Positions 1-64,000 of a stretch of 64,000 bases of DNA are shown here, piece by piece. The notes under the pieces are model-generated. The model saw nothing but the letters and a program-made list of their open reading frames with translations. It ran no database searches and was not told where the DNA came from. This DNA is from a bacterium. GTDB lineage: Bacteria; UBA8248; JACPRG01; G963555815. The first letter of the stretch is position 1. Each line of letters opens with the position of its first letter. The position numbers and the translations under genes were made by a program. The DNA is taken from assembly GCA_965261595.1 (NCBI GenBank), contig CBDHDG010000005.1, positions 96,001 through 160,000 of the forward strand. The letters are read 5' to 3'.

Positions 1-1414
1 AAGTTTCATGATCTCTGGAATTGGTCAGATCTTGAAAGAAAACGATTATATCAGAATGAGTAGGAGCTATTGCACCTTCCCTGGAAAAGACTTGAATACG
101 AGCCAAAATAATCTGAACCGCTTCTGATTGGGAAGAAACTTTTTGCAGATAGCTGCAATACTCGTCTAGATTATTAATGGAGGTCTTATCGTCAAGATTG
201 ATGGCATCATGCAAGCGTTTGACGATAGATTCAACTTCCCTGCTTATGCTAGCAGAGGTTAACCATATCTTGAGAAACGTCAAAAAGAACGGGATTCGTC
301 TGTTATCCGTTGTGATACGCATTTCTCTCCAGATGCGGAAAATGCGCTCTGTAATTTCCCAGGAAGAACGTTTCCGAGGGGGTGACTTGATTTGTCGGAC
401 ATAACCCAATTCGCGAAGGCGGCCCAATTGGGTTGTCACTTGGCGCACTCCGATTCCGGATTTTCGGGCTAGGGCGGTTGGTGAAGTAGGGCCATTCATC
501 ATGGCCATCGTATCAATTAGCTTTCGTTGTTGAGAGGCCAGGCGATTCATCCTGTCCTGATAGAATGGTGTCAGCTCATCGAGAAGCTCTTGAAGCGCCT
601 CTTTCGCCTCAATGAATTCCGACTCGGCAAAGATTCGGTAGACCATCAGGATCAGCCTGGGAATCCCGCCGGTTAGTTGGGTGGTGGCAAGGATCCTCGG
701 GCGCAGGTCATCGAATTGGTCCAGGAGGTCCTGTCGGCCGTCAAGCTCCGCCCTTTTTCGGATCAGTGTCTCTACTTCATCGGAGTCGAGCTCTTCAAGG
801 ATTTCGATGTCAAAGAATTCATAGAATGACTGACCGTGGTTGATGATTTGCTCAAATACGGACGGCGCGCCGCCGATGAGAAGGATCGTTCCATCCGTCA
901 TGAGGACATCGCGCAGTCTGGCCGTGTCTATCTCACCAAGCTGGTCCAGAATCCGGTCGAAGTTATCGATGAGCAAAAGGATCTGCCGGCCGGAGTCTCT
1001 TAATTTGTGCAGATAGCTCAAGGCTCTGTCGGTCAGAGCATCGGCGCTCATGGAACCCGCTTCATCGAGGATGGCTTTCGCCTCGGAATCTCCTGTGTCC
1101 TTGGATATTTCTTCTACGATGCGTAACAGGAAATCGCCGATACTTGAAATCGAGTATTCCTCTTCATTGAACCGGACGGGTATCCATTTTTGGCTGAGTC
1201 CAGGGTCTTCTTTGACCGCGTAATAGAGGAGCAACAAGAGGTGGGTTTTGCCGATTCCGCGTTGGCCGATGAGGATGTAGTTCGTAAAGGTCTTCTTGCC
1301 GGAGGATTCCTTGATCTTTTTCAGAAGGTCTTCCAGCAGGGCCTCCCGGCCGACGAGCATTTGCCGAAGCTCTTCTTTGTCGATGAGCGTGGGATTGTAG
1401 ACCAACTGCGCCAT
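1..1414 (-). CDS. P-loop (STAND/AAA-like) ATPase with winged-HTH region, partial (runs off window start)
   Basis: Not in the ORF track; translated by hand from ATG 1414: MAQLVYNPTLIDKEELRQMLVGRE...ILIGQRGIGKT (Walker A)...LLLIDNFD (Walker B)...LTGGIPR...SPTALARKSG..QLGRLRELGYV (HTH-like); open to the window edge. Confidence 0.85.
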   Translation of the reverse strand, partial: MAQLVYNPTLIDKEELRQMLVGREALLEDLLKKIKESSGKKTFTNYILIGQRGIGKTHLLLLLYYAVKEDPGLSQKWIPVRFNEEEYSISSIGDFLLRIVEEISKDTGDSEAKAILDEAGSMSADALTDRALSYLHKLRDSGRQILLLIDNFDRILDQLGEIDTARLRDVLMTDGTILLIGGAPSVFEQIINHGQSFYEFFDIEILEELDSDEVETLIRKRAELDGRQDLLDQFDDLRPRILATTQLTGGIPRLILMVYRIFAESEFIEAKEALQELLDELTPFYQDRMNRLASQQRKLIDTMAMMNGPTSPTALARKSGIGVRQVTTQLGRLRELGYVRQIKSPPRKRSSWEITERIFRIWREMRITTDNRRIPFFLTFLKIWLTSASISREVESIVKRLHDAINLDDKTSINNLDEYCSYLQKVSSQSEAVQIILARIQVFSREGAIAPTHSDIIVFFQDLTNSRDHET

Positions 1415-1423
1415 GCGCTTTCC

Positions 1424-2626
1424 TCAGTCCAGGAGGCCGTAGTGCCGGAGCCACCAGTCCCTCAAGACCTTCGAGGCCATCGTGTATTTCTTTTGCGTTT
1501 CGTCGAAGCGAATGTAGAAATCCTTCTCCATCTCCGTCAGGAGGAGGCTGAAAGCCTCCGGGTTCATGGGGTGGCCGATGGCCTTCGTGCAGTGCGCCTG
1601 GAGAATGTCCCGCGGGATGAATTCCACCGGTGCGAGGGCCTTGATGATGGCCTGCGCGGCCTTTCGTGTCGGACCATCGTAATATCTCTTCAGCCGCTGG
1701 AAGAAATAATCGAAATGGTTCCGGCTGTGCGGCCCTAGAACGCGCTCCCGGTATGCCCGCTCAATGGATTCTGTCGTGACTTGAATCCCTTCGAGCCTTT
1801 TCGATTTGGCCAGCTGGTTGAGGAGGAGGACGAGGAACATCGGCACGGCCTCGCCAATCGTGTCCAGTATCGCGGCGATGTTCTCGGAGGTCAGGGCCAG
1901 CCCCTCGGTCGCTGAGATGATTTCACAGAACGCCTCGGCGGTCTCCCGCGAGAAGGGATCGATCGGAATGGTCTCGACGTCGTTCAAGGTGTGGGTCGCC
2001 GAGAGGCGGACGAGCAGACGATCCATGCCGATGGAGCCGCCCAGAAGAAACCGGTTCCGGCCCAGGATGTCCGGGTTTTGCCGCAGGCTGCGAAACCAGT
2101 CCAGAAGGAGACCGGCTTCTTTTTCATCCCTTTCCGCGACTCGCTGGATCATCCAGGGAAATTCGTCGAGGATGACGAGATGGCGGACGGATTCTTCTCG
2201 TAAGCCTCTGACAAGGTGTTGACCCAACTCGAACCAGTCTCTTTCCAGGGGTTCACGGATCTTTGTCTTGAATTCCCAGATTTCAATCTCGTCGATCTCT
2301 TCTTTGAAATCCGCCCAAATTTTCGTAACGGTTTCCTTGAACTTGCCGAGGGGAAGAAGCGCCGCCGTAAGCTCGGTGAGCAGTTTCGCGGGGGTGTCGA
2401 TGGCCTCGACATCCAGGAACACGGGCGTCCATCCCTCTCGGGGCCGGTCCCTGAGGGCCATCATCACGCTGGTTTTCCTGAATCTCCTGGGAGCGGTCAG
2501 AAAAACGTGGTTTCTTTCCAGCCGCTCCCAGATCAGGTCGATCACCTCATCCCGGCCGAACAGGTCCGAGTCCGTCGCGGGACTTCCGACGATGAGCCTG
2601 GGCTTTCCTTTTGCGCTATTCGACAT
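1424..2626 (-). CDS. AAA/archaeal-ATPase-family ATP-binding protein with variant Walker A
   Basis: DLFGR, APRRFRKTS (usually APRRFGKTS), LVILDEFP Walker B, GGSIG, C-terminal LRDWW; stop is 9 nt before the next ATPase. Confidence 0.85.
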   Translation of the reverse strand: MSNSAKGKPRLIVGSPATDSDLFGRDEVIDLIWERLERNHVFLTAPRRFRKTSVMMALRDRPREGWTPVFLDVEAIDTPAKLLTELTAALLPLGKFKETVTKIWADFKEEIDEIEIWEFKTKIREPLERDWFELGQHLVRGLREESVRHLVILDEFPWMIQRVAERDEKEAGLLLDWFRSLRQNPDILGRNRFLLGGSIGMDRLLVRLSATHTLNDVETIPIDPFSRETAEAFCEIISATEGLALTSENIAAILDTIGEAVPMFLVLLLNQLAKSKRLEGIQVTTESIERAYRERVLGPHSRNHFDYFFQRLKRYYDGPTRKAAQAIIKALAPVEFIPRDILQAHCTKAIGHPMNPEAFSLLLTEMEKDFYIRFDETQKKYTMASKVLRDWWLRHYGLLD

Positions 2627-2659
2627 ATCCCATCACCTGTCGACATATCCCATCACCTG
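2620..2659. repeat. Perfect 20-bp tandem duplication covering the RBS and start codon
   Basis: TCGACATATCCCATCACCTG at 2620-2639 and 2640-2659. Confidence 0.95.
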
Positions 2660-2675
2660 GATATCACAACAAAAC

Positions 2676-2744
2676 TGATGTACATCAAATCTGTTGTACA
2701 ACATATTTGTTGACTACATATGCAACAATTTTGTTATATGTCAA
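2676..2744 (-). promoter_or_regulatory. Putative promoter/operator region of the ATPase pair
   Basis: Palindromes TGATGTACATCA (2676-2687) and TGTTGTACAACA (2692-2703); minus-strand TTGACA at 2744-2739; AT-rich. Confidence 0.5.
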
Positions 2745-2908
2745 GAGGGAGGCGTGATTTGTGATGTAATCGTATATCTTACAATGAGTTGTATTTGATT
2801 CAGATCAAGCAGCCGGCCTGCGGGAAACCGGGTCGAGGCGCAATGGCGCGAGGACTTCTCCCATATCGAGAGGTCTTTCAGCAGCATTTTGGCCGATATT
2901 AAGGTTTT

Positions 2909-3354
2909 TCATCCCCCGGCCTTCGCCGCCAGGGATTCGTAGCTCACGCCGTCTCCGTTGTCCGCGCTTACCGGAAGGCCGAGCTCCGCCCAGCCCTGGG
3001 CGATGGTTTGGCCGGACTCGTCTTTCATCCCGCCGAATCCCCCCCGGATGTTGGCCACGTTCCGATAGCCCGCCTGGACGAGGATCTCCGCGGCCTTCTG
3101 GGAGCGCATCCCCACCTGACAGCCCATCACCAGTCTGGCGTCCTTGGGGAAGTGGGCTTCGACCACCTTGAAGAAATCGGGGTTCTCAACCATCCCCCCC
3201 GCTCGGCGTCGAAGTGCAGGACGGGGATGTTGACCGCCCCCTCGGGATGTCCCTGGGTGAACTCCGGGACCGACCGGACGTCGATGTAGCGCTCCTTCTC
3301 CTCGCCGTGCATCCGGCCGTGTGCGTCTTCGGGCGTGATCTGCGGAATGTCCAT
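2909..3354 (-). pseudogene. Rhodanese-like protein, frameshifted at a G7 run
   Basis: N-half YIDVRSVPEFTQGHPEGAVNIP and C-half VMGCQVGMRS...GY..V.NI.GGF are in different frames, joined at the C7 run 3194-3200. Confidence 0.85.
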
Positions 3355-3545
3355 GGCGAACCTCCCCGTTGATGGTGTGTCTCGTCAATGGGTTGAACTA
3401 TCGAGGCCGGCCTTGTCCCTTCCTGCCGGTCGGTCGGTGGAAAGCCGGGCGTCGTTCCCATCCTCGTTTCTATTCTACCGGCTAAATCCCCAACGGGTAA
3501 GCGGGGGAGGGGGGAGGGGGCGAGCGGAGGTCCGATATACCGCTG

Positions 3546-5090
3546 TCACTGAGTCCGGCGCTTCCGCTTGTGTCCGAGCGCCACGAGGAACATCACGCTT
3601 TTTCCCCGAGCGTGGGGCGAGAAGAACCCGGTCACGTCATCGTCGAAGAAGGTCAGCCCCGTCGCCCCGAGCCTTTGCGCGTAGGCGGCCAGATAGAGCT
3701 TTCCGCCGAGGATTCCCGCTTCGAGCTGGGCCGCCCGGTAGCCCCGGTTCCCGAAGCGCTCCAGAATCGGCTCCAGGTCCAGCAGGAAATATACGTTCAA
3801 GGCGGCGTCCGCGGGCAGCGATTGGCCCAGGTCGAGGTGTCCGGCCCGGTTCCTGAAATCCCCCGCTTCCAGGAGCTCGAGGATCTTTTCCTTCGGGTGA
3901 TACACGTATTTGCCCGGGGGGATTCCCTCCACGGCGTGGACGATGAGGTAGACATCATTCAAAAGGACGCCGGGCGGGTCCAGAAAGTCCGCGGGAAAGC
4001 CGGTGATCGCCCGGTCCAGCGCGGTCGAGAGCTGCTCGAAGGAGATCGGCTCGCGGGCGAATGCCCTGGCGGACCCCCGCCGGATGATGACGTCGCCAAG
4101 GCGGTCGTCCACATCCCCGAGGCGCCGCGCGGGTTCCAGGGGAAATGTCTTTCCCGCGGCCGGCGGAGGCGCCGGCGCCGGCGCCTTTCCGCGCCATGCG
4201 ACGGCCTCGGCGGCCGAGGCCAGCGAGGAGGCCGCATGAATCTCGCCCATGGCCGGATAGTCGACCCGCCGCCCAGAGAGCGGGAGGGTTTCCAGATTCC
4301 GGGGGCGGATCTCAGGCGGCTCCGGGAGGGGTTCGGCCGGCGGACTTTCCGCCCCGCCGAGCGGGATCAGGGAGAGGGCCGCCTCTCGTCCCTCCTCCAG
4401 ATCGAGAAGACGGTTCACCTCATCGTCCACGAAGCCGCAGACCACCTTGGCGGGAACGCCGTAGCCGGCGGCCGCGGCCAGGAGATTCGCGAGGATGGTT
4501 CCGTTGTCCCACCCGCAGTGCCGGTAGGCCCGGGCGCGATATTTCCAGGCGTTTCGCCAATAGGTCGAAGCGGAGACCAGGATCGCGGGCGAATGTCCCA
4601 CGGACGGCTCCTCCCCGCTGGCGCGGACCAGACAGGAGCGGTGGTCGCCGGATCGGAGCCTGCCGAGCGCGAAATCCTGCGGACTGAAATGGTAGACCCC
4701 CGCATCGAGACCGGGCAGATCGCCGCAGACCAGATAGAGATCGATGTGATAAAGCGCCCCGGTGCAGGCGGCGGCCCGGAAGTACTGCTCGCCTCCCGGG
4801 TAACTGCGTTTCTTGGTGATCCCGGCCGAAAGCAGGAGAAGCCGTCCCAAGGTTTTCAGGTCGGGGTTTGCGGTCGGTCCGGTCCCGGCGTGGGAGAGGG
4901 CCGACAGGGCGCCCATTTCGGAAGGTGGGAGATCCGTCGGAAAAGGGATGGGGTCCAGCCCCGGATACACCTTGAAAGGCAGCGGATGGTTTTCCCAGTC
5001 GAGGGGATGGGGGTCCGCCCGGATGCTCTGTACGGAGTGTTTGGTCCCCTCGTGATAATTTCGAGCGATTTGCGGATCCCGATTGTTCAT
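3546..5090 (-). CDS. SagB/ThcOx-type nitroreductase-family dehydrogenase (two domains)
   Basis: YHEGTKH, FRAAACTGALY, WKYRARAYRH, second domain RGSARAF...RGYRAAQLEAG...GATGLTFFDD. Confidence 0.9.
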   Translation of the reverse strand: MNNRDPQIARNYHEGTKHSVQSIRADPHPLDWENHPLPFKVYPGLDPIPFPTDLPPSEMGALSALSHAGTGPTANPDLKTLGRLLLLSAGITKKRSYPGGEQYFRAAACTGALYHIDLYLVCGDLPGLDAGVYHFSPQDFALGRLRSGDHRSCLVRASGEEPSVGHSPAILVSASTYWRNAWKYRARAYRHCGWDNGTILANLLAAAAGYGVPAKVVCGFVDDEVNRLLDLEEGREAALSLIPLGGAESPPAEPLPEPPEIRPRNLETLPLSGRRVDYPAMGEIHAASSLASAAEAVAWRGKAPAPAPPPAAGKTFPLEPARRLGDVDDRLGDVIIRRGSARAFAREPISFEQLSTALDRAITGFPADFLDPPGVLLNDVYLIVHAVEGIPPGKYVYHPKEKILELLEAGDFRNRAGHLDLGQSLPADAALNVYFLLDLEPILERFGNRGYRAAQLEAGILGGKLYLAAYAQRLGATGLTFFDDDVTGFFSPHARGKSVMFLVALGHKRKRRTQ

Positions 5091-5183
5091 GGGTTCTCCC
5101 GTGACGGCCCTCCCCATCCGGGCGCGCCGGCAAGGGCTGGTCCTGTAGAGCCGGCCCGAATCCCCCCCCCTGCGGATTTTATT

Positions 5184-5492
5184 TCAGACTTCGATCAAGA
5201 TGTCGTCGCCCTCCAGGCGGACCGGGTAGCACGAGACGCCGGACGGGGCGGGGGCGCTGAGGGCATCGCCGCTCTCGATGTTGAACCGGGCCCCGTGCCA
5301 GGGACAAGTCACTTCGTTTCCTTCCACCTCGCCTTCAGACAGCGGTCCTCCCTTATGCGTACACGAATCGTCGATGGCGCAGTAGCCTTTTTCCGTGCGG
5401 ATCAGGGCAATGCGCTTGCCCCCCGCTTCCACAAGCTTACATGAGTCCTCCGAGAGATCACCGACCTTGGCGACTTTGGCAAATTCACCCAT
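5184..5492 (-). CDS. Rieske [2Fe-2S] ferredoxin
   Basis: CTHKGGPL and CPWHGARF Rieske ligand motifs. Confidence 0.95.
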   Translation of the reverse strand: MGEFAKVAKVGDLSEDSCKLVEAGGKRIALIRTEKGYCAIDDSCTHKGGPLSEGEVEGNEVTCPWHGARFNIESGDALSAPAPSGVSCYPVRLEGDDILIEV

Positions 5493-5753
5493 GTTTGGTC
5501 TCCTTGCTGATCCGTCCGGCCCGTCGGATTCCGGGACCGGGTATGTTGGCTCCTTTCTCTTCCGCGCCGCCGACGGATTCTCCCCGCCGTCGCCTCAGTG
5601 GGGTGGGAGACCCCTCCAAAGACGGGAGCCGCCTTGTGGTCCGGAAGAGACGCTTGATCCATTATACCCGGATTTCTCACCAACCAAAGGACGCAAGGGG
5701 TGGCGGGGGGTCGATGTCCAATAGCGGGTCCACCCGTTCCCGAGAGCGGCCAC

Positions 5754-6521
5754 TTATTGGGCTTTCCCGCCCCCCAGCAGCCTTCCGAAGCCCTCGACCG
5801 GCCCGCTGCGACCCAGGGCGTTCAGCGCCTTGTAGAGGATGGGGTTGAACTGCGTGAGGACGGGGACGGCTAATTCCGCCTCCAGCTTTTCGATCGTGTC
5901 CGAGGCCCCGTGCCAGAGGGGGCAGGAAAGGTAGATGGCCTCCGCGCCGGGCGCCGCCAGGAAGACCTCTTTTCCCTTCTCGTAGGGGGTGTCCTCCCGG
6001 AGGGCGTGGATTTCCCCGTGGCTGTTGGTGTGGTACCCGGAGATGGCTGTGACCTCCAGGCCCGCCGCCTCCAGGTAGCCCCGAATATGCTCGTTCTGGT
6101 CGTCCCGGTGAGGGGTCCCCACTGCGACCTTCTTGACCCCCATGTCCTCGAGGGTCTCTGTCACGGCCGTCATGGCGGTCGTTGCGGATTTTCCGGTGGC
6201 CTCTTCGATCGACCTTTCCAGCTCCTTTGTCCAGCGGGGACCCATCGCCGCCTGGATCAGGTCGCCCGTGACGGCGAAGAAATCGGGCGACTGGTATCGC
6301 TGGAGCTGGAGGACATCCGCGATCACGCTGTCCCGCTGCCCCTTGAAGTCTTCCACGTCGAACTGTCCGGGGTGGAGCATCTTCAGCGCCCACGATGTGG
6401 TGTAGATGATCAGGTTGATGTCCGCGGGGACCATCCGGAAGAAATCCTGATAGGTTTTGTCCACGGTGCCCGGCGTCACCCAGCCGATGGTCGCCTTCCA
6501 ATCGTCGGTCCAGCCTCTCAT
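5754..6521 (-). CDS. Maleate isomerase / arylmalonate decarboxylase (Asp/Glu racemase) family protein
   Basis: IGWVTPG, KKVAVGTPH, YLEAAGLEV, AIYLSC, IEKLEAELAVPVLT. Confidence 0.8.
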   Translation of the reverse strand: MRGWTDDWKATIGWVTPGTVDKTYQDFFRMVPADINLIIYTTSWALKMLHPGQFDVEDFKGQRDSVIADVLQLQRYQSPDFFAVTGDLIQAAMGPRWTKELERSIEEATGKSATTAMTAVTETLEDMGVKKVAVGTPHRDDQNEHIRGYLEAAGLEVTAISGYHTNSHGEIHALREDTPYEKGKEVFLAAPGAEAIYLSCPLWHGASDTIEKLEAELAVPVLTQFNPILYKALNALGRSGPVEGFGRLLGGGKAQ

Positions 6522-6603
6522 GGCTTCTCTCCTTCTCTGGGATCTTCAAGGTGTTGGATGGGTTAAGCGTCACTTCCCCCCAACATACCGGAGAGAAATG
6601 CGT

Positions 6604-6720
6604 TCATGACTTCTCCCTGCTCTGCAACGCCGTCAGCATAATGACCGGAATGTCTTTGAGGGTCTCGTCCGTCCGGATTCTTTTCAGCATATTCAGGCCG
6701 TTCATGACCACATTCGCCAA
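6604..6720 (-). pseudogene. CheY-like receiver domain remnant
   Basis: Translates as MNGLNMLKRIRTDETLKDIPVIMLTA, a typical internal receiver segment, with no N- or C-terminal parts. Confidence 0.65.
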
Positions 6721-6776
6721 TCCGCCGGGATCACGTCCACGGTTGTCCTGTCAAGGTTTGTCACCGACATCCCCCG

Positions 6777-8684
6777 TCAACCTTCTCCCTCGACGGCGCC
6801 GACGAGCTCTGCGGGAGATGAGACCCGCTGCCACAAATAGAGCCCGACGAGGATGAGGATGCCCACCCCATCCGTCCAGAGGGAGCCGTTGAGAAGCGCC
6901 AGGGCCCCCAGGAGCAGAAGCCCCCGCTGCACAAGTGTCGCCGGGCGGACATAGAAGCCGGCCGTGAACGCGGCGAGACAGACAACCCCCAGCACGGCCG
7001 TCAGGACGGACCAGAAAATTCCGCCGGCGCTCCCCGCCAGAAGCAGGGAATTGTTGTACACGAAAAAGTAGGGTATGAGAAAACCGGCGAGCGAATATCG
7101 GAAGGCCAACCAGCCCGTCTTCCAGGGATCGCTCCCGGCGATGGGGGCCGCGGCGTAGGCGGCCAGGGCCACCGGCGGCGTCACGTTGCAGACAATCGCG
7201 AAGAAGAAGACGAACATGTGCGTGGCCATCGGACTGACGCCCATTTCCTCAAGGGCCGGCGCGCCCAGGGTGGCGACGATGATGTAAGCCCCCACGGTGG
7301 GCATCCCCATCCCGAGGATCAGGGAGGCGATCATCGTGAAGAACAGCGCCGCCAGGAGGTTCCCGCCGGAAAGGAGCTGAATGAGGTCGTTGAGCCGAAG
7401 GCCCAGGCCGGAGATCACGATGAACGAGACGAGGATTCCCGCGGCAGCCCCCGTAACGCCGACGGAGACGACCCCGCGGCCCGCGCGATCCAGGGCGTGG
7501 AGGAATTTCCTCGGCGTGATCCGGCTCTCCCGGCGAAAGACCGTCACCACCAGGACGACGAGGATCGCCCAGAACCCCGCCATGAGCGCGGTGTATCCCC
7601 GGACCAGGAAAAACACGATCGCGGCGACCGGGAGAAAGAGAAACCAGCCCTCCTTCAATACCGCACCAACCCGGGGCAATTCGGATTTCGGAAGTCCCTT
7701 GAGGCCCAGGCGCAGGCAGAGGAAGTGGACCACCATCCCCACCGAGAGGAAGTACAGGAGCGCCGGAATGATGGCGGCCTTCATCACCTCCAGGTACGGC
7801 ACACCCAAAATGGCCGCGATGACGAAGGCGGACGCTCCCATGATGGGCGGCATGATTTGCCCCCCGGTCGAGGCCGCGGCCTCAACGCCCCCGGCCATCT
7901 CCCCGCGGTACCCCATCCGCTTCATCATCGGGATGGTGAACGAGCCGGTCGTGACCACGTTGGCCGCGGAGCTTCCCGAAAGGGAGCCGATGAAGCCGCT
8001 CGACACCACCGCCACCTTGGCGGGGCCGCCCGAGAAGTGTCCCGCAATCGCGTTGGACAGGTTGATGAAGAAGTTGACCGCACCCGTCTCTTGGAGGAAA
8101 GAGGAGAAGATGACGAAGATGATGATGAAGGTCGAGAACACACCGAGGATGAGACCGTACAGGCCGTCCGTCGCCATGAAATTCAGCGTGATGATCTCCT
8201 CCACCGAGTAGCCGCCGTGGGCGATGGCCGTGGGAAAGTACCGGCCGAACATGGAGTACAAGAAGAAGAACAGGGTGAGGATCACCATGGCCCATCCCAC
8301 GGCCCTGCGCGTGGCCTCCAGCACCAAAACCAAGACCGCCCCACCCAGCCACAGGTCCAAATTCGTCGCCGCGCCCGCCCGGATCAGGATGTCGTCGCTG
8401 TTCGCAGCGCTGTAATACCCGATGACGACGACCAGAGCCAGGCAGAGGAGGTCCACCCCCAGGAACAAGCGGTTGTCCGGGGCTCTTTTGCTGAGGGGTT
8501 GAGTCAAAAAGACCAGCAGCAGGATGAACGAAACGTCCAGGGAACGCTGAAAATAGGACTCGAACACGCCGAAGTACGCCGTGTAGAGGTGAAAAACCAT
8601 GAAGACGACAGCCACCACCGTGGCCGTTCGGTTCCACCAGGACGCACCCGCCTTCCCCAGAGGTTTCGACGCCTTGTCCGCCAA
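6777..8684 (-). CDS. TRAP (TAXI) transporter fused 4TM/12TM permease
   Basis: GGPAKVAVVSS, SGSSAANVVTTG, EAAASTGGQIMPPIMG, LGMGMPT, VTPPVALAA. Confidence 0.95.
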   Translation of the reverse strand: MADKASKPLGKAGASWWNRTATVVAVVFMVFHLYTAYFGVFESYFQRSLDVSFILLLVFLTQPLSKRAPDNRLFLGVDLLCLALVVVIGYYSAANSDDILIRAGAATNLDLWLGGAVLVLVLEATRRAVGWAMVILTLFFFLYSMFGRYFPTAIAHGGYSVEEIITLNFMATDGLYGLILGVFSTFIIIFVIFSSFLQETGAVNFFINLSNAIAGHFSGGPAKVAVVSSGFIGSLSGSSAANVVTTGSFTIPMMKRMGYRGEMAGGVEAAASTGGQIMPPIMGASAFVIAAILGVPYLEVMKAAIIPALLYFLSVGMVVHFLCLRLGLKGLPKSELPRVGAVLKEGWFLFLPVAAIVFFLVRGYTALMAGFWAILVVLVVTVFRRESRITPRKFLHALDRAGRGVVSVGVTGAAAGILVSFIVISGLGLRLNDLIQLLSGGNLLAALFFTMIASLILGMGMPTVGAYIIVATLGAPALEEMGVSPMATHMFVFFFAIVCNVTPPVALAAYAAAPIAGSDPWKTGWLAFRYSLAGFLIPYFFVYNNSLLLAGSAGGIFWSVLTAVLGVVCLAAFTAGFYVRPATLVQRGLLLLGALALLNGSLWTDGVGILILVGLYLWQRVSSPAELVGAVEGEG

Positions 8685-8731
8685 GATCCACCTCCCGAGG
8701 AAAAGCGGCTCTCCGTTTCCGTTTCGCGAGC

Positions 8732-8756
8732 GCCGGGGGGATTCCCTCCCCCCGGC
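8732..8756 (-). other. GC-rich stem-loop between the TAXI binding protein and the permease
   Basis: GCCGGGGGGA-TTCCC-TCCCCCCGGC; no U tract, so probably a stabiliser or attenuator. Confidence 0.45.
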
Positions 8757-8786
8757 TCCTCGGAATCCAGGTCCGGGTGTCTTGCC

Positions 8787-9770
8787 CTATTCGGACCGAA
8801 CGGTGATCCCCTTTTCCTTGTAATAACGGGCAGCGCCGCGGTGGAAGGGGATGGGGACGCCGCTTGTGGCGGTCTTCCAGCTCATCTTTCTCAACCAGGC
8901 GAGCTTCTGGAAGGGCTTGGGGGTCTCGTAGATGGCCTTGGTGATCTTGTAGACCAGGTCGTCCGGCAGCTTGCTACTCGCGACAAGCATGTTGTTGTCG
9001 GAGATGGTCCAGGCGTCTTCGATCTGCCCCTTGTACATCCCCTTCGGGATCTTGACGGCGACATAGCCCGGGAAGTTGCTCACGAGCTTATCGGCAACAG
9101 CCTTCTTCATGCCCAGAACCCGGACCGGGAAGGAGGCCTCAAGCTGCATGATGAGGGGGTTGGGGATCGACTGGGCCAACTGGATCACGTCCACCTGCCG
9201 GTCCTTCATGAGGAGAACGGCATCGCTCCAGCCCACGTGGTGGACCTTTCCGCCGGACTTGCGGATCATCTCGAAGCTGAGCCCGTGGGCCGCAAGCATC
9301 CGCGCATAGGCCTGTGTAGAGCCCCAGCCCTTCTTTCCCGCGGAGGTCCGCTTCCCCTTGATGTCGTAGAAGGTCTTAATGGAGCTCTTGGCGGGCACGG
9401 TGATCGAAAAAACGGAATCCATATAGATTCCGATGGCCCGGAAATTCCGGTTGGGCTTCTTGAAAACGCCCTTTCCATTCCAGGCCTCGCCCGAAACACC
9501 CGTGTAGGTGAACCCCATCTGGATTTTACCGCTCTGGATGTTGCGGACGTTGGTGATGGCTCCCCCCGTCGTCACGGTGGAGATCACGCCGGGGATCTTG
9601 GCGTTGATGACGCTGGCGGTGATGGCCATGGTGGGGAACCACGAACCGCCCAGACTGGAGGCGCCGATCTTGAGAAAAGTCCTCTCCGCGGCAAGGGCGC
9701 CCGTCCCGGCAAAGCCGGTTAACCCCAGAAAACCTAAAGCCAGCAAAACGGTCATGATCTTTCGGTACAT
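8787..9770 (-). CDS. TAXI-family TRAP substrate-binding protein
   Basis: Signal peptide MYRKIMTVLLALGF, IGASSLGGSW, TTGGAITN, IPFHRGAARYY. Confidence 0.93.
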   Translation of the reverse strand: MYRKIMTVLLALGFLGLTGFAGTGALAAERTFLKIGASSLGGSWFPTMAITASVINAKIPGVISTVTTGGAITNVRNIQSGKIQMGFTYTGVSGEAWNGKGVFKKPNRNFRAIGIYMDSVFSITVPAKSSIKTFYDIKGKRTSAGKKGWGSTQAYARMLAAHGLSFEMIRKSGGKVHHVGWSDAVLLMKDRQVDVIQLAQSIPNPLIMQLEASFPVRVLGMKKAVADKLVSNFPGYVAVKIPKGMYKGQIEDAWTISDNNMLVASSKLPDDLVYKITKAIYETPKPFQKLAWLRKMSWKTATSGVPIPFHRGAARYYKEKGITVRSE

Positions 9771-9901
9771 TGTGACATCCTCCCTTTTCCGTCCCCCTCG
9801 AGAGCGAGAGTGAGCGGCCTTCCCCGACCGTTGGAGACGCAATTCCCCTTTGGGCCCTGGTAGAGTCAGAATGCGCATAATGCTAACATTATGTGATCAA
9901 A

Positions 9902-11569
9902 CCGGAATTTCCCATATCAACTTGCTTGGGTGGTTTCCGGTCCCCTTTCCCGATGAAAACCAGTTGACCCCCTTCCGATGGGTCTGTCAAGAGCCTTCCA
10001 ACCCTCCGCAACAAGGTGCTGACGGCCATCGACTGCCCCAAAAGGCGGACCCTCGCCCTTCGGTCCCCTTTATTCGCGGTTCAACCCGTTAACCAATCAC
10101 CTCATGCTGCCGGGAACCCTCTGCACAAGGTTAGACCGGCACCGGCCGTAATCGGTTGATTCGGTCCAGGATGATGGCGAACTCTTCCCTGGATACCGCT
10201 ACTTCGGCCAATTGAAAGATGATCTGCCGGGCGTGCCGCACAATCCTCCCGCCCATTTTGATGAGCTTGACCTGGAGGCTTCGCAGCGACCAGTGCTTGA
10301 GCCCCCTGGGCAAGGCTAGCCTGCGCAGGAAATTGCCCAGGTTGTACGCCAGGACGAAGAGAAGGAGCCGCACCTGGTTGCACACGAACCGGTGACAGGA
10401 AAGGCGTGTCCAGTTCAGGGCGTACTTGCCTTCCTTGATCCATTGCTCGGCTGTGCCTCGCTGGTTGTAGAAGTGCACGACCCCCTCGGGTCGAGCCGTC
10501 AGGTTCGTGACAATGAATCCGACGCGAGGGAAGAGTTCGCCTGAGTGCCATTCCACCTTCGCCACGACCCGCCGGGAACGGTCCCAGCTTCCAGCCTGAT
10601 ACCGGAAGTCGTAATAGAAGATGATGGGTCTCTTGGGCGGGCGACCGACCGGGCGGGTGAGGAGGAAGTCGATCTCTCGCTGCACCACGTCGTTGGCGGG
10701 AAGGCGGATGGCGTAAAGGAAGCTGTGCGCTTCCAGGCACTCATAGACCTCCGGGCGCGCAAAGGCGGCATCGGCTCGGAAGTAACGGCGAACACCCGCC
10801 CGCTCATACCGGGCCGCGATGGGCGAAAGCAACTCGCGCCAGCCATCGGCGCTGTGCACGTTGCCGGGGCGCAACATCGCCCCTTCGCAGTCCCCGAACT
10901 GGTTAAAGCAAAAAAGAGGGTGATAACAGGTGCAACGAAAGTGGCCGTTGTAGGCCGTACCTTCCTGCTCCCCATGGACGGGGCTTTCCGAGCTGTCCAT
11001 GTCCAGGATGATTCGCTGATGGGGTGAGTGTGCCATGGCCCGGTCCACCCACTCCCGGTTCAGCTCGCTCCGGCCCCTTGAGATTCTCCTCCCTGGTGAG
11101 AACCTCGGTCTCGAACCGGCTCAGGGTGTTGGCGCCCGCCGCCTGCTTCTCAAGCGCTCGGCGGCCGACCACGGCTTGCATCGCGGGGTCCTGGGCCAAC
11201 CGCTCGGCATCGTTGGTGTCTTCATACCCTGCCAAGCGGCTATAGACCGACTGGCGCAATAGCGGCGCCAACTCATGCTGGATGTTCCGGCCATGACGGA
11301 TCTCTTGCAATTGCACTGGCGCTCTCACCGTCAAACCCAGCGCATCATCCAGCTCCCGGCAGGCCAGCAATCCCGCATCCGAAGTGATTCTGGTTCCGTG
11401 AAACTCAAGCCTCAGCCGACGGTCAAAACGGATCTTCAAAGCCCCCTTCTTCGCTTCACCCATTGGGTCCCCTCGCAAGATGATGGCAGGGAGAGGCCAA
11501 CACCTTGATCTTACACGAGAAAACGGCATTCGGTCCGACAAAACTTATGATCCATATGGGAAATGCGGG
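9902..11569 (-). mobile_element. IS1380-family element, copy 1 (1668 bp)
   Basis: Ends CCCGCATTTCCCATAT / CCGGAATTTCCCATAT; near-identical to 17317-18984 and 28584-30251. Confidence 0.95.
10131..11463 (-). pseudogene. IS1380 transposase split by a frameshift
   Basis: ITSDAGL, GYEDTND, then ILDMDS, FRADAAF, YNQRGTAEQWIKEGK; frame change near 11065-11078. Confidence 0.9.
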
Positions 11570-12186
11570 TTCAAACCTTCCCGCCGCCAGATTCGCTGCA
11601 CCCGATCCTTCCCCACCGGCCAGCCCGAGCTCTGCAGCAACGCCGTGATTCGTCGATAACCGTACCGCCCGTACTGCGCCGCCAGAGCCACCACCGCTCG
11701 TGTCAGCTCATCCTCGTCCAACCGATCCATCGGCCGGTATCGTTGCGTTCCCCTCCATTGCCCTAGCAGCCGGCAGGCGCGCCGTTCCGACAGGCCATAC
11801 TTCCACCGCGCACACTCCACCGCGCAACGTCGCCGCTCAGGGCTCAGAAGTTTCCCTGGGCTACGTCCCGTAGCACTTGCTTCTCCAGCGACAACTCGGC
11901 CACCAGTCGCTCAACCGCGTATTTTCCTTCTTGAGCTCCTTCAGCCGTTTCGCCTGATCCAGCTTCAGCCCTCCATATTCCTTCCGCAGCGGTAATAAGT
12001 CTGGGTGTGGATACCGGCTTCCTTGCAGGCTTCGGGAGCCGTCTTCCCGTTTGCCATCTGCACTTCGATCTGCCGCAGCAAGGTCACAATCTGCTCTGCT
12101 TTGTACTTTCGGATCGGCATGTCCAGCTTCCTCCTTCGTGAGATCCTCTCTCACTTCTGCTGGTACAAAAAACGCCGGGCAGGTCA
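11570..12186 (-). mobile_element. IS3-family (IS407 group) remnant truncated by IS1380
   Basis: IRL TGACCTGCCC at 12186; OrfA MPIRKYKAEQIVTLLRQIEV with two 1-nt deletions; GGGAAAC slip motif; OrfB SERRACR...YGYRRI cut at 11570. Confidence 0.88.
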
Positions 12187-12217
12187 GGTATTCCGTTCGG
12201 TTTGCGATAGTAATATA

Positions 12218-12848
12218 GAACGTCGGGGACGGAGCCTCGGCGGCCTCGACGCTGCGCTATTTCCGGTCAACGGACGCGACAATTACGACTTCCGACACTG
12301 AAGTGGGTACGGACGCGGTGCCGGGGCTTGCCGTTGCGAGGACCAGCCTCCATACGCTGGAGAAGCTGCCAAGCCCCGGAACGTACTACTATGGCGTGTG
12401 CGTGGACGCGGTGGCGGGAGAATCCGACACGTCGAACAACTGTTCGAGTGGGGCGGAGGTCGTTGTACCGGCGCCGGCGCCGCTCCAGGGGAGGGACAAC
12501 CCCGACCTGATAATCGACGGACTAACGGTCTTCATTAGCCCTGGTCCTTTTCAGGGAGGGCCGTTCAGCCTGACGGCGACGGTGCGGAACGTCGGGGACG
12601 GAGCCTCGGCGGCCTCGACGCTGCGCTATTTCCGGTCAACGGACGCGACAATTACGACTTCCGACACTGAAGTGAGTACGGCCGCGGTGGCGGGGCTTGC
12701 CGCTTCGGAGAGCATCGGCGAGTCGGTCGACCTGACCCCTCCAACGACTCCCGGATCGTAATACTACGGGGCATGCGTGGACACGGTGACGGGCGAGTCC
12801 GACACGACCAACAACTGCTCGACATCCGTGCAGATCGGTGTCAATTGA
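12218..12848 (+). pseudogene. CARDB-like (Ig-fold) repeat protein fragment with premature stop
   Basis: Two units 369 nt apart sharing an identical 88-bp block (12218-12305 = 12587-12674); PGTYYYGVCVD..ESDTSNNCS versus PGS*YYGACVD..ESDTTNNCS. Confidence 0.75.
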
Positions 12849-13280
12849 ATTTTCTTTCTCCGCGCTCTGATGCTCGAACCCCAACGCCGGTCAGGGAATG
12901 AGGATCAGCCGGTGACTTGGATCGCTCCCGGCGCGGGGTTGCGGACGCCTACAGGCTGACCGGGACGGACCGCTGGATGGCGCTGATGCGGTGCCTAGTG
13001 ATCGTACGCAAGTACTGACGGCCAGAGGCGGGAGATGGGCCGCGCTCGATCGGCGCGTGTGCGGCACCGGGTCTGAACGAAGTCAGCTTCCAGGCGCTCA
13101 AGGTGTTGCGCCGACCCGGCTGCGGGTTGTGTGAATCGTGGCGCTGCCAAGTTGCACGGTGCACCGCGATTTGTTACCTCTGGTGCCGGAAAGACAACGC
13201 GGAACGTATTAGCTTTGATTTAATCTGACATATCGGCGATAGTTGGCGGGTTTCTGACCACGGGACGGGGGGCTTCGGGC

Positions 13281-13820
13281 CTGTATCAATATACGGCGAT
13301 AGACGATTGCAGCCGCTACAAGGTGTTGGGGATTGATCCGCGCCGCACGGCCTCGAACACCCTCGACTTCCTTGAGCAGGTGCTTGAGGAGAAGCCTTTG
13401 CCCATACAGCGGTTCCAGACGGATCGTGGCCGCGCGTTCTTCGCCTACAAGGTCCAGCAACGCCTCATGGAATGGGCGATCAAGTTCCGTCCGATCAAGC
13501 CTCGGTCACCCCATCTGAACGGCAAGGTCGAGCGCAGCCAGAAGACCGATCTGCAGGAGTTCTGGTCAACCGTCGATCTGAAGGCAGTCGATCTTCAACA
13601 GCAGCTGGACGAATGGCAGCACTTCTACAATTGGCATCGACCGCATACGGCCCTGAACGGCCGTTCACCCATTGATCGTGTTTGCGACCTGCCGTCGAAA
13701 ACGCCCCCGTCCGAAGACGCCTACGCCGCGTTCGATCCGACCAAGGAGCGAATCTGGGACCAGAACTACGCTATGGATCAGAAGCTGCGCGAATTGAAAT
13801 GAACTGATACGAACCCCACA
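13281..13820 (+). mobile_element. IS481-family transposase C-terminal fragment and right end
   Basis: LYQYTAIDDCSRY, QTDRG, HLNGKVERSQ, YNWHRPH; ends in ...CCCCACA at 13820. Confidence 0.85.
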
Positions 13821-14608
13821 GCTTACACGGTCTGCTTGTAATCGATTTTTAGGCTAGGAAACATCTCGGCCAACTTCTTCGCGGCGTCGTGTGTGGTGTT
13901 TCCCCATTGATTGGACAGGACATAAGTTTTGTTCTCGGCATGAAAGGGTTCACCCTCTTCGCAGAAGAAACGCTTCGACCGTGGCACGGCTCCCCCACCG
14001 TCATCCTTCACGATCTGTTCTTTCACCTGCTCCGCATCCAGCGTACCCTCGAAGACTTTTAATTTTCTCTTGGGGATGGCGCCCATGATTTGTTCCGGTG
14101 TGCCGCCGTTCGCCAGCACCTCTGAAACAAGCAGAAACATCATCTTGCGTTTGTTTTGTGCCCGGTATTGTTTACCGGCGATGCTGACGTCGTACTTGCT
14201 GAAATCTCGTGCGCCTTGTCTCGATTCCCGCTCTTTTTGTTTCTTCTGCCGAATCCGGACTTGATAATCGGCCGCTTCCGGTATTGGGATGACGGTTTGG
14301 ACGTCCATGAAGGTCTGCCCGTCACTTACATAAGGGTGCATTCGGACGCAGCGGATATCCAGCCCAAGATCGTTCAGCCACATCACCGCCGTCGTCAGCT
14401 CTTTTGAAAATTCGGCCGAGGCGAGGACGATTTTGACCTCCTGGCCGAATGCCTGTTCATCCAAATCATTCCAGTCCAGGAATTCGAGCAGACTTTCTCT
14501 CGCGTCCTGCTCAATGTTGCTCTTACTCAGGTAGCCCTCGTATCCCCCGCTCTAGGGTTTTGTTGGACACTCGATTGATCCATGATTCATGGAGAAAGGG
14601 GTGTCGCG

Positions 14609-14995
14609 ATGAACGAACAAAAGCAAGAGGGGGCTTTGGCGGAGGGCGCCCGCAGGGCGAACGGAGCCAAGGCCCCAGGGCATCGCAGTGAGCGGGGTCG
14701 GTTCTCCTGCCAGCGCAAGCGGGAGGCGGTCCTGCGTCTTTTGCGGGGCGAGAGCCTGGAGACGCTCTGCCGCGAGTTGGGCACGACAGCGGCTCGGCTT
14801 TCCGCCTGGCGCGAGGCGTTCCTTCGCGGGGGCGAGGCGGCGCTCAAAGCCCGCCCGGCGGATGAGCGGGCCGAGGAGAACGCCCGGCTCAAGGCCAAGG
14901 TGGGCGAACTCACGATGGAGGGCGAGGTCCTGCGGGAGAAGATCGACCGCCTGGAGGCCGGCCGCCCTTTAGCCGGCAGGAGGTGGAGGCGATGA
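14609..14995 (+). CDS. IS3 OrfA (HTH)
   Basis: RKREAVLRLLRGE HTH; C-CCT-TTA -1 slippery heptamer at 14965-14971. Confidence 0.85.
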   Translation: MNEQKQEGALAEGARRANGAKAPGHRSERGRFSCQRKREAVLRLLRGESLETLCRELGTTAARLSAWREAFLRGGEAALKARPADERAEENARLKAKVGELTMEGEVLREKIDRLEAGRPLAGRRWRR

Positions 14996-15900
14996 GTCAG
15001 GCCCGCTTCACCTCCACGGGCAGAGCCTACGGCCTGAAGCGGGTGTGCGCCCTTTGGGGCTTGGCGCGCTCCACGGTCTACGCGCAACGGCGGCGAGAGG
15101 CGGTCCCCGTTCATGAACGCCCCACGCCCAATAAGCGCGGCCCTGTGGGCCCGTGCACCGATGCGGAACTCCTCGGCCACATCCGGCAGGTCCTGGAGGA
15201 CTCTCCCTTCCATGGCGAGGGCTACCGCAAGGTGTGGGCGAGGCTGCGCTTCGCGGGCATCCGCACCAGCAAGGAGCGGGTGCGTCGCCTGATGCGGGAG
15301 GCGGGGCTTCAGGCCCCCCACCGGGTGGGCAAACCCCGAGGTCCCAAGGCCCACAACGGGACCATCCGCACCGAGCGGCCCGACCGAATGTGGGGCACGG
15401 ACATGACGACGACGGTGACCACCGAGGAGGGGATGGCCTCGGTGTTCGTGGCGGTGGATCACTGCTCGGTGGACTGCGTGGGGATCCATGCGGCCAAGAG
15501 CGGCAACCGCTTCGAGGCCCTGGAGCCGATCCGGCAGGGGGTCGCCGAGCGCTTCGCCGGCTTGGAGGCGGACGTCGCCGAGGGGCTTAAAGTTCGTCAC
15601 GACCACGGCCCCGCCTATCTGTCCGATGACTTTCAGCGGGAGATCGCCTACCTGGGCATGACCAGTTCGCCCAGCTTCGTGCGGGCGCCCGAGGGAAATG
15701 GCTACTGTGAGTGGTTCATCCGCATCTTGAAGGAGAATCTCCTGTGGGTGCGCTCTTTCGCCACCGTAGAGGAACTGCGGTGGGCGCTGCTTGAGTTCAA
15801 GAACCTGTACAACCATCATTGGATTCTCGAGGGCTACGGCTACCGAACGCCGGCCCAGGCAAGGCAGGAAAAACTCGCTCAAGTTGCGGAGGCCGCATGA
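14992..15900 (+). CDS. IS3 OrfB DDE transposase
   Basis: WGTDMT, RHDHG, GNGYCEWF; ATGA overlap with OrfA. Confidence 0.9.
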   Translation: MSQARFTSTGRAYGLKRVCALWGLARSTVYAQRRREAVPVHERPTPNKRGPVGPCTDAELLGHIRQVLEDSPFHGEGYRKVWARLRFAGIRTSKERVRRLMREAGLQAPHRVGKPRGPKAHNGTIRTERPDRMWGTDMTTTVTTEEGMASVFVAVDHCSVDCVGIHAAKSGNRFEALEPIRQGVAERFAGLEADVAEGLKVRHDHGPAYLSDDFQREIAYLGMTSSPSFVRAPEGNGYCEWFIRILKENLLWVRSFATVEELRWALLEFKNLYNHHWILEGYGYRTPAQARQEKLAQVAEAA

Positions 15901-16299
15901 GGTCGAATACCCTCACCCGAGTGTCCAATAACCCAGGGGCGGTCCACGTATTTCGTCACCAACTCGTCAAAGGTTAGCGTGGAGATCATCGCGGCATAGC
16001 GAATGGCCTGCAGTTCCATGTATCCGCCATCTTCCGTGCGCTTTAGTTCGATCACGACGAGGTTGGCGCCTTTGTCGATGCCCAGCAAATCAATGCGCCG
16101 CCGACTGCCCTCCCAGTCGCTAAATTCCTCAGCCACGATCAGCGTATCCGGAGAAATCACATCGATCTGGGATTTCAGAAGAGCCTGGAGATCATGCCGC
16201 TCCCGCAAGCCTTGCTGCGCAAACGTTGTGCGTTCGATCGGAAGAATTTTGTTGTTATCGATGCGGTAAATCGGCATACGGCTATCCTTTCATCGTGCG

Positions 16300-16570
16300 C
16301 TCCGGCGGCTTGTTGCGGCGGCCCTTGCGGTGGGTCCGGCTCTTTAGTCCCTTCTCCTACAGCACGGCCTTGATCTCCGCCGACCGGTAGACGCTGTCCG
16401 CCCATGCGTCCGCGGCGGTGTTGTCGGGATCGAGAATGTCTTCCACCACCTGGCTGTCGTGCACAGCCGCGTCCGTCACGTGATAGCACCGGATCAGCTT
16501 ATGCTTGCGGTCCACGTTGATACGGTTCATGTAACCATGATAGTTCCCGCCGTGCTTCTTGGTCCGGCTC
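16300..16570 (-). pseudogene. IS5-family transposase remnant
   Basis: HGYMNRINVD..LIR..VTDAAVHDSQ...AWADSVYRS with an internal stop. Confidence 0.75.
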
Positions 16571-16614
16571 GGATGACGGCTCTGCTTCGCGCGCCGCACG
16601 CGGCGTTGCCTTTC

Positions 16615-16760
16615 CCGCAGCGCGGATTATACCTGCCCTCGATGAATTGGAAGATCGCCACGCGCGCCTCGGCCTGGGTACGGAACGAACGCCGGTTGAT
16701 GAACTCGCACTCCAGCGTGGCGAAAAAGCTCTCGGCATGGCGTTATCAAAGCAGTCGCCG
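16615..16760 (-). pseudogene. IS3-family OrfB C-terminal remnant
   Basis: CFDNAM(A)ESFFATLECE...AIFQFIEGRYNP with a 1-nt deletion. Confidence 0.75.
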
Positions 16761-17068
16761 GCCGAGCCGGTCTCCCGAGCGAACCAAGCCGTAGCTTTTG
16801 CCAGTATCTCCCGCTCTTCGCAAAGCTGACGGTTCTTTCGACGAAGCCGCCGCAGCTCCTCGAGTTCCGAACTCCTCAGACCGTCCTCACGACGGCCCTC
16901 GTCGCGATCGGCTTGGCGTAACTAGTTGCGAATCGCCGAAGCGGAACACTCGAACTCGCGGGCCAGCTCCCCTGCCATGCGGCCCGCAAAGACCAGTTCG
17001 ACCATCTGGCGCCGGTACGCCGGCGCGTAAGGCGGATGAGTTTTCGGCATCTGAACACCTCCTGACCA

Positions 17069-17316
17069 ATGTCTGAAAGTGTACACGGAAACGGGTCAAC
17101 TCCAGTTTCCGTAGACGACATCGACAAATATTGCCGCGACTACCAGAAATTCAAAGAACGGGTCATCACATGGGCAAGACGGCTACCCGAGATACTGAGT
17201 CAACTCGACTTTGCAGCGCCAATACAGTTAGAGATATCGAATGAGGGTGATGCCTTTGCGGAGCATGTTGAGGTGAACGTTTCAACGTCTACCGGATACA
17301 GTTTCATCCCTATTGA
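17069..17316 (+). pseudogene. Hypothetical protein fragment truncated by IS1380
   Basis: Plausible globular sequence (YCRDYQKF...LEISNEGDAFAEHVEV) cut at the IS end. Confidence 0.35.
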
Positions 17317-18984
17317 CCCGCATTTCCCATATGGATCATAAGTTTTGTCGGACCGAATGCCGTTTTCTCGTGTAAGATCAAGGTGTTGGCCTCTCCCTGC
17401 CATCATCTTGCGAGGGGACCCAATGGGTGAAGCGAAGAAGGGGGCTTTGAAGATCCGTTTTGACCGTCGGCTGAGGCTTGAGTTTCACGGAACCAGAATC
17501 ACTTCGGATGCGGGATTGCTGGCCTGCCGGGAGCTGGATGATGCGCTGGGTTTGACGGTGAGAGCGCCAGTGCAATTGCAAGAGATCCGTCATGGCCGGA
17601 ACATCCAGCATGAGTTGGCGCCGCTATTGCGCCAGTCGGTCTATAGCCGCTTGGCAGGGTATGAAGACACCAACGATGCCGAGCGGTTGGCCCAGGACCC
17701 CGCGATGCAAGCCGTGGTCGGCCGCCGAGCGCTTGAGAAGCAGGCGGCGGGCGCCAACACCCTGAGCCGGTTCGAGACCGAGGTTCTCACCAGGGAGGAG
17801 AATCTCAAGGGGCCGGAGCGAGCTGAACCGGGAGTGGGTGGACCGGGCCATGGCACACTCACCCCATCAGCGAATCATCCTGGACATGGACAGCTCGGAA
17901 AGCCCCGTCCATGGGGAGCAGGAAGGTACGGCCTACAACGGCCACTTTCGTTGCACCTGTTATCACCCTCTTTTTTGCTTTAACCAGTTCGGGGACTGCG
18001 AAGGGGCGATGTTGCGCCCCGGCAACGTGCACAGCGCCGATGGCTGGCGCGAGTTGCTTTCGCCCATCGCGGCCCGGTATGAGCGGGCGGGTGTTCGCCG
18101 TTACTTCCGAGCCGATGCCGCCTTTGCGCGCCCGGAGGTCTATGAGTGCCTGGAAGCGCACAGCTTCCTTTACGCCATCCGCCTTCCCGCCAACGACGTG
18201 GTGCAGCGAGAGATCGACTTCCTCCTCACCCGCCCGGTCGGTCGCCCGCCCAAGAGACCCATCATCTTCTATTACGACTTCCGGTATCAGGCTGGAAGCT
18301 GGGACCGTTCCCGGCGGGTCGTGGCGAAGGTGGAATGGCACTCAGGCGAACTCTTCCCTCGCGTCGGATTCATTGTCACGAACCTGACGGCTCGACCCGA
18401 GGGGGTCGTGCACTTCTACAACCAGCGAGGCACAGCCGAGCAATGGATCAAGGAAGGCAAGTACGCCCTGAACTGGACACGCCTTTCCTGTCACCGGTTC
18501 GTGTGCAACCAGGTGCGGCTCCTTCTCTTCGTCCTGGCGTACAACCTGGGCAATTTCCTGCGCAGGCTAGCCTTGCCCAGGGGGCTCAAGCACTGGTCGC
18601 TCCGAAGCCTCCAGGTCAAGCTCATCAAAATGGGCGGGAGGATTGTGCGGCACGCCCGGCAGATCATCTTTCAATTGGCCGAAGTAGCGGTGTCCAGGGA
18701 AGAGTTCGCCATCATCCTGGACCGAATCAACCGATTACGGCCGGTGCCGGTCTAACCTTGTGCAGAGGGTTCCCGGCAGCATGAGGTGATTGGTTAACGG
18801 GTTGAACCGCGAACAAAGGAGACCGAAGGGCGAGGGTCCGCCTTTTGGGGCAGTCGATGGCCGTCAGCACCTTGTTGCGGAGGGTTGGAAGGCTCTTGAC
18901 AAACCCATCGGAAGGGGATCAACTGGTTTTCATCGGGAAAGGGGACCGGAAACCACCCAAGCAAGTTGATATGGGAAATTCCGG
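17317..18984 (+). mobile_element. IS1380-family element, copy 2 (1668 bp)
   Basis: Same ends and sequence as the other copies. Confidence 0.95.
17423..18755 (+). pseudogene. IS1380 transposase split by a frameshift
   Basis: Same frame change at AAGGGGCCGGAGCGAG (about 17807-17822). Confidence 0.9.
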
Positions 18985-19100
18985 CTTGATAGGCCCGGAC
19001 GGCCTGAGCGCGTGGAAGGCCGAATCATTCCAATAGCCAATCCTTGTCCAACCAAATCGACGATCCTGAGAGGCCTAGCCATCCATGACAGTCTACCAGA

Positions 19101-19127
19101 AAATGTTGGAATGTGAGACCTGACCCC
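19101..19127 (-). repeat. 27-bp REP-like motif (inverted partner at 28477-28503)
   Basis: Minus strand GGGGTCAGGTCTCACATTCCAACATTT, followed by a RAYT-like start MARPLRI at ATG 19082. Confidence 0.8.
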
Positions 19128-19172
19128 ATTCCTTTTGCGTTCGATGTCCAACGAGACCCGACCAATTTTTTG

Positions 19173-19202
19173 TTGACAGGCGGAGTCAAGAAATGCTATA
19201 CT
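19173..19202 (+). promoter_or_regulatory. Sigma70 promoter of the ABC-hydantoinase operon with an overlapping inverted repeat
   Basis: TTGACA-18-TATACT with extended -10 TG; TTGAC-N7-GTCAA overlaps the -35. Confidence 0.7.
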
Positions 19203-19344
19203 GGGTCATAATTCGAGAAAAGTCTGGCCATCGTGGTCGGGGAACCTTTCCCCTGAAGCCCCGTGATTTCCGGGACTTCAGGGTGAAAATCAGGGTGTCT
19301 TCATGGCAATCCTTTAGCCCCACGCGCAAGAGGGAGGTGCCAAG

Positions 19345-20355
19345 ATGAAAGGCGTTCGCCAAATCATTTGTCTCATGGTTGTGGCCGCAATGGTGGTCTT
19401 ATTTGGAACCGGCTTGAAAGAGGGCTGGGCGGCCGAAAAAAGGTTCAAGGTGGCCATGGTCCTGTTCGGGAAGATCACCGATCAGGGCTGGAATTCGATG
19501 ATGTACGAAAGCGTGGTTAATCTGAAGGACAAGCACAATCTCCAGATCGAGTACTCCGAGAACGTCTCACCAGCGGATGCCGAGCGTGTCATCCGGGGTT
19601 ACGCTTCCCGCGGATTCAATCTGATTATTGCGCACGCCTTCGCCTACGGCAAGGTCACGATGGGAGTGGCCAAGGACTTTCCGCAGGTGAAGTTCGCTCG
19701 CTGCTGTTACGGCGGACCCAAGGACATTGCCGAAAACGTCAACGTGTACGACGTTGACTCACATGAGGTTTCCTTCCTGGCGGGGATGCTCGCGGGACTT
19801 TACACCAAGAACAATAAGGTGGGTGTAACGGCCGCCCTGAAGATTCCTGATTTCAACGAGAACATCAACGCATTCAAACAAGGCGTCAAGGCCGCCAATC
19901 CCTCCGCCCAGTTCATCGTCACTTGGGTTGGATCCTTCGAAGCCCCGGTCAAAGCCAAAGAGGCCACCCTCGCCATGATCGACAACGGCGTGGACGTCGT
20001 CTTTTCCCTCGGAAATGGAACGGGCCTTGGGACGATTCAGGCCTGCAAGGAAAGGAACATTCCCGTCGTCGGCATTCACCGGGACAAAAACAAAATCGCC
20101 CCGGGCGTGGTCATCACAAGTGTGGTCTGGCGGATGGAGCCCATCATCGAGCGGTTCATCAAAGATGCGCGAAAAGGCACCTACGGAAAGCTCCTCTTCA
20201 GGGTCAGCCTGAAAGAAGGCGGGGCCGAGTTGGCGCCGTTCCATGCGTATGAAAACAAAATTTCCGCTGACATCAAGGACAAGCTTGCCAAGGCGAAACA
20301 GGATATTTTGAGCGGAAAGATCAAGGTGAAGTTCGATCAGAAGCCGCCGAACTAA
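19345..20355 (+). CDS. BMP-family (nucleoside/purine-type) ABC substrate-binding protein
   Basis: GKITDQGWN, SFLAGMLAG, WVGSFEAP..KEA, VITSVVW; GGGAGG RBS. Confidence 0.93.
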   Translation: MKGVRQIICLMVVAAMVVLFGTGLKEGWAAEKRFKVAMVLFGKITDQGWNSMMYESVVNLKDKHNLQIEYSENVSPADAERVIRGYASRGFNLIIAHAFAYGKVTMGVAKDFPQVKFARCCYGGPKDIAENVNVYDVDSHEVSFLAGMLAGLYTKNNKVGVTAALKIPDFNENINAFKQGVKAANPSAQFIVTWVGSFEAPVKAKEATLAMIDNGVDVVFSLGNGTGLGTIQACKERNIPVVGIHRDKNKIAPGVVITSVVWRMEPIIERFIKDARKGTYGKLLFRVSLKEGGAELAPFHAYENKISADIKDKLAKAKQDILSGKIKVKFDQKPPN

Positions 20356-20425
20356 ATCCTCTCGAATCGGCAGACAATAGAAGCCCCCTGCCCTGGCGGA
20401 AACTCAGTCGTGGAGACGGACAGGC

Positions 20426-21973
20426 GTGACGTCACTGGTACGTCTTGAAGGAATCACCAAGCAATTTGGCCGGGTGGTGGCCAACGACCATGTGGACTTT
20501 GACCTGAACCCCGGAGAAGTCCACGCCCTCCTGGGAGAAAACGGCGCCGGCAAGACCACGCTGATGGGCATTCTGTATGGACTCCTCCCGCCGGACGAGG
20601 GGACCATTTACCTTCAGGAAGAGCCGGTCTCGTTCCGATCTCCCCACGATGCCGTGGCCCGCGGGATCGGTATGGTCCATCAGCACTTCATGCTCATCCA
20701 GCCCTTCACCGTCGCCGAGAACATCATGCTGGGCGTACGGTCGTCACGGGGACTCCTGCTGGACGCCAAGGCCGTCAAGTCACGACTGGCCACCCTCTCC
20801 CGAGAATACGGCCTTCAGGTTGACCCGCAAGCGACGGTCGCAGAGTTATCCGTTGGGGCACAGCAGCGGGTGGAGATCATCAAAGCCCTGAACCGAGAGC
20901 CCCGCATCCTGATCCTGGACGAACCCACATCGGTGCTCACCCCTCAGGAGGTCACCGATCTGTTCGGCGTTCTGCGCGCGCTCAAGGACAAGGGGCTTTC
21001 GGTCATCTTCATCAGCCATAAGTTGAACGAGGTCATGGACATCAGCGATCGAATCACCGTCCTTCGGGACGGGAAGGTGATCCGGGCCGTTCAAACAAAC
21101 GAGACCACGAAAGAGGCGCTGGCGCAAATGATGGTCGGCCGGGAAGTCTCGCTGACGGTCAAAAAGTCTTCGCGGAACCCCGGCGCTCCGCTCCTGCGGG
21201 TCGACGATCTTGAAGTCCTGAGCGACCGAGGGACCTCGGCCCTGGCCCGGGTCTCGTTTTCTGTCCGGTCTAGAGAAATCTTCGGCATTGCGGGCGTTGC
21301 GGGGAACGGTCAAACCGAGCTGGCGGAGGTCATTACGGGATTGCGACCCGCGGCAGGAGGACGAATCACCCTGGCCGGAGAAAACATCATGGAGCGAAAA
21401 AGCCGGGACCTATCCAATCACGGCTTGGCCTACATCCCCGAGGACCGGTTGGAGCAGGGACTCGCCAAAGGGCTTTCCGTCGCTGAGAACTCCATTCTCG
21501 GGTTTCATCGGTCCCCTCCCTTCAATCGATGGGGATTTCTCAGCCGTGAGGTCCAACCCCACGCCGAACGTCTCGTCGAGGAGTTCGATGTGACCACCGT
21601 GAACACGGAAGTCCCGATTCGTTTTCTCTCAGGCGGAAATCAACAAAAGATGATTCTCGCCCGTGAGTTGCACGCCGGGCCGGGTTTCATCGTCGCCGTC
21701 CAACCGACGCGAGGGCTCGATATCGCGGCCACGGAGTTCGTCCATCGCCGCCTGCTCGAGGAGCGGGAACGGGGCGCCGGGATTCTCCTGATCTCGACGG
21801 ACCTCTCCGAGGTCCTCGCCCTGAGCGACCGGGTGGGCGTCCTGTACCAAGGGGAGCTGATGGATGTGGTCTCCCGTCCGGAGGAACATCTCGAAGAGAT
21901 TGGGTTGATGATGGCGGGTACGCGGACGGCCTCGTCGCATGCAGCCCATTGGGCGGGGTCCGAGGGATCCTGA
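20426..21973 (+). CDS. ABC transporter ATP-binding protein (double NBD, CUT2/nucleoside type)
   Basis: GENGAGKTT, LSVGAQQRVE, LSGGNQQK, QPTRGLD. Confidence 0.95.
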   Translation: MTSLVRLEGITKQFGRVVANDHVDFDLNPGEVHALLGENGAGKTTLMGILYGLLPPDEGTIYLQEEPVSFRSPHDAVARGIGMVHQHFMLIQPFTVAENIMLGVRSSRGLLLDAKAVKSRLATLSREYGLQVDPQATVAELSVGAQQRVEIIKALNREPRILILDEPTSVLTPQEVTDLFGVLRALKDKGLSVIFISHKLNEVMDISDRITVLRDGKVIRAVQTNETTKEALAQMMVGREVSLTVKKSSRNPGAPLLRVDDLEVLSDRGTSALARVSFSVRSREIFGIAGVAGNGQTELAEVITGLRPAAGGRITLAGENIMERKSRDLSNHGLAYIPEDRLEQGLAKGLSVAENSILGFHRSPPFNRWGFLSREVQPHAERLVEEFDVTTVNTEVPIRFLSGGNQQKMILARELHAGPGFIVAVQPTRGLDIAATEFVHRRLLEERERGAGILLISTDLSEVLALSDRVGVLYQGELMDVVSRPEEHLEEIGLMMAGTRTASSHAAHWAGSEGS

Positions 21974-23046
21974 TGGCCCGGCTCTCTCAGATGCGATGGC
22001 GATACGGGATCGTAACCGCCATCCAGGCGCTGGTCCCACTCTGGGCCGTTCTGGCCGCACTGATCGTGGGTGGGTTTCTGATCGCAGCGACGGGTGCGAA
22101 CCCCTTCCACGCCTACCGGTCTCTCGTCATCGGGGCGTTTGGCAGCGTATACGGCCTGAGCGAGACGGTGGCCCGGACCTGTCCTCTCCTCTTTGCCGCA
22201 CTGGGGACCGCAATCTGTTTTCGGGCCAAGATCTACAACATCGGTGCGGAGGGTCAGCTCTACATCGGGGCATTAATGGCCACGATGACCGCTCTGTGGA
22301 TTGGAGACGCCCTGGGCCCTTTCTCGATCCTTCTGGTGATTGCCGGGGGGTTTCTCGGCGGAGCGGTTTGGGGAGGTATTGCCGGATTTTTGAAGGCCCG
22401 CTGGGGGGCGAATGAAATCATCACCACCATCATGTTCAATTACATTGCCATCTACGTGGCGGGGTTCTTCGTCAACGGCCCATTAAGAGATCCCGAAGGG
22501 GCGTTTCCGTGGACCCCCATCTTCGCGACCCACGCTCAACTCCCGAGACTTCTGGCGGGCACTCGTCTTCACGCCGGCGTCCTTGTCGCATTGGCCGCAT
22601 CCTTCGTCGTTTTCCTGCTGCTCCGAAAGATGGTCATCGGATATGAGATTTGTGTGGTCGGCGAGGGGGAACGGGTGGCCCGATATGGTCGCATCCCCGT
22701 CGAGCGAATCATTGTGGGCGCAATGATTCTGGGAGGCGGATTTGCCGGGCTGGCCGGGATGAACGAGGTAGCGGGGATCCACCACCGAATGCTGGAACAT
22801 ATCTCCCCGGGATTTGGATACACGGCCATTGCAGTGGCTCTCCTGGGCGAACTGCATCCCATGAAGATCATCCTGGCGGCATTCCTTTTCGGCGCCCTTG
22901 AGATCGGCAGCAGTGCCATGCAGTATGAGGCCAAGGTCCCCGCGGCCATGGTGTTGGTGATCGAGGGCCTGATCGTCATCTTCGTCATCGGCCGGGCCTT
23001 CCTGACCCGGAGGCTCCCGCGGCTCCCGCCCTTACCGGGGACGTAG
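21973..23046 (+). CDS. ABC transporter permease
   Basis: YNIGAEGQL, ANEIITTIM, GFGYTAIAVALLG. Confidence 0.93.
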   Translation: MARLSQMRWRYGIVTAIQALVPLWAVLAALIVGGFLIAATGANPFHAYRSLVIGAFGSVYGLSETVARTCPLLFAALGTAICFRAKIYNIGAEGQLYIGALMATMTALWIGDALGPFSILLVIAGGFLGGAVWGGIAGFLKARWGANEIITTIMFNYIAIYVAGFFVNGPLRDPEGAFPWTPIFATHAQLPRLLAGTRLHAGVLVALAASFVVFLLLRKMVIGYEICVVGEGERVARYGRIPVERIIVGAMILGGGFAGLAGMNEVAGIHHRMLEHISPGFGYTAIAVALLGELHPMKIILAAFLFGALEIGSSAMQYEAKVPAAMVLVIEGLIVIFVIGRAFLTRRLPRLPPLPGT

Positions 23047-23051
23047 TCGTC

Positions 23052-23993
23052 GTGGAAGCATTTCTCAAAGAGGCCTTTTGGGTCAGTTTCCTCTTCGCCA
23101 CCATTCGCATGGCGACTCCCCTTCTGCTTGCGTCCCTGGGCGAGATTGTGAGCGAGCGGTCCGGGGTCTTCAATATCGGGCTTGAAGGGATGATGCTCAT
23201 GGGGGCCTTCTGCGGGTTTCTCGGATTGTCCCTGACGGACAGTCTCTTGATCGGCATCCTGGCCGGGATGGCGGGGGGCCTCTTTCTGGCTATCATCAGC
23301 GCGTATTTGAGCGTGACGCTCGGGGTGGATCAGATCGTGAGCGGGATTGCCCTCAACATCTTCGCTGTCGGGTTTACCAGTTCTTTTTATCGCATCATTT
23401 TCGGCCTGACTCCGCCTCAAGTGGAGTCGAGTCGCATGGTCCCCCTGGGAATCCCCTGGCTCAAAGATCTCCCGTTCTTTGGGTCCATCTTCTTCAAACA
23501 GGTACCGCTGGTTTATGTGGCCTTTGCACTCGTGCCCTTCCTCTGGTTCATCCTGTTCCGCACGACCATCGGACTTCAGGTTCGAAGCCTCGGAGAGCAC
23601 CCGCTCGCAGCAGACATTGCGGGGATCAAGGTGGCGCCGCTTCGATATCTGTCGGTCCTCTTGGCCGGGCTCTTCGCGGGTCTCGGGGGCGCCTATCTGT
23701 CTCTGGGTCCGCTCAACCTGTTCAGCGACAATATGATCGCGGGCCGCGGATTCATCGCCCTGGCCGTGGTCATCTTTGGACGCCTGAATCCGTTCGGAGC
23801 GCTGGGCGCAGCCCTTCTGTTCGGAGCCACCGAGGCCCTGCAACTGAGGCTTCAGGTCATAGGCCTGGATATCCCCTATCAATTCCTCTTGATGCTGCCA
23901 TACGTTGCGACCGTCGTGGCCCTGATCGGCTTGATTGGGAAGACACGGCTTCCGGCGGCTTTAGGGGTCCCCTACAATGCATCCAACCGCTGA
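23052..23993 (+). CDS. ABC transporter permease
   Basis: SERSGVFNIGLEG, GEHPLAA, AGRGFIALA, PAALGVPY. Confidence 0.93.
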   Translation: MEAFLKEAFWVSFLFATIRMATPLLLASLGEIVSERSGVFNIGLEGMMLMGAFCGFLGLSLTDSLLIGILAGMAGGLFLAIISAYLSVTLGVDQIVSGIALNIFAVGFTSSFYRIIFGLTPPQVESSRMVPLGIPWLKDLPFFGSIFFKQVPLVYVAFALVPFLWFILFRTTIGLQVRSLGEHPLAADIAGIKVAPLRYLSVLLAGLFAGLGGAYLSLGPLNLFSDNMIAGRGFIALAVVIFGRLNPFGALGAALLFGATEALQLRLQVIGLDIPYQFLLMLPYVATVVALIGLIGKTRLPAALGVPYNASNR

Positions 23994-24045
23994 TTCCGTT
24001 TTCAGGATGACGAGAAAGTCATCCCTGTAGAGGAGGTTCCCCCTC

Positions 24046-26157
24046 TTGTACTCGGTGGGCGTTGATATTGGCGGCACGTTCACGGATGTGGTCGTCTTGG
24101 ACGAGGAAGGAAATCTTCGGACGTATAAGACCTCCTCCACGCCGGCCGACCTGGGCGAGGGGGTTGTCGAGGGTCTTCGCCTGGCGGCATCCGGCTTGGA
24201 TCTTACGCTGGAGCAGCTCCTTACCGATACGGCCTACTTTGGGCACGGAACCACCGCCGCGACCAACGCCTTCATCGAGCGAAAAGGCTCCAAGACGGGT
24301 CTCATCACGACCCGAGGTTTCGGGGATACGCTCTTGATCCAGCGCATGCTCGGGATGACGGCCGGGCTTCGTGAGGAGCAGATGTCCCGCTACAGCCTCA
24401 GAGCGTACCCGGATCCCCTCATCCCACCTGAGATGATTTTCGAAGTGACGGAGCGCGTGGATTACAAGGGGGCGGAAATCGTGCCGATTCAGGAAGAGGA
24501 TGTCCGGCATGCCGCCCGTGCCTTGGCAAACGCCGGCGTCCGGACCGTGGCCGTTTGTCTCCTTTGGTCCTTCAAGAATCCGGCCCATGAGCGCCGGGTT
24601 CGGGAGATTTTCCACCGAGAGGCCCCGGAGATCGAAATCAACCTGTCGAGCGACGTCATTCCCGTCATCCGCGAGTACGAACGGACGGCGACGACGGCCA
24701 TCAACGCCTATCTCCGCTCCGTCATCGGGACGTATATCGGCCGGCTTCAAACGGGGCTTCAAGACAAGGGGCTGAAAGGCCCCTTCCTGATCATGAATTC
24801 CATCGGAGGGGTCGTCACCGCGGACGAAGCCCCCACCAAGGCCGTGACGCTTCTCACCTCCGGGCCGACAGGAGGCGTCGTCGGCTCTCTTTCCCTGGGC
24901 AAGGTGTTGGGCCATTCCCACATCATTACGACCGATATGGGCGGGACGAGTTTCGACGCGGGTCTCATTGTAGAAGGACGGCCGCTTCTTTCAACCATCA
25001 CGACCGTCGAGAAGTATCACATCCTGACTCCAATGATCAGCATTGACACGATCGGGGCCGGAGGAGGTTCCATTGCCCGCGTGGAGGGGGGACATCTGAG
25101 GGTCGGTCCGGAAAGCGCGGGGGCCGATCCCGGGCCGGTTTGCTATGGTCGCGGCGGGGAACGCCCCACAGTCACGGATGCCGACTTGGTTCTCGGAATT
25201 CTGAACCCGGACTATTTCCTGGGGGGGCGAATCCCTCTCGACCGCCCGAAGGCGGAGGAGGCGATCCGGAGGCACGTTGCCGAACCTCTGGGGATTTCGG
25301 TGCCGGAGGCCGCGGCGGGGATCCGGAGGGTCATTGACAACCGGATGGCCGATCGGCTCCGGCGGCTCACCCTCGAGAAGGGTCATGACCCAAGAGACTT
25401 CGTGCTGTATGCCTACGGAGGCGCCGGACCGGTCCATTGCACCGCCTACGGCGCGGAGCTTCACGTCCAGAAGATCCTGGTCCCCGTGACGGCGACGGTT
25501 CATTCCGCGTTCGGGGCCGTGGCCTCAGACCTTCATTACACCTTTGAAATTTCAGACTTAATGCGGACCCCCGCTCACTTCGATGTGGCGTCCAAGCACC
25601 TGCCTCCCGGGCGGATCAACGAGATCTTCGAAATGCTGGAGGAGCAGGGCCGTCGAGCCTTGGAGGCCAACGAGATTCCCCCGGATCGCATGCGGTTATA
25701 TCGAAGCACTGACTTCCGATTTCGCCGTCAGACAAACGAAGTGCTCATCCCCACCCCGGACGGGGAGCTCAATGAACAGGCCGTGGATTCATTGGTAGCG
25801 GATTTCGAGGCGCGATATGAGCAGCTGTACGGACCTGGATCGGCTTTTCGGGAGGCGGGCATAGAGATCACCACCTTCCGGGTCGAAGCCGTCGGGCTGA
25901 TGAACCCCTGTCAGCTCCGGGAGTACCCCCTCGAGAAAGGCGAAGCCGAGGCCGCGCGGAAAGAGACCCGCGACGTCTATTTTCCAAAACAGGGCGGAAG
26001 CGTACCCACACCCATCTATGAGGGCGAAGCCCTCCGGGCCGGATGGACCATTCCGGGACCGGCCATCATCGAATATCCGGGGACCACGATCGCCGTGGGG
26101 CCTTCTCAGAAGGCCGCTCTGGACCCATTCCTCAACGTCGCGATAGAGGCCCTCTGA
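24046..26157 (+). CDS. hyuA: Hydantoinase/oxoprolinase subunit A (ATP-binding)
   Basis: GVDIGGTFTD, HGTT.ATN, DMGGTSFD, IGAGGGS, SAGADPGPVCYG. Confidence 0.92.
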   Translation: MYSVGVDIGGTFTDVVVLDEEGNLRTYKTSSTPADLGEGVVEGLRLAASGLDLTLEQLLTDTAYFGHGTTAATNAFIERKGSKTGLITTRGFGDTLLIQRMLGMTAGLREEQMSRYSLRAYPDPLIPPEMIFEVTERVDYKGAEIVPIQEEDVRHAARALANAGVRTVAVCLLWSFKNPAHERRVREIFHREAPEIEINLSSDVIPVIREYERTATTAINAYLRSVIGTYIGRLQTGLQDKGLKGPFLIMNSIGGVVTADEAPTKAVTLLTSGPTGGVVGSLSLGKVLGHSHIITTDMGGTSFDAGLIVEGRPLLSTITTVEKYHILTPMISIDTIGAGGGSIARVEGGHLRVGPESAGADPGPVCYGRGGERPTVTDADLVLGILNPDYFLGGRIPLDRPKAEEAIRRHVAEPLGISVPEAAAGIRRVIDNRMADRLRRLTLEKGHDPRDFVLYAYGGAGPVHCTAYGAELHVQKILVPVTATVHSAFGAVASDLHYTFEISDLMRTPAHFDVASKHLPPGRINEIFEMLEEQGRRALEANEIPPDRMRLYRSTDFRFRRQTNEVLIPTPDGELNEQAVDSLVADFEARYEQLYGPGSAFREAGIEITTFRVEAVGLMNPCQLREYPLEKGEAEAARKETRDVYFPKQGGSVPTPIYEGEALRAGWTIPGPAIIEYPGTTIAVGPSQKAALDPFLNVAIEAL

Positions 26158-26166
26158 GGGGAAGCC

Positions 26167-28353
26167 ATGGAAACCGTCAACACTCCAATCGATCCTGTCA
26201 CCCTCGAAGTCGTCAAACACAAGCTGTGGGCCGTGCCGGAAGAGCAGGCCATCACTTTGAAATCCGTCTCCGGTTCCCCCATCGTGACCGAGGCCAACGA
26301 TTTCAATACCGGCCTGTATCTGGCTGACGGGTCCATTGTGAAGATGAGTCATCAGGTCATCCTGCACGCGGGTTCCATGTCCCAAGTCATTAAGTACACC
26401 TTGCAGGACTGCGCGGAGAATCCGGGCATCGAAGACGGAGACATGTTCATCGTCAATGACCCCTACAAGGGCGCCCTTCACCCGCCGGACGTCTCGATCG
26501 TGGCCCCCATCTTCGTCGACGGAGATCTGTTCGCGTGGGTCGGGGCATGTGCTCACCAAATCGATGTGGGCGGCATGGACCCGGGTAGCTGGTGCTCGCG
26601 GGCGACCGAAAGAATTCAGGAGGCCATGGTCATCCCCCCGGTCAAGCTGGTCGAGGGAGGGAAGGTGAGAAATGACATCTGGAACATGATCCTCTCGATG
26701 TCCCGTCTCCCTTTCGTGGTGGGCCTGGACCTACGGGCGATGATCGCAGCGAATAACGTGGCCAAGAGGCGATTTCTCGAGATCACCCAACGGTACGGAG
26801 CGGAAACCGTTCGCCGGGTCATGGACGAATTGATCCGGTTTTCGGAGCGGCAGTTCAGGGACCGGCTCCGGGGGCTCCCCGACGGCGTCTACCGGGCCGT
26901 CGATTTCCTCGATCACGACGGACATGAAAACCGCCTCTACAAGGTGGCCCTCGATGTTCGAAAAGAGAAGGACCACCTGATCTTCGATTTCAGCGGAACC
27001 TCCGCGCAGGCGCCCGGCTTCATCAACTGTACGGAGTCGGGGCTGATTGGAGGGGTCGCGGCGGGGGCCTTCACTATTTTGGCCTACGAGATCCCTTGGA
27101 CCGAGGGGTTGCTGAAACCCATGGAAATCGTGGCGCCCCCCGGCACCCTCTGCAACGCGCTTCCGCCCGCGCCGAACAGCATGTCTTCGGTGGCCGGCAC
27201 GCATGTCGTGGAGAACGTCGTCATTTCGGCGCTCTCCAAACTGGTTCAAACGAAAGAGGAACATCGCTCGGAGGCCCAGGGGGTCTCCCGCGGTGGCGTC
27301 TCCGTCCTCACGCTGTCGGGGAAGAATCAGTACGGCGAGCCCTTTGGCACCTACCTGCTCGACGCATCGGCGGGAGGCGGTGGCGCCCATTCATTCCGGG
27401 ACGGCCTCAACGCGACCGGGAGCTACCACAACCCGACGCCCAACATTGCAAACGTCGAAACCAACGAAAACTTCTCTCCCATCCTGTATCTGAACCGGAG
27501 ACTGATTCCCGATTCCGGAGGTCCTGGGTACCACCGCGGCGGTCTGGCCTGCGGGCTCGCCTTCGCCCTGCACGATGTGGAAAGCCTGAACGGGGTCCTC
27601 GTCTCCCACGGGGTCGAAGTGCCCAACTCGGCCGGCATCTTTGGCGGCTTCCCCGGGTCCTGCATCGTGAACGGGGTGTTTCGCACATCGGACGTCAGGG
27701 TGCAATTCGGCGACGGGCGATACCCCTCGGACAGCAGCGAGCTGGAAGCGCAGTGGGATTGCCTCGGCGCCAAACCGGGACGAATCCAGCTTCACGAGGA
27801 TGACGTGCTGGAGTACACCTGGCAGGGCGGCGGGGGCTATGGGGACCCGCTCAATCGCGAACCCGAGAGGGTGGCGCGCGACGTGGCCCGCCGCTGGGTG
27901 ACTTCCGAATCGGCCCGGACCCTCTACGGCGTCGTATTCAAAGACAGCGCCTTCGAGGTGGACGCCCACGCCACAGAGGCCGAGCGTAAAAAGATTCGGC
28001 AGAAAAGGCTCAAGAACCGGCCGGCCGGTTTCAAGCATCGCCCGTCGGAGGATGAGGCCGAGGTGATTCTACCGCTGGGCTATTCTGTCGAACTCATCCG
28101 GCAAGGGCCTGACAACCGGGTCCGGTGCCGCAAATGCCGGCACATTCTGGGTCCGGCATCCGAGAACTGGAAACATCATTCCGCAAGGGCCGTTGTTCCG
28201 CCGGACTCCGCCGGCCCGCTCATTCGCTTGCATGAGGAACTGGAGCTCCGCGAGTTTTCGTGCCCCAACTGCGGAACGCTCCTCAGCCTGGACGTCGCCC
28301 GGAAAGAGGATCCCGATCTGTTCGATATCGAAATTCCAAACCAAGGAAGTTAA
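26167..28353 (+). CDS. hyuB: Hydantoinase/oxoprolinase subunit B with a C-terminal acetone-carboxylase-gamma-like Zn ribbon
   Basis: NDPYKGALHPPD, HQIDVGG, DSGGPG.HRGG, GGGGYGDPL, then CRKC...REFSCPNCGTLL. Confidence 0.9.
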   Translation: METVNTPIDPVTLEVVKHKLWAVPEEQAITLKSVSGSPIVTEANDFNTGLYLADGSIVKMSHQVILHAGSMSQVIKYTLQDCAENPGIEDGDMFIVNDPYKGALHPPDVSIVAPIFVDGDLFAWVGACAHQIDVGGMDPGSWCSRATERIQEAMVIPPVKLVEGGKVRNDIWNMILSMSRLPFVVGLDLRAMIAANNVAKRRFLEITQRYGAETVRRVMDELIRFSERQFRDRLRGLPDGVYRAVDFLDHDGHENRLYKVALDVRKEKDHLIFDFSGTSAQAPGFINCTESGLIGGVAAGAFTILAYEIPWTEGLLKPMEIVAPPGTLCNALPPAPNSMSSVAGTHVVENVVISALSKLVQTKEEHRSEAQGVSRGGVSVLTLSGKNQYGEPFGTYLLDASAGGGGAHSFRDGLNATGSYHNPTPNIANVETNENFSPILYLNRRLIPDSGGPGYHRGGLACGLAFALHDVESLNGVLVSHGVEVPNSAGIFGGFPGSCIVNGVFRTSDVRVQFGDGRYPSDSSELEAQWDCLGAKPGRIQLHEDDVLEYTWQGGGGYGDPLNREPERVARDVARRWVTSESARTLYGVVFKDSAFEVDAHATEAERKKIRQKRLKNRPAGFKHRPSEDEAEVILPLGYSVELIRQGPDNRVRCRKCRHILGPASENWKHHSARAVVPPDSAGPLIRLHEELELREFSCPNCGTLLSLDVARKEDPDLFDIEIPNQGS

Positions 28354-28476
28354 TCCCAATCTCGGTTGATCCAACAATCACCGCCGGACGCCAACCAAAC
28401 TCCCCTCTTTTCAACGACCGGTCTTGCATCGCACCGACCGAAAATTTCTTGCCCTCACTTTTGGAAAAGATAGAGC

Positions 28477-28503
28477 GGGGTCAGGTCTCACATTCCTACA
28501 TTT
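28477..28503 (+). repeat. 27-bp REP-like motif (inverted partner at 19101-19127)
   Basis: GGGGTCAGGTCTCACATTCCTACATTT; one mismatch to its partner. Confidence 0.8.
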
Positions 28504-28583
28504 AAGATAAAAACCGTTCACCAAGGATACAGAACTAAGCTGAAATCCGAATCCTTAGTGGGCTTTCAAACGCAACACTTTAA

Positions 28584-30251
28584 CCCGCATTTCCCATATG
28601 GATCATAAGTTTTGTCGGACCGAATGCCGTTTTCTCGTGTAAGATCAAGGTGTTGGCCTCTCCCTGCCATCATCTTGCGAGGGGACCCAATGGGTGAAGC
28701 GAAGAAGGGGGCTTTGAAGATCCGTTTTGACCGTCGGCTGAGGCTTGAGTTTCACGGAACCAGAATCACTTCGGATGCGGGATTGCTGGCCTGCCGGGAG
28801 CTGGATGATGCGCTGGGTTTGACGGTGAGAGCGCCAGTGCAATTGCAAGAGATCCGTCATGGCCGGAACATCCAGCATGAGTTGGCGCCGCTATTGCGCC
28901 AGTCGGTCTATAGCCGCTTGGCAGGGTATGAAGACACCAACGATGCCGAGCGGTTGGCCCAGGACCCCGCGATGCAAGCCGTGGTCGGCCGCCGAGCGCT
29001 TGAGAAGCAGGCGGCGGGCGCCAACACCCTGAGCCGGTTCGAGACCGAGGCTCTCACCAGGGAGGAGAATCTCAAGGGGCCGGAGCGAGCTGAACCGGGA
29101 GTGGGTGGACCGGGCCATGGCACACTCACCCCATCAGCGAATCATCCTGGACATGGACAGCTCGGAAAGCCCCGTCCATGGGGAGCAGGAAGGTACGGCC
29201 TACAACGGCCACTTTCGTTGCACCTGTTATCACCCTCTTTTTTGCTTTAACCAGTTCGGGGACTGCGAAGGGGCGATGTTGCGCCCCGGCAACGTGCACA
29301 GCGCCGATGGCTGGCGCGAGTTGCTTTCGCCCATCGCGGCCCGGTATGAGCGGGCGGGTGTTCGCCGTTACTTCCGAGCCGATGCCGCCTTTGCGCGCCC
29401 GGAGGTCTATGAGTGCCTGGAAGCGCACAGCTTCCATTACGCCATCCGCCTTCCCGCCAACGACGTGGTGCAGCGAGAGATCGACTTCCTCCTCACCCGC
29501 CCGGTCGGTCGCCCGCCCAAGAGACCCATCATCTTCTATTACGACTTCCGGTATCAGGCTGGAAGCTGGGACCGTTCCCGGCGGGTCGTGGCGAAGGTGG
29601 AATGGCACTCAGGCGAACTCTTCCCTCGCGTCGGATTCATTGTCACGAACCTGACGGCTCGACCCGAGGGGGTCGTGCACTTCTACAACCAGCGAGGCAC
29701 AGCCGAGCAATGGATCAAGGAAGGCAAGTACGCCCTGAACTGGACACGCCTTTCCTGTCACCGGTTCGTGTGCAACCAGGTGCGGCTCCTTCTCTTCGTC
29801 CTGGCGTACAACCTGGGCAATTTCCTGCGCAGGCTAGCCTTGCCCAGGGGGCTCAAGCACTGGTCGCTGCGAAGCCTCCAGGTCAAGCTCATCAAAATGG
29901 GCGGGAGGATTGTGCGGCACGCCCGGCAGATCATCTTTCAATTGGCCGAAGTAGCGGTATCCAGGGAAGAGTTCGCCATCATCCTGGACCGAATCAACCG
30001 ATTACGGCCGGTGCCGGTCTAACCTTGTGCAGAGGGTTCCCGGCAGCATGAGGTGATTGGTTAACGGGTTGAACCGCGAACAAAGGGGACCGAAGGGCGA
30101 GGGTCCGCCTTTTGGGGCAGTCGATGGCCGTCAGCACCTTGTTGCGGAGGGTTGGAAGGCTCTTGACAAACCCATCGGAAGGGGATCAACTGGTTTTCAT
30201 CGGGAAAGGGGACCGGAAACCACCCAAGCAAGTTGATATGGGAAATTCCGG
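28584..30251 (+). mobile_element. IS1380-family element, copy 3 (1668 bp)
   Basis: Same ends; a few substitutions (ETEAL, HSFHY). Confidence 0.95.
28690..30022 (+). pseudogene. IS1380 transposase split by a frameshift
   Basis: Same frame change (about 29074-29089). Confidence 0.9.
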
Positions 30252-30465
30252 TTGAAGTACATAACACCGAGATTGTGCTGGCCCAAGGCGTGGCCCTTCA
30301 GTGCAGACTTGCGATACCACTTCACCGCCTGAGCGTAGTCTCGGTCTACACCTCGGCCTTTATCGTACATAGCGCCGAGATTGGATTGCCCAAGGGCGTG
30401 GCCCTTCAGTGCGGCCTTGTGGACCGCCCCTGGGTTATTGGACACTCGGGTGAGGGTATTCGACC

Positions 30466-31374
30466 TCATGCGGCCTCCGCAACTTGAGCGAGTTTTTCCT
30501 GCCTTGCCTGGGCCGGCGTTCGGTAGCCGTAGCCCTCGAGAATCCAATGATGGTTGTACAGGTTCTTGAACTCAAGCAGCGCCCACCGCAGTTCCTCTAC
30601 GGTGGCGAAAGAGCGCACCCACAGGAGATTCTCCTTCAAGATGCGGATGAACCACTCACAGTAGCCATTTCCCTCGGGCGCCCGCACGAAGCTGGGCGAA
30701 CTGGTCATGCCCAGGTAGGCGATCTCCCGCTGAAAGTCATCGGACAGATAGGCGGGGCCGTGGTCGTGACGAACTTTAAGCCCCTCGGCGACATCCGCCT
30801 CCAAGCCGGCGAAGCGCTCGGCGACCCCCTGCCGGATCGGCTCCAGGGCCTCGAAGCGGTTGCCGCTCTTGGCCGCATGGATCCCCACGCAGTCCACCGA
30901 GCAGTGATCCACCGCCACGAACACCGAGGCCATCCCCTCCTCGGTGGTCACCGTCGTCGTCATGTCCGTGCCCCACATTCGGTCGGGCCGCTCGGTGCGG
31001 ATGGTCCCGTTGTGGGCCTTGGGACCTCGGGGTTTGCCCACCCGGTGGGGGGCCTGAAGCCCCGCCTCCCGCATCAGGCGACGCACCCGCTCCTTGCTGG
31101 TGCGGATGCCCGCGAAGCGCAGCCTCGCCCACACCTTGCGGTAGCCCTCGCCATGGAAGGGAGAGTCCTCCAGGACCTGCCGGATGTGGCCGAGGAGTTC
31201 CGCATCGGTGCACGGGCCCACAGGGCCGCGCTTATTGGGCGTGGGGCGTTCATGAACGGGGACCGCCTCTCGCCGCCGTTGCGCGTAGACCGTGGAGCGC
31301 GCCAAGCCCCAAAGGGCGCACACCCGCTTCAGGCCGTAGGCTCTGCCCGTGGAGGTGAAGCGGGCCTGACTCAT
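30466..31374 (-). CDS. IS3 OrfB DDE transposase
   Basis: Same protein as copy A. Confidence 0.9.
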   Translation of the reverse strand: MSQARFTSTGRAYGLKRVCALWGLARSTVYAQRRREAVPVHERPTPNKRGPVGPCTDAELLGHIRQVLEDSPFHGEGYRKVWARLRFAGIRTSKERVRRLMREAGLQAPHRVGKPRGPKAHNGTIRTERPDRMWGTDMTTTVTTEEGMASVFVAVDHCSVDCVGIHAAKSGNRFEALEPIRQGVAERFAGLEADVAEGLKVRHDHGPAYLSDDFQREIAYLGMTSSPSFVRAPEGNGYCEWFIRILKENLLWVRSFATVEELRWALLEFKNLYNHHWILEGYGYRTPAQARQEKLAQVAEAA

Positions 31375-31757
31375 CGCCTCCACCTCCTGCCGGCTAAAGG
31401 GCGGCCGGCCTCCAGGCGGTCGATCTTCTCCCGCAGGACCTCGCCCTCCATCGTGAGTTCGCCCACCTTGGCCTTGAGCCGGGCGTTCTCCTCGGCCCGC
31501 TCATCCGCCGGGCGGGCTTTGAGCGCCGCCTCGCCCCCGCGAAGGAACGCCTCGCGCCAGGCGGAAAGCCGAGCCGCTGTCGTGCCCAACTCGCGGCAGA
31601 GCGTCTCCAGGCTCTCGCCCCGCAAAAGACGCAGGACCGCCTCCCGCTTGCGCTGGCAGGAGAACCGACCCCGCTCACTGCGATGCCCTGGGGCCTTGGC
31701 TCCGTTCGCCCTGCGGGCGCCCTCCGCCAAAGCCCCCTCTTGCTTTTGTTCGTTCAT
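31371..31757 (-). CDS. IS3 OrfA
   Basis: Same protein as copy A. Confidence 0.85.
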   Translation of the reverse strand: MNEQKQEGALAEGARRANGAKAPGHRSERGRFSCQRKREAVLRLLRGESLETLCRELGTTAARLSAWREAFLRGGEAALKARPADERAEENARLKAKVGELTMEGEVLREKIDRLEAGRPLAGRRWRR

Positions 31758-31960
31758 CGCGACACCCCTTTCTCCATGAATCATGGATCAATCGAGTGTC
31801 CAACAAAACCCTAGAGCGGGGGACTTGCTATACCACTTCACCGCCTGAGCGTAGTCTCGGTCCACACCATGACCGTTTTCGTATTCAATTGAGTCTGTCC
31901 AGCTTCGCTGTAGGTCTCGTCCTATTGGGGTGCGGTCAAAGACCTACCGGCGTTTCCGTT

Positions 31961-32020
31961 TTCAACAAGGCACTGGAGATCAACCCAAAGTATTCTGAGG
32001 CTTACAACAATCGGGGATTA
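31961..32020 (+). pseudogene. TPR fragment
   Basis: FNKALEINPKYSEAYNNRG, a canonical TPR segment with no host gene. Confidence 0.65.
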
Positions 32021-32229
32021 TTAGTTTCGAAAAGGCTATTCTTTCGAAGCAACGCTTGTAAGAATTTCTTTCTAATTCGCGCTACTTTATCCTAAGATCA
32101 CAAGAAATGTCGTGATGGAATACAAGAAAATGAATTTCACCCAACGCGAAAACACAGGTCTCCGGTTGGGGTCCCAGGGTCAGTTCTCGACTTCATACAA
32201 TTGTCAGCGCCGGGAGGATTGTCGGTATC

Positions 32230-32302
32230 CGTTGCCCCCGGCGCCTCGATTCATCACGTGATACCAGGCGCCCTCGTACATCATCCGGAGTGATCGGGCC
32301 AT
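32230..32302 (-). pseudogene. RAYT (Y1 tyrosine transposase) N-terminal remnant
   Basis: MARSLRMMYEGAWYHVMNRG, preceded by GGGGTC and TTGACA. Confidence 0.7.
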
Positions 32303-32349
32303 AGACACGGGCACTCATATGATTGTCTCTTGTCAATACTGGACCCCAA

Positions 32350-32473
32350 TTCCACGTCTTAGAGGCCGCGGAGAGCAGGGGAGTTTCGACGACTCGATCG
32401 CCCGGGCGAATCGCGTCGCATTTTCTTCCTGGAACAGAATCGCCAGGACAGCGAACGTGTCCACCATGCTCAT
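32350..32473 (-). pseudogene. vapC: VapC (PIN) toxin, truncated
   Basis: MSMVDTFAVLAILFQEENA..F..AI; ATGA overlap with vapB; breaks at the RAYT remnant. Confidence 0.7.
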
Positions 32474-32709
32474 TTGGGCAAACCATGCTTGTCGTAAAGA
32501 ATTCCTTCGGGCGTCCAGGTATCGAGCGTCGGCTGGGACGCGCAGCGCCGACCGATTTCCATCAACCACTCGGCAACGCCCGCGCGGTTCCGCCCTTGGA
32601 ACTGGCGATCCAAACGTTTCTCCATCGCCTTGGTCTTGGTCTCGCCGGTCAAACGCACGAACTCCTCGGCCAAACGGCAGGTCGCTTCATTCTTGATGTT
32701 CAGGCCGAT
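32470..32709 (-). pseudogene. vapB: VapB antitoxin (Rv0623-like) with a degraded start codon (ATC)
   Basis: GLNIKNEATCRLA..RLTGETKT...ILYDKHGLPK. Confidence 0.75.
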
Positions 32710-32863
32710 TCCGATTCTACCATCTCCACGGCCGTTACGCCAAAACCCCGGGGCCGCGGCAAGGGGCGGCAAAAATCAACGATTAAGTCCTTTACCTTTT
32801 CCGCCGAAATGTAAATGGATAAACTTTGGCATCCGTTCGTTCAGTTCGCGCGGAGAGGGCGCA

Positions 32864-33349
32864 ATGCCGTTTACGATCTTCATCAGTAATAGGCCGGGTG
32901 ACATCGACGTCGTTCGGTTCATCGCGTCACAGCTTCAATTGGGCGGGCAAAGACCCCTCATTGCGCATGAGGACCGGCCCCTGAAAGCGGCCCGATCCCT
33001 TCCGAAAATAGTCCGCGAGCGGATTCTGGAGTCCGGGTGCGTCCTGGCGTTGATCTCGAATCAGGGGTCCCAATCGGACCTTGTTCGTCAGGAGGTCGAA
33101 TTCGCGTCCGACAAAAGGCCGATCATCCCCATCGTGCGAGGATCGGTTTCCGCGTCCGGATTGGATTTCCTGCGGGACGCGCAAATCATTCGCTTTTCAG
33201 CCCGGGAGCTCAATCCGTCTTTGGAAGGGCTGATTTCCTGGACGCCCCAAATATCCGTTAAAGGGCGGCCGACGGAAGCCCTCAGACAAATCGCCTTCCT
33301 CACCCTCGGCGCGTTGATGACCTGGCGCATGAGCGGACAACGGGGATGA
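32864..33349 (+). CDS. TIR-domain protein with a hydrophobic C-terminal tail
   Basis: IFISN, CVLALIS, SDLVRQEVEFA (catalytic-type Glu), IIPIV; tail IAFLTLGALMTW; GGAGAGG RBS. Confidence 0.75.
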   Translation: MPFTIFISNRPGDIDVVRFIASQLQLGGQRPLIAHEDRPLKAARSLPKIVRERILESGCVLALISNQGSQSDLVRQEVEFASDKRPIIPIVRGSVSASGLDFLRDAQIIRFSARELNPSLEGLISWTPQISVKGRPTEALRQIAFLTLGALMTWRMSGQRG

Positions 33350-33476
33350 ACGGGGTTCCACCGCGACGGACCCACCCGAAAACCCGTCCTTTCGCGATTG
33401 GAAGAAGGGCGTTACACTAAGCGGCGGCGCTCACCCCGATTCCAATGGGACTTATATATTTGGGTTAATATTGGGC

Positions 33477-33505
33477 TTGACGGAGTTATCGGGCCGCCAT
33501 AACAT
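33477..33505 (+). promoter_or_regulatory. Sigma70 promoter inside the cassette's left end
   Basis: TTGACG-17-TAACAT. Confidence 0.55.
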
Positions 33506-33619
33506 GAAAGGCGACACGAGTAGTGTACAAGACGATTGCAAGCCGAGTGAAACGTGTTCCCTCTGGGAAACACGGCGCGTATTCACCCGTTCAGGGACAA
33601 TCTTCACCGCAAACCGACC

Positions 33620-34060
33620 ATGACCGATCCGGAAATGGAAATTCTACTCAATGATGAATCGAAGAGAATTAACGGCGACATTGTGTGGGGCGGAGACGAG
33701 GACCATTCTCCTGCCGTGCAGTTTTCGGTTGATATCGAATCAGACGACGAATTTCCTCTTGTTGCAAAAGGATGGCACAACCCAGCATCTCAAAAACTTA
33801 ATTACACGATTATTGTTCGACCGGTTGGAAGAATTTATGCACTCGACTTAGGGCAGGAGCATAGAGATTCCAAGGGAGACCGGCACAAACACTATTGGAC
33901 AGAATTGAGGCAAGCTCGGAATACGTACGTGCCAGAAGATATAACGGCCACATCTAATCAGGTAATTGATGCGTGGAATCAATTCTGCACGGAAGCGAAA
34001 CTCCAGCATGCAGGAAGCATGATCTATCCCGCCATTCCCCAGATGGTATTAGGGCTTTAG
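33620..34060 (+). CDS. DUF6978-like protein
   Basis: KRINGDIVW, RIYALDLG..H, HKHYW, W.QFC.EAKL.H; sits directly upstream of a DUF1828-like gene. Confidence 0.65.
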   Translation: MTDPEMEILLNDESKRINGDIVWGGDEDHSPAVQFSVDIESDDEFPLVAKGWHNPASQKLNYTIIVRPVGRIYALDLGQEHRDSKGDRHKHYWTELRQARNTYVPEDITATSNQVIDAWNQFCTEAKLQHAGSMIYPAIPQMVLGL

Positions 34061-34062
34061 TA

Positions 34063-34829
34063 ATGGCGACTCCGTGTGAACAAATTGCCGCTAGCATGGG
34101 TGCACTTTTCGAATGCTCGCAGATCAACAGGTATACGCGCATCAGAACACCGTTTCTGTATCCAGACGGAGATGTGATTGACCTTTATTGGGATGAACAA
34201 GACGGAAACATTACCATAACCGACCTTGGGGGATCGCTTGGATGGCTTTCCATGCAAACCGCAAGCCCCAAAAGACTGCCAAACAAAGACGGCTCATTCA
34301 AGATATATGTACGAATCATGGCATTGAGCAATATCGGGGTATGCTGATGCTTCGAGTTAAGCCGGGAGATGATGTTGCGGACAAGGTTTCAAGACTTTCT
34401 CAAGCAGTAATTAGAGTGACCGATTTATGGTTTACTTTTAGGCATCGAGCGGTTCAGTCAATTACCGATGAAGTAGGGGAATTTTTGGGGGAGAAGTCGA
34501 TAAGATATGACCGAGGGGAACGGTTGCCTGGAAGATCGGGCAATATTTGGAAGGTAGATTTCCACACCCGGACAGCATCCAAGAGTTCACTTGTTAATGT
34601 GCTTTGCTCTGGAAGCAAGGCGGCCGCCCATAAGGTGACTGAGCATATCGTGACACTCTGGCACGACCTGAGCCACCTTAACCTGGGGGAAGAATCATTG
34701 CAGTTCGTTTCGCTCCTTGACGATACAGTAGATGTTTGGACGGATGAAGATATCAAATTGGTATCGGAACTCTCAGACTTATCTTATTGGAGCAGACCCG
34801 ACGAATTTGCGGAAAGATTAGTGGCCTGA
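34063..34829 (+). pseudogene. DUF1828/DUF1829-like protein, frameshifted near 34270
   Basis: RIRTPFLYPDGDVIDLY, ITDLG, then after a 1-nt deletion TAKQRRLI...LPGRSGNIWKVDF...FVSLLDDT. Confidence 0.75.
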
Positions 34830-35030
34830 TTTCCTTCCTACATCTTGTGGTCAGTTAATGTGAAGGCGGGATCTACATATGGTGGCTCACTGTGTCAAGG
34901 GCATAATCACGAAAGAAATGAATGAGAAAGAACAGGATCGCCCCGAGCAAGACTTGGTATTCAGGCTAAAATTGCAAGCCAATCCGGCATTAACCCAAAT
35001 ATATAAGTCCCATTCCAATCAGGGCGGTTT

Positions 35031-36047
35031 ATGAAACTCGGCATCGACCTCGACGGCCGCATTCCCATTTCGGACATGGTGGAGATGTGCCAAGTCGCCG
35101 ACGCGGCGGGGTTCCACTCCGTCTGGGCGGACCAGCACCTGGGCTACCGGGACGCGGTCTCGACCTCCGTCGCCTTCCTCGGCGCGACGAAACACGTGCG
35201 GGTCGTCCCCACCGCCCTCAGCCCCTACGTCGCCCACCCCCTCTACTGGGCCATGGGCGTCGCCACCCTGGCCGAGTGCGCACCGGGCCGGATCGCGCTG
35301 TGCGCCGGGACGGGCAACCCGAACGTCATGGCCGAGATGGGTCTGTCGCCCAAGAAACCCCTCGCCTCCATGCGAGAGATGATCACCGCCACCCGGCGGC
35401 TCTGGGACGCCGGCCGGCAGCGCGTCGAGTTTCGCGGCGAGACGCTGAACCTTTACGGCGCTCACATCGATTTCGACCTCCCGGAGGCGAGAATTCCCAT
35501 CTACCTGGCGGCCGTGGGACCGAAGATGTATCGGCTCGCCGGGGAGGCGGCCGACGGCGTCGTCCTTTCCGCCGGGGTCTCCGCGCCTTACATTCAGTGG
35601 GTGCTGGAGCAGGTCGAAAAGGGCCGAAGGAAGCGGGACGGCGGCGGGGGGGGCGGCGCCGGGAACGGCTTCCTGGTCGCGGGGCTGATCGTGACCTCGA
35701 TCTTCGAGACGTATGAAGAGGCGCTTGCGGCCAGTCAGGCCGGTCTCGCCTACCTCCTCCGGAACCCGGCCCTCAAGGCGAGCCACGAAGTCAGCGGGGC
35801 GAAACTGGACCTGGACGCCATCAACGACGCCTTCGTTAAAGAGGACCGGGAGGCGATCCGGCGGCTCATCCCCGAGGAGGTCGTCCACGCGTACAGCGTC
35901 ACCGGAACGCCCGAGATGGCGGCGGACCGAATCACGGAGTTCATCGATGCGGGTCTCGAGGTCCCCGTCCTGGCCTTGCGCGGGACGGCGGAAGAGAGGA
36001 AAAAGGCCCTGCGGCTTTTGGCCGATGGGCTCGCATCCAACCCATAA
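35031..36047 (+). CDS. LLM-class flavin-dependent oxidoreductase
   Basis: AGFHSVWADQH, ATLAECAPGR, PIYLAAVGPKM..LAGEAADGV. Confidence 0.92.
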   Translation: MKLGIDLDGRIPISDMVEMCQVADAAGFHSVWADQHLGYRDAVSTSVAFLGATKHVRVVPTALSPYVAHPLYWAMGVATLAECAPGRIALCAGTGNPNVMAEMGLSPKKPLASMREMITATRRLWDAGRQRVEFRGETLNLYGAHIDFDLPEARIPIYLAAVGPKMYRLAGEAADGVVLSAGVSAPYIQWVLEQVEKGRRKRDGGGGGGAGNGFLVAGLIVTSIFETYEEALAASQAGLAYLLRNPALKASHEVSGAKLDLDAINDAFVKEDREAIRRLIPEEVVHAYSVTGTPEMAADRITEFIDAGLEVPVLALRGTAEERKKALRLLADGLASNP

Positions 36048-36062
36048 GGGAGGGCGATTTTC

Positions 36063-36530
36063 ATGAGCGACGGGCACGAAAAATTCCTGGCGATGGCTAT
36101 CGAGGAGGCGCGCAAGGGACTACAGAAGGGAGAGCAGCCTTTCGGCTCGGTCATCGTCCGCAACGGGGAGGTCGTCGGCCGGGCCTACAACACCGTCAAC
36201 TCCTCCGGGGACCCGACGACCCACGCGGAAACGTCCGCCGTTCGCGACGCTTCAGCCAACCTGAAGGGTTCCGACTGGAAGGAGTGCACCCTCTACACCT
36301 CGTGCGACCCCTGCCCGATGTGCTGCGGGGCGACGCTGTTTTCCGGCATCGAGCGGCTGGTCATAGGCGCGCGCTCCGCGAAACTGGCGGAGATCCGGGG
36401 CCAATCCCCGAGGACCTACTCCGCCGAGAACCTCGCCGGGCAGATGCACATGAAGCTCGAGGTCATCCGGGGGGTTTTGCAAACCGAGGCCGAGGAGGTC
36501 CTGGCGAAATTCGACTGGTCCACATTGTAG
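36063..36530 (+). CDS. Zinc-dependent nucleoside/nucleobase deaminase, copy 1
   Basis: PFGSVIV, DPTTHAE, CDPCPMC. Confidence 0.92.
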   Translation: MSDGHEKFLAMAIEEARKGLQKGEQPFGSVIVRNGEVVGRAYNTVNSSGDPTTHAETSAVRDASANLKGSDWKECTLYTSCDPCPMCCGATLFSGIERLVIGARSAKLAEIRGQSPRTYSAENLAGQMHMKLEVIRGVLQTEAEEVLAKFDWSTL

Positions 36531-36596
36531 GGTGCTGTCCGCGCTGGGAGGCGACGCTCTACAGATGGCCGTGAAAGACTTACGCGCGTCGTATCC

Positions 36597-36708
36597 GGGC
36601 GGGCATCTTGCCCGGCCCAAAGACTTAAGGACGCATGAGAAACATGACACCCCCTCGGATCTATCCGGTTCCAAGACATCGGGCAGCGAAGACAGGAGAA
36701 TCCCCATG
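36597..36708 (+). repeat. Conserved leader unit 1 (hybrid REP hairpin, leader, RBS)
   Basis: GGGCATCTTGCCCGGCCCAAAGACTTAAGGACGCATGAGAAACATGACACCC...ACAGGAGAATCCCCATG. Confidence 0.9.
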
Positions 36709-37350
36709 AGCGTCGACCACGAGAAGTTCATGGCCCTGGCCGTCGAGGAGTCGCGGGCCGGGCTCCGGGCGGGCGACCGGCCCTTCGGGTCCGTCGTCGT
36801 CCGGGACGGGGAGGTCGTCGGGCGCGCATACGCCAATCCCCGCTCGACCGGGGACCCGACGGCGCACGCGGAGGTGATGGCCATTCGCGACGCGGCGGCG
36901 AACCTGAAAAGCCTGTCCCTGAAGGGCTGCACCCTCTACACCTCGTGCGACCCCTGCCCGATGTGCTGCGGCGCCATACTCTTTTCCGGCATCGACACCC
37001 TCGTCGTAGGGGCCCGCTCCGCCGCCCTGGCGCGCATCTCCAATCGAACCCCGAGAACTTACACGGCCGAAGGCCTCAGCGAACAGATGAACATGACACT
37101 CGAGGTCATCCGGGGGATTTTGGAGACCGAGGCCAAGAAAGTCCTGGAAGAATTCGGCTGGTCCAAGGAGATAGGGTGCTGTCCGCGCAATTTATCAATG
37201 ATCGTGAAAGGCTTACGCGCGTCGTATCCGGGCGGGCAAGGGGTCAACCGACCCGCTGCCCGCCCTACCGGATATTGGAAGAGTCAGCCCGTACACGGCC
37301 CGGTAGGCCGGGCATCCTGCCCGGCGCCAACTCGCACCCCGATTCGGTAG
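36706..37350 (+). CDS. Zinc-dependent deaminase, copy 2 (ancestral stop at 37172-37174 now out of frame)
   Basis: DPTAHAEVMA, CDPCPMC; homology ends at FGWSKE about 37170 and the frame reads on through the REP spacer. Confidence 0.88.
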   Translation: MSVDHEKFMALAVEESRAGLRAGDRPFGSVVVRDGEVVGRAYANPRSTGDPTAHAEVMAIRDAAANLKSLSLKGCTLYTSCDPCPMCCGAILFSGIDTLVVGARSAALARISNRTPRTYTAEGLSEQMNMTLEVIRGILETEAKKVLEEFGWSKEIGCCPRNLSMIVKGLRASYPGGQGVNRPAARPTGYWKSQPVHGPVGRASCPAPTRTPIR

Positions 37351-37460
37351 GCCGGGCATCCTGCCCGGCCCAAAGTGTAAGGGCGTATGAGAAACATGAC
37401 ACCCCTTCGGATCCACCCGGTTCCAAAACATCGACCACCGGAAACAGGAGAATCCCCATG
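37303..37460 (+). repeat. Two GTAG-type REP hairpins plus conserved leader unit 2
   Basis: GTAGGCCGGGCATCCTGCCCGGC at 37303-37325 and 37347-37369, then the same leader. Confidence 0.9.
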
Positions 37461-37958
37461 AGCGTCGACCACGAGAAGTTCATGGCCCTGGCCATCGAGG
37501 AATCCCGCGCCGCCGTCCGGAGCGGAGAGCGGCCCTTCGGGTCGGTCATCGTCCGGGACGGAGAGGTCGTGGGCCGGGGCCGCAACATCGTCAACTCCAC
37601 CGGAGACCCCACGGCCCACGCGGAGACCTCGGCCATCCGCGACGCGGCGGCCAACCTCAAGACCCCAAAATTGACCGGGTGCACCCTCTACACCTCGTGC
37701 CACCCCTGTCCCATGTGCGCCGGCGCCACGCTTTGGTCCGGGGCGGGGACCATCGTCATCGGCGCGAGCCCGGCCGCCCTCAAGCGCGAATCCGGAGCGA
37801 TTTACGACATGAACGATTACACCATCGAGCGCGTCGTCGAGCTGATCGGCCTGGACCTGGAGGTCGTCAACGGGGTGCTGGAAGAGGAAGCCGAGGCCGT
37901 CTTCCGGGAGTACAAGGACTGGGGCGACGCCTCGCCCAATGTCCTCCGGTCGGAATAG
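37458..37958 (+). CDS. Zinc-dependent deaminase, copy 3
   Basis: DPTAHAETSA, CHPCPMC. Confidence 0.92.
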   Translation: MSVDHEKFMALAIEESRAAVRSGERPFGSVIVRDGEVVGRGRNIVNSTGDPTAHAETSAIRDAAANLKTPKLTGCTLYTSCHPCPMCAGATLWSGAGTIVIGASPAALKRESGAIYDMNDYTIERVVELIGLDLEVVNGVLEEEAEAVFREYKDWGDASPNVLRSE

Positions 37959-38003
37959 CGCCTCGCCCTGCCTGTTTTGAAAACACCGCTTGTCCACCGG
38001 CCG

Positions 38004-38161
38004 GCAGGCCGGGCATCTTGCCCGGCGCCAACTCGCAACCCGATCGGTAGGCCGGGCATCCTGCCCGGCCCAAAGACTTAAGGACGCATGAGAAACATGA
38101 CACCCACGCGGATCTATCCGGTTCCAAAACATCGGACAGCGAAGACAGGAGCATCCCCGTG
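38004..38161 (+). repeat. Two REP hairpins plus conserved leader unit 3
   Basis: GCAGGCCGGGCATCTTGCCCGGC at 38004-38026 and GTAGGCCGGGCATCCTGCCCGGC at 38047-38069, then the same leader. Confidence 0.9.
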
Positions 38162-38656
38162 AGCGGCGATCACGAAAAATTCATGGCCCTGGCCATTCAG
38201 GAAGCGGAGGACGGCGTGAAGGAGGGGCACCTGCCTTACGGGGGCGTCATCGTCAAGGACGGCGAGGTCCTCGGCCGGGGGAAAAGCGTCGGCATCTCCC
38301 TGAAGGATCCCACGTGCCACGCGGAGATGATGGCGATCCGGGAGGCGGCGAAGAAGATGCGCTCGGGGGACATGCGAGGCTGCGTCCTGTACGCCAACTG
38401 CGACCCCTGTCCCATGTGCGCCGGCGCCGCCATCTACTCCGGCGTCGGAACCGTCGTCATCGGCGCGGGACCCGAGGCCCTGCGGCGCTGCTCCAACGGG
38501 CGGTATGACCTGGGGGACTACACCATCGAACGGCTCGTCGGGCTGACGGGCATGAATGTGAAGGTCATCCGCGGGGTCCTGGAGGAAAGGGCCGAAGCCG
38601 TCTTCAAGGACTTCGGCGACTGGGACATCGCCGCGCCCCCCGATCCAACCGCGTGA
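38159..38656 (+). CDS. Zinc-dependent deaminase, copy 4
   Basis: PYGGVIV, DPTCHAEMMA, CDPCPMC; GTG start. Confidence 0.92.
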   Translation: MSGDHEKFMALAIQEAEDGVKEGHLPYGGVIVKDGEVLGRGKSVGISLKDPTCHAEMMAIREAAKKMRSGDMRGCVLYANCDPCPMCAGAAIYSGVGTVVIGAGPEALRRCSNGRYDLGDYTIERLVGLTGMNVKVIRGVLEERAEAVFKDFGDWDIAAPPDPTA

Positions 38657-38693
38657 TTTCCCCGTAGACTCTTCTCTTTGCGAAAACCTCGGG

Positions 38694-39370
38694 TCAGGAC
38701 GGCGGCGGTCCGGCCGGCGCGCCTTTTCGCCGAACCCAGATTTCAAAATCCGGGTCTTCGTCCGAAGCCCCCGGTCCGAGCCAGTCTCCGGGCGGAAGAG
38801 GGGCGTAGTCCCGGAAAACCCGGTCCCGCAACCGGGTCGATCCCTCTCCGGCGAGCCGTACAGGCTGAACCGTGCTCTTCCAGAAAAGCGACTTGCGGTT
38901 CACCACCAGAAAGCGGACGCGCGGCAGCCTCTCGACGATGCTCTCCTGCATCTCCGGCGTCAGCAAACCCCAGGTCGTGGCGTTATAGCGGGTGACGCTC
39001 GGCCTTCCCGTCCAGATGTAGATGCTCGACATTCCCGGCATGGTGAAAATCGGCTCGCCCGGCGCCGTGCGTCTCCGGAGATACCGGATCAGGGCCTCCA
39101 ATTTGGGGGCGATCTCCGATTGAAACCGGACCCCCGCGGCGGACGGCGCGGACAGGGGGATTCCCTTTTGGCGCTCCTTCGCCAGGGGAATCACCCCCAG
39201 GCCCAGGAACGGCAGCAGGAAGGCGAGCGTCGCCGCCGGGAACACCAGCTCGGCGATCGAGCGGGACACCGGAAGATTGAGAGGCCGCCGGTTTTTCTCG
39301 GGCAGCTTGCGTCGATCCAGCAGCGCATACGTAAGCGCGCCGGCCAGGAGGACGACGAGGGGCGTCGCAG
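38694..39370 (-). pseudogene. C-terminal remnant of a membrane protein (possibly GT-C like), cut by IS3
   Basis: TM segments followed by YLRRRTAPGEPIFTMP...IYIWTGR; N-terminus replaced by the IS. Confidence 0.55.
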
Positions 39371-39436
39371 TCCCCCGCTCTAGGGTTTTGTTGGACACTC
39401 GATTGATCCATGATTCATGGAGAAAGGGGTGTCGCG

Positions 39437-39823
39437 ATGAACGAACAAAAGCAAGAGGGGGCTTTGGCGGAGGGCGCCCGCAGGGCGAACGGAGCCAAGG
39501 CCCCAGGGCATCGCAGTGAGCGGGGTCGGTTCTCCTGCCAGCGCAAGCGGGAGGCGGTCCTGCGTCTTTTGCGGGGCGAGAGCCTGGAGACGCTCTGCCG
39601 CGAGTTGGGCACGACAGCGGCTCGGCTTTCCGCCTGGCGCGAGGCGTTCCTTCGCGGGGGCGAGGCGGCGCTCAAAGCCCGCCCGGCGGATGAGCGGGAC
39701 GAGGAGAACGCCCGGCTCAAGGCCAAGGTGGGCGAACTCACGATGGAGGGCGAGGTCCTGCGGGAGAAGATCGACCGCCTGGAGGCCGGCCGCCCTTTAG
39801 CCGGCAGGAGGTGGAGGCGATGA
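39437..39823 (+). CDS. IS3 OrfA
   Basis: As the other copies. Confidence 0.85.
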   Translation: MNEQKQEGALAEGARRANGAKAPGHRSERGRFSCQRKREAVLRLLRGESLETLCRELGTTAARLSAWREAFLRGGEAALKARPADERDEENARLKAKVGELTMEGEVLREKIDRLEAGRPLAGRRWRR

Positions 39824-40728
39824 GTCAGGCCCGCTTCACCTCCACGGGCAGAGCCTACGGCCTGAAGCGGGTGTGCGCCCTTTGGGGCTTGGCGCGCTCC
39901 ACGGTCTACGCGCAACGGCGGCGAGAGGCGGTCCCCGTTCATGAACGCCCCACGCCCAATAAGCGCGGCCCTGTGGGCCCGTGCACCGATGCGGAACTCC
40001 TCGGCCACATCCGGCAGGTCCTGGAGGACTCTCCCTTCCATGGCGAGGGCTGCCGCAAGGTGTGGGCGAGGCTGCGCTTCGCGGGCATCCGCACCAGCAA
40101 GGAGCGGGTGCGTCGCCTGATGCGGGAGGCGGGGCTTCAGGCCCCCCACCGGGTGGGCAAACCCCGAGGTCCCAAAGCCCACAACGGGACCATCCGCACC
40201 GAGCGGCCCGACCGAATGTGGGGCACGCACATGACGACGACGGTGACCACCGAGGAGGGGATGGCCTCGGTGTTCGTGGCGGTGGATCACTGCTCGGTGG
40301 ACTGCGTGGGGATCCATGCGGCCAAGAGCGGCAACCGCTTCGAGGCCCTGGAGCCGATCCGGCAGGGGGTCGCCGAGCGCTTCGCCGGCTTGGAGGCGGA
40401 CGTCGCCGAGGGGCTTAAAGTTCGTCACGACCACGGCCCCGCCTATCTGTCCGATGACTTTCAGCGGGAGATCGCCTACCTGGGCATGACCAGTTCGCCC
40501 AGCTTCGTGCGGGCGCCCGAGGGAAATGGCTACTGTGAGTGGTTCATCCGCATCTTGAAGGAGAATCTCCTGTGGGTGCGCTCTTTCGCCACCGTAGAGG
40601 AACTGCGGTGGGCGCTGCTTGAGTTCAAGAACCTGTACAACCATCATTGGATTCTCGAGGGCTACGGCTACCGAACGCCGGCCCAGGCAAGGCAGGAAAA
40701 ACTCGCTCAAGTTGCGGAGGCCGCATGA
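39820..40728 (+). CDS. IS3 OrfB transposase with D-to-H at the first DDE aspartate
   Basis: GAC to CAC at 40228-40230; also Y to C in GEGYRK. Confidence 0.85.
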   Translation: MSQARFTSTGRAYGLKRVCALWGLARSTVYAQRRREAVPVHERPTPNKRGPVGPCTDAELLGHIRQVLEDSPFHGEGCRKVWARLRFAGIRTSKERVRRLMREAGLQAPHRVGKPRGPKAHNGTIRTERPDRMWGTHMTTTVTTEEGMASVFVAVDHCSVDCVGIHAAKSGNRFEALEPIRQGVAERFAGLEADVAEGLKVRHDHGPAYLSDDFQREIAYLGMTSSPSFVRAPEGNGYCEWFIRILKENLLWVRSFATVEELRWALLEFKNLYNHHWILEGYGYRTPAQARQEKLAQVAEAA

Positions 40729-40774
40729 GGTCGAATACCCTCACCCGAGTGTCCAATAACCCAGGGGCGGTCCA

Positions 40775-40905
40775 AGTTGAGTTAAACTCAGCCATCCAGA
40801 AAACCCCGCTCTTGAGAAGATTTTCCAAAATGGCCAAGTGACTAAAGCAAAAAGCCCAAAAATCACAACCAAGATCAGCAGTTCCTGCAGTCCAAGTCCA
40901 AACAT
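40775..40905 (-). pseudogene. Small membrane protein N-terminus truncated by IS3
   Basis: MFGLGLQELLILVVIFGLFALVTWPFWKIFSRAGFSGWLSL. Confidence 0.6.
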
Positions 40906-40936
40906 GTTTTTCTCCTTCTCAACTGTACGATATCTA

Positions 40937-41719
40937 TCAAACGAAAACATCCCCACCGTTCACCAGCAGGGTCTGGCCCGTCATGAACGCGCTGGCGTCG
41001 GAGGCCAGGAAAACGACAGTCCCGACCAGGTCCTCGGGCTGTTGATGGCGCTTCAGGGAGCGTGTCCCGACGATCCGCGCCTCCATCTTATTCCACCACT
41101 CCGCCTTGTCCGGGTCCTCCGTCAGTCTCCGGTTCCCCTCGCTCATCGTGAAGCCGGGCGCGACGGCGTTCACCCGGATGTCGGACTCCCCCAGCTCGCG
41201 CGCCGCCGCGCGCGTCATCCCGATGACGGCGCCCTTGGAGGCCACATAGTGAAGGAAGCCGGGGACCCCCTTGTGCACCGTGTCCGAGGCGAAGTTGATG
41301 ATGGAGCCGCCGCCGGCTTTCCGCATGGCCGGCGCGGCGGCCTTCATCCCGAGGAACACGCCCCGGACGTTGACGGCCATCACCCGGTCCCACTCCTCGA
41401 TGGGGATGTCTTCGAGGGACTGGTCTCTCTTGAGGTTCGCGAAGAGCGCGGCGTTGTTCACCCAGACATCGATCCGGCCGAATTCCGCCGCGACGCCTTC
41501 CGCCAGGGCTTTGACGGCGGATTCCTCCGCGACGTCCGTCTCGAAGGCCCGGGCGTTCCCGCCCGCGGCCGCGATCTCCTCCGCCGCCGGGGCCGCGTCC
41601 TGAACGTCGGCCAGGGCCACGTCCGCCCCCGCCCGCGCCAGCCCCGCCGCAACGACCTTGCCGATCCCCTGGGCCGCCCCCGTGACGACGGCCACCCGGC
41701 CTTTCAGATCCGCCTCCAT
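40937..41719 (-). CDS. SDR-family oxidoreductase
   Basis: TGAAQGIG, NNAA, YVASK, VNAVAPG. Confidence 0.95.
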   Translation of the reverse strand: MEADLKGRVAVVTGAAQGIGKVVAAGLARAGADVALADVQDAAPAAEEIAAAGGNARAFETDVAEESAVKALAEGVAAEFGRIDVWVNNAALFANLKRDQSLEDIPIEEWDRVMAVNVRGVFLGMKAAAPAMRKAGGGSIINFASDTVHKGVPGFLHYVASKGAVIGMTRAAARELGESDIRVNAVAPGFTMSEGNRRLTEDPDKAEWWNKMEARIVGTRSLKRHQQPEDLVGTVVFLASDASAFMTGQTLLVNGGDVFV

Positions 41720-42032
41720 GTCTCGCCCACCTTTCTCGCGTTACGTCGAAGGTGTTTCCTGTTCAGCGACGGACCCGCGGCCGGCCGGTCCCGATAGGGC
41801 GGCCTCCGGCAATCCGAAACGAAATAAAGACGCATTCTAAGGAATGCGTGAGGCTAGTCCCGTGCGAACCGAGGGATCTCTCAAGCTTGGTTTTCCGCGC
41901 GGAAAAGACGGTGAGGGCGTCGACTTCCCGTTCCTTCCGGGTCTTCCCGCGAATGGGCCAGTCCTTCAGCCCGCCCAGGGGGTCCCCCGACCCGAGGGGT
42001 CATCCAACCCGAGGGGTCAACCGACCCGCGCC

Positions 42033-43478
42033 TCAACCCGCCCACCGCTTGAAATCCTCGGGACTCAGGTACTCTTCGAGGGGCGTCTCCTGGAAACGGG
42101 CGCGCATGAAGAGCGGCGGGACGCCTTCCTGCTCGATGGTCTTGTACTTCCAGGGGATGGTGGCGTCGGTGATCATCTTGGCCTTGACGACCGAGTCCCC
42201 CGGAATGAGCGAGCGCACGCCCGCGATGGGGTTGTTCCGGTGGGTCTTGGCCTCGGGCAGGATGTGGACCTGCTCCTTGGGGTTGCACCGGGTGGTGACG
42301 GCCCAGTCGATGGCGTCCATGTCGTAGATGTCCACGTCCTCGTCCACCAGCGTGAGGCTCTCCAGATACACCGAGAACCCGAACGCCGCCAGGGCCACCT
42401 GGATCTGCTGGCCCTCCCGGTCCGGGGTGTCCTTTTTGAGCTGGAGGATGCCGTGGTGCCAGTGGGCCGAGCCGCGCGTGAGCGCAGCGTCCACGACGAA
42501 CGTGGGCTCGATGGCCTTGACGTACTGGTAGAAGGCCACGTCGTTGGAGATGCGGATGTTGTAGTTCTCTTTCGTCCCGGGGACGATGTTGTAGCTCATG
42601 GGCTGGGCGCAGTGCGTGACGCCGGTGATCCGGAAGATGGGCTTCCGCTGGGGGATGCTCAGGTATTTCAAGAATTCCGGCCAGGGCCCCTCCCATTCCT
42701 CGTCGTAAGGCGGCTCGACGACGCCCTCGATGACGATGTTCGCCGACGCCGGGACCTCCAGGTCCACGGTCTTGCACTTGACCAGCTCGACGGGCTCGCC
42801 CTTCAGGACCCCCGCCAGGGCGAATTCCTCCCGGCCGAAGGGGAGTTTGGTCACCCCGGAAAGGTAGATCTCGGCGTCCATGCCGAAGATGAGCGCCACG
42901 GGGAAGGGCGCGTTCCGCTCCTTGGCCTTCCGGAAGTGCATCCCGATGTGGGCCTCGGGCCGGATGTTGATGACCGTGCGGTTGTCATCGAGGAGCATGT
43001 TCCGGTACACGCCCATGTTCCGCGTGCCGGTTTCCGGATCCTTGGTGATGACGGCGGCCTGGAAGTACTTCCCCCCGTCATCGAGCGACGCCTGGATGGA
43101 AGGGACAAAGCTCAGGGCGTCGAACCCTTCGGTGTGGACGACCTCCTGGCAGGGGCCGTCGGAGACCACGACGGGGTCCACCTGCTTTTCCATCGCGGCC
43201 AGGAAGGCGCGCTTGAACGCGATGTCCTCCTCCGGCATGCCCAGGAGCCGCTTGACCCGGGAGCGCTCGCTGAACAGCGTCCCCCCGACGGGCATCGTGT
43301 ATCCCTTGACGTTTTGAAACAGGACCGCCGGGGTGTACCGGAGCTGGTCCAGCTTCATGAAGATCCCGGCGACCTCGTGGACGCTGTCCACCTCGCGCTC
43401 GATAACGACGACCTCGCCCTCGTCGATCATCCGCTGAAAGGTCGCCCCGATGCCGACGGCTGTCTGGATTTGTGTCAT
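42033..43478 (-). CDS. UbiD-family (prFMN-dependent) decarboxylase
   Basis: NMGVYR, CKTVDLEVPA, EGPWPEF, VDEDVDIYD...WAVTTR. Confidence 0.92.
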   Translation of the reverse strand: MTQIQTAVGIGATFQRMIDEGEVVVIEREVDSVHEVAGIFMKLDQLRYTPAVLFQNVKGYTMPVGGTLFSERSRVKRLLGMPEEDIAFKRAFLAAMEKQVDPVVVSDGPCQEVVHTEGFDALSFVPSIQASLDDGGKYFQAAVITKDPETGTRNMGVYRNMLLDDNRTVINIRPEAHIGMHFRKAKERNAPFPVALIFGMDAEIYLSGVTKLPFGREEFALAGVLKGEPVELVKCKTVDLEVPASANIVIEGVVEPPYDEEWEGPWPEFLKYLSIPQRKPIFRITGVTHCAQPMSYNIVPGTKENYNIRISNDVAFYQYVKAIEPTFVVDAALTRGSAHWHHGILQLKKDTPDREGQQIQVALAAFGFSVYLESLTLVDEDVDIYDMDAIDWAVTTRCNPKEQVHILPEAKTHRNNPIAGVRSLIPGDSVVKAKMITDATIPWKYKTIEQEGVPPLFMRARFQETPLEEYLSPEDFKRWAG

Positions 43479-43942
43479 CCTCTTTCACTCCGAACACGGA
43501 AGAACAAGAAACCCTGCGGCCGGACGCGCTATCGTCCAATCCTTCCCTCCGCCCGCCGGGTGAAGGGTAATGACCGACAGGCCGAAAACACTTTCTACAC
43601 ACAAAACGGCACGACACCCTTGACAGGGTCTACCTTGTCCCGTGCATGTGATTGCTGTATCATAAAAGGTGCACTCTCAAGAGAGTCAACGGCGAAGGAG
43701 CGACCCTTCCCGCCAGGTGTCCCTCTCTTGCGGCGGCCCGGACCGGGGCCGCGGGCCGCAGGCGTCCGCCAAGGCCTTTGCTCACTTCCCGGCGAGGCGT
43801 TATGGCTCCTGAGAATCCACACATCAAGTCGCCCCTCCCATGGGAAGACGTGTTCACGAACGAGTTTCTATAAGGCATCAAGCTCCCCACCCAGTCCTCC
43901 CAGGGAGGGCGCAACAGGCCAAGCGTCCCGGAATGGAGTCGA

Positions 43943-44875
43943 ATGAATGAGATCCGGAAGGTCGCCGTCATCGGCGCGGGGACCATGGGTAACGGCATCG
44001 CCCTGTGGTTCGCCAAGGCCGGCTTGGGCGTGAGCTTTCGGGACGTGGATCATGAGTTTCTGGACCAGGCCCGGAAGACGCAGGATGAGACCTTGAAGGC
44101 CCTATCGGCCGCGGGCGCCGTGGCCGAGGGGGAAGAAGAAGCCATCCGGGGTCGCATCCGGGGGACGACGGACATGGCCGAGGCCCTGGAGGGAGTGGAT
44201 TTCGTTCTGGAGGCCGTCCCGGAAGCGCTCGAGCTCAAGCGTTCCGTCTTCGCTGAGCTGGAAATGGTGGCTCCGCCCGGGATTCCGCTGGCCTCCAATA
44301 CCTCGGGGATCAGCATCTCCCTCATCGCCGAGGGCGTCAAGGACCCCTCCCGCGTCGTCGGCATGCACTGGTGGAACCCGCCCCACGTGGTCCGGGTCAT
44401 CGAGGTCATCCGGGGTCGGGGGACGTCTGACGCCACCGTGGAGGCCACCCAAGCGCTGGTGGAGCAAATCGGCAAGAAGCCGGTCCTGGTCAAGAAGGAC
44501 GTGCCGGGATTCCTGGGGAACCGCATCCTGTACGCCCTGCTTCGGGAGGCCATGTACTGTTACGAACAGGGGGTGGCGGACGCGAAGGATATCGACCTCC
44601 TGGTGAGCGAGGCCTTCGCCTCGAAGCTCGCCTTCATGGGACCGATGGCCCTGTTGGACTTGGCGGGTCTCGACGTTTACCACAATGTGTCCCAGTACCT
44701 TCACGAGGGTCTTTGCGACGCAAAGGAGGTCAGCCGGACCATCGCGGAGAAGCTCGCTCGCAACGAGTTGGGTCTGAAAACGAAGAAAGGGTTTTACGAT
44801 TACTCTGACGTGGACATCCCAGAACTGATGCGGAAGAGGTCGGCCCAGATGGAGGCGCTCCTCAACCTCATGTGA
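43943..44875 (+). CDS. 3-hydroxyacyl-CoA dehydrogenase family protein
   Basis: VIGAGTMG, EAVPE, ASNTS, MHWWNPP, GFLGNRI. Confidence 0.93.
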   Translation: MNEIRKVAVIGAGTMGNGIALWFAKAGLGVSFRDVDHEFLDQARKTQDETLKALSAAGAVAEGEEEAIRGRIRGTTDMAEALEGVDFVLEAVPEALELKRSVFAELEMVAPPGIPLASNTSGISISLIAEGVKDPSRVVGMHWWNPPHVVRVIEVIRGRGTSDATVEATQALVEQIGKKPVLVKKDVPGFLGNRILYALLREAMYCYEQGVADAKDIDLLVSEAFASKLAFMGPMALLDLAGLDVYHNVSQYLHEGLCDAKEVSRTIAEKLARNELGLKTKKGFYDYSDVDIPELMRKRSAQMEALLNLM

Positions 44876-44922
44876 GACGGGATATCCCCGGAATCAGGCG
44901 CGCAGAATGGCCGAACCTCAAA

Positions 44923-45774
44923 ATGGAACCGCAGACGGCTTTGATTAAAGAAGACCGGGCGACGGAATCCCACCGCGGAGAGGCCTCCTCCCGAAGCGGG
45001 ATCATCGAGCTGGAAGACGTCACCGTCACCTACGAGGCCCAACGAGGGAAGCCCTATACCGCGGTGGAGGACATCCATCTGCACGTCCACGAGAGGGAGT
45101 TCGTCTCGCTCATCGGCCCTTCCGGGTGCGGGAAGAGCACGCTGCTCAAGGTGATCACGGGCCTTCTGGACCCCTCGGAGGGGAAAGTGACCATCGAAGA
45201 AGGAAGCCCCCACGAGGCCAGGAGACGGCGGCTTTTCGGGATCGTCTTCCAGGAGCCCACCCTCCTGCCCTGGCGGGACGTCCGCCGGAACGCGGGGTTT
45301 CTGGTGGAGCTGGCGGGGGCCATGGGCTCGGATGCGAAGTTCGGCGACCCCGAGGATCTCCTGCGGATGGTGGGGCTGGAGGGTTTTCACCACAACTACC
45401 CCCGGGAGCTTTCGGGAGGGATGAAGCAGCGGGTGGCCATCGCCCGCGCCCTGTCCATCGACCCGTCCATCCTGATGATGGACGAGCCTTTCGGCGCCCT
45501 GGACGCCATGACCCGGGACAACATGAACGAGGAGCTGTTGCGCATCTGGCGGCAGACGCAAAAGACCGTCGTGTTCATCACCCACAGCATCCGGGAATCG
45601 GTCTATCTGTCGGACGCCGTCTACGTCATGGCGGGCAAGCCGGGCCGGGTGGTCGAACGGGTGAAGATCGACCTGCCGCGTCCACGACGCCTTGAGCAGC
45701 AGACGACGCCGGAGTTTCAGCGGCATCTCGACATGCTGCGGGAGCTTCTGGAGAGGGGGGAGGGGGCAAGGTGA
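44923..45774 (+). CDS. NitT/TauT-family ABC ATP-binding protein
   Basis: GPSGCGKST, LSGGMKQR, MDEPFGALD. Confidence 0.93.
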   Translation: MEPQTALIKEDRATESHRGEASSRSGIIELEDVTVTYEAQRGKPYTAVEDIHLHVHEREFVSLIGPSGCGKSTLLKVITGLLDPSEGKVTIEEGSPHEARRRRLFGIVFQEPTLLPWRDVRRNAGFLVELAGAMGSDAKFGDPEDLLRMVGLEGFHHNYPRELSGGMKQRVAIARALSIDPSILMMDEPFGALDAMTRDNMNEELLRIWRQTQKTVVFITHSIRESVYLSDAVYVMAGKPGRVVERVKIDLPRPRRLEQQTTPEFQRHLDMLRELLERGEGAR

Positions 45775-46553
45775 ACCGGGGGAAAGACATCATTCGGCGG
45801 TTCTGGCCGACGGCCGTGACGGTGGTGGTCCTCATGGCGCTGTGGGAGGCGGCCATTCGCTTCTTTCAGGTGCCCGCCTGGTTCATTCCGACACCCTCGG
45901 CCATCTTCAAGGATCTGATCATCTACGAGGGGTTCTACGAGGATGCCTGGATCACCACACAGGAGATCCTCCTGGGGGTCGTCATCGGCGACATCCTGGC
46001 GGTGGGGATCGCCGTCGCGGTAGTCTCCTCCCGATTTGTGCAGCGGACCCTTTACCCCATCGTGATCTTCTTCCAGAACATTCCCAAGATCACCCTGGCG
46101 CCCATCATGCTCCTGTGGTTCGGGCTGGGACTGGGAACGAAGGTGGCGATCGTGATCCTGATCTCGTTCTTCCCGGTGATCATCAACACCATCTACGGCT
46201 TGCAATCCGTGGACCCCAACCTCATCGACCTGGCCCGATCGGTGGCGGTCTCCCGGTGGGTGATCCTCCGGAAGATCCAGATCCCCCACGCCCTCCCCTA
46301 CATGTTCGAGGGGTTCAAGATCGCCATGACGTTCGCGGTCATCGGGGCCTTCGTGGCCGAGTGGATCTCCGGGAGCAACGGGCTGGGGTACCAAATCCGG
46401 GTGGCCTCCTCCGACATGGAGTCCGCGACGCTGTTCGCCGCCGTGGCCGTGATCTCGGTCATCGGCGTGATCCTGTACTACCTGGTTTCGTTGGCGGGCC
46501 GAAGGCTATTCCCGTGGCACGAGGCGGCCCGGGAAAGCGGCCCGCTGGTCTGA
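45771..46553 (+). CDS. NitT/TauT-family ABC permease
   Basis: IPTPS, IPKITLAP, FFPVIINT, GAFVAEW. Confidence 0.93.
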   Translation: MNRGKDIIRRFWPTAVTVVVLMALWEAAIRFFQVPAWFIPTPSAIFKDLIIYEGFYEDAWITTQEILLGVVIGDILAVGIAVAVVSSRFVQRTLYPIVIFFQNIPKITLAPIMLLWFGLGLGTKVAIVILISFFPVIINTIYGLQSVDPNLIDLARSVAVSRWVILRKIQIPHALPYMFEGFKIAMTFAVIGAFVAEWISGSNGLGYQIRVASSDMESATLFAAVAVISVIGVILYYLVSLAGRRLFPWHEAARESGPLV

Positions 46554-46577
46554 CGGACGGTTCAAGGAGGGTGTGAC

Positions 46578-47576
46578 ATGAGCAACGGAAGGTGGATGCG
46601 GTTCGGATGGTCGGCCATGGCGGTGGCGGCCCTGCTGTTCCTGGCCGGCTCGGCGGCGGCCGAGAAGGTCAAAGTACGCCTGGACTGGGTGTTTCGCGGC
46701 AACCACGCCATGTTCCACGTGGCCAAGGACAAGGGCTACTTCAAACAGAACGGCATCGACCTGACCAAGATCGACCCGGGCAACGGGTCGGTGCGCACCA
46801 TGAAGTTCGTGGGCGGCGGCCAGTACTCCTTCGGCTTCGGGGACCTGCCGACGCTCGCCACAGCCAAGAGCAAGGGGGTTCCCGTGACCTCCCTGGTGGT
46901 GGTGAACCAGCTCAGCCCGATGTCCTTCGTGACGCTGGCCGATTCGGGAATCAAGAAACCCAAGGACATCGAAGGCCGGAAGATGGGTGTCTTTCCCGGA
47001 GGCTCGACGCGGATCTTCTACCTGGCCTTCACCAAGATGTTGGGGATCGACCGGAAGAAAGTCACGGAGGTGGCCGTCAGCTTCCCCTATGAGAGCTATC
47101 TCCTGACCCGGAAGGTGGACGCCATTACGGGCTACCTAGACGCCGAGATCCCCATCCTCAAGGCGAAGGCCAAGATCCACGTCATGCAGGGCGCCAAGTA
47201 CGGCTACAAGGGTTACGGCAGCGGCGTGCTGGCCCGGGACGACGTGATCAAGAACAATCCGGACCTGGTGCGGCGCTTCACCAAGGCCTACATCCAGGGA
47301 TTCGTCTCCGTGATCAAGAACCCCGACGAGGCGGTCGAGATCCTGGCCCGGTACCAGAAGAAGGCCCCCAAGAAGGTCTGGCGGGCCCAGCTCCAGGCCG
47401 ACATCGACTCCTCCTTCATGGACGAGATCACCAAGGCCCACGGCCTGGGGTGGCAGACCGGCGAGCGGTGGAAGGTGACCCAGCAGATCCTGGTGGACCA
47501 GGGCATCATCAAGAATCCGGTTTCGGTGGGGACCCTCTTCACCAACGACTTCCTGAAGGATTCGCCGAAGATGTAG
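46578..47576 (+). CDS. NMT1/THI5-like ABC substrate-binding protein
   Basis: Signal peptide, VRLDW...HA, KGYF..G, PGNGS. Confidence 0.9.
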   Translation: MSNGRWMRFGWSAMAVAALLFLAGSAAAEKVKVRLDWVFRGNHAMFHVAKDKGYFKQNGIDLTKIDPGNGSVRTMKFVGGGQYSFGFGDLPTLATAKSKGVPVTSLVVVNQLSPMSFVTLADSGIKKPKDIEGRKMGVFPGGSTRIFYLAFTKMLGIDRKKVTEVAVSFPYESYLLTRKVDAITGYLDAEIPILKAKAKIHVMQGAKYGYKGYGSGVLARDDVIKNNPDLVRRFTKAYIQGFVSVIKNPDEAVEILARYQKKAPKKVWRAQLQADIDSSFMDEITKAHGLGWQTGERWKVTQQILVDQGIIKNPVSVGTLFTNDFLKDSPKM

Positions 47577-47724
47577 CGAGGCGCAGGCGGGGACTCCTCG
47601 TTCTCAGGTCGGCTCCGGCGGTTTGCGGACCTCCGGGCGCGGGGGGGGGGGGGGTCGACCGGGGATCTACGTCCCCGACAATCAGCGACTCCGCGGGCGG
47701 GTTCGCAGAATGGGTTTGTGTTCA

Positions 47725-49185
47725 ATGCCATATGAAGACCTGCGACACTTCATCCGCGACCTGGAGGAGTATAACCTCTTCCGATGGGTCGACGCGGAAG
47801 TGGATAAGGACTGGGAGATCAGCGCCGTCACCCGGACGTATTTCCGGCGGGTTCCCAAAGAGACGCGCGGCGCACTGGGCTTCCGCAACATCAAGGGATG
47901 GCCGGGCCACCGTCTGGTGGTGGGAACGGTCGGCGGTGGTGTGGAGGTCTATCACCGGGCCCTGGGAATCGAAGGGGGGGGCTTCGACGCCGTCAACCGC
48001 AAATGGCGCGAGGCCCTGACCCGCCCCATCCCCGCCGTGCTGACGGACGGGGACGCTCCCTGCCAGGAAGTCGTCAGGATGGGAGAGGAGGCCGACCTCC
48101 ATCGCTTCCCCATTCCCACCTGGACCCCGGAGAAGGACCCCGGCCCTTTCCTGACCTCGCCCTGCCTGGTGACGAAGGACCGGGGGACGGGGGTGGTGAA
48201 CGTGGGCGTTTACCGGTTGGAGGTCAAGGGACCTCGAAAGACCGGGGTCTTGTGGGACCTTCCGAGCCAGCACGGAGCGGTCCATTTCGCCGCGTATGAA
48301 GCGGCGAGCGAGCCCATGCCCATGGCCGTCGTTCTGGGCGTGGAGCCGACGATCCTGATGGGCGCTGTGGCGAAGGCCCCCATGGGGTTTGACGAGTTCG
48401 CCATCGCGGGGGGGCTGCGGGGCGCTGCGGTGGAGCTGGTCAAGTGCAAGACCGTTGACCTGGAGGTTCCGGCCCGGGCCGAGATCATCCTCGAGGGTCA
48501 TGTCCCTCCCCACGTTCGGGAGCGGGAAGGTCCTTTCGGCGAGTACACCGGCTACATGGGCGGACCCTACGAGATGGCGGTGTTCGAGATCGACTGCATC
48601 ACGCACCGGAAGGATGCCCTCCACCAGGCGTTTTTCAGTCAGATGCCTCCGAGCGAATCGAGCCTGATCCGGGCCATCCCGGAGGAGGCGCACATCTACA
48701 AGCACTTGGCGCAGGACTTGCGGATTCCGGGCATCGTAGACGTCCACCTGCCCGAGGCCGGGGGAAGCTATTCGATCTGCTGGGTCCGGATGAAGCAGGC
48801 CTACCCCGGTCAGGCGCAGCAGGTCCTATCGGCCGCCTGGACGCACCACCCCGCCTTCGCCAAGTGGATCATCGTAACCGATGAGGACGTGGACATCCGC
48901 GACCCCTTCCAGCGGGAGTGGGCGCTGGCCTGGCGGGTTCAGCCCCATCGGGACCTCTTCACCATCCCAAATACCGCCCCCGTTCTGCTCGATCCCTCCG
49001 CGGGTCACCATGGAGAGGGCCTCTGGGAGAAGCGGGGCTCGAAGATCCTCATCGACGCCACCAAGCCCTGGCCCGATTTTCCCGATGTCTCCCTGCCACC
49101 CCAGAAATACTTGGACCGTGTGGCCGAAGAGTGGGAGAGGTACGGTCTCACCGACGCCTCCGAGCCCGCAGGAGAAAGCCCATGA
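47725..49185 (+). CDS. UbiD-family decarboxylase
   Basis: MPYEDLR, NVGVYR, QHG, EGPFGEYTGY, VTDEDVDI. Confidence 0.93.
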   Translation: MPYEDLRHFIRDLEEYNLFRWVDAEVDKDWEISAVTRTYFRRVPKETRGALGFRNIKGWPGHRLVVGTVGGGVEVYHRALGIEGGGFDAVNRKWREALTRPIPAVLTDGDAPCQEVVRMGEEADLHRFPIPTWTPEKDPGPFLTSPCLVTKDRGTGVVNVGVYRLEVKGPRKTGVLWDLPSQHGAVHFAAYEAASEPMPMAVVLGVEPTILMGAVAKAPMGFDEFAIAGGLRGAAVELVKCKTVDLEVPARAEIILEGHVPPHVREREGPFGEYTGYMGGPYEMAVFEIDCITHRKDALHQAFFSQMPPSESSLIRAIPEEAHIYKHLAQDLRIPGIVDVHLPEAGGSYSICWVRMKQAYPGQAQQVLSAAWTHHPAFAKWIIVTDEDVDIRDPFQREWALAWRVQPHRDLFTIPNTAPVLLDPSAGHHGEGLWEKRGSKILIDATKPWPDFPDVSLPPQKYLDRVAEEWERYGLTDASEPAGESP

Positions 49186-50180
49186 TTTCAGAAACCACGC
49201 TCATCAAAGGCGGACGGTTCATCGTCGAGACGTGCATGCACGTCGAATCGGGCGAGAAGGTCGTCATCCTCTACGACGAGGACCATGAGCGTCACGCCAA
49301 GGTGCTCTCGGGGCTCTGTTTCGCCCTCGGCGCCTTTCCCGCCCTGATCGACATGACGCCCTACGTCACCGCCGGCCAGGCCGACACCGGCTACCCCATG
49401 ACACCGCCCGATCACATCGCCCGGGCCATCGTGGACGCCGAGGTGACCCTCATTTACACGAACCTGGAATGGGCGAACCGCTTCGCTCACGTGCCCTGCG
49501 TCAAAGAGACAGTGGACGCCGACCACCGAATCGCGTCCATCGAAGAAGGGATGGACCGGTGGGTCCTCACCGATGAGGACCTCGCCACCGTCGCCAAACG
49601 GTGCGGCGACCTGGGAGCGCTCGCCAAAGGGGCCAAAAACATCCGGGTCACCTCCCCCGCGGGCACGGACATCCGCGTCTCCATCGAAGGCCGTCCGGCC
49701 CTGGTTCTCCCCCCCATCAAACAGAACGGGATCATGATGTCCCCCATCCCGCTCTGGACCGAAGTGGCCTGGGCGTGCGTCGAGGACAAAACCGAGGGAC
49801 GCATCGTGGTGGACGGCATTCAATTGGGGATCGGAATGCCGGGAACGCTCCCCCGCCCCATTGAATGGATCGTCAAGGACGGCCGGGCGGTCGAGATCAA
49901 CGGGGGGGCCGAGGCCGAGGCCCTCAAGAAGACCATCGCCGGGGTGAAGAACGTGGAGATCATCGGCGAAATCGGCGTGGGCATCAGCGACAAACCGCCC
50001 TTCGGCGGACCCTCGGAAAAGGGGAAGCTGGGCACCGCCCACTTCGCCCTCGGGGACAACTGTCATGCCTACCCGGGGGGGCGAAACGACTGCCGGCTCC
50101 ACCTCGATGGGTCGGTGCGCAACTGCACCTTCAGGGTGGACGATACGGTGGTCGTGGAGAACGGCGAATGGAAGCTCTAG
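49182..50180 (+). CDS. M29 thermophilic-metalloprotease-fold protein (NicX-related family)
   Basis: IRVTSPAGTD, EGRIVVDG, IGEIGVG, GTAHFALG, LHLD. Confidence 0.75.
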   Translation: MISETTLIKGGRFIVETCMHVESGEKVVILYDEDHERHAKVLSGLCFALGAFPALIDMTPYVTAGQADTGYPMTPPDHIARAIVDAEVTLIYTNLEWANRFAHVPCVKETVDADHRIASIEEGMDRWVLTDEDLATVAKRCGDLGALAKGAKNIRVTSPAGTDIRVSIEGRPALVLPPIKQNGIMMSPIPLWTEVAWACVEDKTEGRIVVDGIQLGIGMPGTLPRPIEWIVKDGRAVEINGGAEAEALKKTIAGVKNVEIIGEIGVGISDKPPFGGPSEKGKLGTAHFALGDNCHAYPGGRNDCRLHLDGSVRNCTFRVDDTVVVENGEWKL

Positions 50181-50227
50181 GCCTGTCTGGCCCAAAGTAT
50201 CGCTCCCGGCCTGAACGAGGTTAGAGA

Positions 50228-51145
50228 ATGGCGGTGAAACCCTTTGAATATCACTCGCCGGAGTCGGTCGAGGAGGCCCTGGGCCTTCTGGAGCGGTACG
50301 GAGAGGACGCGAAGCTTTACGCGGGGGGAACCTCTCTGCTCTTCCTGATGAAAGAGGGCCTGTTCTCGGCCGAGCAGGTCGTCAACCTCAAGCGCGTCTC
50401 CGGCCTGGATCGAATCGAGCTGGAATCGGAGATCGGCGGGAGCCGCGTCCACATCGGGGCGATGGCGACCCACCGGGCGCTCGAGTTCTCGGACTTGCTC
50501 AAGGACAAAATTCCCGTCATCCCGGAAATGGAATCCGATCTGGCGAATGTCCGGGTGCGGAACGTCGGGACACTGGGCGGGAGCCTGGCCTTCGCCGAGC
50601 CCCAGTCCGATCCCCCTTCCCTCCTCATGGCCCTGGGCGCGGAAGTGAGCGTTGCCGGGCCGCAAGGGGAGCGAGTCCTAGACCTGGATTCGCTCTACGT
50701 CGACTATTACGAAACCGCCCTCGACCCGCTGGAGATGATCACCCGAATCTCCATTCCCGTTCCGGCGGGGGAGGTGGGCTGCTCGTACCGGAAGTTCTGT
50801 CAGCGAACGGCTTCGGACAAGCCGACGGTCTGCGCGGCGGTCCGCCTCGCGCTGAAGGCCGGCGTCGTGGATGAGGTGAGCATCGTCCTCGGGGCCGTCG
50901 CCCCGACGCCCGTCCGGGCGAAGCGGGCCGAGGAATGCGTCCGGGGAGTCCGTCCGGAAAACGGGGGCTTTTCGGCCGAGCTGCTGGAAACGGCCGCCCA
51001 AGCGGCGGGGGAAGAGATCAATCCCCAAACCGACATCTACGGCTCGGATTGGTACAAGCGCGACGTCGCCCGGGCCCTGTTGAAACAAGGCCTGGCCGAG
51101 GCCATGGCCATGGCGGCCCGGCCCTCGGAGAAGGAAAGCCCATGA
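50228..51145 (+). CDS. Xanthine dehydrogenase family FAD subunit (CoxM-like)
   Basis: YAGGTSL, VRNVGTLGG. Confidence 0.93.
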   Translation: MAVKPFEYHSPESVEEALGLLERYGEDAKLYAGGTSLLFLMKEGLFSAEQVVNLKRVSGLDRIELESEIGGSRVHIGAMATHRALEFSDLLKDKIPVIPEMESDLANVRVRNVGTLGGSLAFAEPQSDPPSLLMALGAEVSVAGPQGERVLDLDSLYVDYYETALDPLEMITRISIPVPAGEVGCSYRKFCQRTASDKPTVCAAVRLALKAGVVDEVSIVLGAVAPTPVRAKRAEECVRGVRPENGGFSAELLETAAQAAGEEINPQTDIYGSDWYKRDVARALLKQGLAEAMAMAARPSEKESP

Positions 51146-51708
51146 AGCCGGCCAAACGGATCCTCCGCCTGAGGGTGAACGGCGCGGACGTGGAGGCCGC
51201 GGCCGAGCCCCGGACGCTGCTCCTGGACCTGCTGCGCGATGGCCTGGACCTGACCGGTCTGAAGAAGTCCTGCGACATTCAGGTATGCGGCTCCTGCACG
51301 GTCCTGGTGAACGGGCGGGCGGTCAGCGCCTGCACAACCCTGGCGCTCGACGCCGAAGGCGCCGAAGTGACGACCATCGAGGGACTCGCCGAGAACGGCC
51401 GTCTCGACATCCTCCAGCGGGCCTTCATCGAATACGGCGCCATCCAGTGCGGCTATTGCATCCCGGGAATGATCATGATGGCCCGCGCCCTGTTGAGCGA
51501 GAACCCGAACCCCACCGAAGATGAGGTCCGACTCTACATGGCGGGAAACCTCTGCCGGTGCACCGGGTACAAGAAGATCGTCGAAGCCATCCTGGCCGCT
51601 TCCCGGGGCGAGGTCCGCTTCGACACACCCAACCTCGTCTTCACCCCCCGGGCGGACGAGGAGGAGGCGGAAGACCTCTCCCTCGGCACGTTCCGGTTGA
51701 GCGAGTAG
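51142..51708 (+). CDS. Xanthine dehydrogenase family [2Fe-2S] subunit (CoxS-like)
   Basis: C..QVCGSCTV, QCGYC, GNLCRCTGY. Confidence 0.95.
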   Translation: MKPAKRILRLRVNGADVEAAAEPRTLLLDLLRDGLDLTGLKKSCDIQVCGSCTVLVNGRAVSACTTLALDAEGAEVTTIEGLAENGRLDILQRAFIEYGAIQCGYCIPGMIMMARALLSENPNPTEDEVRLYMAGNLCRCTGYKKIVEAILAASRGEVRFDTPNLVFTPRADEEEAEDLSLGTFRLSE

Positions 51709-51754
51709 TCCCCCGCGTCTTTGATCGACACGCAATTTTCGTAGAGGTGACCAC

Positions 51755-54052
51755 ATGGCCGACACGCTGAGCGTTGTGGGAAAACGGCTGCCCAAGGTGG
51801 ACGCGCTGCCTAAGGCCACGGGCGAGATGCACTACCTGGCGGACCTCAAGCTGCCGGGGATGCTTTACGGCGCGATCCTCAGAAGCCCTTTCCCCCACGC
51901 CCGAATCCTGAACATCGACACCGCTCCGGCGCAAAGCCTCCCCGGCGTGCGCGCCGTCCTCACGTGCGCAGATACGCCCCAAAAACGCTTCTCATTCGTG
52001 GAATACCTGGCCGACAAATACATCCTCGCCAAGGACAAGGTCCACTACGTGGGCGACGAGGTGGCGGCGGTGGCGGCGGTGGACGAGGAAACGGCGCGGG
52101 CGGCGGCCGATCTCATCCGGGTCGAGTACGAAGAGCTTCCGGCCCTGTACGACGTGGACGAGGCCATGCAGCCCGGAGCCCCCGTCATTCATGAACACAA
52201 AGACTCGAACATCGCCTTCGAGCTGCACCGCAAGTACGGCGATCCGGACCGGGGTTTCGCAGAGTCAGATCACGTGTTCGAAGACCGTTTCGAGACCCAG
52301 CGCGTGGCGCACGCGCCGATGGAGACTCGGGGGTGCGTGGCGCGGTTCGACCTTGCGGGCCGGTTGACGGTTTGGGCTCCGAGCCAGGCCCCCCACACCC
52401 TGAGGAACGAGATTGCGAAGTCCCTCCGCATCCCTCCCTCCCGCGTGCGCGTCTGCAAGCTCCCCACCGGGGGCGCCTTCGGGAACCGGCTGGTCATGGA
52501 CATGACCCCTCCGGTGGCGGCCATCCTCTCGGCCAAGACCGGGCGGGCGGTCAAAATCGTCAACACCCGGCAAGAGGAATTCGAGACCAGCAAAACCCGC
52601 TATCGCTACATCATCGACCTCAAAACAGGCGTCAAGAAAGACGGCCGGGTCCACGCCCGGGCCGCCCGGGTCATCGCCGACAACGGCGCGTACAACGACA
52701 AGGCCCCCGCCATCCTGAGCTTCACGGGCTCGATGTTCTGCCTGATCTACGACGTGGAGCACCTCCAGTACGACGCCTGCGCCGTCTACACGAATCGGCA
52801 ATACGGAACGGGGTTTCGGGGATTCGGCAACCCCCAAATCACCTTCGCCCACGAGCACCAACTCGACCTCATCGCCGAGCGCCTGGGAATGGATCCCCTC
52901 GCGTTGCGCCTGAAAAACGCGAACCGCCCCGGAAAAACCCGGGCCGTCGGGGCCGAGATAAAGGTCATGGACATGACCGAATGCCTGGAGCGGGCGACCG
53001 CCGCGGCCGGCTGGGCCGAGAAGCGGAAGACGTACGGCAAGCGCGAGCCCGGCGGGCCGTGGCGGGGGATCGGGGTCGCCACGATGATCCACACGGCCGG
53101 CGGCAACCGGTTCTATGGCTACAACGCGGCGTCTTCGGTGGTGAAAGTGTCCGAGGACGGGATGGTGACCCTCGTCACCCCGGCCTGCGACGTGGGCCAG
53201 GGCGCGCAGACCGTCGTGGCGCAGATTTGCGCCGAGGAGATGGGCGTCTCCCTGGACGACGTGGTGATCATCACCGACGACACCGACCTGACCCCCTATG
53301 ACCTCGGCTCGTGGGGGAGCCGGACGACGTGGGTGGTGGGCCAGGCCGCTCAGGCCGCGGCCCGGGAGGCCAAAGGGCAGATCCTGGAAACCGTGGCGGA
53401 GGCCCTCGAGGTCTCGCCCGAAGATTTGGAATCCCGCGACGGCTGGGTCGGCGTTCCGGGTGCCCCCGAGCGGGGGATGTCCTTCGCCGCCGCCGTCGAT
53501 CTGTGCTTCAAGAAAAGGGGAAGCCCGATCCAGGCGGAGGGGAAATTCATCGACGAAGCCGCACCCGAATTCAAGGACTGGGAGACCCAGAGCCCGAACT
53601 ATTCTTCGGCGGCCCACGTGGTCGAGGTCGAGGTGAGCCCGGAGACGGGCCAGGTCCGCGTCCTGGACTTCAAGGCCGCCCACGGCATCGGCCGGGCCAT
53701 CAACCCCATGGCCGCCGAAGGACAGATCGAAGGGAGCGTCGCACAGGGCGTGGGCTTCGTGCTGATGGAAGAATTGCTCCTGGACGGAGGCAAGACCATC
53801 AACCCCAGCTTCGCCGACTACAAGATCCCCAGCTTCCTGGACTTGCCGCGCGTGGAAGCCATCCTGGTCGAAAACCCCGACCCGGACGGCCCGTTCGGGG
53901 CCTCGGGCATCGGCGAGCCGGGTTTGGTTCCCACGGCCGCGGCCGTGGCCAATGCCATCGCCCACGCGACGGGCTGCCATTTCAGAACCTTGCCCGTCAC
54001 CGCCGAAAAAATCCTGAAAGCCTTGAAAGACCGGGACGCGGCCGAACCGTAA
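51755..54052 (+). CDS. Xanthine dehydrogenase family molybdopterin subunit
   Basis: GGAFG, FRGFG, GQG, GSWGSR, GIGEPG. Confidence 0.95.
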   Translation: MADTLSVVGKRLPKVDALPKATGEMHYLADLKLPGMLYGAILRSPFPHARILNIDTAPAQSLPGVRAVLTCADTPQKRFSFVEYLADKYILAKDKVHYVGDEVAAVAAVDEETARAAADLIRVEYEELPALYDVDEAMQPGAPVIHEHKDSNIAFELHRKYGDPDRGFAESDHVFEDRFETQRVAHAPMETRGCVARFDLAGRLTVWAPSQAPHTLRNEIAKSLRIPPSRVRVCKLPTGGAFGNRLVMDMTPPVAAILSAKTGRAVKIVNTRQEEFETSKTRYRYIIDLKTGVKKDGRVHARAARVIADNGAYNDKAPAILSFTGSMFCLIYDVEHLQYDACAVYTNRQYGTGFRGFGNPQITFAHEHQLDLIAERLGMDPLALRLKNANRPGKTRAVGAEIKVMDMTECLERATAAAGWAEKRKTYGKREPGGPWRGIGVATMIHTAGGNRFYGYNAASSVVKVSEDGMVTLVTPACDVGQGAQTVVAQICAEEMGVSLDDVVIITDDTDLTPYDLGSWGSRTTWVVGQAAQAAAREAKGQILETVAEALEVSPEDLESRDGWVGVPGAPERGMSFAAAVDLCFKKRGSPIQAEGKFIDEAAPEFKDWETQSPNYSSAAHVVEVEVSPETGQVRVLDFKAAHGIGRAINPMAAEGQIEGSVAQGVGFVLMEELLLDGGKTINPSFADYKIPSFLDLPRVEAILVENPDPDGPFGASGIGEPGLVPTAAAVANAIAHATGCHFRTLPVTAEKILKALKDRDAAEP

Positions 54053-54162
54053 GGGCGGCAAGCGCCGTCCATGCACCCCATCCGGACCCGGGAAACACCG
54101 GTTGCGGCGGAGAACCATCATTTCCAGGAATCCCGGGAGAAATTTACCGAGGAGACAGCCTG

Positions 54163-55170
54163 ATGTCAGACCGGCTTCAGTTCGGCGTCAACATCAACAC
54201 CCGCGTACCGATCATCTACCCCGATTTCTATACGGCCCAAGACATGTACGAGATGGCCGAAGAGGTCGAGAGCCTGGGGTTCGACTCGGTTTGGTGCGGG
54301 GACAACTTCTTCGAGAAGGCGCGCGTCGAGTCGACCACCACCCTCGGCGCGTGCGCGTCGCGCACAAAGCGCGTCAAGCTCAGCACGGCCTCCTTCATCC
54401 TGACGACCCGGAACACGGCGTGGATGGCCCTGACCTGGGCGAGCCTGGACCAGCTCTCGGGCGGGCGGATGATCATGACCGTCTGCGTGGGCGGCGGAAG
54501 CCCCGAGGCCGGAGGCACCCAAGCACATGAGCAATACACCGTTGTGGGCGTGCCTTACAAAAAGCGCGGCTTCTACATGGAGGAGCAGATCAAGCTCCTT
54601 CGCCGGCTCTGGCTCGAGTCGAACGTCGTCAACGAAAGCGACATGCCCTTCCACACCTACAGCGGAATCTCCGTGGACGTGCGGCCCGTCCAGAAGCCGA
54701 TCCCCATCTGGATCTCCAACAACCCCCAAATCTTTCCCGTCAAGCCGCACGTCAAGGAGCGGATGATGCGGCGGGTGGGGGAGCTGGCGGACGGCTGGCA
54801 GACCTGCACGGCAACCCCCGCCGAGTACGAAGAGCTCTTCGGGATAGTGAAGGGTTACGCCAAGGACGCCGGACGGCGCCCCGAGGACATCGTGGGGGGC
54901 TATCAGTTGACGTGCAGTCTCCGCCCCAATCCAGACCAGGCCCGGAAAGAGGCGCTCGAATTCCTCAACAAGTACTACGTCACGGAATTCACCGACCTTT
55001 CCCAATCCATGTGGAACCGGGACCCCTTCGGGACGCCGGACGATGTCATCCGCAATATCGAGGGCCTCGCGGAGAAAGGGTGCCGGCACTACTGCGTCCG
55101 GTTTGCCACGTACGACCAGTTCGCGCAAATGCGTCTCTTCTCGGAAAAGGTTCTCCCGCGCTTTCAATAA
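54163..55170 (+). CDS. LLM-class flavin-dependent oxidoreductase
   Basis: LGFDSVWCGD, SLDQLSGGR, RPVQKPIPIW, ELADGW. Confidence 0.9.
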   Translation: MSDRLQFGVNINTRVPIIYPDFYTAQDMYEMAEEVESLGFDSVWCGDNFFEKARVESTTTLGACASRTKRVKLSTASFILTTRNTAWMALTWASLDQLSGGRMIMTVCVGGGSPEAGGTQAHEQYTVVGVPYKKRGFYMEEQIKLLRRLWLESNVVNESDMPFHTYSGISVDVRPVQKPIPIWISNNPQIFPVKPHVKERMMRRVGELADGWQTCTATPAEYEELFGIVKGYAKDAGRRPEDIVGGYQLTCSLRPNPDQARKEALEFLNKYYVTEFTDLSQSMWNRDPFGTPDDVIRNIEGLAEKGCRHYCVRFATYDQFAQMRLFSEKVLPRFQ

Positions 55171-55201
55171 GCGCGCATGCGCGAAGGAGGGAGATCCTGT
55201 C

Positions 55202-55720
55202 ATGAGTGGAGCCTTCGACCGCACGACGCTCATCCTCGCCGCCGTCGCCGCCGCGCTTGTCGTTTATCACTACGAGAGGACGGGTCAAATTCCCTGGGTT
55301 TCAGCCAGCCAGGCGGGCCGGATTCTTGTCAGCATCCTGCCGAAAATCGTTTGCGGCTTTCTGATCGGCACGTTGCTTCTGGAAGCGCTGCCCGAGGCGT
55401 TGGTGCGGAATTGGCTTTCGGACCGTTCCGGCTGGAAGGGGATCGCCATCGGCTGGGCCGCGGGGAGCCTGATGCCCATAGGCGCGCCCTTCGTGATGCT
55501 GCCCATGATGGCGGGCCTGCTCAAAGAGGGTGCGGGCATGGGCCCCGTCGTGACGCTTCTGACGGCAACGGCCCTCCTTGGACCATCGCGCATCTTCGTC
55601 TACGAGATTCCGATTATGGGGGGCGGCTTCTTCCTGGTGCGCTTCGCGTCGGTGTTTTGGGTGCCGCCGGTCACGGGCGTTATCGCCCACTTCGTGGCGA
55701 CCCGGTTCCCGGCCGGTTGA
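55202..55720 (+). CDS. Small permease-like membrane protein (DUF318-related)
   Basis: LP..LV..WL...SG.KG, GSLMPIGAP, GAGMGP. Confidence 0.7.
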   Translation: MSGAFDRTTLILAAVAAALVVYHYERTGQIPWVSASQAGRILVSILPKIVCGFLIGTLLLEALPEALVRNWLSDRSGWKGIAIGWAAGSLMPIGAPFVMLPMMAGLLKEGAGMGPVVTLLTATALLGPSRIFVYEIPIMGGGFFLVRFASVFWVPPVTGVIAHFVATRFPAG

Positions 55721-56069
55721 ACGCCGGTCCGAGACGCGCTCCGTCAAGCTGAACGTGGATTTTGCGAACAGCGCTTCAACAGGATCGCATATTCGTAATC
55801 CATAGAATCTTCGGCAAAGCTTTCCCCCCTTTTTCCATGACGATTTTCCAAATCAAAACACTCGCCGGAAGCAGGCTCAGACCAGGAACGCGCAGGGGGC
55901 GGGAAGACTCGATCACGCGTCGGAGCCGCCTCCGGCGAGACTCACACCGGATCGATTTGTTCTCTGTCAATGGGTGGCTTCTATGTGGCAAAAGAAGACA
56001 TCTGATTTTCAAGAAGATTCTTGGGAACCATTCCCACATCAGGTGGAGAGTTCTTTCGGAGGGAAGAGA

Positions 56070-56236
56070 ATGAATCGCATCAGGAAGGGCGTATTGGCGC
56101 TTGCGTTAATGGTGGGATTGATCGGATGGAGCGGCCCTGGATGGACGGCCGATCCGGGGGTCACGGATACCGAGGTGGTCCTCGGCGCATGGTTCCCGCT
56201 GACGGGTTTTCTGTCCTTCACCGGGACATCCGAGCG
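56070..56236 (+). pseudogene. ABC (LivJ-type) substrate-binding protein N-terminal fragment
   Basis: Signal peptide plus DPGVTDTEVVLG..PLTG, then abuts the HepT remnant. Confidence 0.6.
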
Positions 56237-56428
56237 GATATCGGGATTGCGCTCGCGCAATTCTCGGGACAACATGGAGGCTGCTTCGCCGATGATCTGT
56301 AGGTGGTGGACCACCCAGACTTAAACAAGTTTTTCCCCGAGAAACGTTTCTTTTCCCTTGGCCGCGTACTCTTCGATGTTGGCGATGGCTTCCTGAATGT
56401 CGAGAAGGCGTTGCTGGTCATCCCGCAT
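56237..56428 (-). pseudogene. HepT/DUF86 HEPN toxin remnant
   Basis: MRDD..RLLDI.EAI...V*VWVVHHLQIIGEAA...PDI; in-frame TAA at 56323-56321 and C-terminus lost. Confidence 0.8.
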
Positions 56429-56434
56429 CGGGGT

Positions 56435-56738
56435 CCTAAGGGGACGGCTTCTTTCATGACGCGCTCGCGGACGCGCGGCCTGAGACCCCAGTCGCTCACC
56501 AGGTTGACCTTGCAGCCCAGGAGGTCTTCCAGCTCCTGCGCGAGATCCACATGCCCAAACAGGCTCATGTCCGGCCCCGGGTGGATGAGGAGATCGATGT
56601 CGCTCTCGGGACCGAAGTCGCCGCGCGCCACCGAGCCGAATACGCGCACATTGCTGGCGCCGCGTCCCTCAACGGTTTCCAGAATTTTTGCCCTCTTCTC
56701 CTTCAAGATTTTTCAAGATTCATCCTGGACCCCCGCAT
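56435..56738 (-). pseudogene. MntA-type nucleotidyltransferase antitoxin, degraded at both ends
   Basis: RVFGSVARG...SDIDLL...EDLLG.KV.LV...EAVPL with no in-frame stop after VPL. Confidence 0.8.
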
Positions 56739-56869
56739 TCTTACATCAGCTTCCTCACCCCAAGAGCGCGCAATGGGAAGGCCTACCGCCGAGACCTCTT
56801 CCCTCGGCTCCTGTTAGCACTCGAGAGAAAAACAGTCACGGGATTCTCCCGCAACCCTTTGAAATCAAA

Positions 56870-56895
56870 TGGTGGAGCTGAGGAGGATCGAGCCC
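56870..56895 (-). repeat. tRNA-Ala-like 3' end fragment (att site)
   Basis: Minus strand GGGCTCGATCCTCCTCAGCTCCACCA; direct repeat of 60798-60820. Confidence 0.8.
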
Positions 56896-56947
56896 ATAGC
56901 CTCATGACCGCCGGTCAAATCAGAAAGCCTTGAATCATCGGCCCGAT

Positions 56948-57883
56948 TCATTTTGGCGGCACTGCTCCGGTTGTTTCAACGATGAGGCCATAGTGCTCAG
57001 GACGGCGGTGGGCGGCGAAATCAAATGTGGTCTCTCTGAGGTACCGGCCGGCTTCCAGATCGCATTTCGCCACGATTAATTCATCCTCCAGTGTCAGACT
57101 CTGGGCGACGATTTCGCCGGTGGGCGAGATGATGACGCTGCGACCCATCATATCGACCCCCTCCTCTCGGCCGGCCTTGGCGACACCGACCACCCACGCG
57201 CCGTTCTGGTAGGCCCCCGCCTGCATGGAGAGGTGGTTGTGAAAGGCGCGCAGATGCGGCGGCTCAAACAGCAGCCCGTTCAGCGTGGGGGTGTTATAGC
57301 CGATGAGGACCAGTTCGACCCCTTGCAGCCCCAGGACGCGAAAGGCTTCGGGCCAGCGGCGATCGTTGCAAATCAGAATTCCGATCAATCCGCCCATGGC
57401 CTTCCAAACCTTGAAACCGAGGTTTCCCACATCGAAGTAGCGCTTTTCGAGGTGCTGAAACATGCGTTTGGGGTCCTCTTCCGCGTGGCCCGGAAGATGG
57501 ATCTTGCGGTACTTGCCGATGACGTGGCCCGACGGGTCCACGAGGATGGCGGTATTGTAACGGTGGAATTTCCCGTTTTCCTCGGTCAGTTCCGCGAACC
57601 CCAGATGAAAACCGATCTGAAGCCGCGCCGCTTCCTCGAAAAGCGGACGGGTTTCTTCGTTGGGCATCTCACGCTCATAAAAACCGTTCAGTTCTTCCTC
57701 ATTCTCGATGTGCCAGCGCGGGAAAAAGCTCGTCAGCGCGAGTTCGGGATAGACGACAAGCCCGCACCCCCGCTCCTTGGCCTCCCGCAAGAGGGCAAGC
57801 ATCCGCTGGACTACGGACCCGCGTGGCTCGTTCCGCGCGATCGGTCCAAGTTGTGCGCCGCCCACCGTCAGAATTCTCGACAT
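56948..57883 (-). CDS. N-carbamoyl-D-amino-acid hydrolase (nitrilase superfamily)
   Basis: GAQLGPI, YPELALTSFFPRW, YRKIHLPGH, EKRYF, ICNDRRWPE. Confidence 0.93.
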   Translation of the reverse strand: MSRILTVGGAQLGPIARNEPRGSVVQRMLALLREAKERGCGLVVYPELALTSFFPRWHIENEEELNGFYEREMPNEETRPLFEEAARLQIGFHLGFAELTEENGKFHRYNTAILVDPSGHVIGKYRKIHLPGHAEEDPKRMFQHLEKRYFDVGNLGFKVWKAMGGLIGILICNDRRWPEAFRVLGLQGVELVLIGYNTPTLNGLLFEPPHLRAFHNHLSMQAGAYQNGAWVVGVAKAGREEGVDMMGRSVIISPTGEIVAQSLTLEDELIVAKCDLEAGRYLRETTFDFAAHRRPEHYGLIVETTGAVPPK

Positions 57884-58072
57884 GGACCTCCCTCCGTGAT
57901 TCGTGAACGATCTATGATTCCGGCACTTTGGCACGTTTCGCGGATAAACCCAAGAAGAGCAAACGCGAAATAAGGCGATTCGATTGGGTCTTTTATTGAA
58001 CATCAGTCCCCCGCTCTAGGGTTTTGTTGGACACTCGATTGATCCATGATTCATGGAGAAAGGGGTGTCGCG

Positions 58073-58459
58073 ATGAACGAACAAAAGCAAGAGGGGGCTT
58101 TGGCGGAGGGCGCCCGCAGGGCGAACGGAGCCAAGGCCCCAGGGCATCGCAGTGAGCGGGGTCGGTTCTCCTGCCAGCGCAAGCGGGAGGCGGTCCTGCG
58201 TCTTTTGCGGGGCGAGAGCCTGGAGACGCTCTGCCGCGAGTTGGGCACGACAGCGGCTCGGCTTTCCGCCTGGCGCGAGGCGTTCCTTCGCGGGGGCGAG
58301 GCGGCGCTCAAAGCCCGCCCGGCGGATGAGCGGGACGAGGAGAACGCCCGGCTCAAGGCCAAGGTGGGCGAACTCACGATGGAGGGCGAGGTCCTGCGGG
58401 AGAAGATCGACCGCCTGGAGGCCGGCCGCCCTTTAGCCGGCAGGAGGTGGAGGCGATGA
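58073..58459 (+). CDS. IS3 OrfA
   Basis: As the other copies. Confidence 0.85.
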   Translation: MNEQKQEGALAEGARRANGAKAPGHRSERGRFSCQRKREAVLRLLRGESLETLCRELGTTAARLSAWREAFLRGGEAALKARPADERDEENARLKAKVGELTMEGEVLREKIDRLEAGRPLAGRRWRR

Positions 58460-59364
58460 GTCAGGCCCGCTTCACCTCCACGGGCAGAGCCTACGGCCTG
58501 AAGCGGGTGTGCGCCCTTTGGGGCTTGGCGCGCTCCACGGTCTACGCGCAACGGCGGCGAGAGGCGGTCCCCGTTCATGAACGCCCCACGCCCAATAAGC
58601 GCGGCCCTGTGGGCCCGTGCACCGATGCGGAACTCCTCGGCCACATCCGGCAGGTCCTGGAGGACTCTCCCTTCCATGGCGAGGGCTACCGCAAGGTGTG
58701 GGCGAGGCTGCGCTTCGCGGGCATCCGCACCAGCAAGGAGCGGGTGCGTCGCCTGATGCGGGAGGCGGGGCTTCAGGCCCCCCACCGGGTGGGCAAACCC
58801 CGAGGTCCCAAGGCCCACAACGGGACCATCCGCACCGAGCGGCCCGACCGAATGTGGGGCACGGACATGACGACGACGGTGACCACCGAGGAGGGGATGG
58901 CCTCGGTGTTCGTGGCGGTGGATCACTGCTCGGTGGACTGCGTGGGGATCCATGCGGCCAAGAGCGGCAACCGCTTCGAGGCCCTGGAGCCGATCCGGCA
59001 GGGGGTCGCCGAGCGCTTCGCCGGCTTGGAGGCGGACGTCGCCGAGGGGCTTAAAGTTCGTCACGACCACGGCCCCGCCTATCTGTCCGATGACTTTCAG
59101 CGGGAGATCGCCTACCTGGGCATGACCAGTTCGCCCAGCTTCGTGCGGGCGCCCGAGGGAAATGGCTACTGTGAGTGGTTCATCCGCATCTTGAAGGAGA
59201 ATCTCCTGTGGGTGCGCTCTTTCGCCACCGTAGAGGAACTGCGGTGGGCGCTGCTTGAGTTCAAGAACCTGTACAACCATCATTGGATTCTCGAGGGCTA
59301 CGGCTACCGAACGCCGGCCCAGGCAAGGCAGGAAAAACTCGCTCAAGTTGCGGAGGCCGCATGA
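58456..59364 (+). CDS. IS3 OrfB DDE transposase
   Basis: As copy A. Confidence 0.9.
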   Translation: MSQARFTSTGRAYGLKRVCALWGLARSTVYAQRRREAVPVHERPTPNKRGPVGPCTDAELLGHIRQVLEDSPFHGEGYRKVWARLRFAGIRTSKERVRRLMREAGLQAPHRVGKPRGPKAHNGTIRTERPDRMWGTDMTTTVTTEEGMASVFVAVDHCSVDCVGIHAAKSGNRFEALEPIRQGVAERFAGLEADVAEGLKVRHDHGPAYLSDDFQREIAYLGMTSSPSFVRAPEGNGYCEWFIRILKENLLWVRSFATVEELRWALLEFKNLYNHHWILEGYGYRTPAQARQEKLAQVAEAA

Positions 59365-59607
59365 GGTCGAATACCCTCACCCGAGTGTCCAATAACCCAG
59401 GGGCGGTCCATCAGCATCCAGCCGGGTTCGCCTACGCTTTGCAGGGGTTTCCTCGCGGGAATTTGAATGAGAGGCCTGGCCCCGTCCTCATTGGATGGTT
59501 CCGGATGGGTTCAAAAAAGGGAGGGTGAATCAGTGGTAAACTGGGGATTCCGATGTCATTTGCGGATTGCGGGATTGCGAAACTGGAGTCATTTGGGAAA
59601 TCCCGGT

Positions 59608-60576
59608 TTGAGCCAGCTCATCACACTGGATGAGATCAGACAAAGCCGTGAGAACCTACCCGCCTTCATCCGGCGGACGCCCATCCTCCCCATCGGAAGG
59701 GGCCCCGCCGAGACCGGCCGCGAGGGTCTCTTCGTCAAGGCCGAAAATCTCCAGGTCACCGGCGCCTATAAGCCCCGCGCCGCCTTCAGCATCCTGAACG
59801 CCGTTTCGCCGAAAGCGCGGACGGCCGGGGTGGTGATGAGCTCATCGGGGAACTTCGCTCAGGCGTTCGCCTATGCCGGGGCTTCCATGGGCGTGCCGAT
59901 CGTGGTCGTCATGCCGGAGGGGACAAGCCCGTACAAGATCGATGCCGCGCGGGGCTACGGGGCCGAAGTCTGTTTTTGCCGGGAAACCCTCGACCGCCAA
60001 CCCACGGTGGAGCGCGTCGCCCGTGAACGGGGGATGACGGCCGTCGACACGTGGGAGCACCCCATGACGGTGGCCGGACACGGCACCCTGGGGCTGGAAA
60101 TCCTCGAGGACCTTCCGGACGTGGAGCAGATCCTGGTCCCCGTCGGCAGCGCGGGCCTGGCCGCGGGAATTGCCACCGCCGTGAAGGAGTCGCGCCCCGA
60201 GGTGAAGGTCATCGGCGTTCAGCCAGAGCGGGCCAACGCGGCGTATGTTTCCCTCCAGCGAGGCAAGCCGGTGACGATCGACGATTGGGACAGCATCGCC
60301 GACGGCCTCGCGCCGAGGCGTCCGGGCGACCTTCCTTTCCGCCACATCCGGAAGTATCTGGACGGAATGGTGTTGATCGCCGAGGCGGACATCGCCTCCG
60401 CGTTCCGGACGCTGCTCTTCCGGGGAAAGATCCTGGCCGAGCCAGCCGGCGCCGTCGCCCCGGCGGCCTTTCTGACGGACAAGGTGGACACCGCCCGCAA
60501 GACCATCGCCCTCGTCACAGGCGGCAACCTGACCGAAGCGGTGATGCGGAAGATGCTGGAGATGCCGGCGGAATGA
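59608..60576 (+). CDS. PLP-dependent threonine/serine dehydratase family protein
   Basis: RRTP, KAENLQVTGAYKPR, SSGNF, GHGTLGLE, AEPAGA, VTGGN; start uncertain (TTG). Confidence 0.9.
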   Translation: MSQLITLDEIRQSRENLPAFIRRTPILPIGRGPAETGREGLFVKAENLQVTGAYKPRAAFSILNAVSPKARTAGVVMSSSGNFAQAFAYAGASMGVPIVVVMPEGTSPYKIDAARGYGAEVCFCRETLDRQPTVERVARERGMTAVDTWEHPMTVAGHGTLGLEILEDLPDVEQILVPVGSAGLAAGIATAVKESRPEVKVIGVQPERANAAYVSLQRGKPVTIDDWDSIADGLAPRRPGDLPFRHIRKYLDGMVLIAEADIASAFRTLLFRGKILAEPAGAVAPAAFLTDKVDTARKTIALVTGGNLTEAVMRKMLEMPAE

Positions 60577-60615
60577 AGATCGGGAACAGGAAGGAGAAGG
60601 ATCGCGGACACCCGA

Positions 60616-60730
60616 ATTATCTTCGAGAGATGATGGGACGCGCGGACATCCATGTGACGATGCGCTACGCGCATTGGTCACCGGCCCATAAGGCGGCCGC
60701 GGTGCGGAAGTTTGGAAACTTATGGAAACT
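60616..60730 (+). pseudogene. Tyrosine integrase C-terminal remnant
   Basis: YLREMMGRADIHVTMRYAH (box II with catalytic Tyr; His replaced by Arg), next to the att repeat. Confidence 0.7.
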
Positions 60731-60797
60731 TCGCCGAAATCGGAAGGTGATGGGAAAAAACCGGCGACTGGAACTGATTGATACGCAACAAGTCATT

Positions 60798-60820
60798 TGG
60801 TGGAGCTGAGGGGGATCGAA
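60798..60820 (-). repeat. tRNA-Ala-like 3' end fragment (att site)
   Basis: Minus strand TTCGATCCCCCTCAGCTCCACCA (T-loop to CCA). Confidence 0.85.
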
Positions 60821-60907
60821 TATATCGTTTAACTTATTGAATATATACAACTTAGATAATTCCAGACGGTCATGTTACCACTATTTTTCCCACGCAAATG
60901 ATGGGGT

Positions 60908-61213
60908 CTAAAGCCCGAGTGCCGTCCTTCGCCGCCATCGGAGATAAGAACAGGCGAGTGGACAGGCGGAAACCGACCGTTCCAGATGCACGGCCAATTC
61001 GGCAACCTCCCCTTGCCCAGCCCGTCCGATTCCGCCGGGAGTATCGCGGATCAAGTCGTACAGTTTCCGATCTTCCTCCGGGGTCCAATTGGGAGCCGAG
61101 AGGCGTGGCGCAAGGGGGTCGCCCCGTTTCTTCCATAGCGCCCAATGAGTATGGCAAAGCCCACGCGCGGCCATCTTCTGCTCACATCCGGGGATCGTAC
61201 AAGTGCTAGTCAT
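60908..61213 (-). CDS. Phage-type hypothetical protein (C3H Zn motif plus Myb-like WTPEED)
   Basis: CTIPGC...GLCHTH, WTPEEDRKL; overlaps the stop of the portal-like remnant. Confidence 0.55.
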   Translation of the reverse strand: MTSTCTIPGCEQKMAARGLCHTHWALWKKRGDPLAPRLSAPNWTPEEDRKLYDLIRDTPGGIGRAGQGEVAELAVHLERSVSACPLACSYLRWRRRTALGL

Positions 61214-61585
61214 CGTTCACCCCCACCGCCTCAAGCGCGGTCGCCATTGGAACGCCCGCTTGCGCGAGCTTGGCGACCACGGTTTCCCGCGAACACCATG
61301 TCCAAAGCATAGGAATCGAATTTGAGTTCAACCGGCGTTTCCAGCTTCATTGTCAATTCATGTTCGAGCAACTTTGCGAGCGGCAACACCGCTCCCAAAT
61401 GCCACCGTCTCACGGCCTCGTGTTGTGATGTTCCATCGCTATCGACAAACAGGCTCGGAGGGGTTCTGCATGCGGCCAGGACCGCCTCGAATGCGTCCTT
61501 ACGGATCGTAGCCATTGATTCGGGCGGCATCGGCCCCAGGCGTGACGCCTGCCAGTCCCTTTGAGGTGCGGAAGCCTTTCCTTCG
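61206..61585 (-). pseudogene. Phage portal-like protein C-terminal remnant
   Basis: DWQASRLGP.PP...VLAAC.TPPSL...VLPLAKLLEHEL..KL; frameshift near 61290. Confidence 0.55.
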
Positions 61586-62518
61586 CCCCGCCGCCGAAGC
61601 CTCCGAAGGCCCCGAAGCCGACGAAATTCTCGAAACCGAAGAGGCCACCCAAGTCGAAGCCCATCGCTGAAAGGGGAAGAGGTGTGGGGCATTGATGCCT
61701 TCTCAGACCCGAACGCGACCGCCAAGGAAATGGGGGGAAAGGTCTGGAAATCGATCGATGGGCTGTTCGAAAAGCATGTGAAACTGCCGGATTATGTTTC
61801 AATGGGGAATCTCCCGAAGGGAACGCTCGCAATCGTCACGAACGCGGACGAAGCGGAGATGATCATCCCTCCCGGATACCGTCTGCGGATTCGTGAGGTC
61901 CGCCGTATGGTAAAATCGGACGCTTCGGGATGAGGGAGCGATAAGACGATCCAAAAACTCGTCCTCGGGGACCTGAAAAGGATGGCGAAATAGGGGAAAG
62001 CGCATGGTCAAGGAAAGCGAAGTGGAGTTACCCCGTTTCAGTGGACAGTTTAGGGCTGTCGTCCCCCGCCCTGAGGTGGGCGACAGCCGGTGGACGTAAA
62101 GTCTTCTCGCCGGCTCCATTTTGGGGGATGGAGGTGAAAAGGCACAATGCTCCCCTTTCCGCTTTATGCACACCATGTAAGGTCTGCATGTTGCCTCCGA
62201 TCAAGAGGAGCCCGAAAATTCGGACCGCGTACTCGGTTCCCCTGCCTGCCGACCATCAGGCCCTAGAAGTGTCGATCAGTCCACTTCCAGCCGCTGCCCT
62301 TACGGGCGACCGCAGCGCGGCCCATGCAAAGCACCGGGATGCAAGGGGTTGCGCAGAACGTGTCTACGCAGGCCGGATTTGCCAGCAGAGCCCGGAATTT
62401 TCGTGCCCGCCTTGCTGTCAGCGGGCGCTCCCGAATATTTTGTCCATCGCCTCCGGTGTCGGCGGGTTTTCTCGCCTGGCGCGTCACGTCTGGAGCATCC
62501 CCAGACCGGGAAAGAAGT

Positions 62519-63196
62519 TCATGCCTTCTGTATCCCAAATTTTGTCGCAAGAATGTGAGCGTGTGATTTGTCGGCCAGCAGAGCCCGCTTGATTGCGGCC
62601 AACCGCCGTTTCAGTTTCCGGGTTTCCCTTCGTGCGGTTTCCAAGAGATCATACGTTTCCGCCGATTTCTTTTTCTCGCGCATGAGCGACAGTTCGATCT
62701 CGTTTTGCTTGTCCTGGCTGGCGGCACGATCCACCGGGCCGGCAGAGGCAAGTTGCTCCCTTGTTTCCTTAAGCTCCTTCCTCATCTGAGCCGTTTCGAC
62801 TTCAGCGCGTTCGGCCCGGACGCGATCCGTTTCTACCTCGATTTCCACAACCTCTTTCCTGGATGGTTCTTCCGGTTCGGGATCGCGTTTCTTTGGAGAC
62901 TTCGGAGGAAGAGATTTGAGGGCCGAATCGATGGTTTCAAAAGCGCAGAGACTGCGTTTTTCGATAGTCGCAATCTGTAAGTAAACCTGAGCCGTTCTTG
63001 ATTTGACCTGTTCCCCCACGGGCCAATCTATCCATTGGCCGTGTGCCAATTGTGCCTTGATTTCAGTCAGGGCAACCCCAGCGGTCCATGCCCATGCAAC
63101 CGTCATCCGGCCCAGTTTTTGGACCTCCGTATAGCTGACCCGGAATTCCGTTTCCAGGTCGGCGAGGCTCTTTCCTGTTGGCTGTACACCGTTCAT
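62519..63196 (-). CDS. Phage/satellite protein with DUF3102-like N-terminus and coiled coil
   Basis: AG..L.EIKAQLAHGQW..W......RTAQ.Y..IA; ATGA-coupled to the AlpA-family gene. Confidence 0.65.
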   Translation of the reverse strand: MNGVQPTGKSLADLETEFRVSYTEVQKLGRMTVAWAWTAGVALTEIKAQLAHGQWIDWPVGEQVKSRTAQVYLQIATIEKRSLCAFETIDSALKSLPPKSPKKRDPEPEEPSRKEVVEIEVETDRVRAERAEVETAQMRKELKETREQLASAGPVDRAASQDKQNEIELSLMREKKKSAETYDLLETARRETRKLKRRLAAIKRALLADKSHAHILATKFGIQKA

Positions 63197-63402
63197 TTGC
63201 CGCGTCCCAGTTCTCCGGTCGCACGGGGTCGGCTGTCGATGTAGTCGCGTATTTCGGATTCTCGCCAGCGCACGGCCCTGCTGGAAATCCGGATCGGCAA
63301 TGGAAATTTTGGCGGTTTCGATCTGATTAGTCTGTAAATTGAGGATCGGGAAAGTTTGGTGAGCGTTTCGACTTCGGGTCGCGTCAACAATCGATATTTC
63401 AT
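63193..63402 (-). CDS. AlpA-family phage regulatory protein
   Basis: RLLTRPEV...LSRSSIYR...FP.PI.I..RAVRWRESEI. Confidence 0.88.
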   Translation of the reverse strand: MKYRLLTRPEVETLTKLSRSSIYRLIRSKPPKFPLPIRISSRAVRWRESEIRDYIDSRPRATGELGRGK

Positions 63403-63503
63403 CACATCCTCCAGGAAAACATTTGATTCGCTACTTCCTGAAAGATGCAACTTTTTCCCAGATGCTTCAAAACCTAACGAAAGGGGGGTGCGTTTTAGGG
63501 TGT

Positions 63504-64000
63504 TGGAGTTGACCCGGTTTGGTGGACACCTGATGATTTGGGGGTAAAGGAGGTGTTCACGATGCCACAGACTCACCCACGCTATCCAATGGAGTTCCGC
63601 TGCCAGATGGTAGAGTTGGTCCGGGCGGGACGCACGCCCGAGGCGCTGGCGCACGAGTTCGAGCCCTCGGCGCAGACGATCCGCACCTGGGCCCATCAAG
63701 CCGACGTTGACGAGGGGCGTCGCAAAGACGGGCTCACGAGCGATGAGCGGGAGGAGTTGCGCCGACTTCGCCGCGAGAACCGACAGCTCCGCCAGGAGCG
63801 GGAGATCTTAGCAAAAGCCGCGGCCTGGTTTGCTCGGGAGACCGATTCGATCCCGTCCGGATCTACGGGTTCGTGAGGGCGAACCAGGCCATGTATCGGA
63901 CCGCCACCATGTGCCGGGTGCTGGGCGTCTCCTCCAGCGGCTACTACGCGTGGCGCAGGCGCGCGCCGTGTGCCCGCTCGTGTGCCGATCGGGCGCTCAC
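63504..64000 (+). mobile_element. IS3-family (IS51-like) element, partial; OrfA 63562-63876 and start of OrfB
   Basis: IRL TGGAGTTGACCCGGTTTGGTGGACACC; YPMEFR..MVELVRAGR, EREILAKAAAWFA; OrfB TMCRVLGVSSSGYY. Confidence 0.9.

Follow-up and report, generated by a model that had tools for sequence, protein, structure and literature searches.

Four zinc deaminases in one operon and the hairpin-bearing repeat in their spacers

A stretch of 64,000 nucleotides from a bacterial contig (the window) carries an LLM-class oxidoreductase gene followed by four co-oriented genes for zinc deaminases, d1 to d4. The last three are each preceded by a similar non-coding unit, composed of a hairpin and a leader that runs to the start codon. 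The locus raises the question of whether this repeat built the gene array or entered an operon that already existed. We addressed it by comparing genes and spacers within the window and with 26 fetched loci.

The deaminase genes

The coordinates of the operon, its spacers and the flanking insertion sequences are collected in Table 1. The four deaminases belong to the CDA fold, with PF00383 scores of 86.4-93.3 bits against a cut-off of 25, and residues H54, A55, E56, C84, P85, M86 and C87 (d1 numbering) are invariant in their alignment. A reading made from the sequence only had described an LLM gene followed by four HAE/PCxxC deaminases that all keep the catalytic Glu and the zinc ligands; the Pfam matches and the invariant H54, E56, C84 and C87 bear this out. 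Protein identity to d1 is 66, 57 and 45 % for d2, d3 and d4, respectively. The LLM protein scores 158.5 bits against the NCBIfam Mer equivalog, below the cut-off of 276, and many F420 LLM subfamilies match it too.

The first deaminase gene lacks the repeated leader and starts 15 nt past the LLM gene. In d2 the stop codon is lost: one extra base precedes the former TAG, and the reading frame continues for 59 codons through the spacer until the TAG within the GTAG tag of a hairpin closes it. The relatives P0002, P0005 and P0006 terminate at ...WSKE. The lost stop codon and the hairpin doublets of the window may reflect assembly or sequencing errors.

Table 1. Positions of the operon genes, their spacers and the flanking insertion sequences in the window
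Feature	Positions	Strand	Description	Evidence
LLM	35031..36047	+	LLM-class, F420-type (Mer-like) oxidoreductase, operon gene 1	Pfam Bac_luciferase 4.4e-52
d1	36063..36530	+	155-aa CDA-fold zinc deaminase	PF00383 1.5e-26
d2	36706..37350	+	core 36706-37170 plus 59-codon read-through	PF00383 1.4e-24
d3	37458..37958	+	166-aa CDA-fold deaminase	PF00383 9.6e-27
d4	38159..38656	+	165-aa CDA-fold deaminase, GTG start	PF00383 3.9e-25
d1>d2 spacer	36528..36705	+	post-stop module 36528-36544 and 36565-36605; imperfect hairpin 36598-36616, no GTAG; leader with SD	repeat families D6/D9, D4; alignment A4
d2>d3 spacer	37172..37457	+	post-stop module 37172-37188, 37198-37238; hairpin A 37230-37265; GTAG hairpin doublet 37303-37325, 37347-37369; leader 37370-37457	
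d3>d4 spacer	37959..38158	+	hairpin doublet 38004-38026 (GCAG), 38047-38069 (GTAG); leader 38070-38158	
IS3-family insertion sequence, left flank of array segment	30420..31825	-	1406-nt inverted repeat	100 % identical to 39369-40774
IS3-family insertion sequence, right flank	39369..40774	+	L001 has UbiD and two FAD oxidoreductase genes there	OrfA/OrfB of this copy match HTH_Tnp_1 and rve

Age of the paralogues and of the operon

A 124-row tree and a 50-row tree both place d1, d2, d3 and d4 in different clades, every one alongside its own orthologues (support in the 50-row tree 97/88 for d1, 98/93 for d2, 98/90 for d3 and 100/100 for d4). The d1 clade includes L001_p1, L002_p2 and L003_p2, and the d2 clade consists of 6 rows. 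The LLM gene adjoins deaminase genes in L001, the closest relative (LLM-d1-d3-d4), and in the relatives L002 and L003 (both LLM-dX-d1-d3-d4) and L006 (LLM-d3, at a contig end), and the operon proteins of L002 and L003 share 65-77 % identity with those of the window. Copy number varies, with three deaminases in L001 and four in L002 and L003, one of these being a different extra paralogue. The spacers of L002 (45, 158 and 55 nt) and L003 (30, 49 and 31 nt) are short, unrelated and without a match to the hairpin or the leader profile; hairpin and leader are absent from L006 as well. Judged by the trees and gene orders, the operon is old and vertically kept and its paralogues are anciently diverged. 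Since the paralogues are old and their order is kept in the repeat-less L002 and L003, we take it that the array is not made by the repeat, and the earlier claim that the repeat had expanded it is not upheld.

Losses best account for the varying copy number, given the chimeric junction in L001 and the remnant in L002. In L001, which is without d2, the d1>d3 spacer consists of the 5' part of the d1>d2 spacer of the window and the remainder of the window's d2>d3 spacer, joined at a repeated 41-nt module. The d1>d3 spacer of L002 retains a remnant of a deaminase C-terminus. A recent cassette array, in which deaminase genes were duplicated or gathered along with their leaders, integron-like or by unequal crossing-over, would account for the co-orientation of the genes, the repeated palindrome-bearing spacer between them and the varying copy number. 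It is nevertheless very improbable: the genes represent four old clades (dS among all paralogues 0.61-0.77), the order d1, d3, d4 is common to L001, L002 and L003, two of these loci being repeat-less, the changes in copy number look like losses, and no tyrosine recombinase was found among the scanned ORFs. An integron has an IntI tyrosine recombinase next to unrelated, promoterless cassettes that each end in an attC site; this form was rejected, with no recombinase among these ORFs and with paralogues whose order is kept in repeat-less relatives.

It is equally hard to credit the array with an anti-phage role in which nucleotides are depleted or altered; defence by depletion had also been raised in the sequence-only reading, and we find it unsupported. 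A candidate PDC-M24A/B defence pair and a TIR-domain ORF lie just upstream, and the deaminases weakly match defence dCTP deaminase models. These matches, however, cover the zinc motif only (19.5-28.3 bits against a cut-off of 400 for NF041025; for PADLOC dCTPase, 18.5-26.4 bits along some 45 of the 630 profile positions), and the PDC-M24 pair lies apart, in a low-GC insert that L001 lacks. Moreover, catabolic enzymes and transporters make up the conserved surroundings of the operon in L002 and L003, namely an XDH-family Mo subunit, two EamA transporters and DHOD-like genes, with Amidohydro_2 in L002 only.

Origin and upkeep of the repeated spacers

A search of the window for GCCGGGCATCYTGCCCGGC with at most 2 mismatches gave five matches (at 36598, 37307, 37351, 38008 and 38051), all within the array, compared with 0.01 expected from shuffling; five were reached in 0 of 100 shuffles. 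Each copy forms a GC-rich 9-bp stem with a 3-nt loop. The tag is GTAG in three copies, GCAG in one and missing in one, and a search for the GTAG-prefixed hairpin with up to 3 mismatches returned four matches, three with intact GTAG. Before d3 and before d4 the hairpins form doublets, in tandem and head-to-tail. The earlier description of a hairpin-and-leader unit before copies 2 to 4 thus holds for the unit, but the hairpins are five, not three. Compared with the d2>d3 spacer, the d1>d2 spacer is about 120 nt short in the part that separates the GGGCGGGCA arm from the last hairpin. RNA fold z-scores are -2.36 for the d2>d3 spacer and -2.19 for the d3>d4 spacer; a T-run is absent from the hairpins, and promoter-like sites numbered zero (shuffle mean 0.4).

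The leader, counted from the hairpin to the start codon, measures 113-114 nt, and its copies are identical at 93/114, 102/114 and 98/114 positions (82-90 %). Among themselves, d2, d3 and d4 have a DNA identity of 0.64-0.69, a third-position identity of 0.61-0.62 and a dS of 0.61-0.69, which confirms that the non-coding units are more alike than the genes. A leader profile recovered the three copies (E-values 1e-34, 4e-34 and 7e-34) but no other full-length match in the window. Taking the start codon as reference, high similarity extends from about -120 to +45, which takes in the first ~15 codons, and no difference separates d2 and d3 between -13 and +31. Between the window and L001, orthologous leaders are identical at 106/114 and 93/116 positions (7 % and 20 % divergence), and dS is 0.106 for d4 and 0.209 for d3 (d3 dN 0.039), a comparison of low power with a leader carried by two genomes only. 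Across these orthologues, the coding sequence is better conserved than the leader. From these rates we conclude that the leader is young and close to neutral, diverging at about the synonymous rate, and so does not behave as a strongly constrained regulatory element.

This bears on the possibility that the leader has a regulatory role in cis, for instance as an attenuator, an operator, a riboswitch-like RNA or a translated upstream ORF coupled to the deaminase start; it would place d2 to d4 under common control, and its copies would be kept alike by selection. Such a role would fit the last ~80 nt, which are indel-free in the five leaders, an upstream ORF of 21-24 codons that is open in 5/5 leaders and whose TGA overlaps the deaminase start codon, and a consensus fold in which UUCC may pair with the GGAG of the SD. 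We consider it improbable, given the synonymous pace of divergence and the lack of the leader in L002, L003 and L006 despite the same operon. The upstream ORF has lost its first ATG in one leader, and the 15 variable sites are split 5/5/5 over codon positions in every frame. Nor did folding of the leader, which the sequence-only reading had proposed, reveal a covarying structure: the three leaders have z-scores of +0.59, -0.80 and -1.30, and 0/28 predicted pairs show a compensatory change. Rfam gave no matches at gathering scores in the window, and the six matches at E <= 1 in 35900-38800 are all far under their cut-offs (best 21.4 bits against 39).

A further possibility is that the hairpins belong to a genome-wide GTAG-type REP family, that a RAYT encoded elsewhere moved them into the spacers, and that the similarity of the leaders is that of DNA flanking a reiterated REP cluster. 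The hairpins agree with the GC-rich stem-loop, formed by a palindrome of 20-40 bp, that is expected of REPs, and GTAG lies directly 5' in 3/5 copies; they are lineage-specific, occurring in the window and L001 and not in L002, L003 or L006, and the end of the extended d2 ORF at the TAG of the tag is a feature described for REPs. REPs are defined in the consulted part of PMC2817692 by more than 100 copies per genome; plasmid and phage collections gave no match to the hairpin. On the other hand, none of the five hairpins lies beyond the 2.6-kb array in the 64-kb window, and the 26 loci yielded a single match, located at the corresponding site of L001. Pfam scans of 50 window ORFs (11 + 39) gave no Y1_Tnp (RAYT) match, and the similarity reaches 85 nt beyond the hairpin, into coding sequence, which transposition of the hairpin does not explain. 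With the doublets standing head-to-tail, the REP/RAYT link proposed earlier is unproven, and we regard this origin as unlikely, less so than a regulatory one.

The spacers themselves point to gene conversion between leaders. In a first segment of 44 columns, the d2 and d4 leaders of the window show 0/44 differences, while the d4 leader differs from its L001 orthologue at 5/44; over the next 53 columns the values are 5/53 and 1/53. This mosaic is significant (Fisher p = 0.015), on 11 differences in one pair of comparisons. Together with the chimeric d1>d3 spacer of L001, it agrees with the part of the earlier claim that had the spacers homogenised by recombination. Further changes lie at the repeats: the orthologous spacers of L001 carry single hairpins where the window has doublets, and in P0122, a member of the d3 cluster, a translated d1>d2-type spacer stands directly before d3, although L001 and the protein-cluster members come from metagenome assemblies, and the d2-less allele of P0122 could be an artefact of collapse across 45 identical nt. 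The repeat seems to promote gene loss.

We therefore favour, with moderate confidence, a history in which an old deaminase operon recently had the gaps before d2 to d4 filled by a hairpin-bearing repeat that is kept alike by conversion and now serves as a recombination substrate. The operon would be catabolic, with an F420-type LLM oxidoreductase followed by old CDA-fold deaminases related to guanine and guanosine deaminases. In the lineage of the window and L001, the spacers before d2, d3 and d4 would have gained a unit of ~165 nt, made up of ~30 nt, a GTAG-tagged GC-rich palindrome, an 85-nt leader with a Shine-Dalgarno sequence and the first ~15 codons. We infer that gene conversion between spacers, anchored on the conserved gene ends, spread the unit and maintained its likeness. 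The repeats would then be substrates for recombination and slippage, leading to cassette removal (d2), gain or collapse of doublets and partial spacer deletion. On the mRNA, the stable 9-bp intercistronic hairpins probably act as 3' barriers or processing points, which may uncouple the levels of the individual deaminases. All processes invoked here are known ones.

Enzyme function and comparison with known systems

The nearest solved relatives of the deaminases are a plant guanosine deaminase (1.4e-33) and B. subtilis guanine deaminase (7e-30). Each enzyme would use a His/Cys/Cys-bound zinc and a Glu proton shuttle to swap a ring amino group for oxygen. In the consulted part of PMC9739398, Asn69 of AtGSDA is the anchoring residue; we mapped its position, 11 residues before the HAE His, from the structure-match alignment and that account. 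The residue is Asn in 14/14 rows of the d1 clade, Ala in 6/6 of d2, Asn in 9/9 of d3 and Ser in 12/12 of d4, where HAE is kept in 11/12 rows. Against L001, dN/dS is 0.25 for d1, 0.19 for d3 and 0.10 for d4. Pocket residues specific to the clades, together with purifying selection, speak for paralogues that differ in substrate, most likely acting on different amino-substituted N-heterocycles, and the idea of a panel of deaminases with different substrates, put forward earlier, is plausible in view of these conserved clades. TadA (tRNA adenosine(34) deaminase) was rejected as an identity for d1 to d4, which score 84.8, 84.6, 78.0 and 79.5 bits against the NF008113 cut-off of 150. Some sources label relatives 'TadA'.

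Among known systems, the hairpins resemble GTAG-type REPs, as portrayed in the consulted parts of PMC3733652 and PMC2817692, in being short, GC-rich, intergenic palindromes with a 5' GTAG, in forming dimers 24-25 nt apart and in supplying a TAG stop for a flanking ORF. They differ in being seen in one operon only within the 64 kb, in a head-to-tail arrangement, and in being embedded in a longer unit that reaches coding sequence, with no RAYT among the scanned window ORFs.

Concerted evolution of repeated spacers by gene conversion is described for rRNA operons (PMC8022953, part consulted). There, as here, copies from one genome resemble each other, along part of their sequence, more closely than they resemble their orthologues in a second genome, and the similarity is mosaic; here, however, the tracts comprise non-coding spacers and 5' gene ends, and the old, diverged genes themselves are not homogenised.

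With CDA-fold GuaD of B. subtilis (PDB 1wkq) and GSDA of Arabidopsis (PDB 7dbf), the enzymes have in common the fold, the size (155-166 aa here), the His/Cys/Cys zinc site and the catalytic Glu, and d1 and d3 retain the Asn equivalent to Asn69, whereas d2 has Ala and d4 Ser. The GSDA C-terminal Tyr, whose free carboxylate caps the active site according to the same part of PMC9739398, is found in none of the four, which end in ...DWSTL (d1), ...WSKE (d2, +59 aa in the window), ...NVLRSE (d3) and ...PPDPTA (d4). A further difference is that 3-5 paralogues here share an operon with an LLM oxidoreductase.

Stepwise deamination of a poly-amino heterocycle takes place in the conversion of melamine via ammeline to ammelide. 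Most known triazine enzymes are members of the amidohydrolase superfamily rather than of the CDA fold found here. The two cases would be alike in combining several deaminases, one catabolic context and amino-substituted N-heterocycles, and the triazine pathways may thus be a model for keeping 3-5 paralogues together.

Age of the deaminase operon

The operon consists of a gene for an LLM-class oxidoreductase followed by four genes, d1 to d4, for zinc deaminases of the CDA fold. The LLM gene product resembles F420-dependent LLM families, and its score against the Mer equivalog (158.5 bits) lies below the cut-off of 276. All four deaminases match PF00383 (1e-24 to 1e-27) and keep the zinc-site His, Glu and two Cys, as the sequence-only reading had stated for the catalytic Glu and the zinc ligands. 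Protein identity to d1 is 66, 57 and 45 % for d2, d3 and d4, respectively. Among solved proteins the four come closest to plant guanosine deaminase (1.4e-33), B. subtilis guanine deaminase (7e-30) and TadA enzymes. We rejected an identity as TadA, the scores of 78-85 bits being well below the equivalog cut-off of 150. Several sources name P0003, P0032, P0045 and other database proteins of this family 'tRNA(Arg) A34 adenosine deaminase TadA'; given the low scores of the window's proteins, that name is probably an over-annotation.

Features of the array and its surroundings (window positions)
Feature	Position	Strand	Match or remark
LLM-class oxidoreductase	35031-36047	+	Bac_luciferase, 4.4e-52
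d1	36063-36530	+	PF00383
d2	36706-37350	+	PF00383
d3	37458-37958	+	PF00383
d4	38159-38656	+	PF00383; GTG start
IS3-family copies	14543-15947, 30420-31825, 39369-40774, 58005-59410		1406 nt, OrfA/OrfB; 100 % identical
~1.68-kb IS copies	9889-11574, 17316-18990, 28579-30264		DDE_Tnp_1_4 transposase; 99-100 % identical
Low-GC insert	33434-35024		GC 0.47-0.53
PDC-M24A	33554-34060		4.4e-50
PDC-M24B, first ORF	33973-34347		profile 1-75
PDC-M24B, second ORF	34242-34829		profile 69-254
TIR-domain ORF	32630-33349		TIR_2, 2.4e-9
ORF running into IS end	38694-39398	-	
128-nt direct repeat	12218-12345, 12587-12714		94 % identity, 369 nt apart
CARDB-domain ORF	12303-12761		
ORF holding start of first 128-nt copy	12005-12301		
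Catabolic and uptake genes	19345-28353, 42033-54052		
CN hydrolase	56948-58003		outside the two catabolic stretches

A profile search for relatives of the deaminases scored 8000 candidates, of which 5387 reached E <= 1e-20. One tree was built from the best 120 of these and the four window proteins. A second, of 50 rows, contained 16 array copies (from the window and from L001, L002, L003 and L006, homologous loci of other genomes), the single copies of L004, L005, L007, L010 and L014, plus 29 proteins chosen by hand from the database. Both trees place d1, d2, d3 and d4 in distinct clades, four in all, and each gene groups with close orthologues of its own (91-98 % identity). Clade supports in the 50-row tree are 97/88 (d1), 98/93 (d2), 98/90 (d3) and 100/100 (d4), and a fifth clade with support of 100/100 holds dX, an extra paralogue present in L002 and L003.

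The 26 loci, obtained from a scan of genome contigs, were compared by tblastn with the window proteins and by tree. The closest relative, L001, has the order LLM-d1-d3-d4 (protein identity 92-98 %), L002 and L003 have LLM-dX-d1-d3-d4 (65-77 %), and L006 has LLM-d3 before the contig ends. L004 and L005 carry a single copy each without LLM gene, and L007-L026 are single distant homologues (<=55 % identity over partial lengths). Copy number is therefore not fixed among relatives, with three deaminases in L001 and four, including dX and without d2, in L002 and L003. The spacers measure 45, 158 and 55 nt in L002 and 30, 49 and 31 nt in L003; neither hairpin nor leader was found on searching those of L002, L003 and L006, from which we infer that the operon and its gene order are older than the repeat. 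An integron cassette array was considered and rejected, as gene order is conserved in relatives lacking the repeats and no recombinase occurs among the ORFs scanned.

The hairpin and leader repeat

The palindrome GCCGGGCATCYTGCCCGGC is present in five copies, every one within the array, where shuffled sequences lead one to expect 0.01. GTAG stands directly 5' of three of the five, and head-to-tail doublets, spaced 43-44 nt, precede d3 and d4. The leader, reaching from the last hairpin to the start codon, precedes d2, d3 and d4 and is absent before d1. Pairwise identity of the three window leaders is 82, 86 and 90 %, in contrast to the genes d2, d3 and d4 themselves (64-69 % DNA identity, dS 0.61-0.69). 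The earlier observations that a hairpin leader is repeated before these genes, and that the non-coding units are more alike than the proteins, are thus correct, and the repeat is well above chance. In a sliding comparison the similar block runs from about -120 to +45 relative to the start codon, including the first ~15 codons, with no difference between d2 and d3 from -13 to +31. A post-stop module follows both d1 and d2 (17 nt at 100 % and 41 nt at 93 % identity). In the window and the relatives searched, a leader profile finds just five copies, three of them in the window and the others upstream of d3 and d4 in L001; the d3>d4 spacer had no match in plasmid and phage collections.

Between the window and L001, dS is 0.098 for LLM, 0.126 for d1, 0.209 for d3 and 0.106 for d4, with dN/dS of 0.24, 0.25, 0.19 and 0.10, respectively. 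Set against these rates, the orthologous leaders differ at 8 of 114 positions (d4) and 23 of 116 (d3), which is about the local synonymous rate, and the coding sequence is better conserved than the leader. Both observations argue against strong constraint on the leader, which appears young and roughly neutral in the two genomes that carry it. By the same sequence comparison, the common ancestor of the leaders dates to about the split of the window and L001 lineages.

Over a 44-column segment, from the 3' hairpin arm to ATGACACCC, the window leaders of d2 and d4 are identical, and the d4 leader has five differences from its L001 orthologue. Over the next 53 columns the d2 and d4 leaders have five differences, and the d4 leader has one from its orthologue (Fisher p = 0.015). 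This mosaic, although built on small numbers, points to gene conversion between non-adjacent spacers, of which it is the expected pattern, as does the exact match between d2 and d3 around the start codon. Our literature search on gene conversion found general papers only. Of the proposal that the repeat had expanded or homogenised the array, homogenisation agrees with the leader mosaic; expansion conflicts with four old clades and an order kept without repeats. The operon is a clean case of non-coding DNA between old paralogues that is far younger than the genes, and recent expansion should not be inferred from repeats flanking paralogues.

The repeats also coincide with structural change. The L001 d1>d3 spacer aligns first to the 5' part of the window d1>d2 spacer and then to the middle and 3' part of d2>d3, the switch point being the repeated 41-nt module; such a chimera is expected if d2 was deleted by recombination between direct repeats. 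P0122, a 213-aa ORF of the d3 cluster, contains translated spacer of the window's d1>d2 type directly before d3. Two readings fit this ORF: another allele without d2, joined within the leader or the 5' coding region, or collapse of the assembly; both L001 and the protein clusters derive from metagenome assemblies. The L002 d1>d3 spacer (10469-10626) encodes ~24 residues resembling the C-terminus of a deaminase of the 155-aa class; they are probably what is left of a paralogue since lost, at the position of d2 in the window, and their d2-type likeness was judged by eye. The window d1>d2 spacer lacks ~120 nt present in d2>d3, a deletion by which the left arm of one hairpin came to adjoin the right part of a second. 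Hairpins that are single in L001 are doublets in the window. Relatives of d2 stop at ...WSKE; the window gene has one extra base before the former TAG, and its frame continues for 59 codons across spacer and two hairpins until it meets the TAG within a GTAG tag. Because the C-terminal tail caps the active site in this enzyme family (PMC9739398), window d2 with its 59-residue tail may be impaired, or the extra base may be a sequencing error. We propose that intergenic repeats within an operon act as break points for cassette loss.

Regulatory roles for the leader are weak after our tests. Rfam gave no match in the whole window at gathering scores and six weak ones at E <= 1 in 35900-38800 (CRISPR-DR29, snoR9, SorX), far under the cut-offs. 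A scan of 34800-38900 found no promoter-like site and two terminator-like sites, both of them on the minus strand; shuffled sequences contain more (mean 3.6). A structured leader RNA was not borne out by folding (z +0.59, -0.80 and -1.30, with no compensatory pairs), and we rejected it. Whole-spacer folds beat shuffles for d2>d3 (z -2.36) and d3>d4 (z -2.19), owing to the hairpins, and do not for d1>d2 (z +0.35). An upstream ORF is open in 5/5 leaders; it was discarded, since its variable sites are spread 5/5/5 over the codon positions, without coding bias. We likewise discarded the idea that the deaminases extend N-terminally into the leader, as a 1-nt indel between leaders shifts the upstream frame and there is no in-frame start; the long ORF calls P0002, P0122 and P0019 have over-extended starts. 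By analogy with REPs, palindromic repeats for which 'transcription termination, mRNA stabilization' have been proposed (PMC3733652), the hairpins may act as mRNA barriers or processing sites.

Flanks, substrates and a candidate pathway

Homology to L001 starts at 35009 and ends at 39005. Relative to L001 (3609-8769), the window lacks ~5 kb at 39005-40940, comprising a UbiD-family gene and two FAD-dependent oxidoreductases, and has an IS there instead. These boundaries indicate that the native upstream region and the downstream neighbours of the operon have been replaced in the window. The array segment (7.5 kb) lies between two inverted copies of the IS3-family element, those at 30420-31825 and 39369-40774. 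The arrangement resembles a composite transposon, although the IS3 flanks viewed show no evident target-site duplications. The low-GC insert has 36-nt inverted repeats at its ends (92 % complementary), stops 7 nt short of the LLM start and is absent from L001. It encodes the candidate defence pair PDC-M24A and PDC-M24B, the latter split over two ORFs by a frameshift near 34250-34290. Between the left IS copy and this insert lies the TIR-domain ORF, without PADLOC match; the minus-strand ORF at the right IS copy has no Pfam, NCBIfam or PADLOC match. Elsewhere, a 128-nt direct repeat lies at and partly within a CARDB-domain ORF, its first copy starting upstream. For the deaminases, a role in defence by nucleotide depletion found no support in NCBIfam and PADLOC scans, whose matches were weak, and was set aside.

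Asn69 is the anchoring residue of the plant enzyme AtGSDA, and a C-terminal Tyr caps the GSDA pocket (PMC9739398). The residue aligning with Asn69 is Asn in 14/14 rows of the d1 clade and 9/9 of the d3 clade, Ala in 6/6 of the d2 clade and Ser in 12/12 of the d4 clade (one d4-clade row, P0109, lacks HAE). The C-terminal tails, too, differ between clades, and the capping Tyr is found at the end of none of them. Together with purifying selection, these clade-specific anchor residues and tails favour different substrates for d1-d4 rather than redundancy.

Conserved neighbours of the operon in L002 and L003 are two EamA transporters, an XDH-family Mo subunit, an FkbM methyltransferase and DHOD-like genes, with Amidohydro_2 in L002 only. 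The window is itself rich in catabolic and uptake genes for N-heterocycles and aromatics, among them a Bmp/PnrA-type ABC transporter, hydantoinase A and B, two UbiD decarboxylases, an NMT1-type ABC transporter and an XDH-family Mo enzyme with FAD subunit. Relatives at least 90 % identical to the module proteins carry the NCBI name Nitrospinota. We speculate, while considering it unlikely, that an F420-type LLM reductase and three to five CDA-fold deaminases in fixed order form an undescribed pathway of uncultured bacteria that strips several amino groups from an N-heterocycle. One deaminase would act per amino group or per intermediate on a poly-aminated or modified ring (for example a pterin, diaminopurine or triazine-like compound), and reduction of the ring and Mo-dependent hydroxylation would either follow or precede these steps. 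Within one lineage, the in-operon hairpin repeat would spread by conversion, tuning or pruning the deaminase set. Our literature searches on deaminase paralogues, operons and F420 LLM proteins brought up nothing on an LLM-plus-multi-deaminase operon. Small CDA-fold deaminases are much used for base editors and biocatalysis, and the operon is a tractable target for new substrates of this family.

Comparison with REP elements

In form, the hairpin is REP-like: its GC-rich palindrome, its GTAG tag and its occurrence in dimers are all traits described for REPs (PMC3733652). High copy number is given as defining for REPs (PMC2817692), whereas the hairpin was not seen outside the array in 64 kb, and no Y1 transposase, the REP-associated enzyme, is found among the 50 window ORFs scanned. 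The window hairpins are arranged head-to-tail, which is reported as a rare kind of dimer among REPs (PMC3733652), and the similarity between copies reaches well past the hairpin. On the scale of the 64-kb window the likeness is one of form, and the hairpin is a candidate REP.
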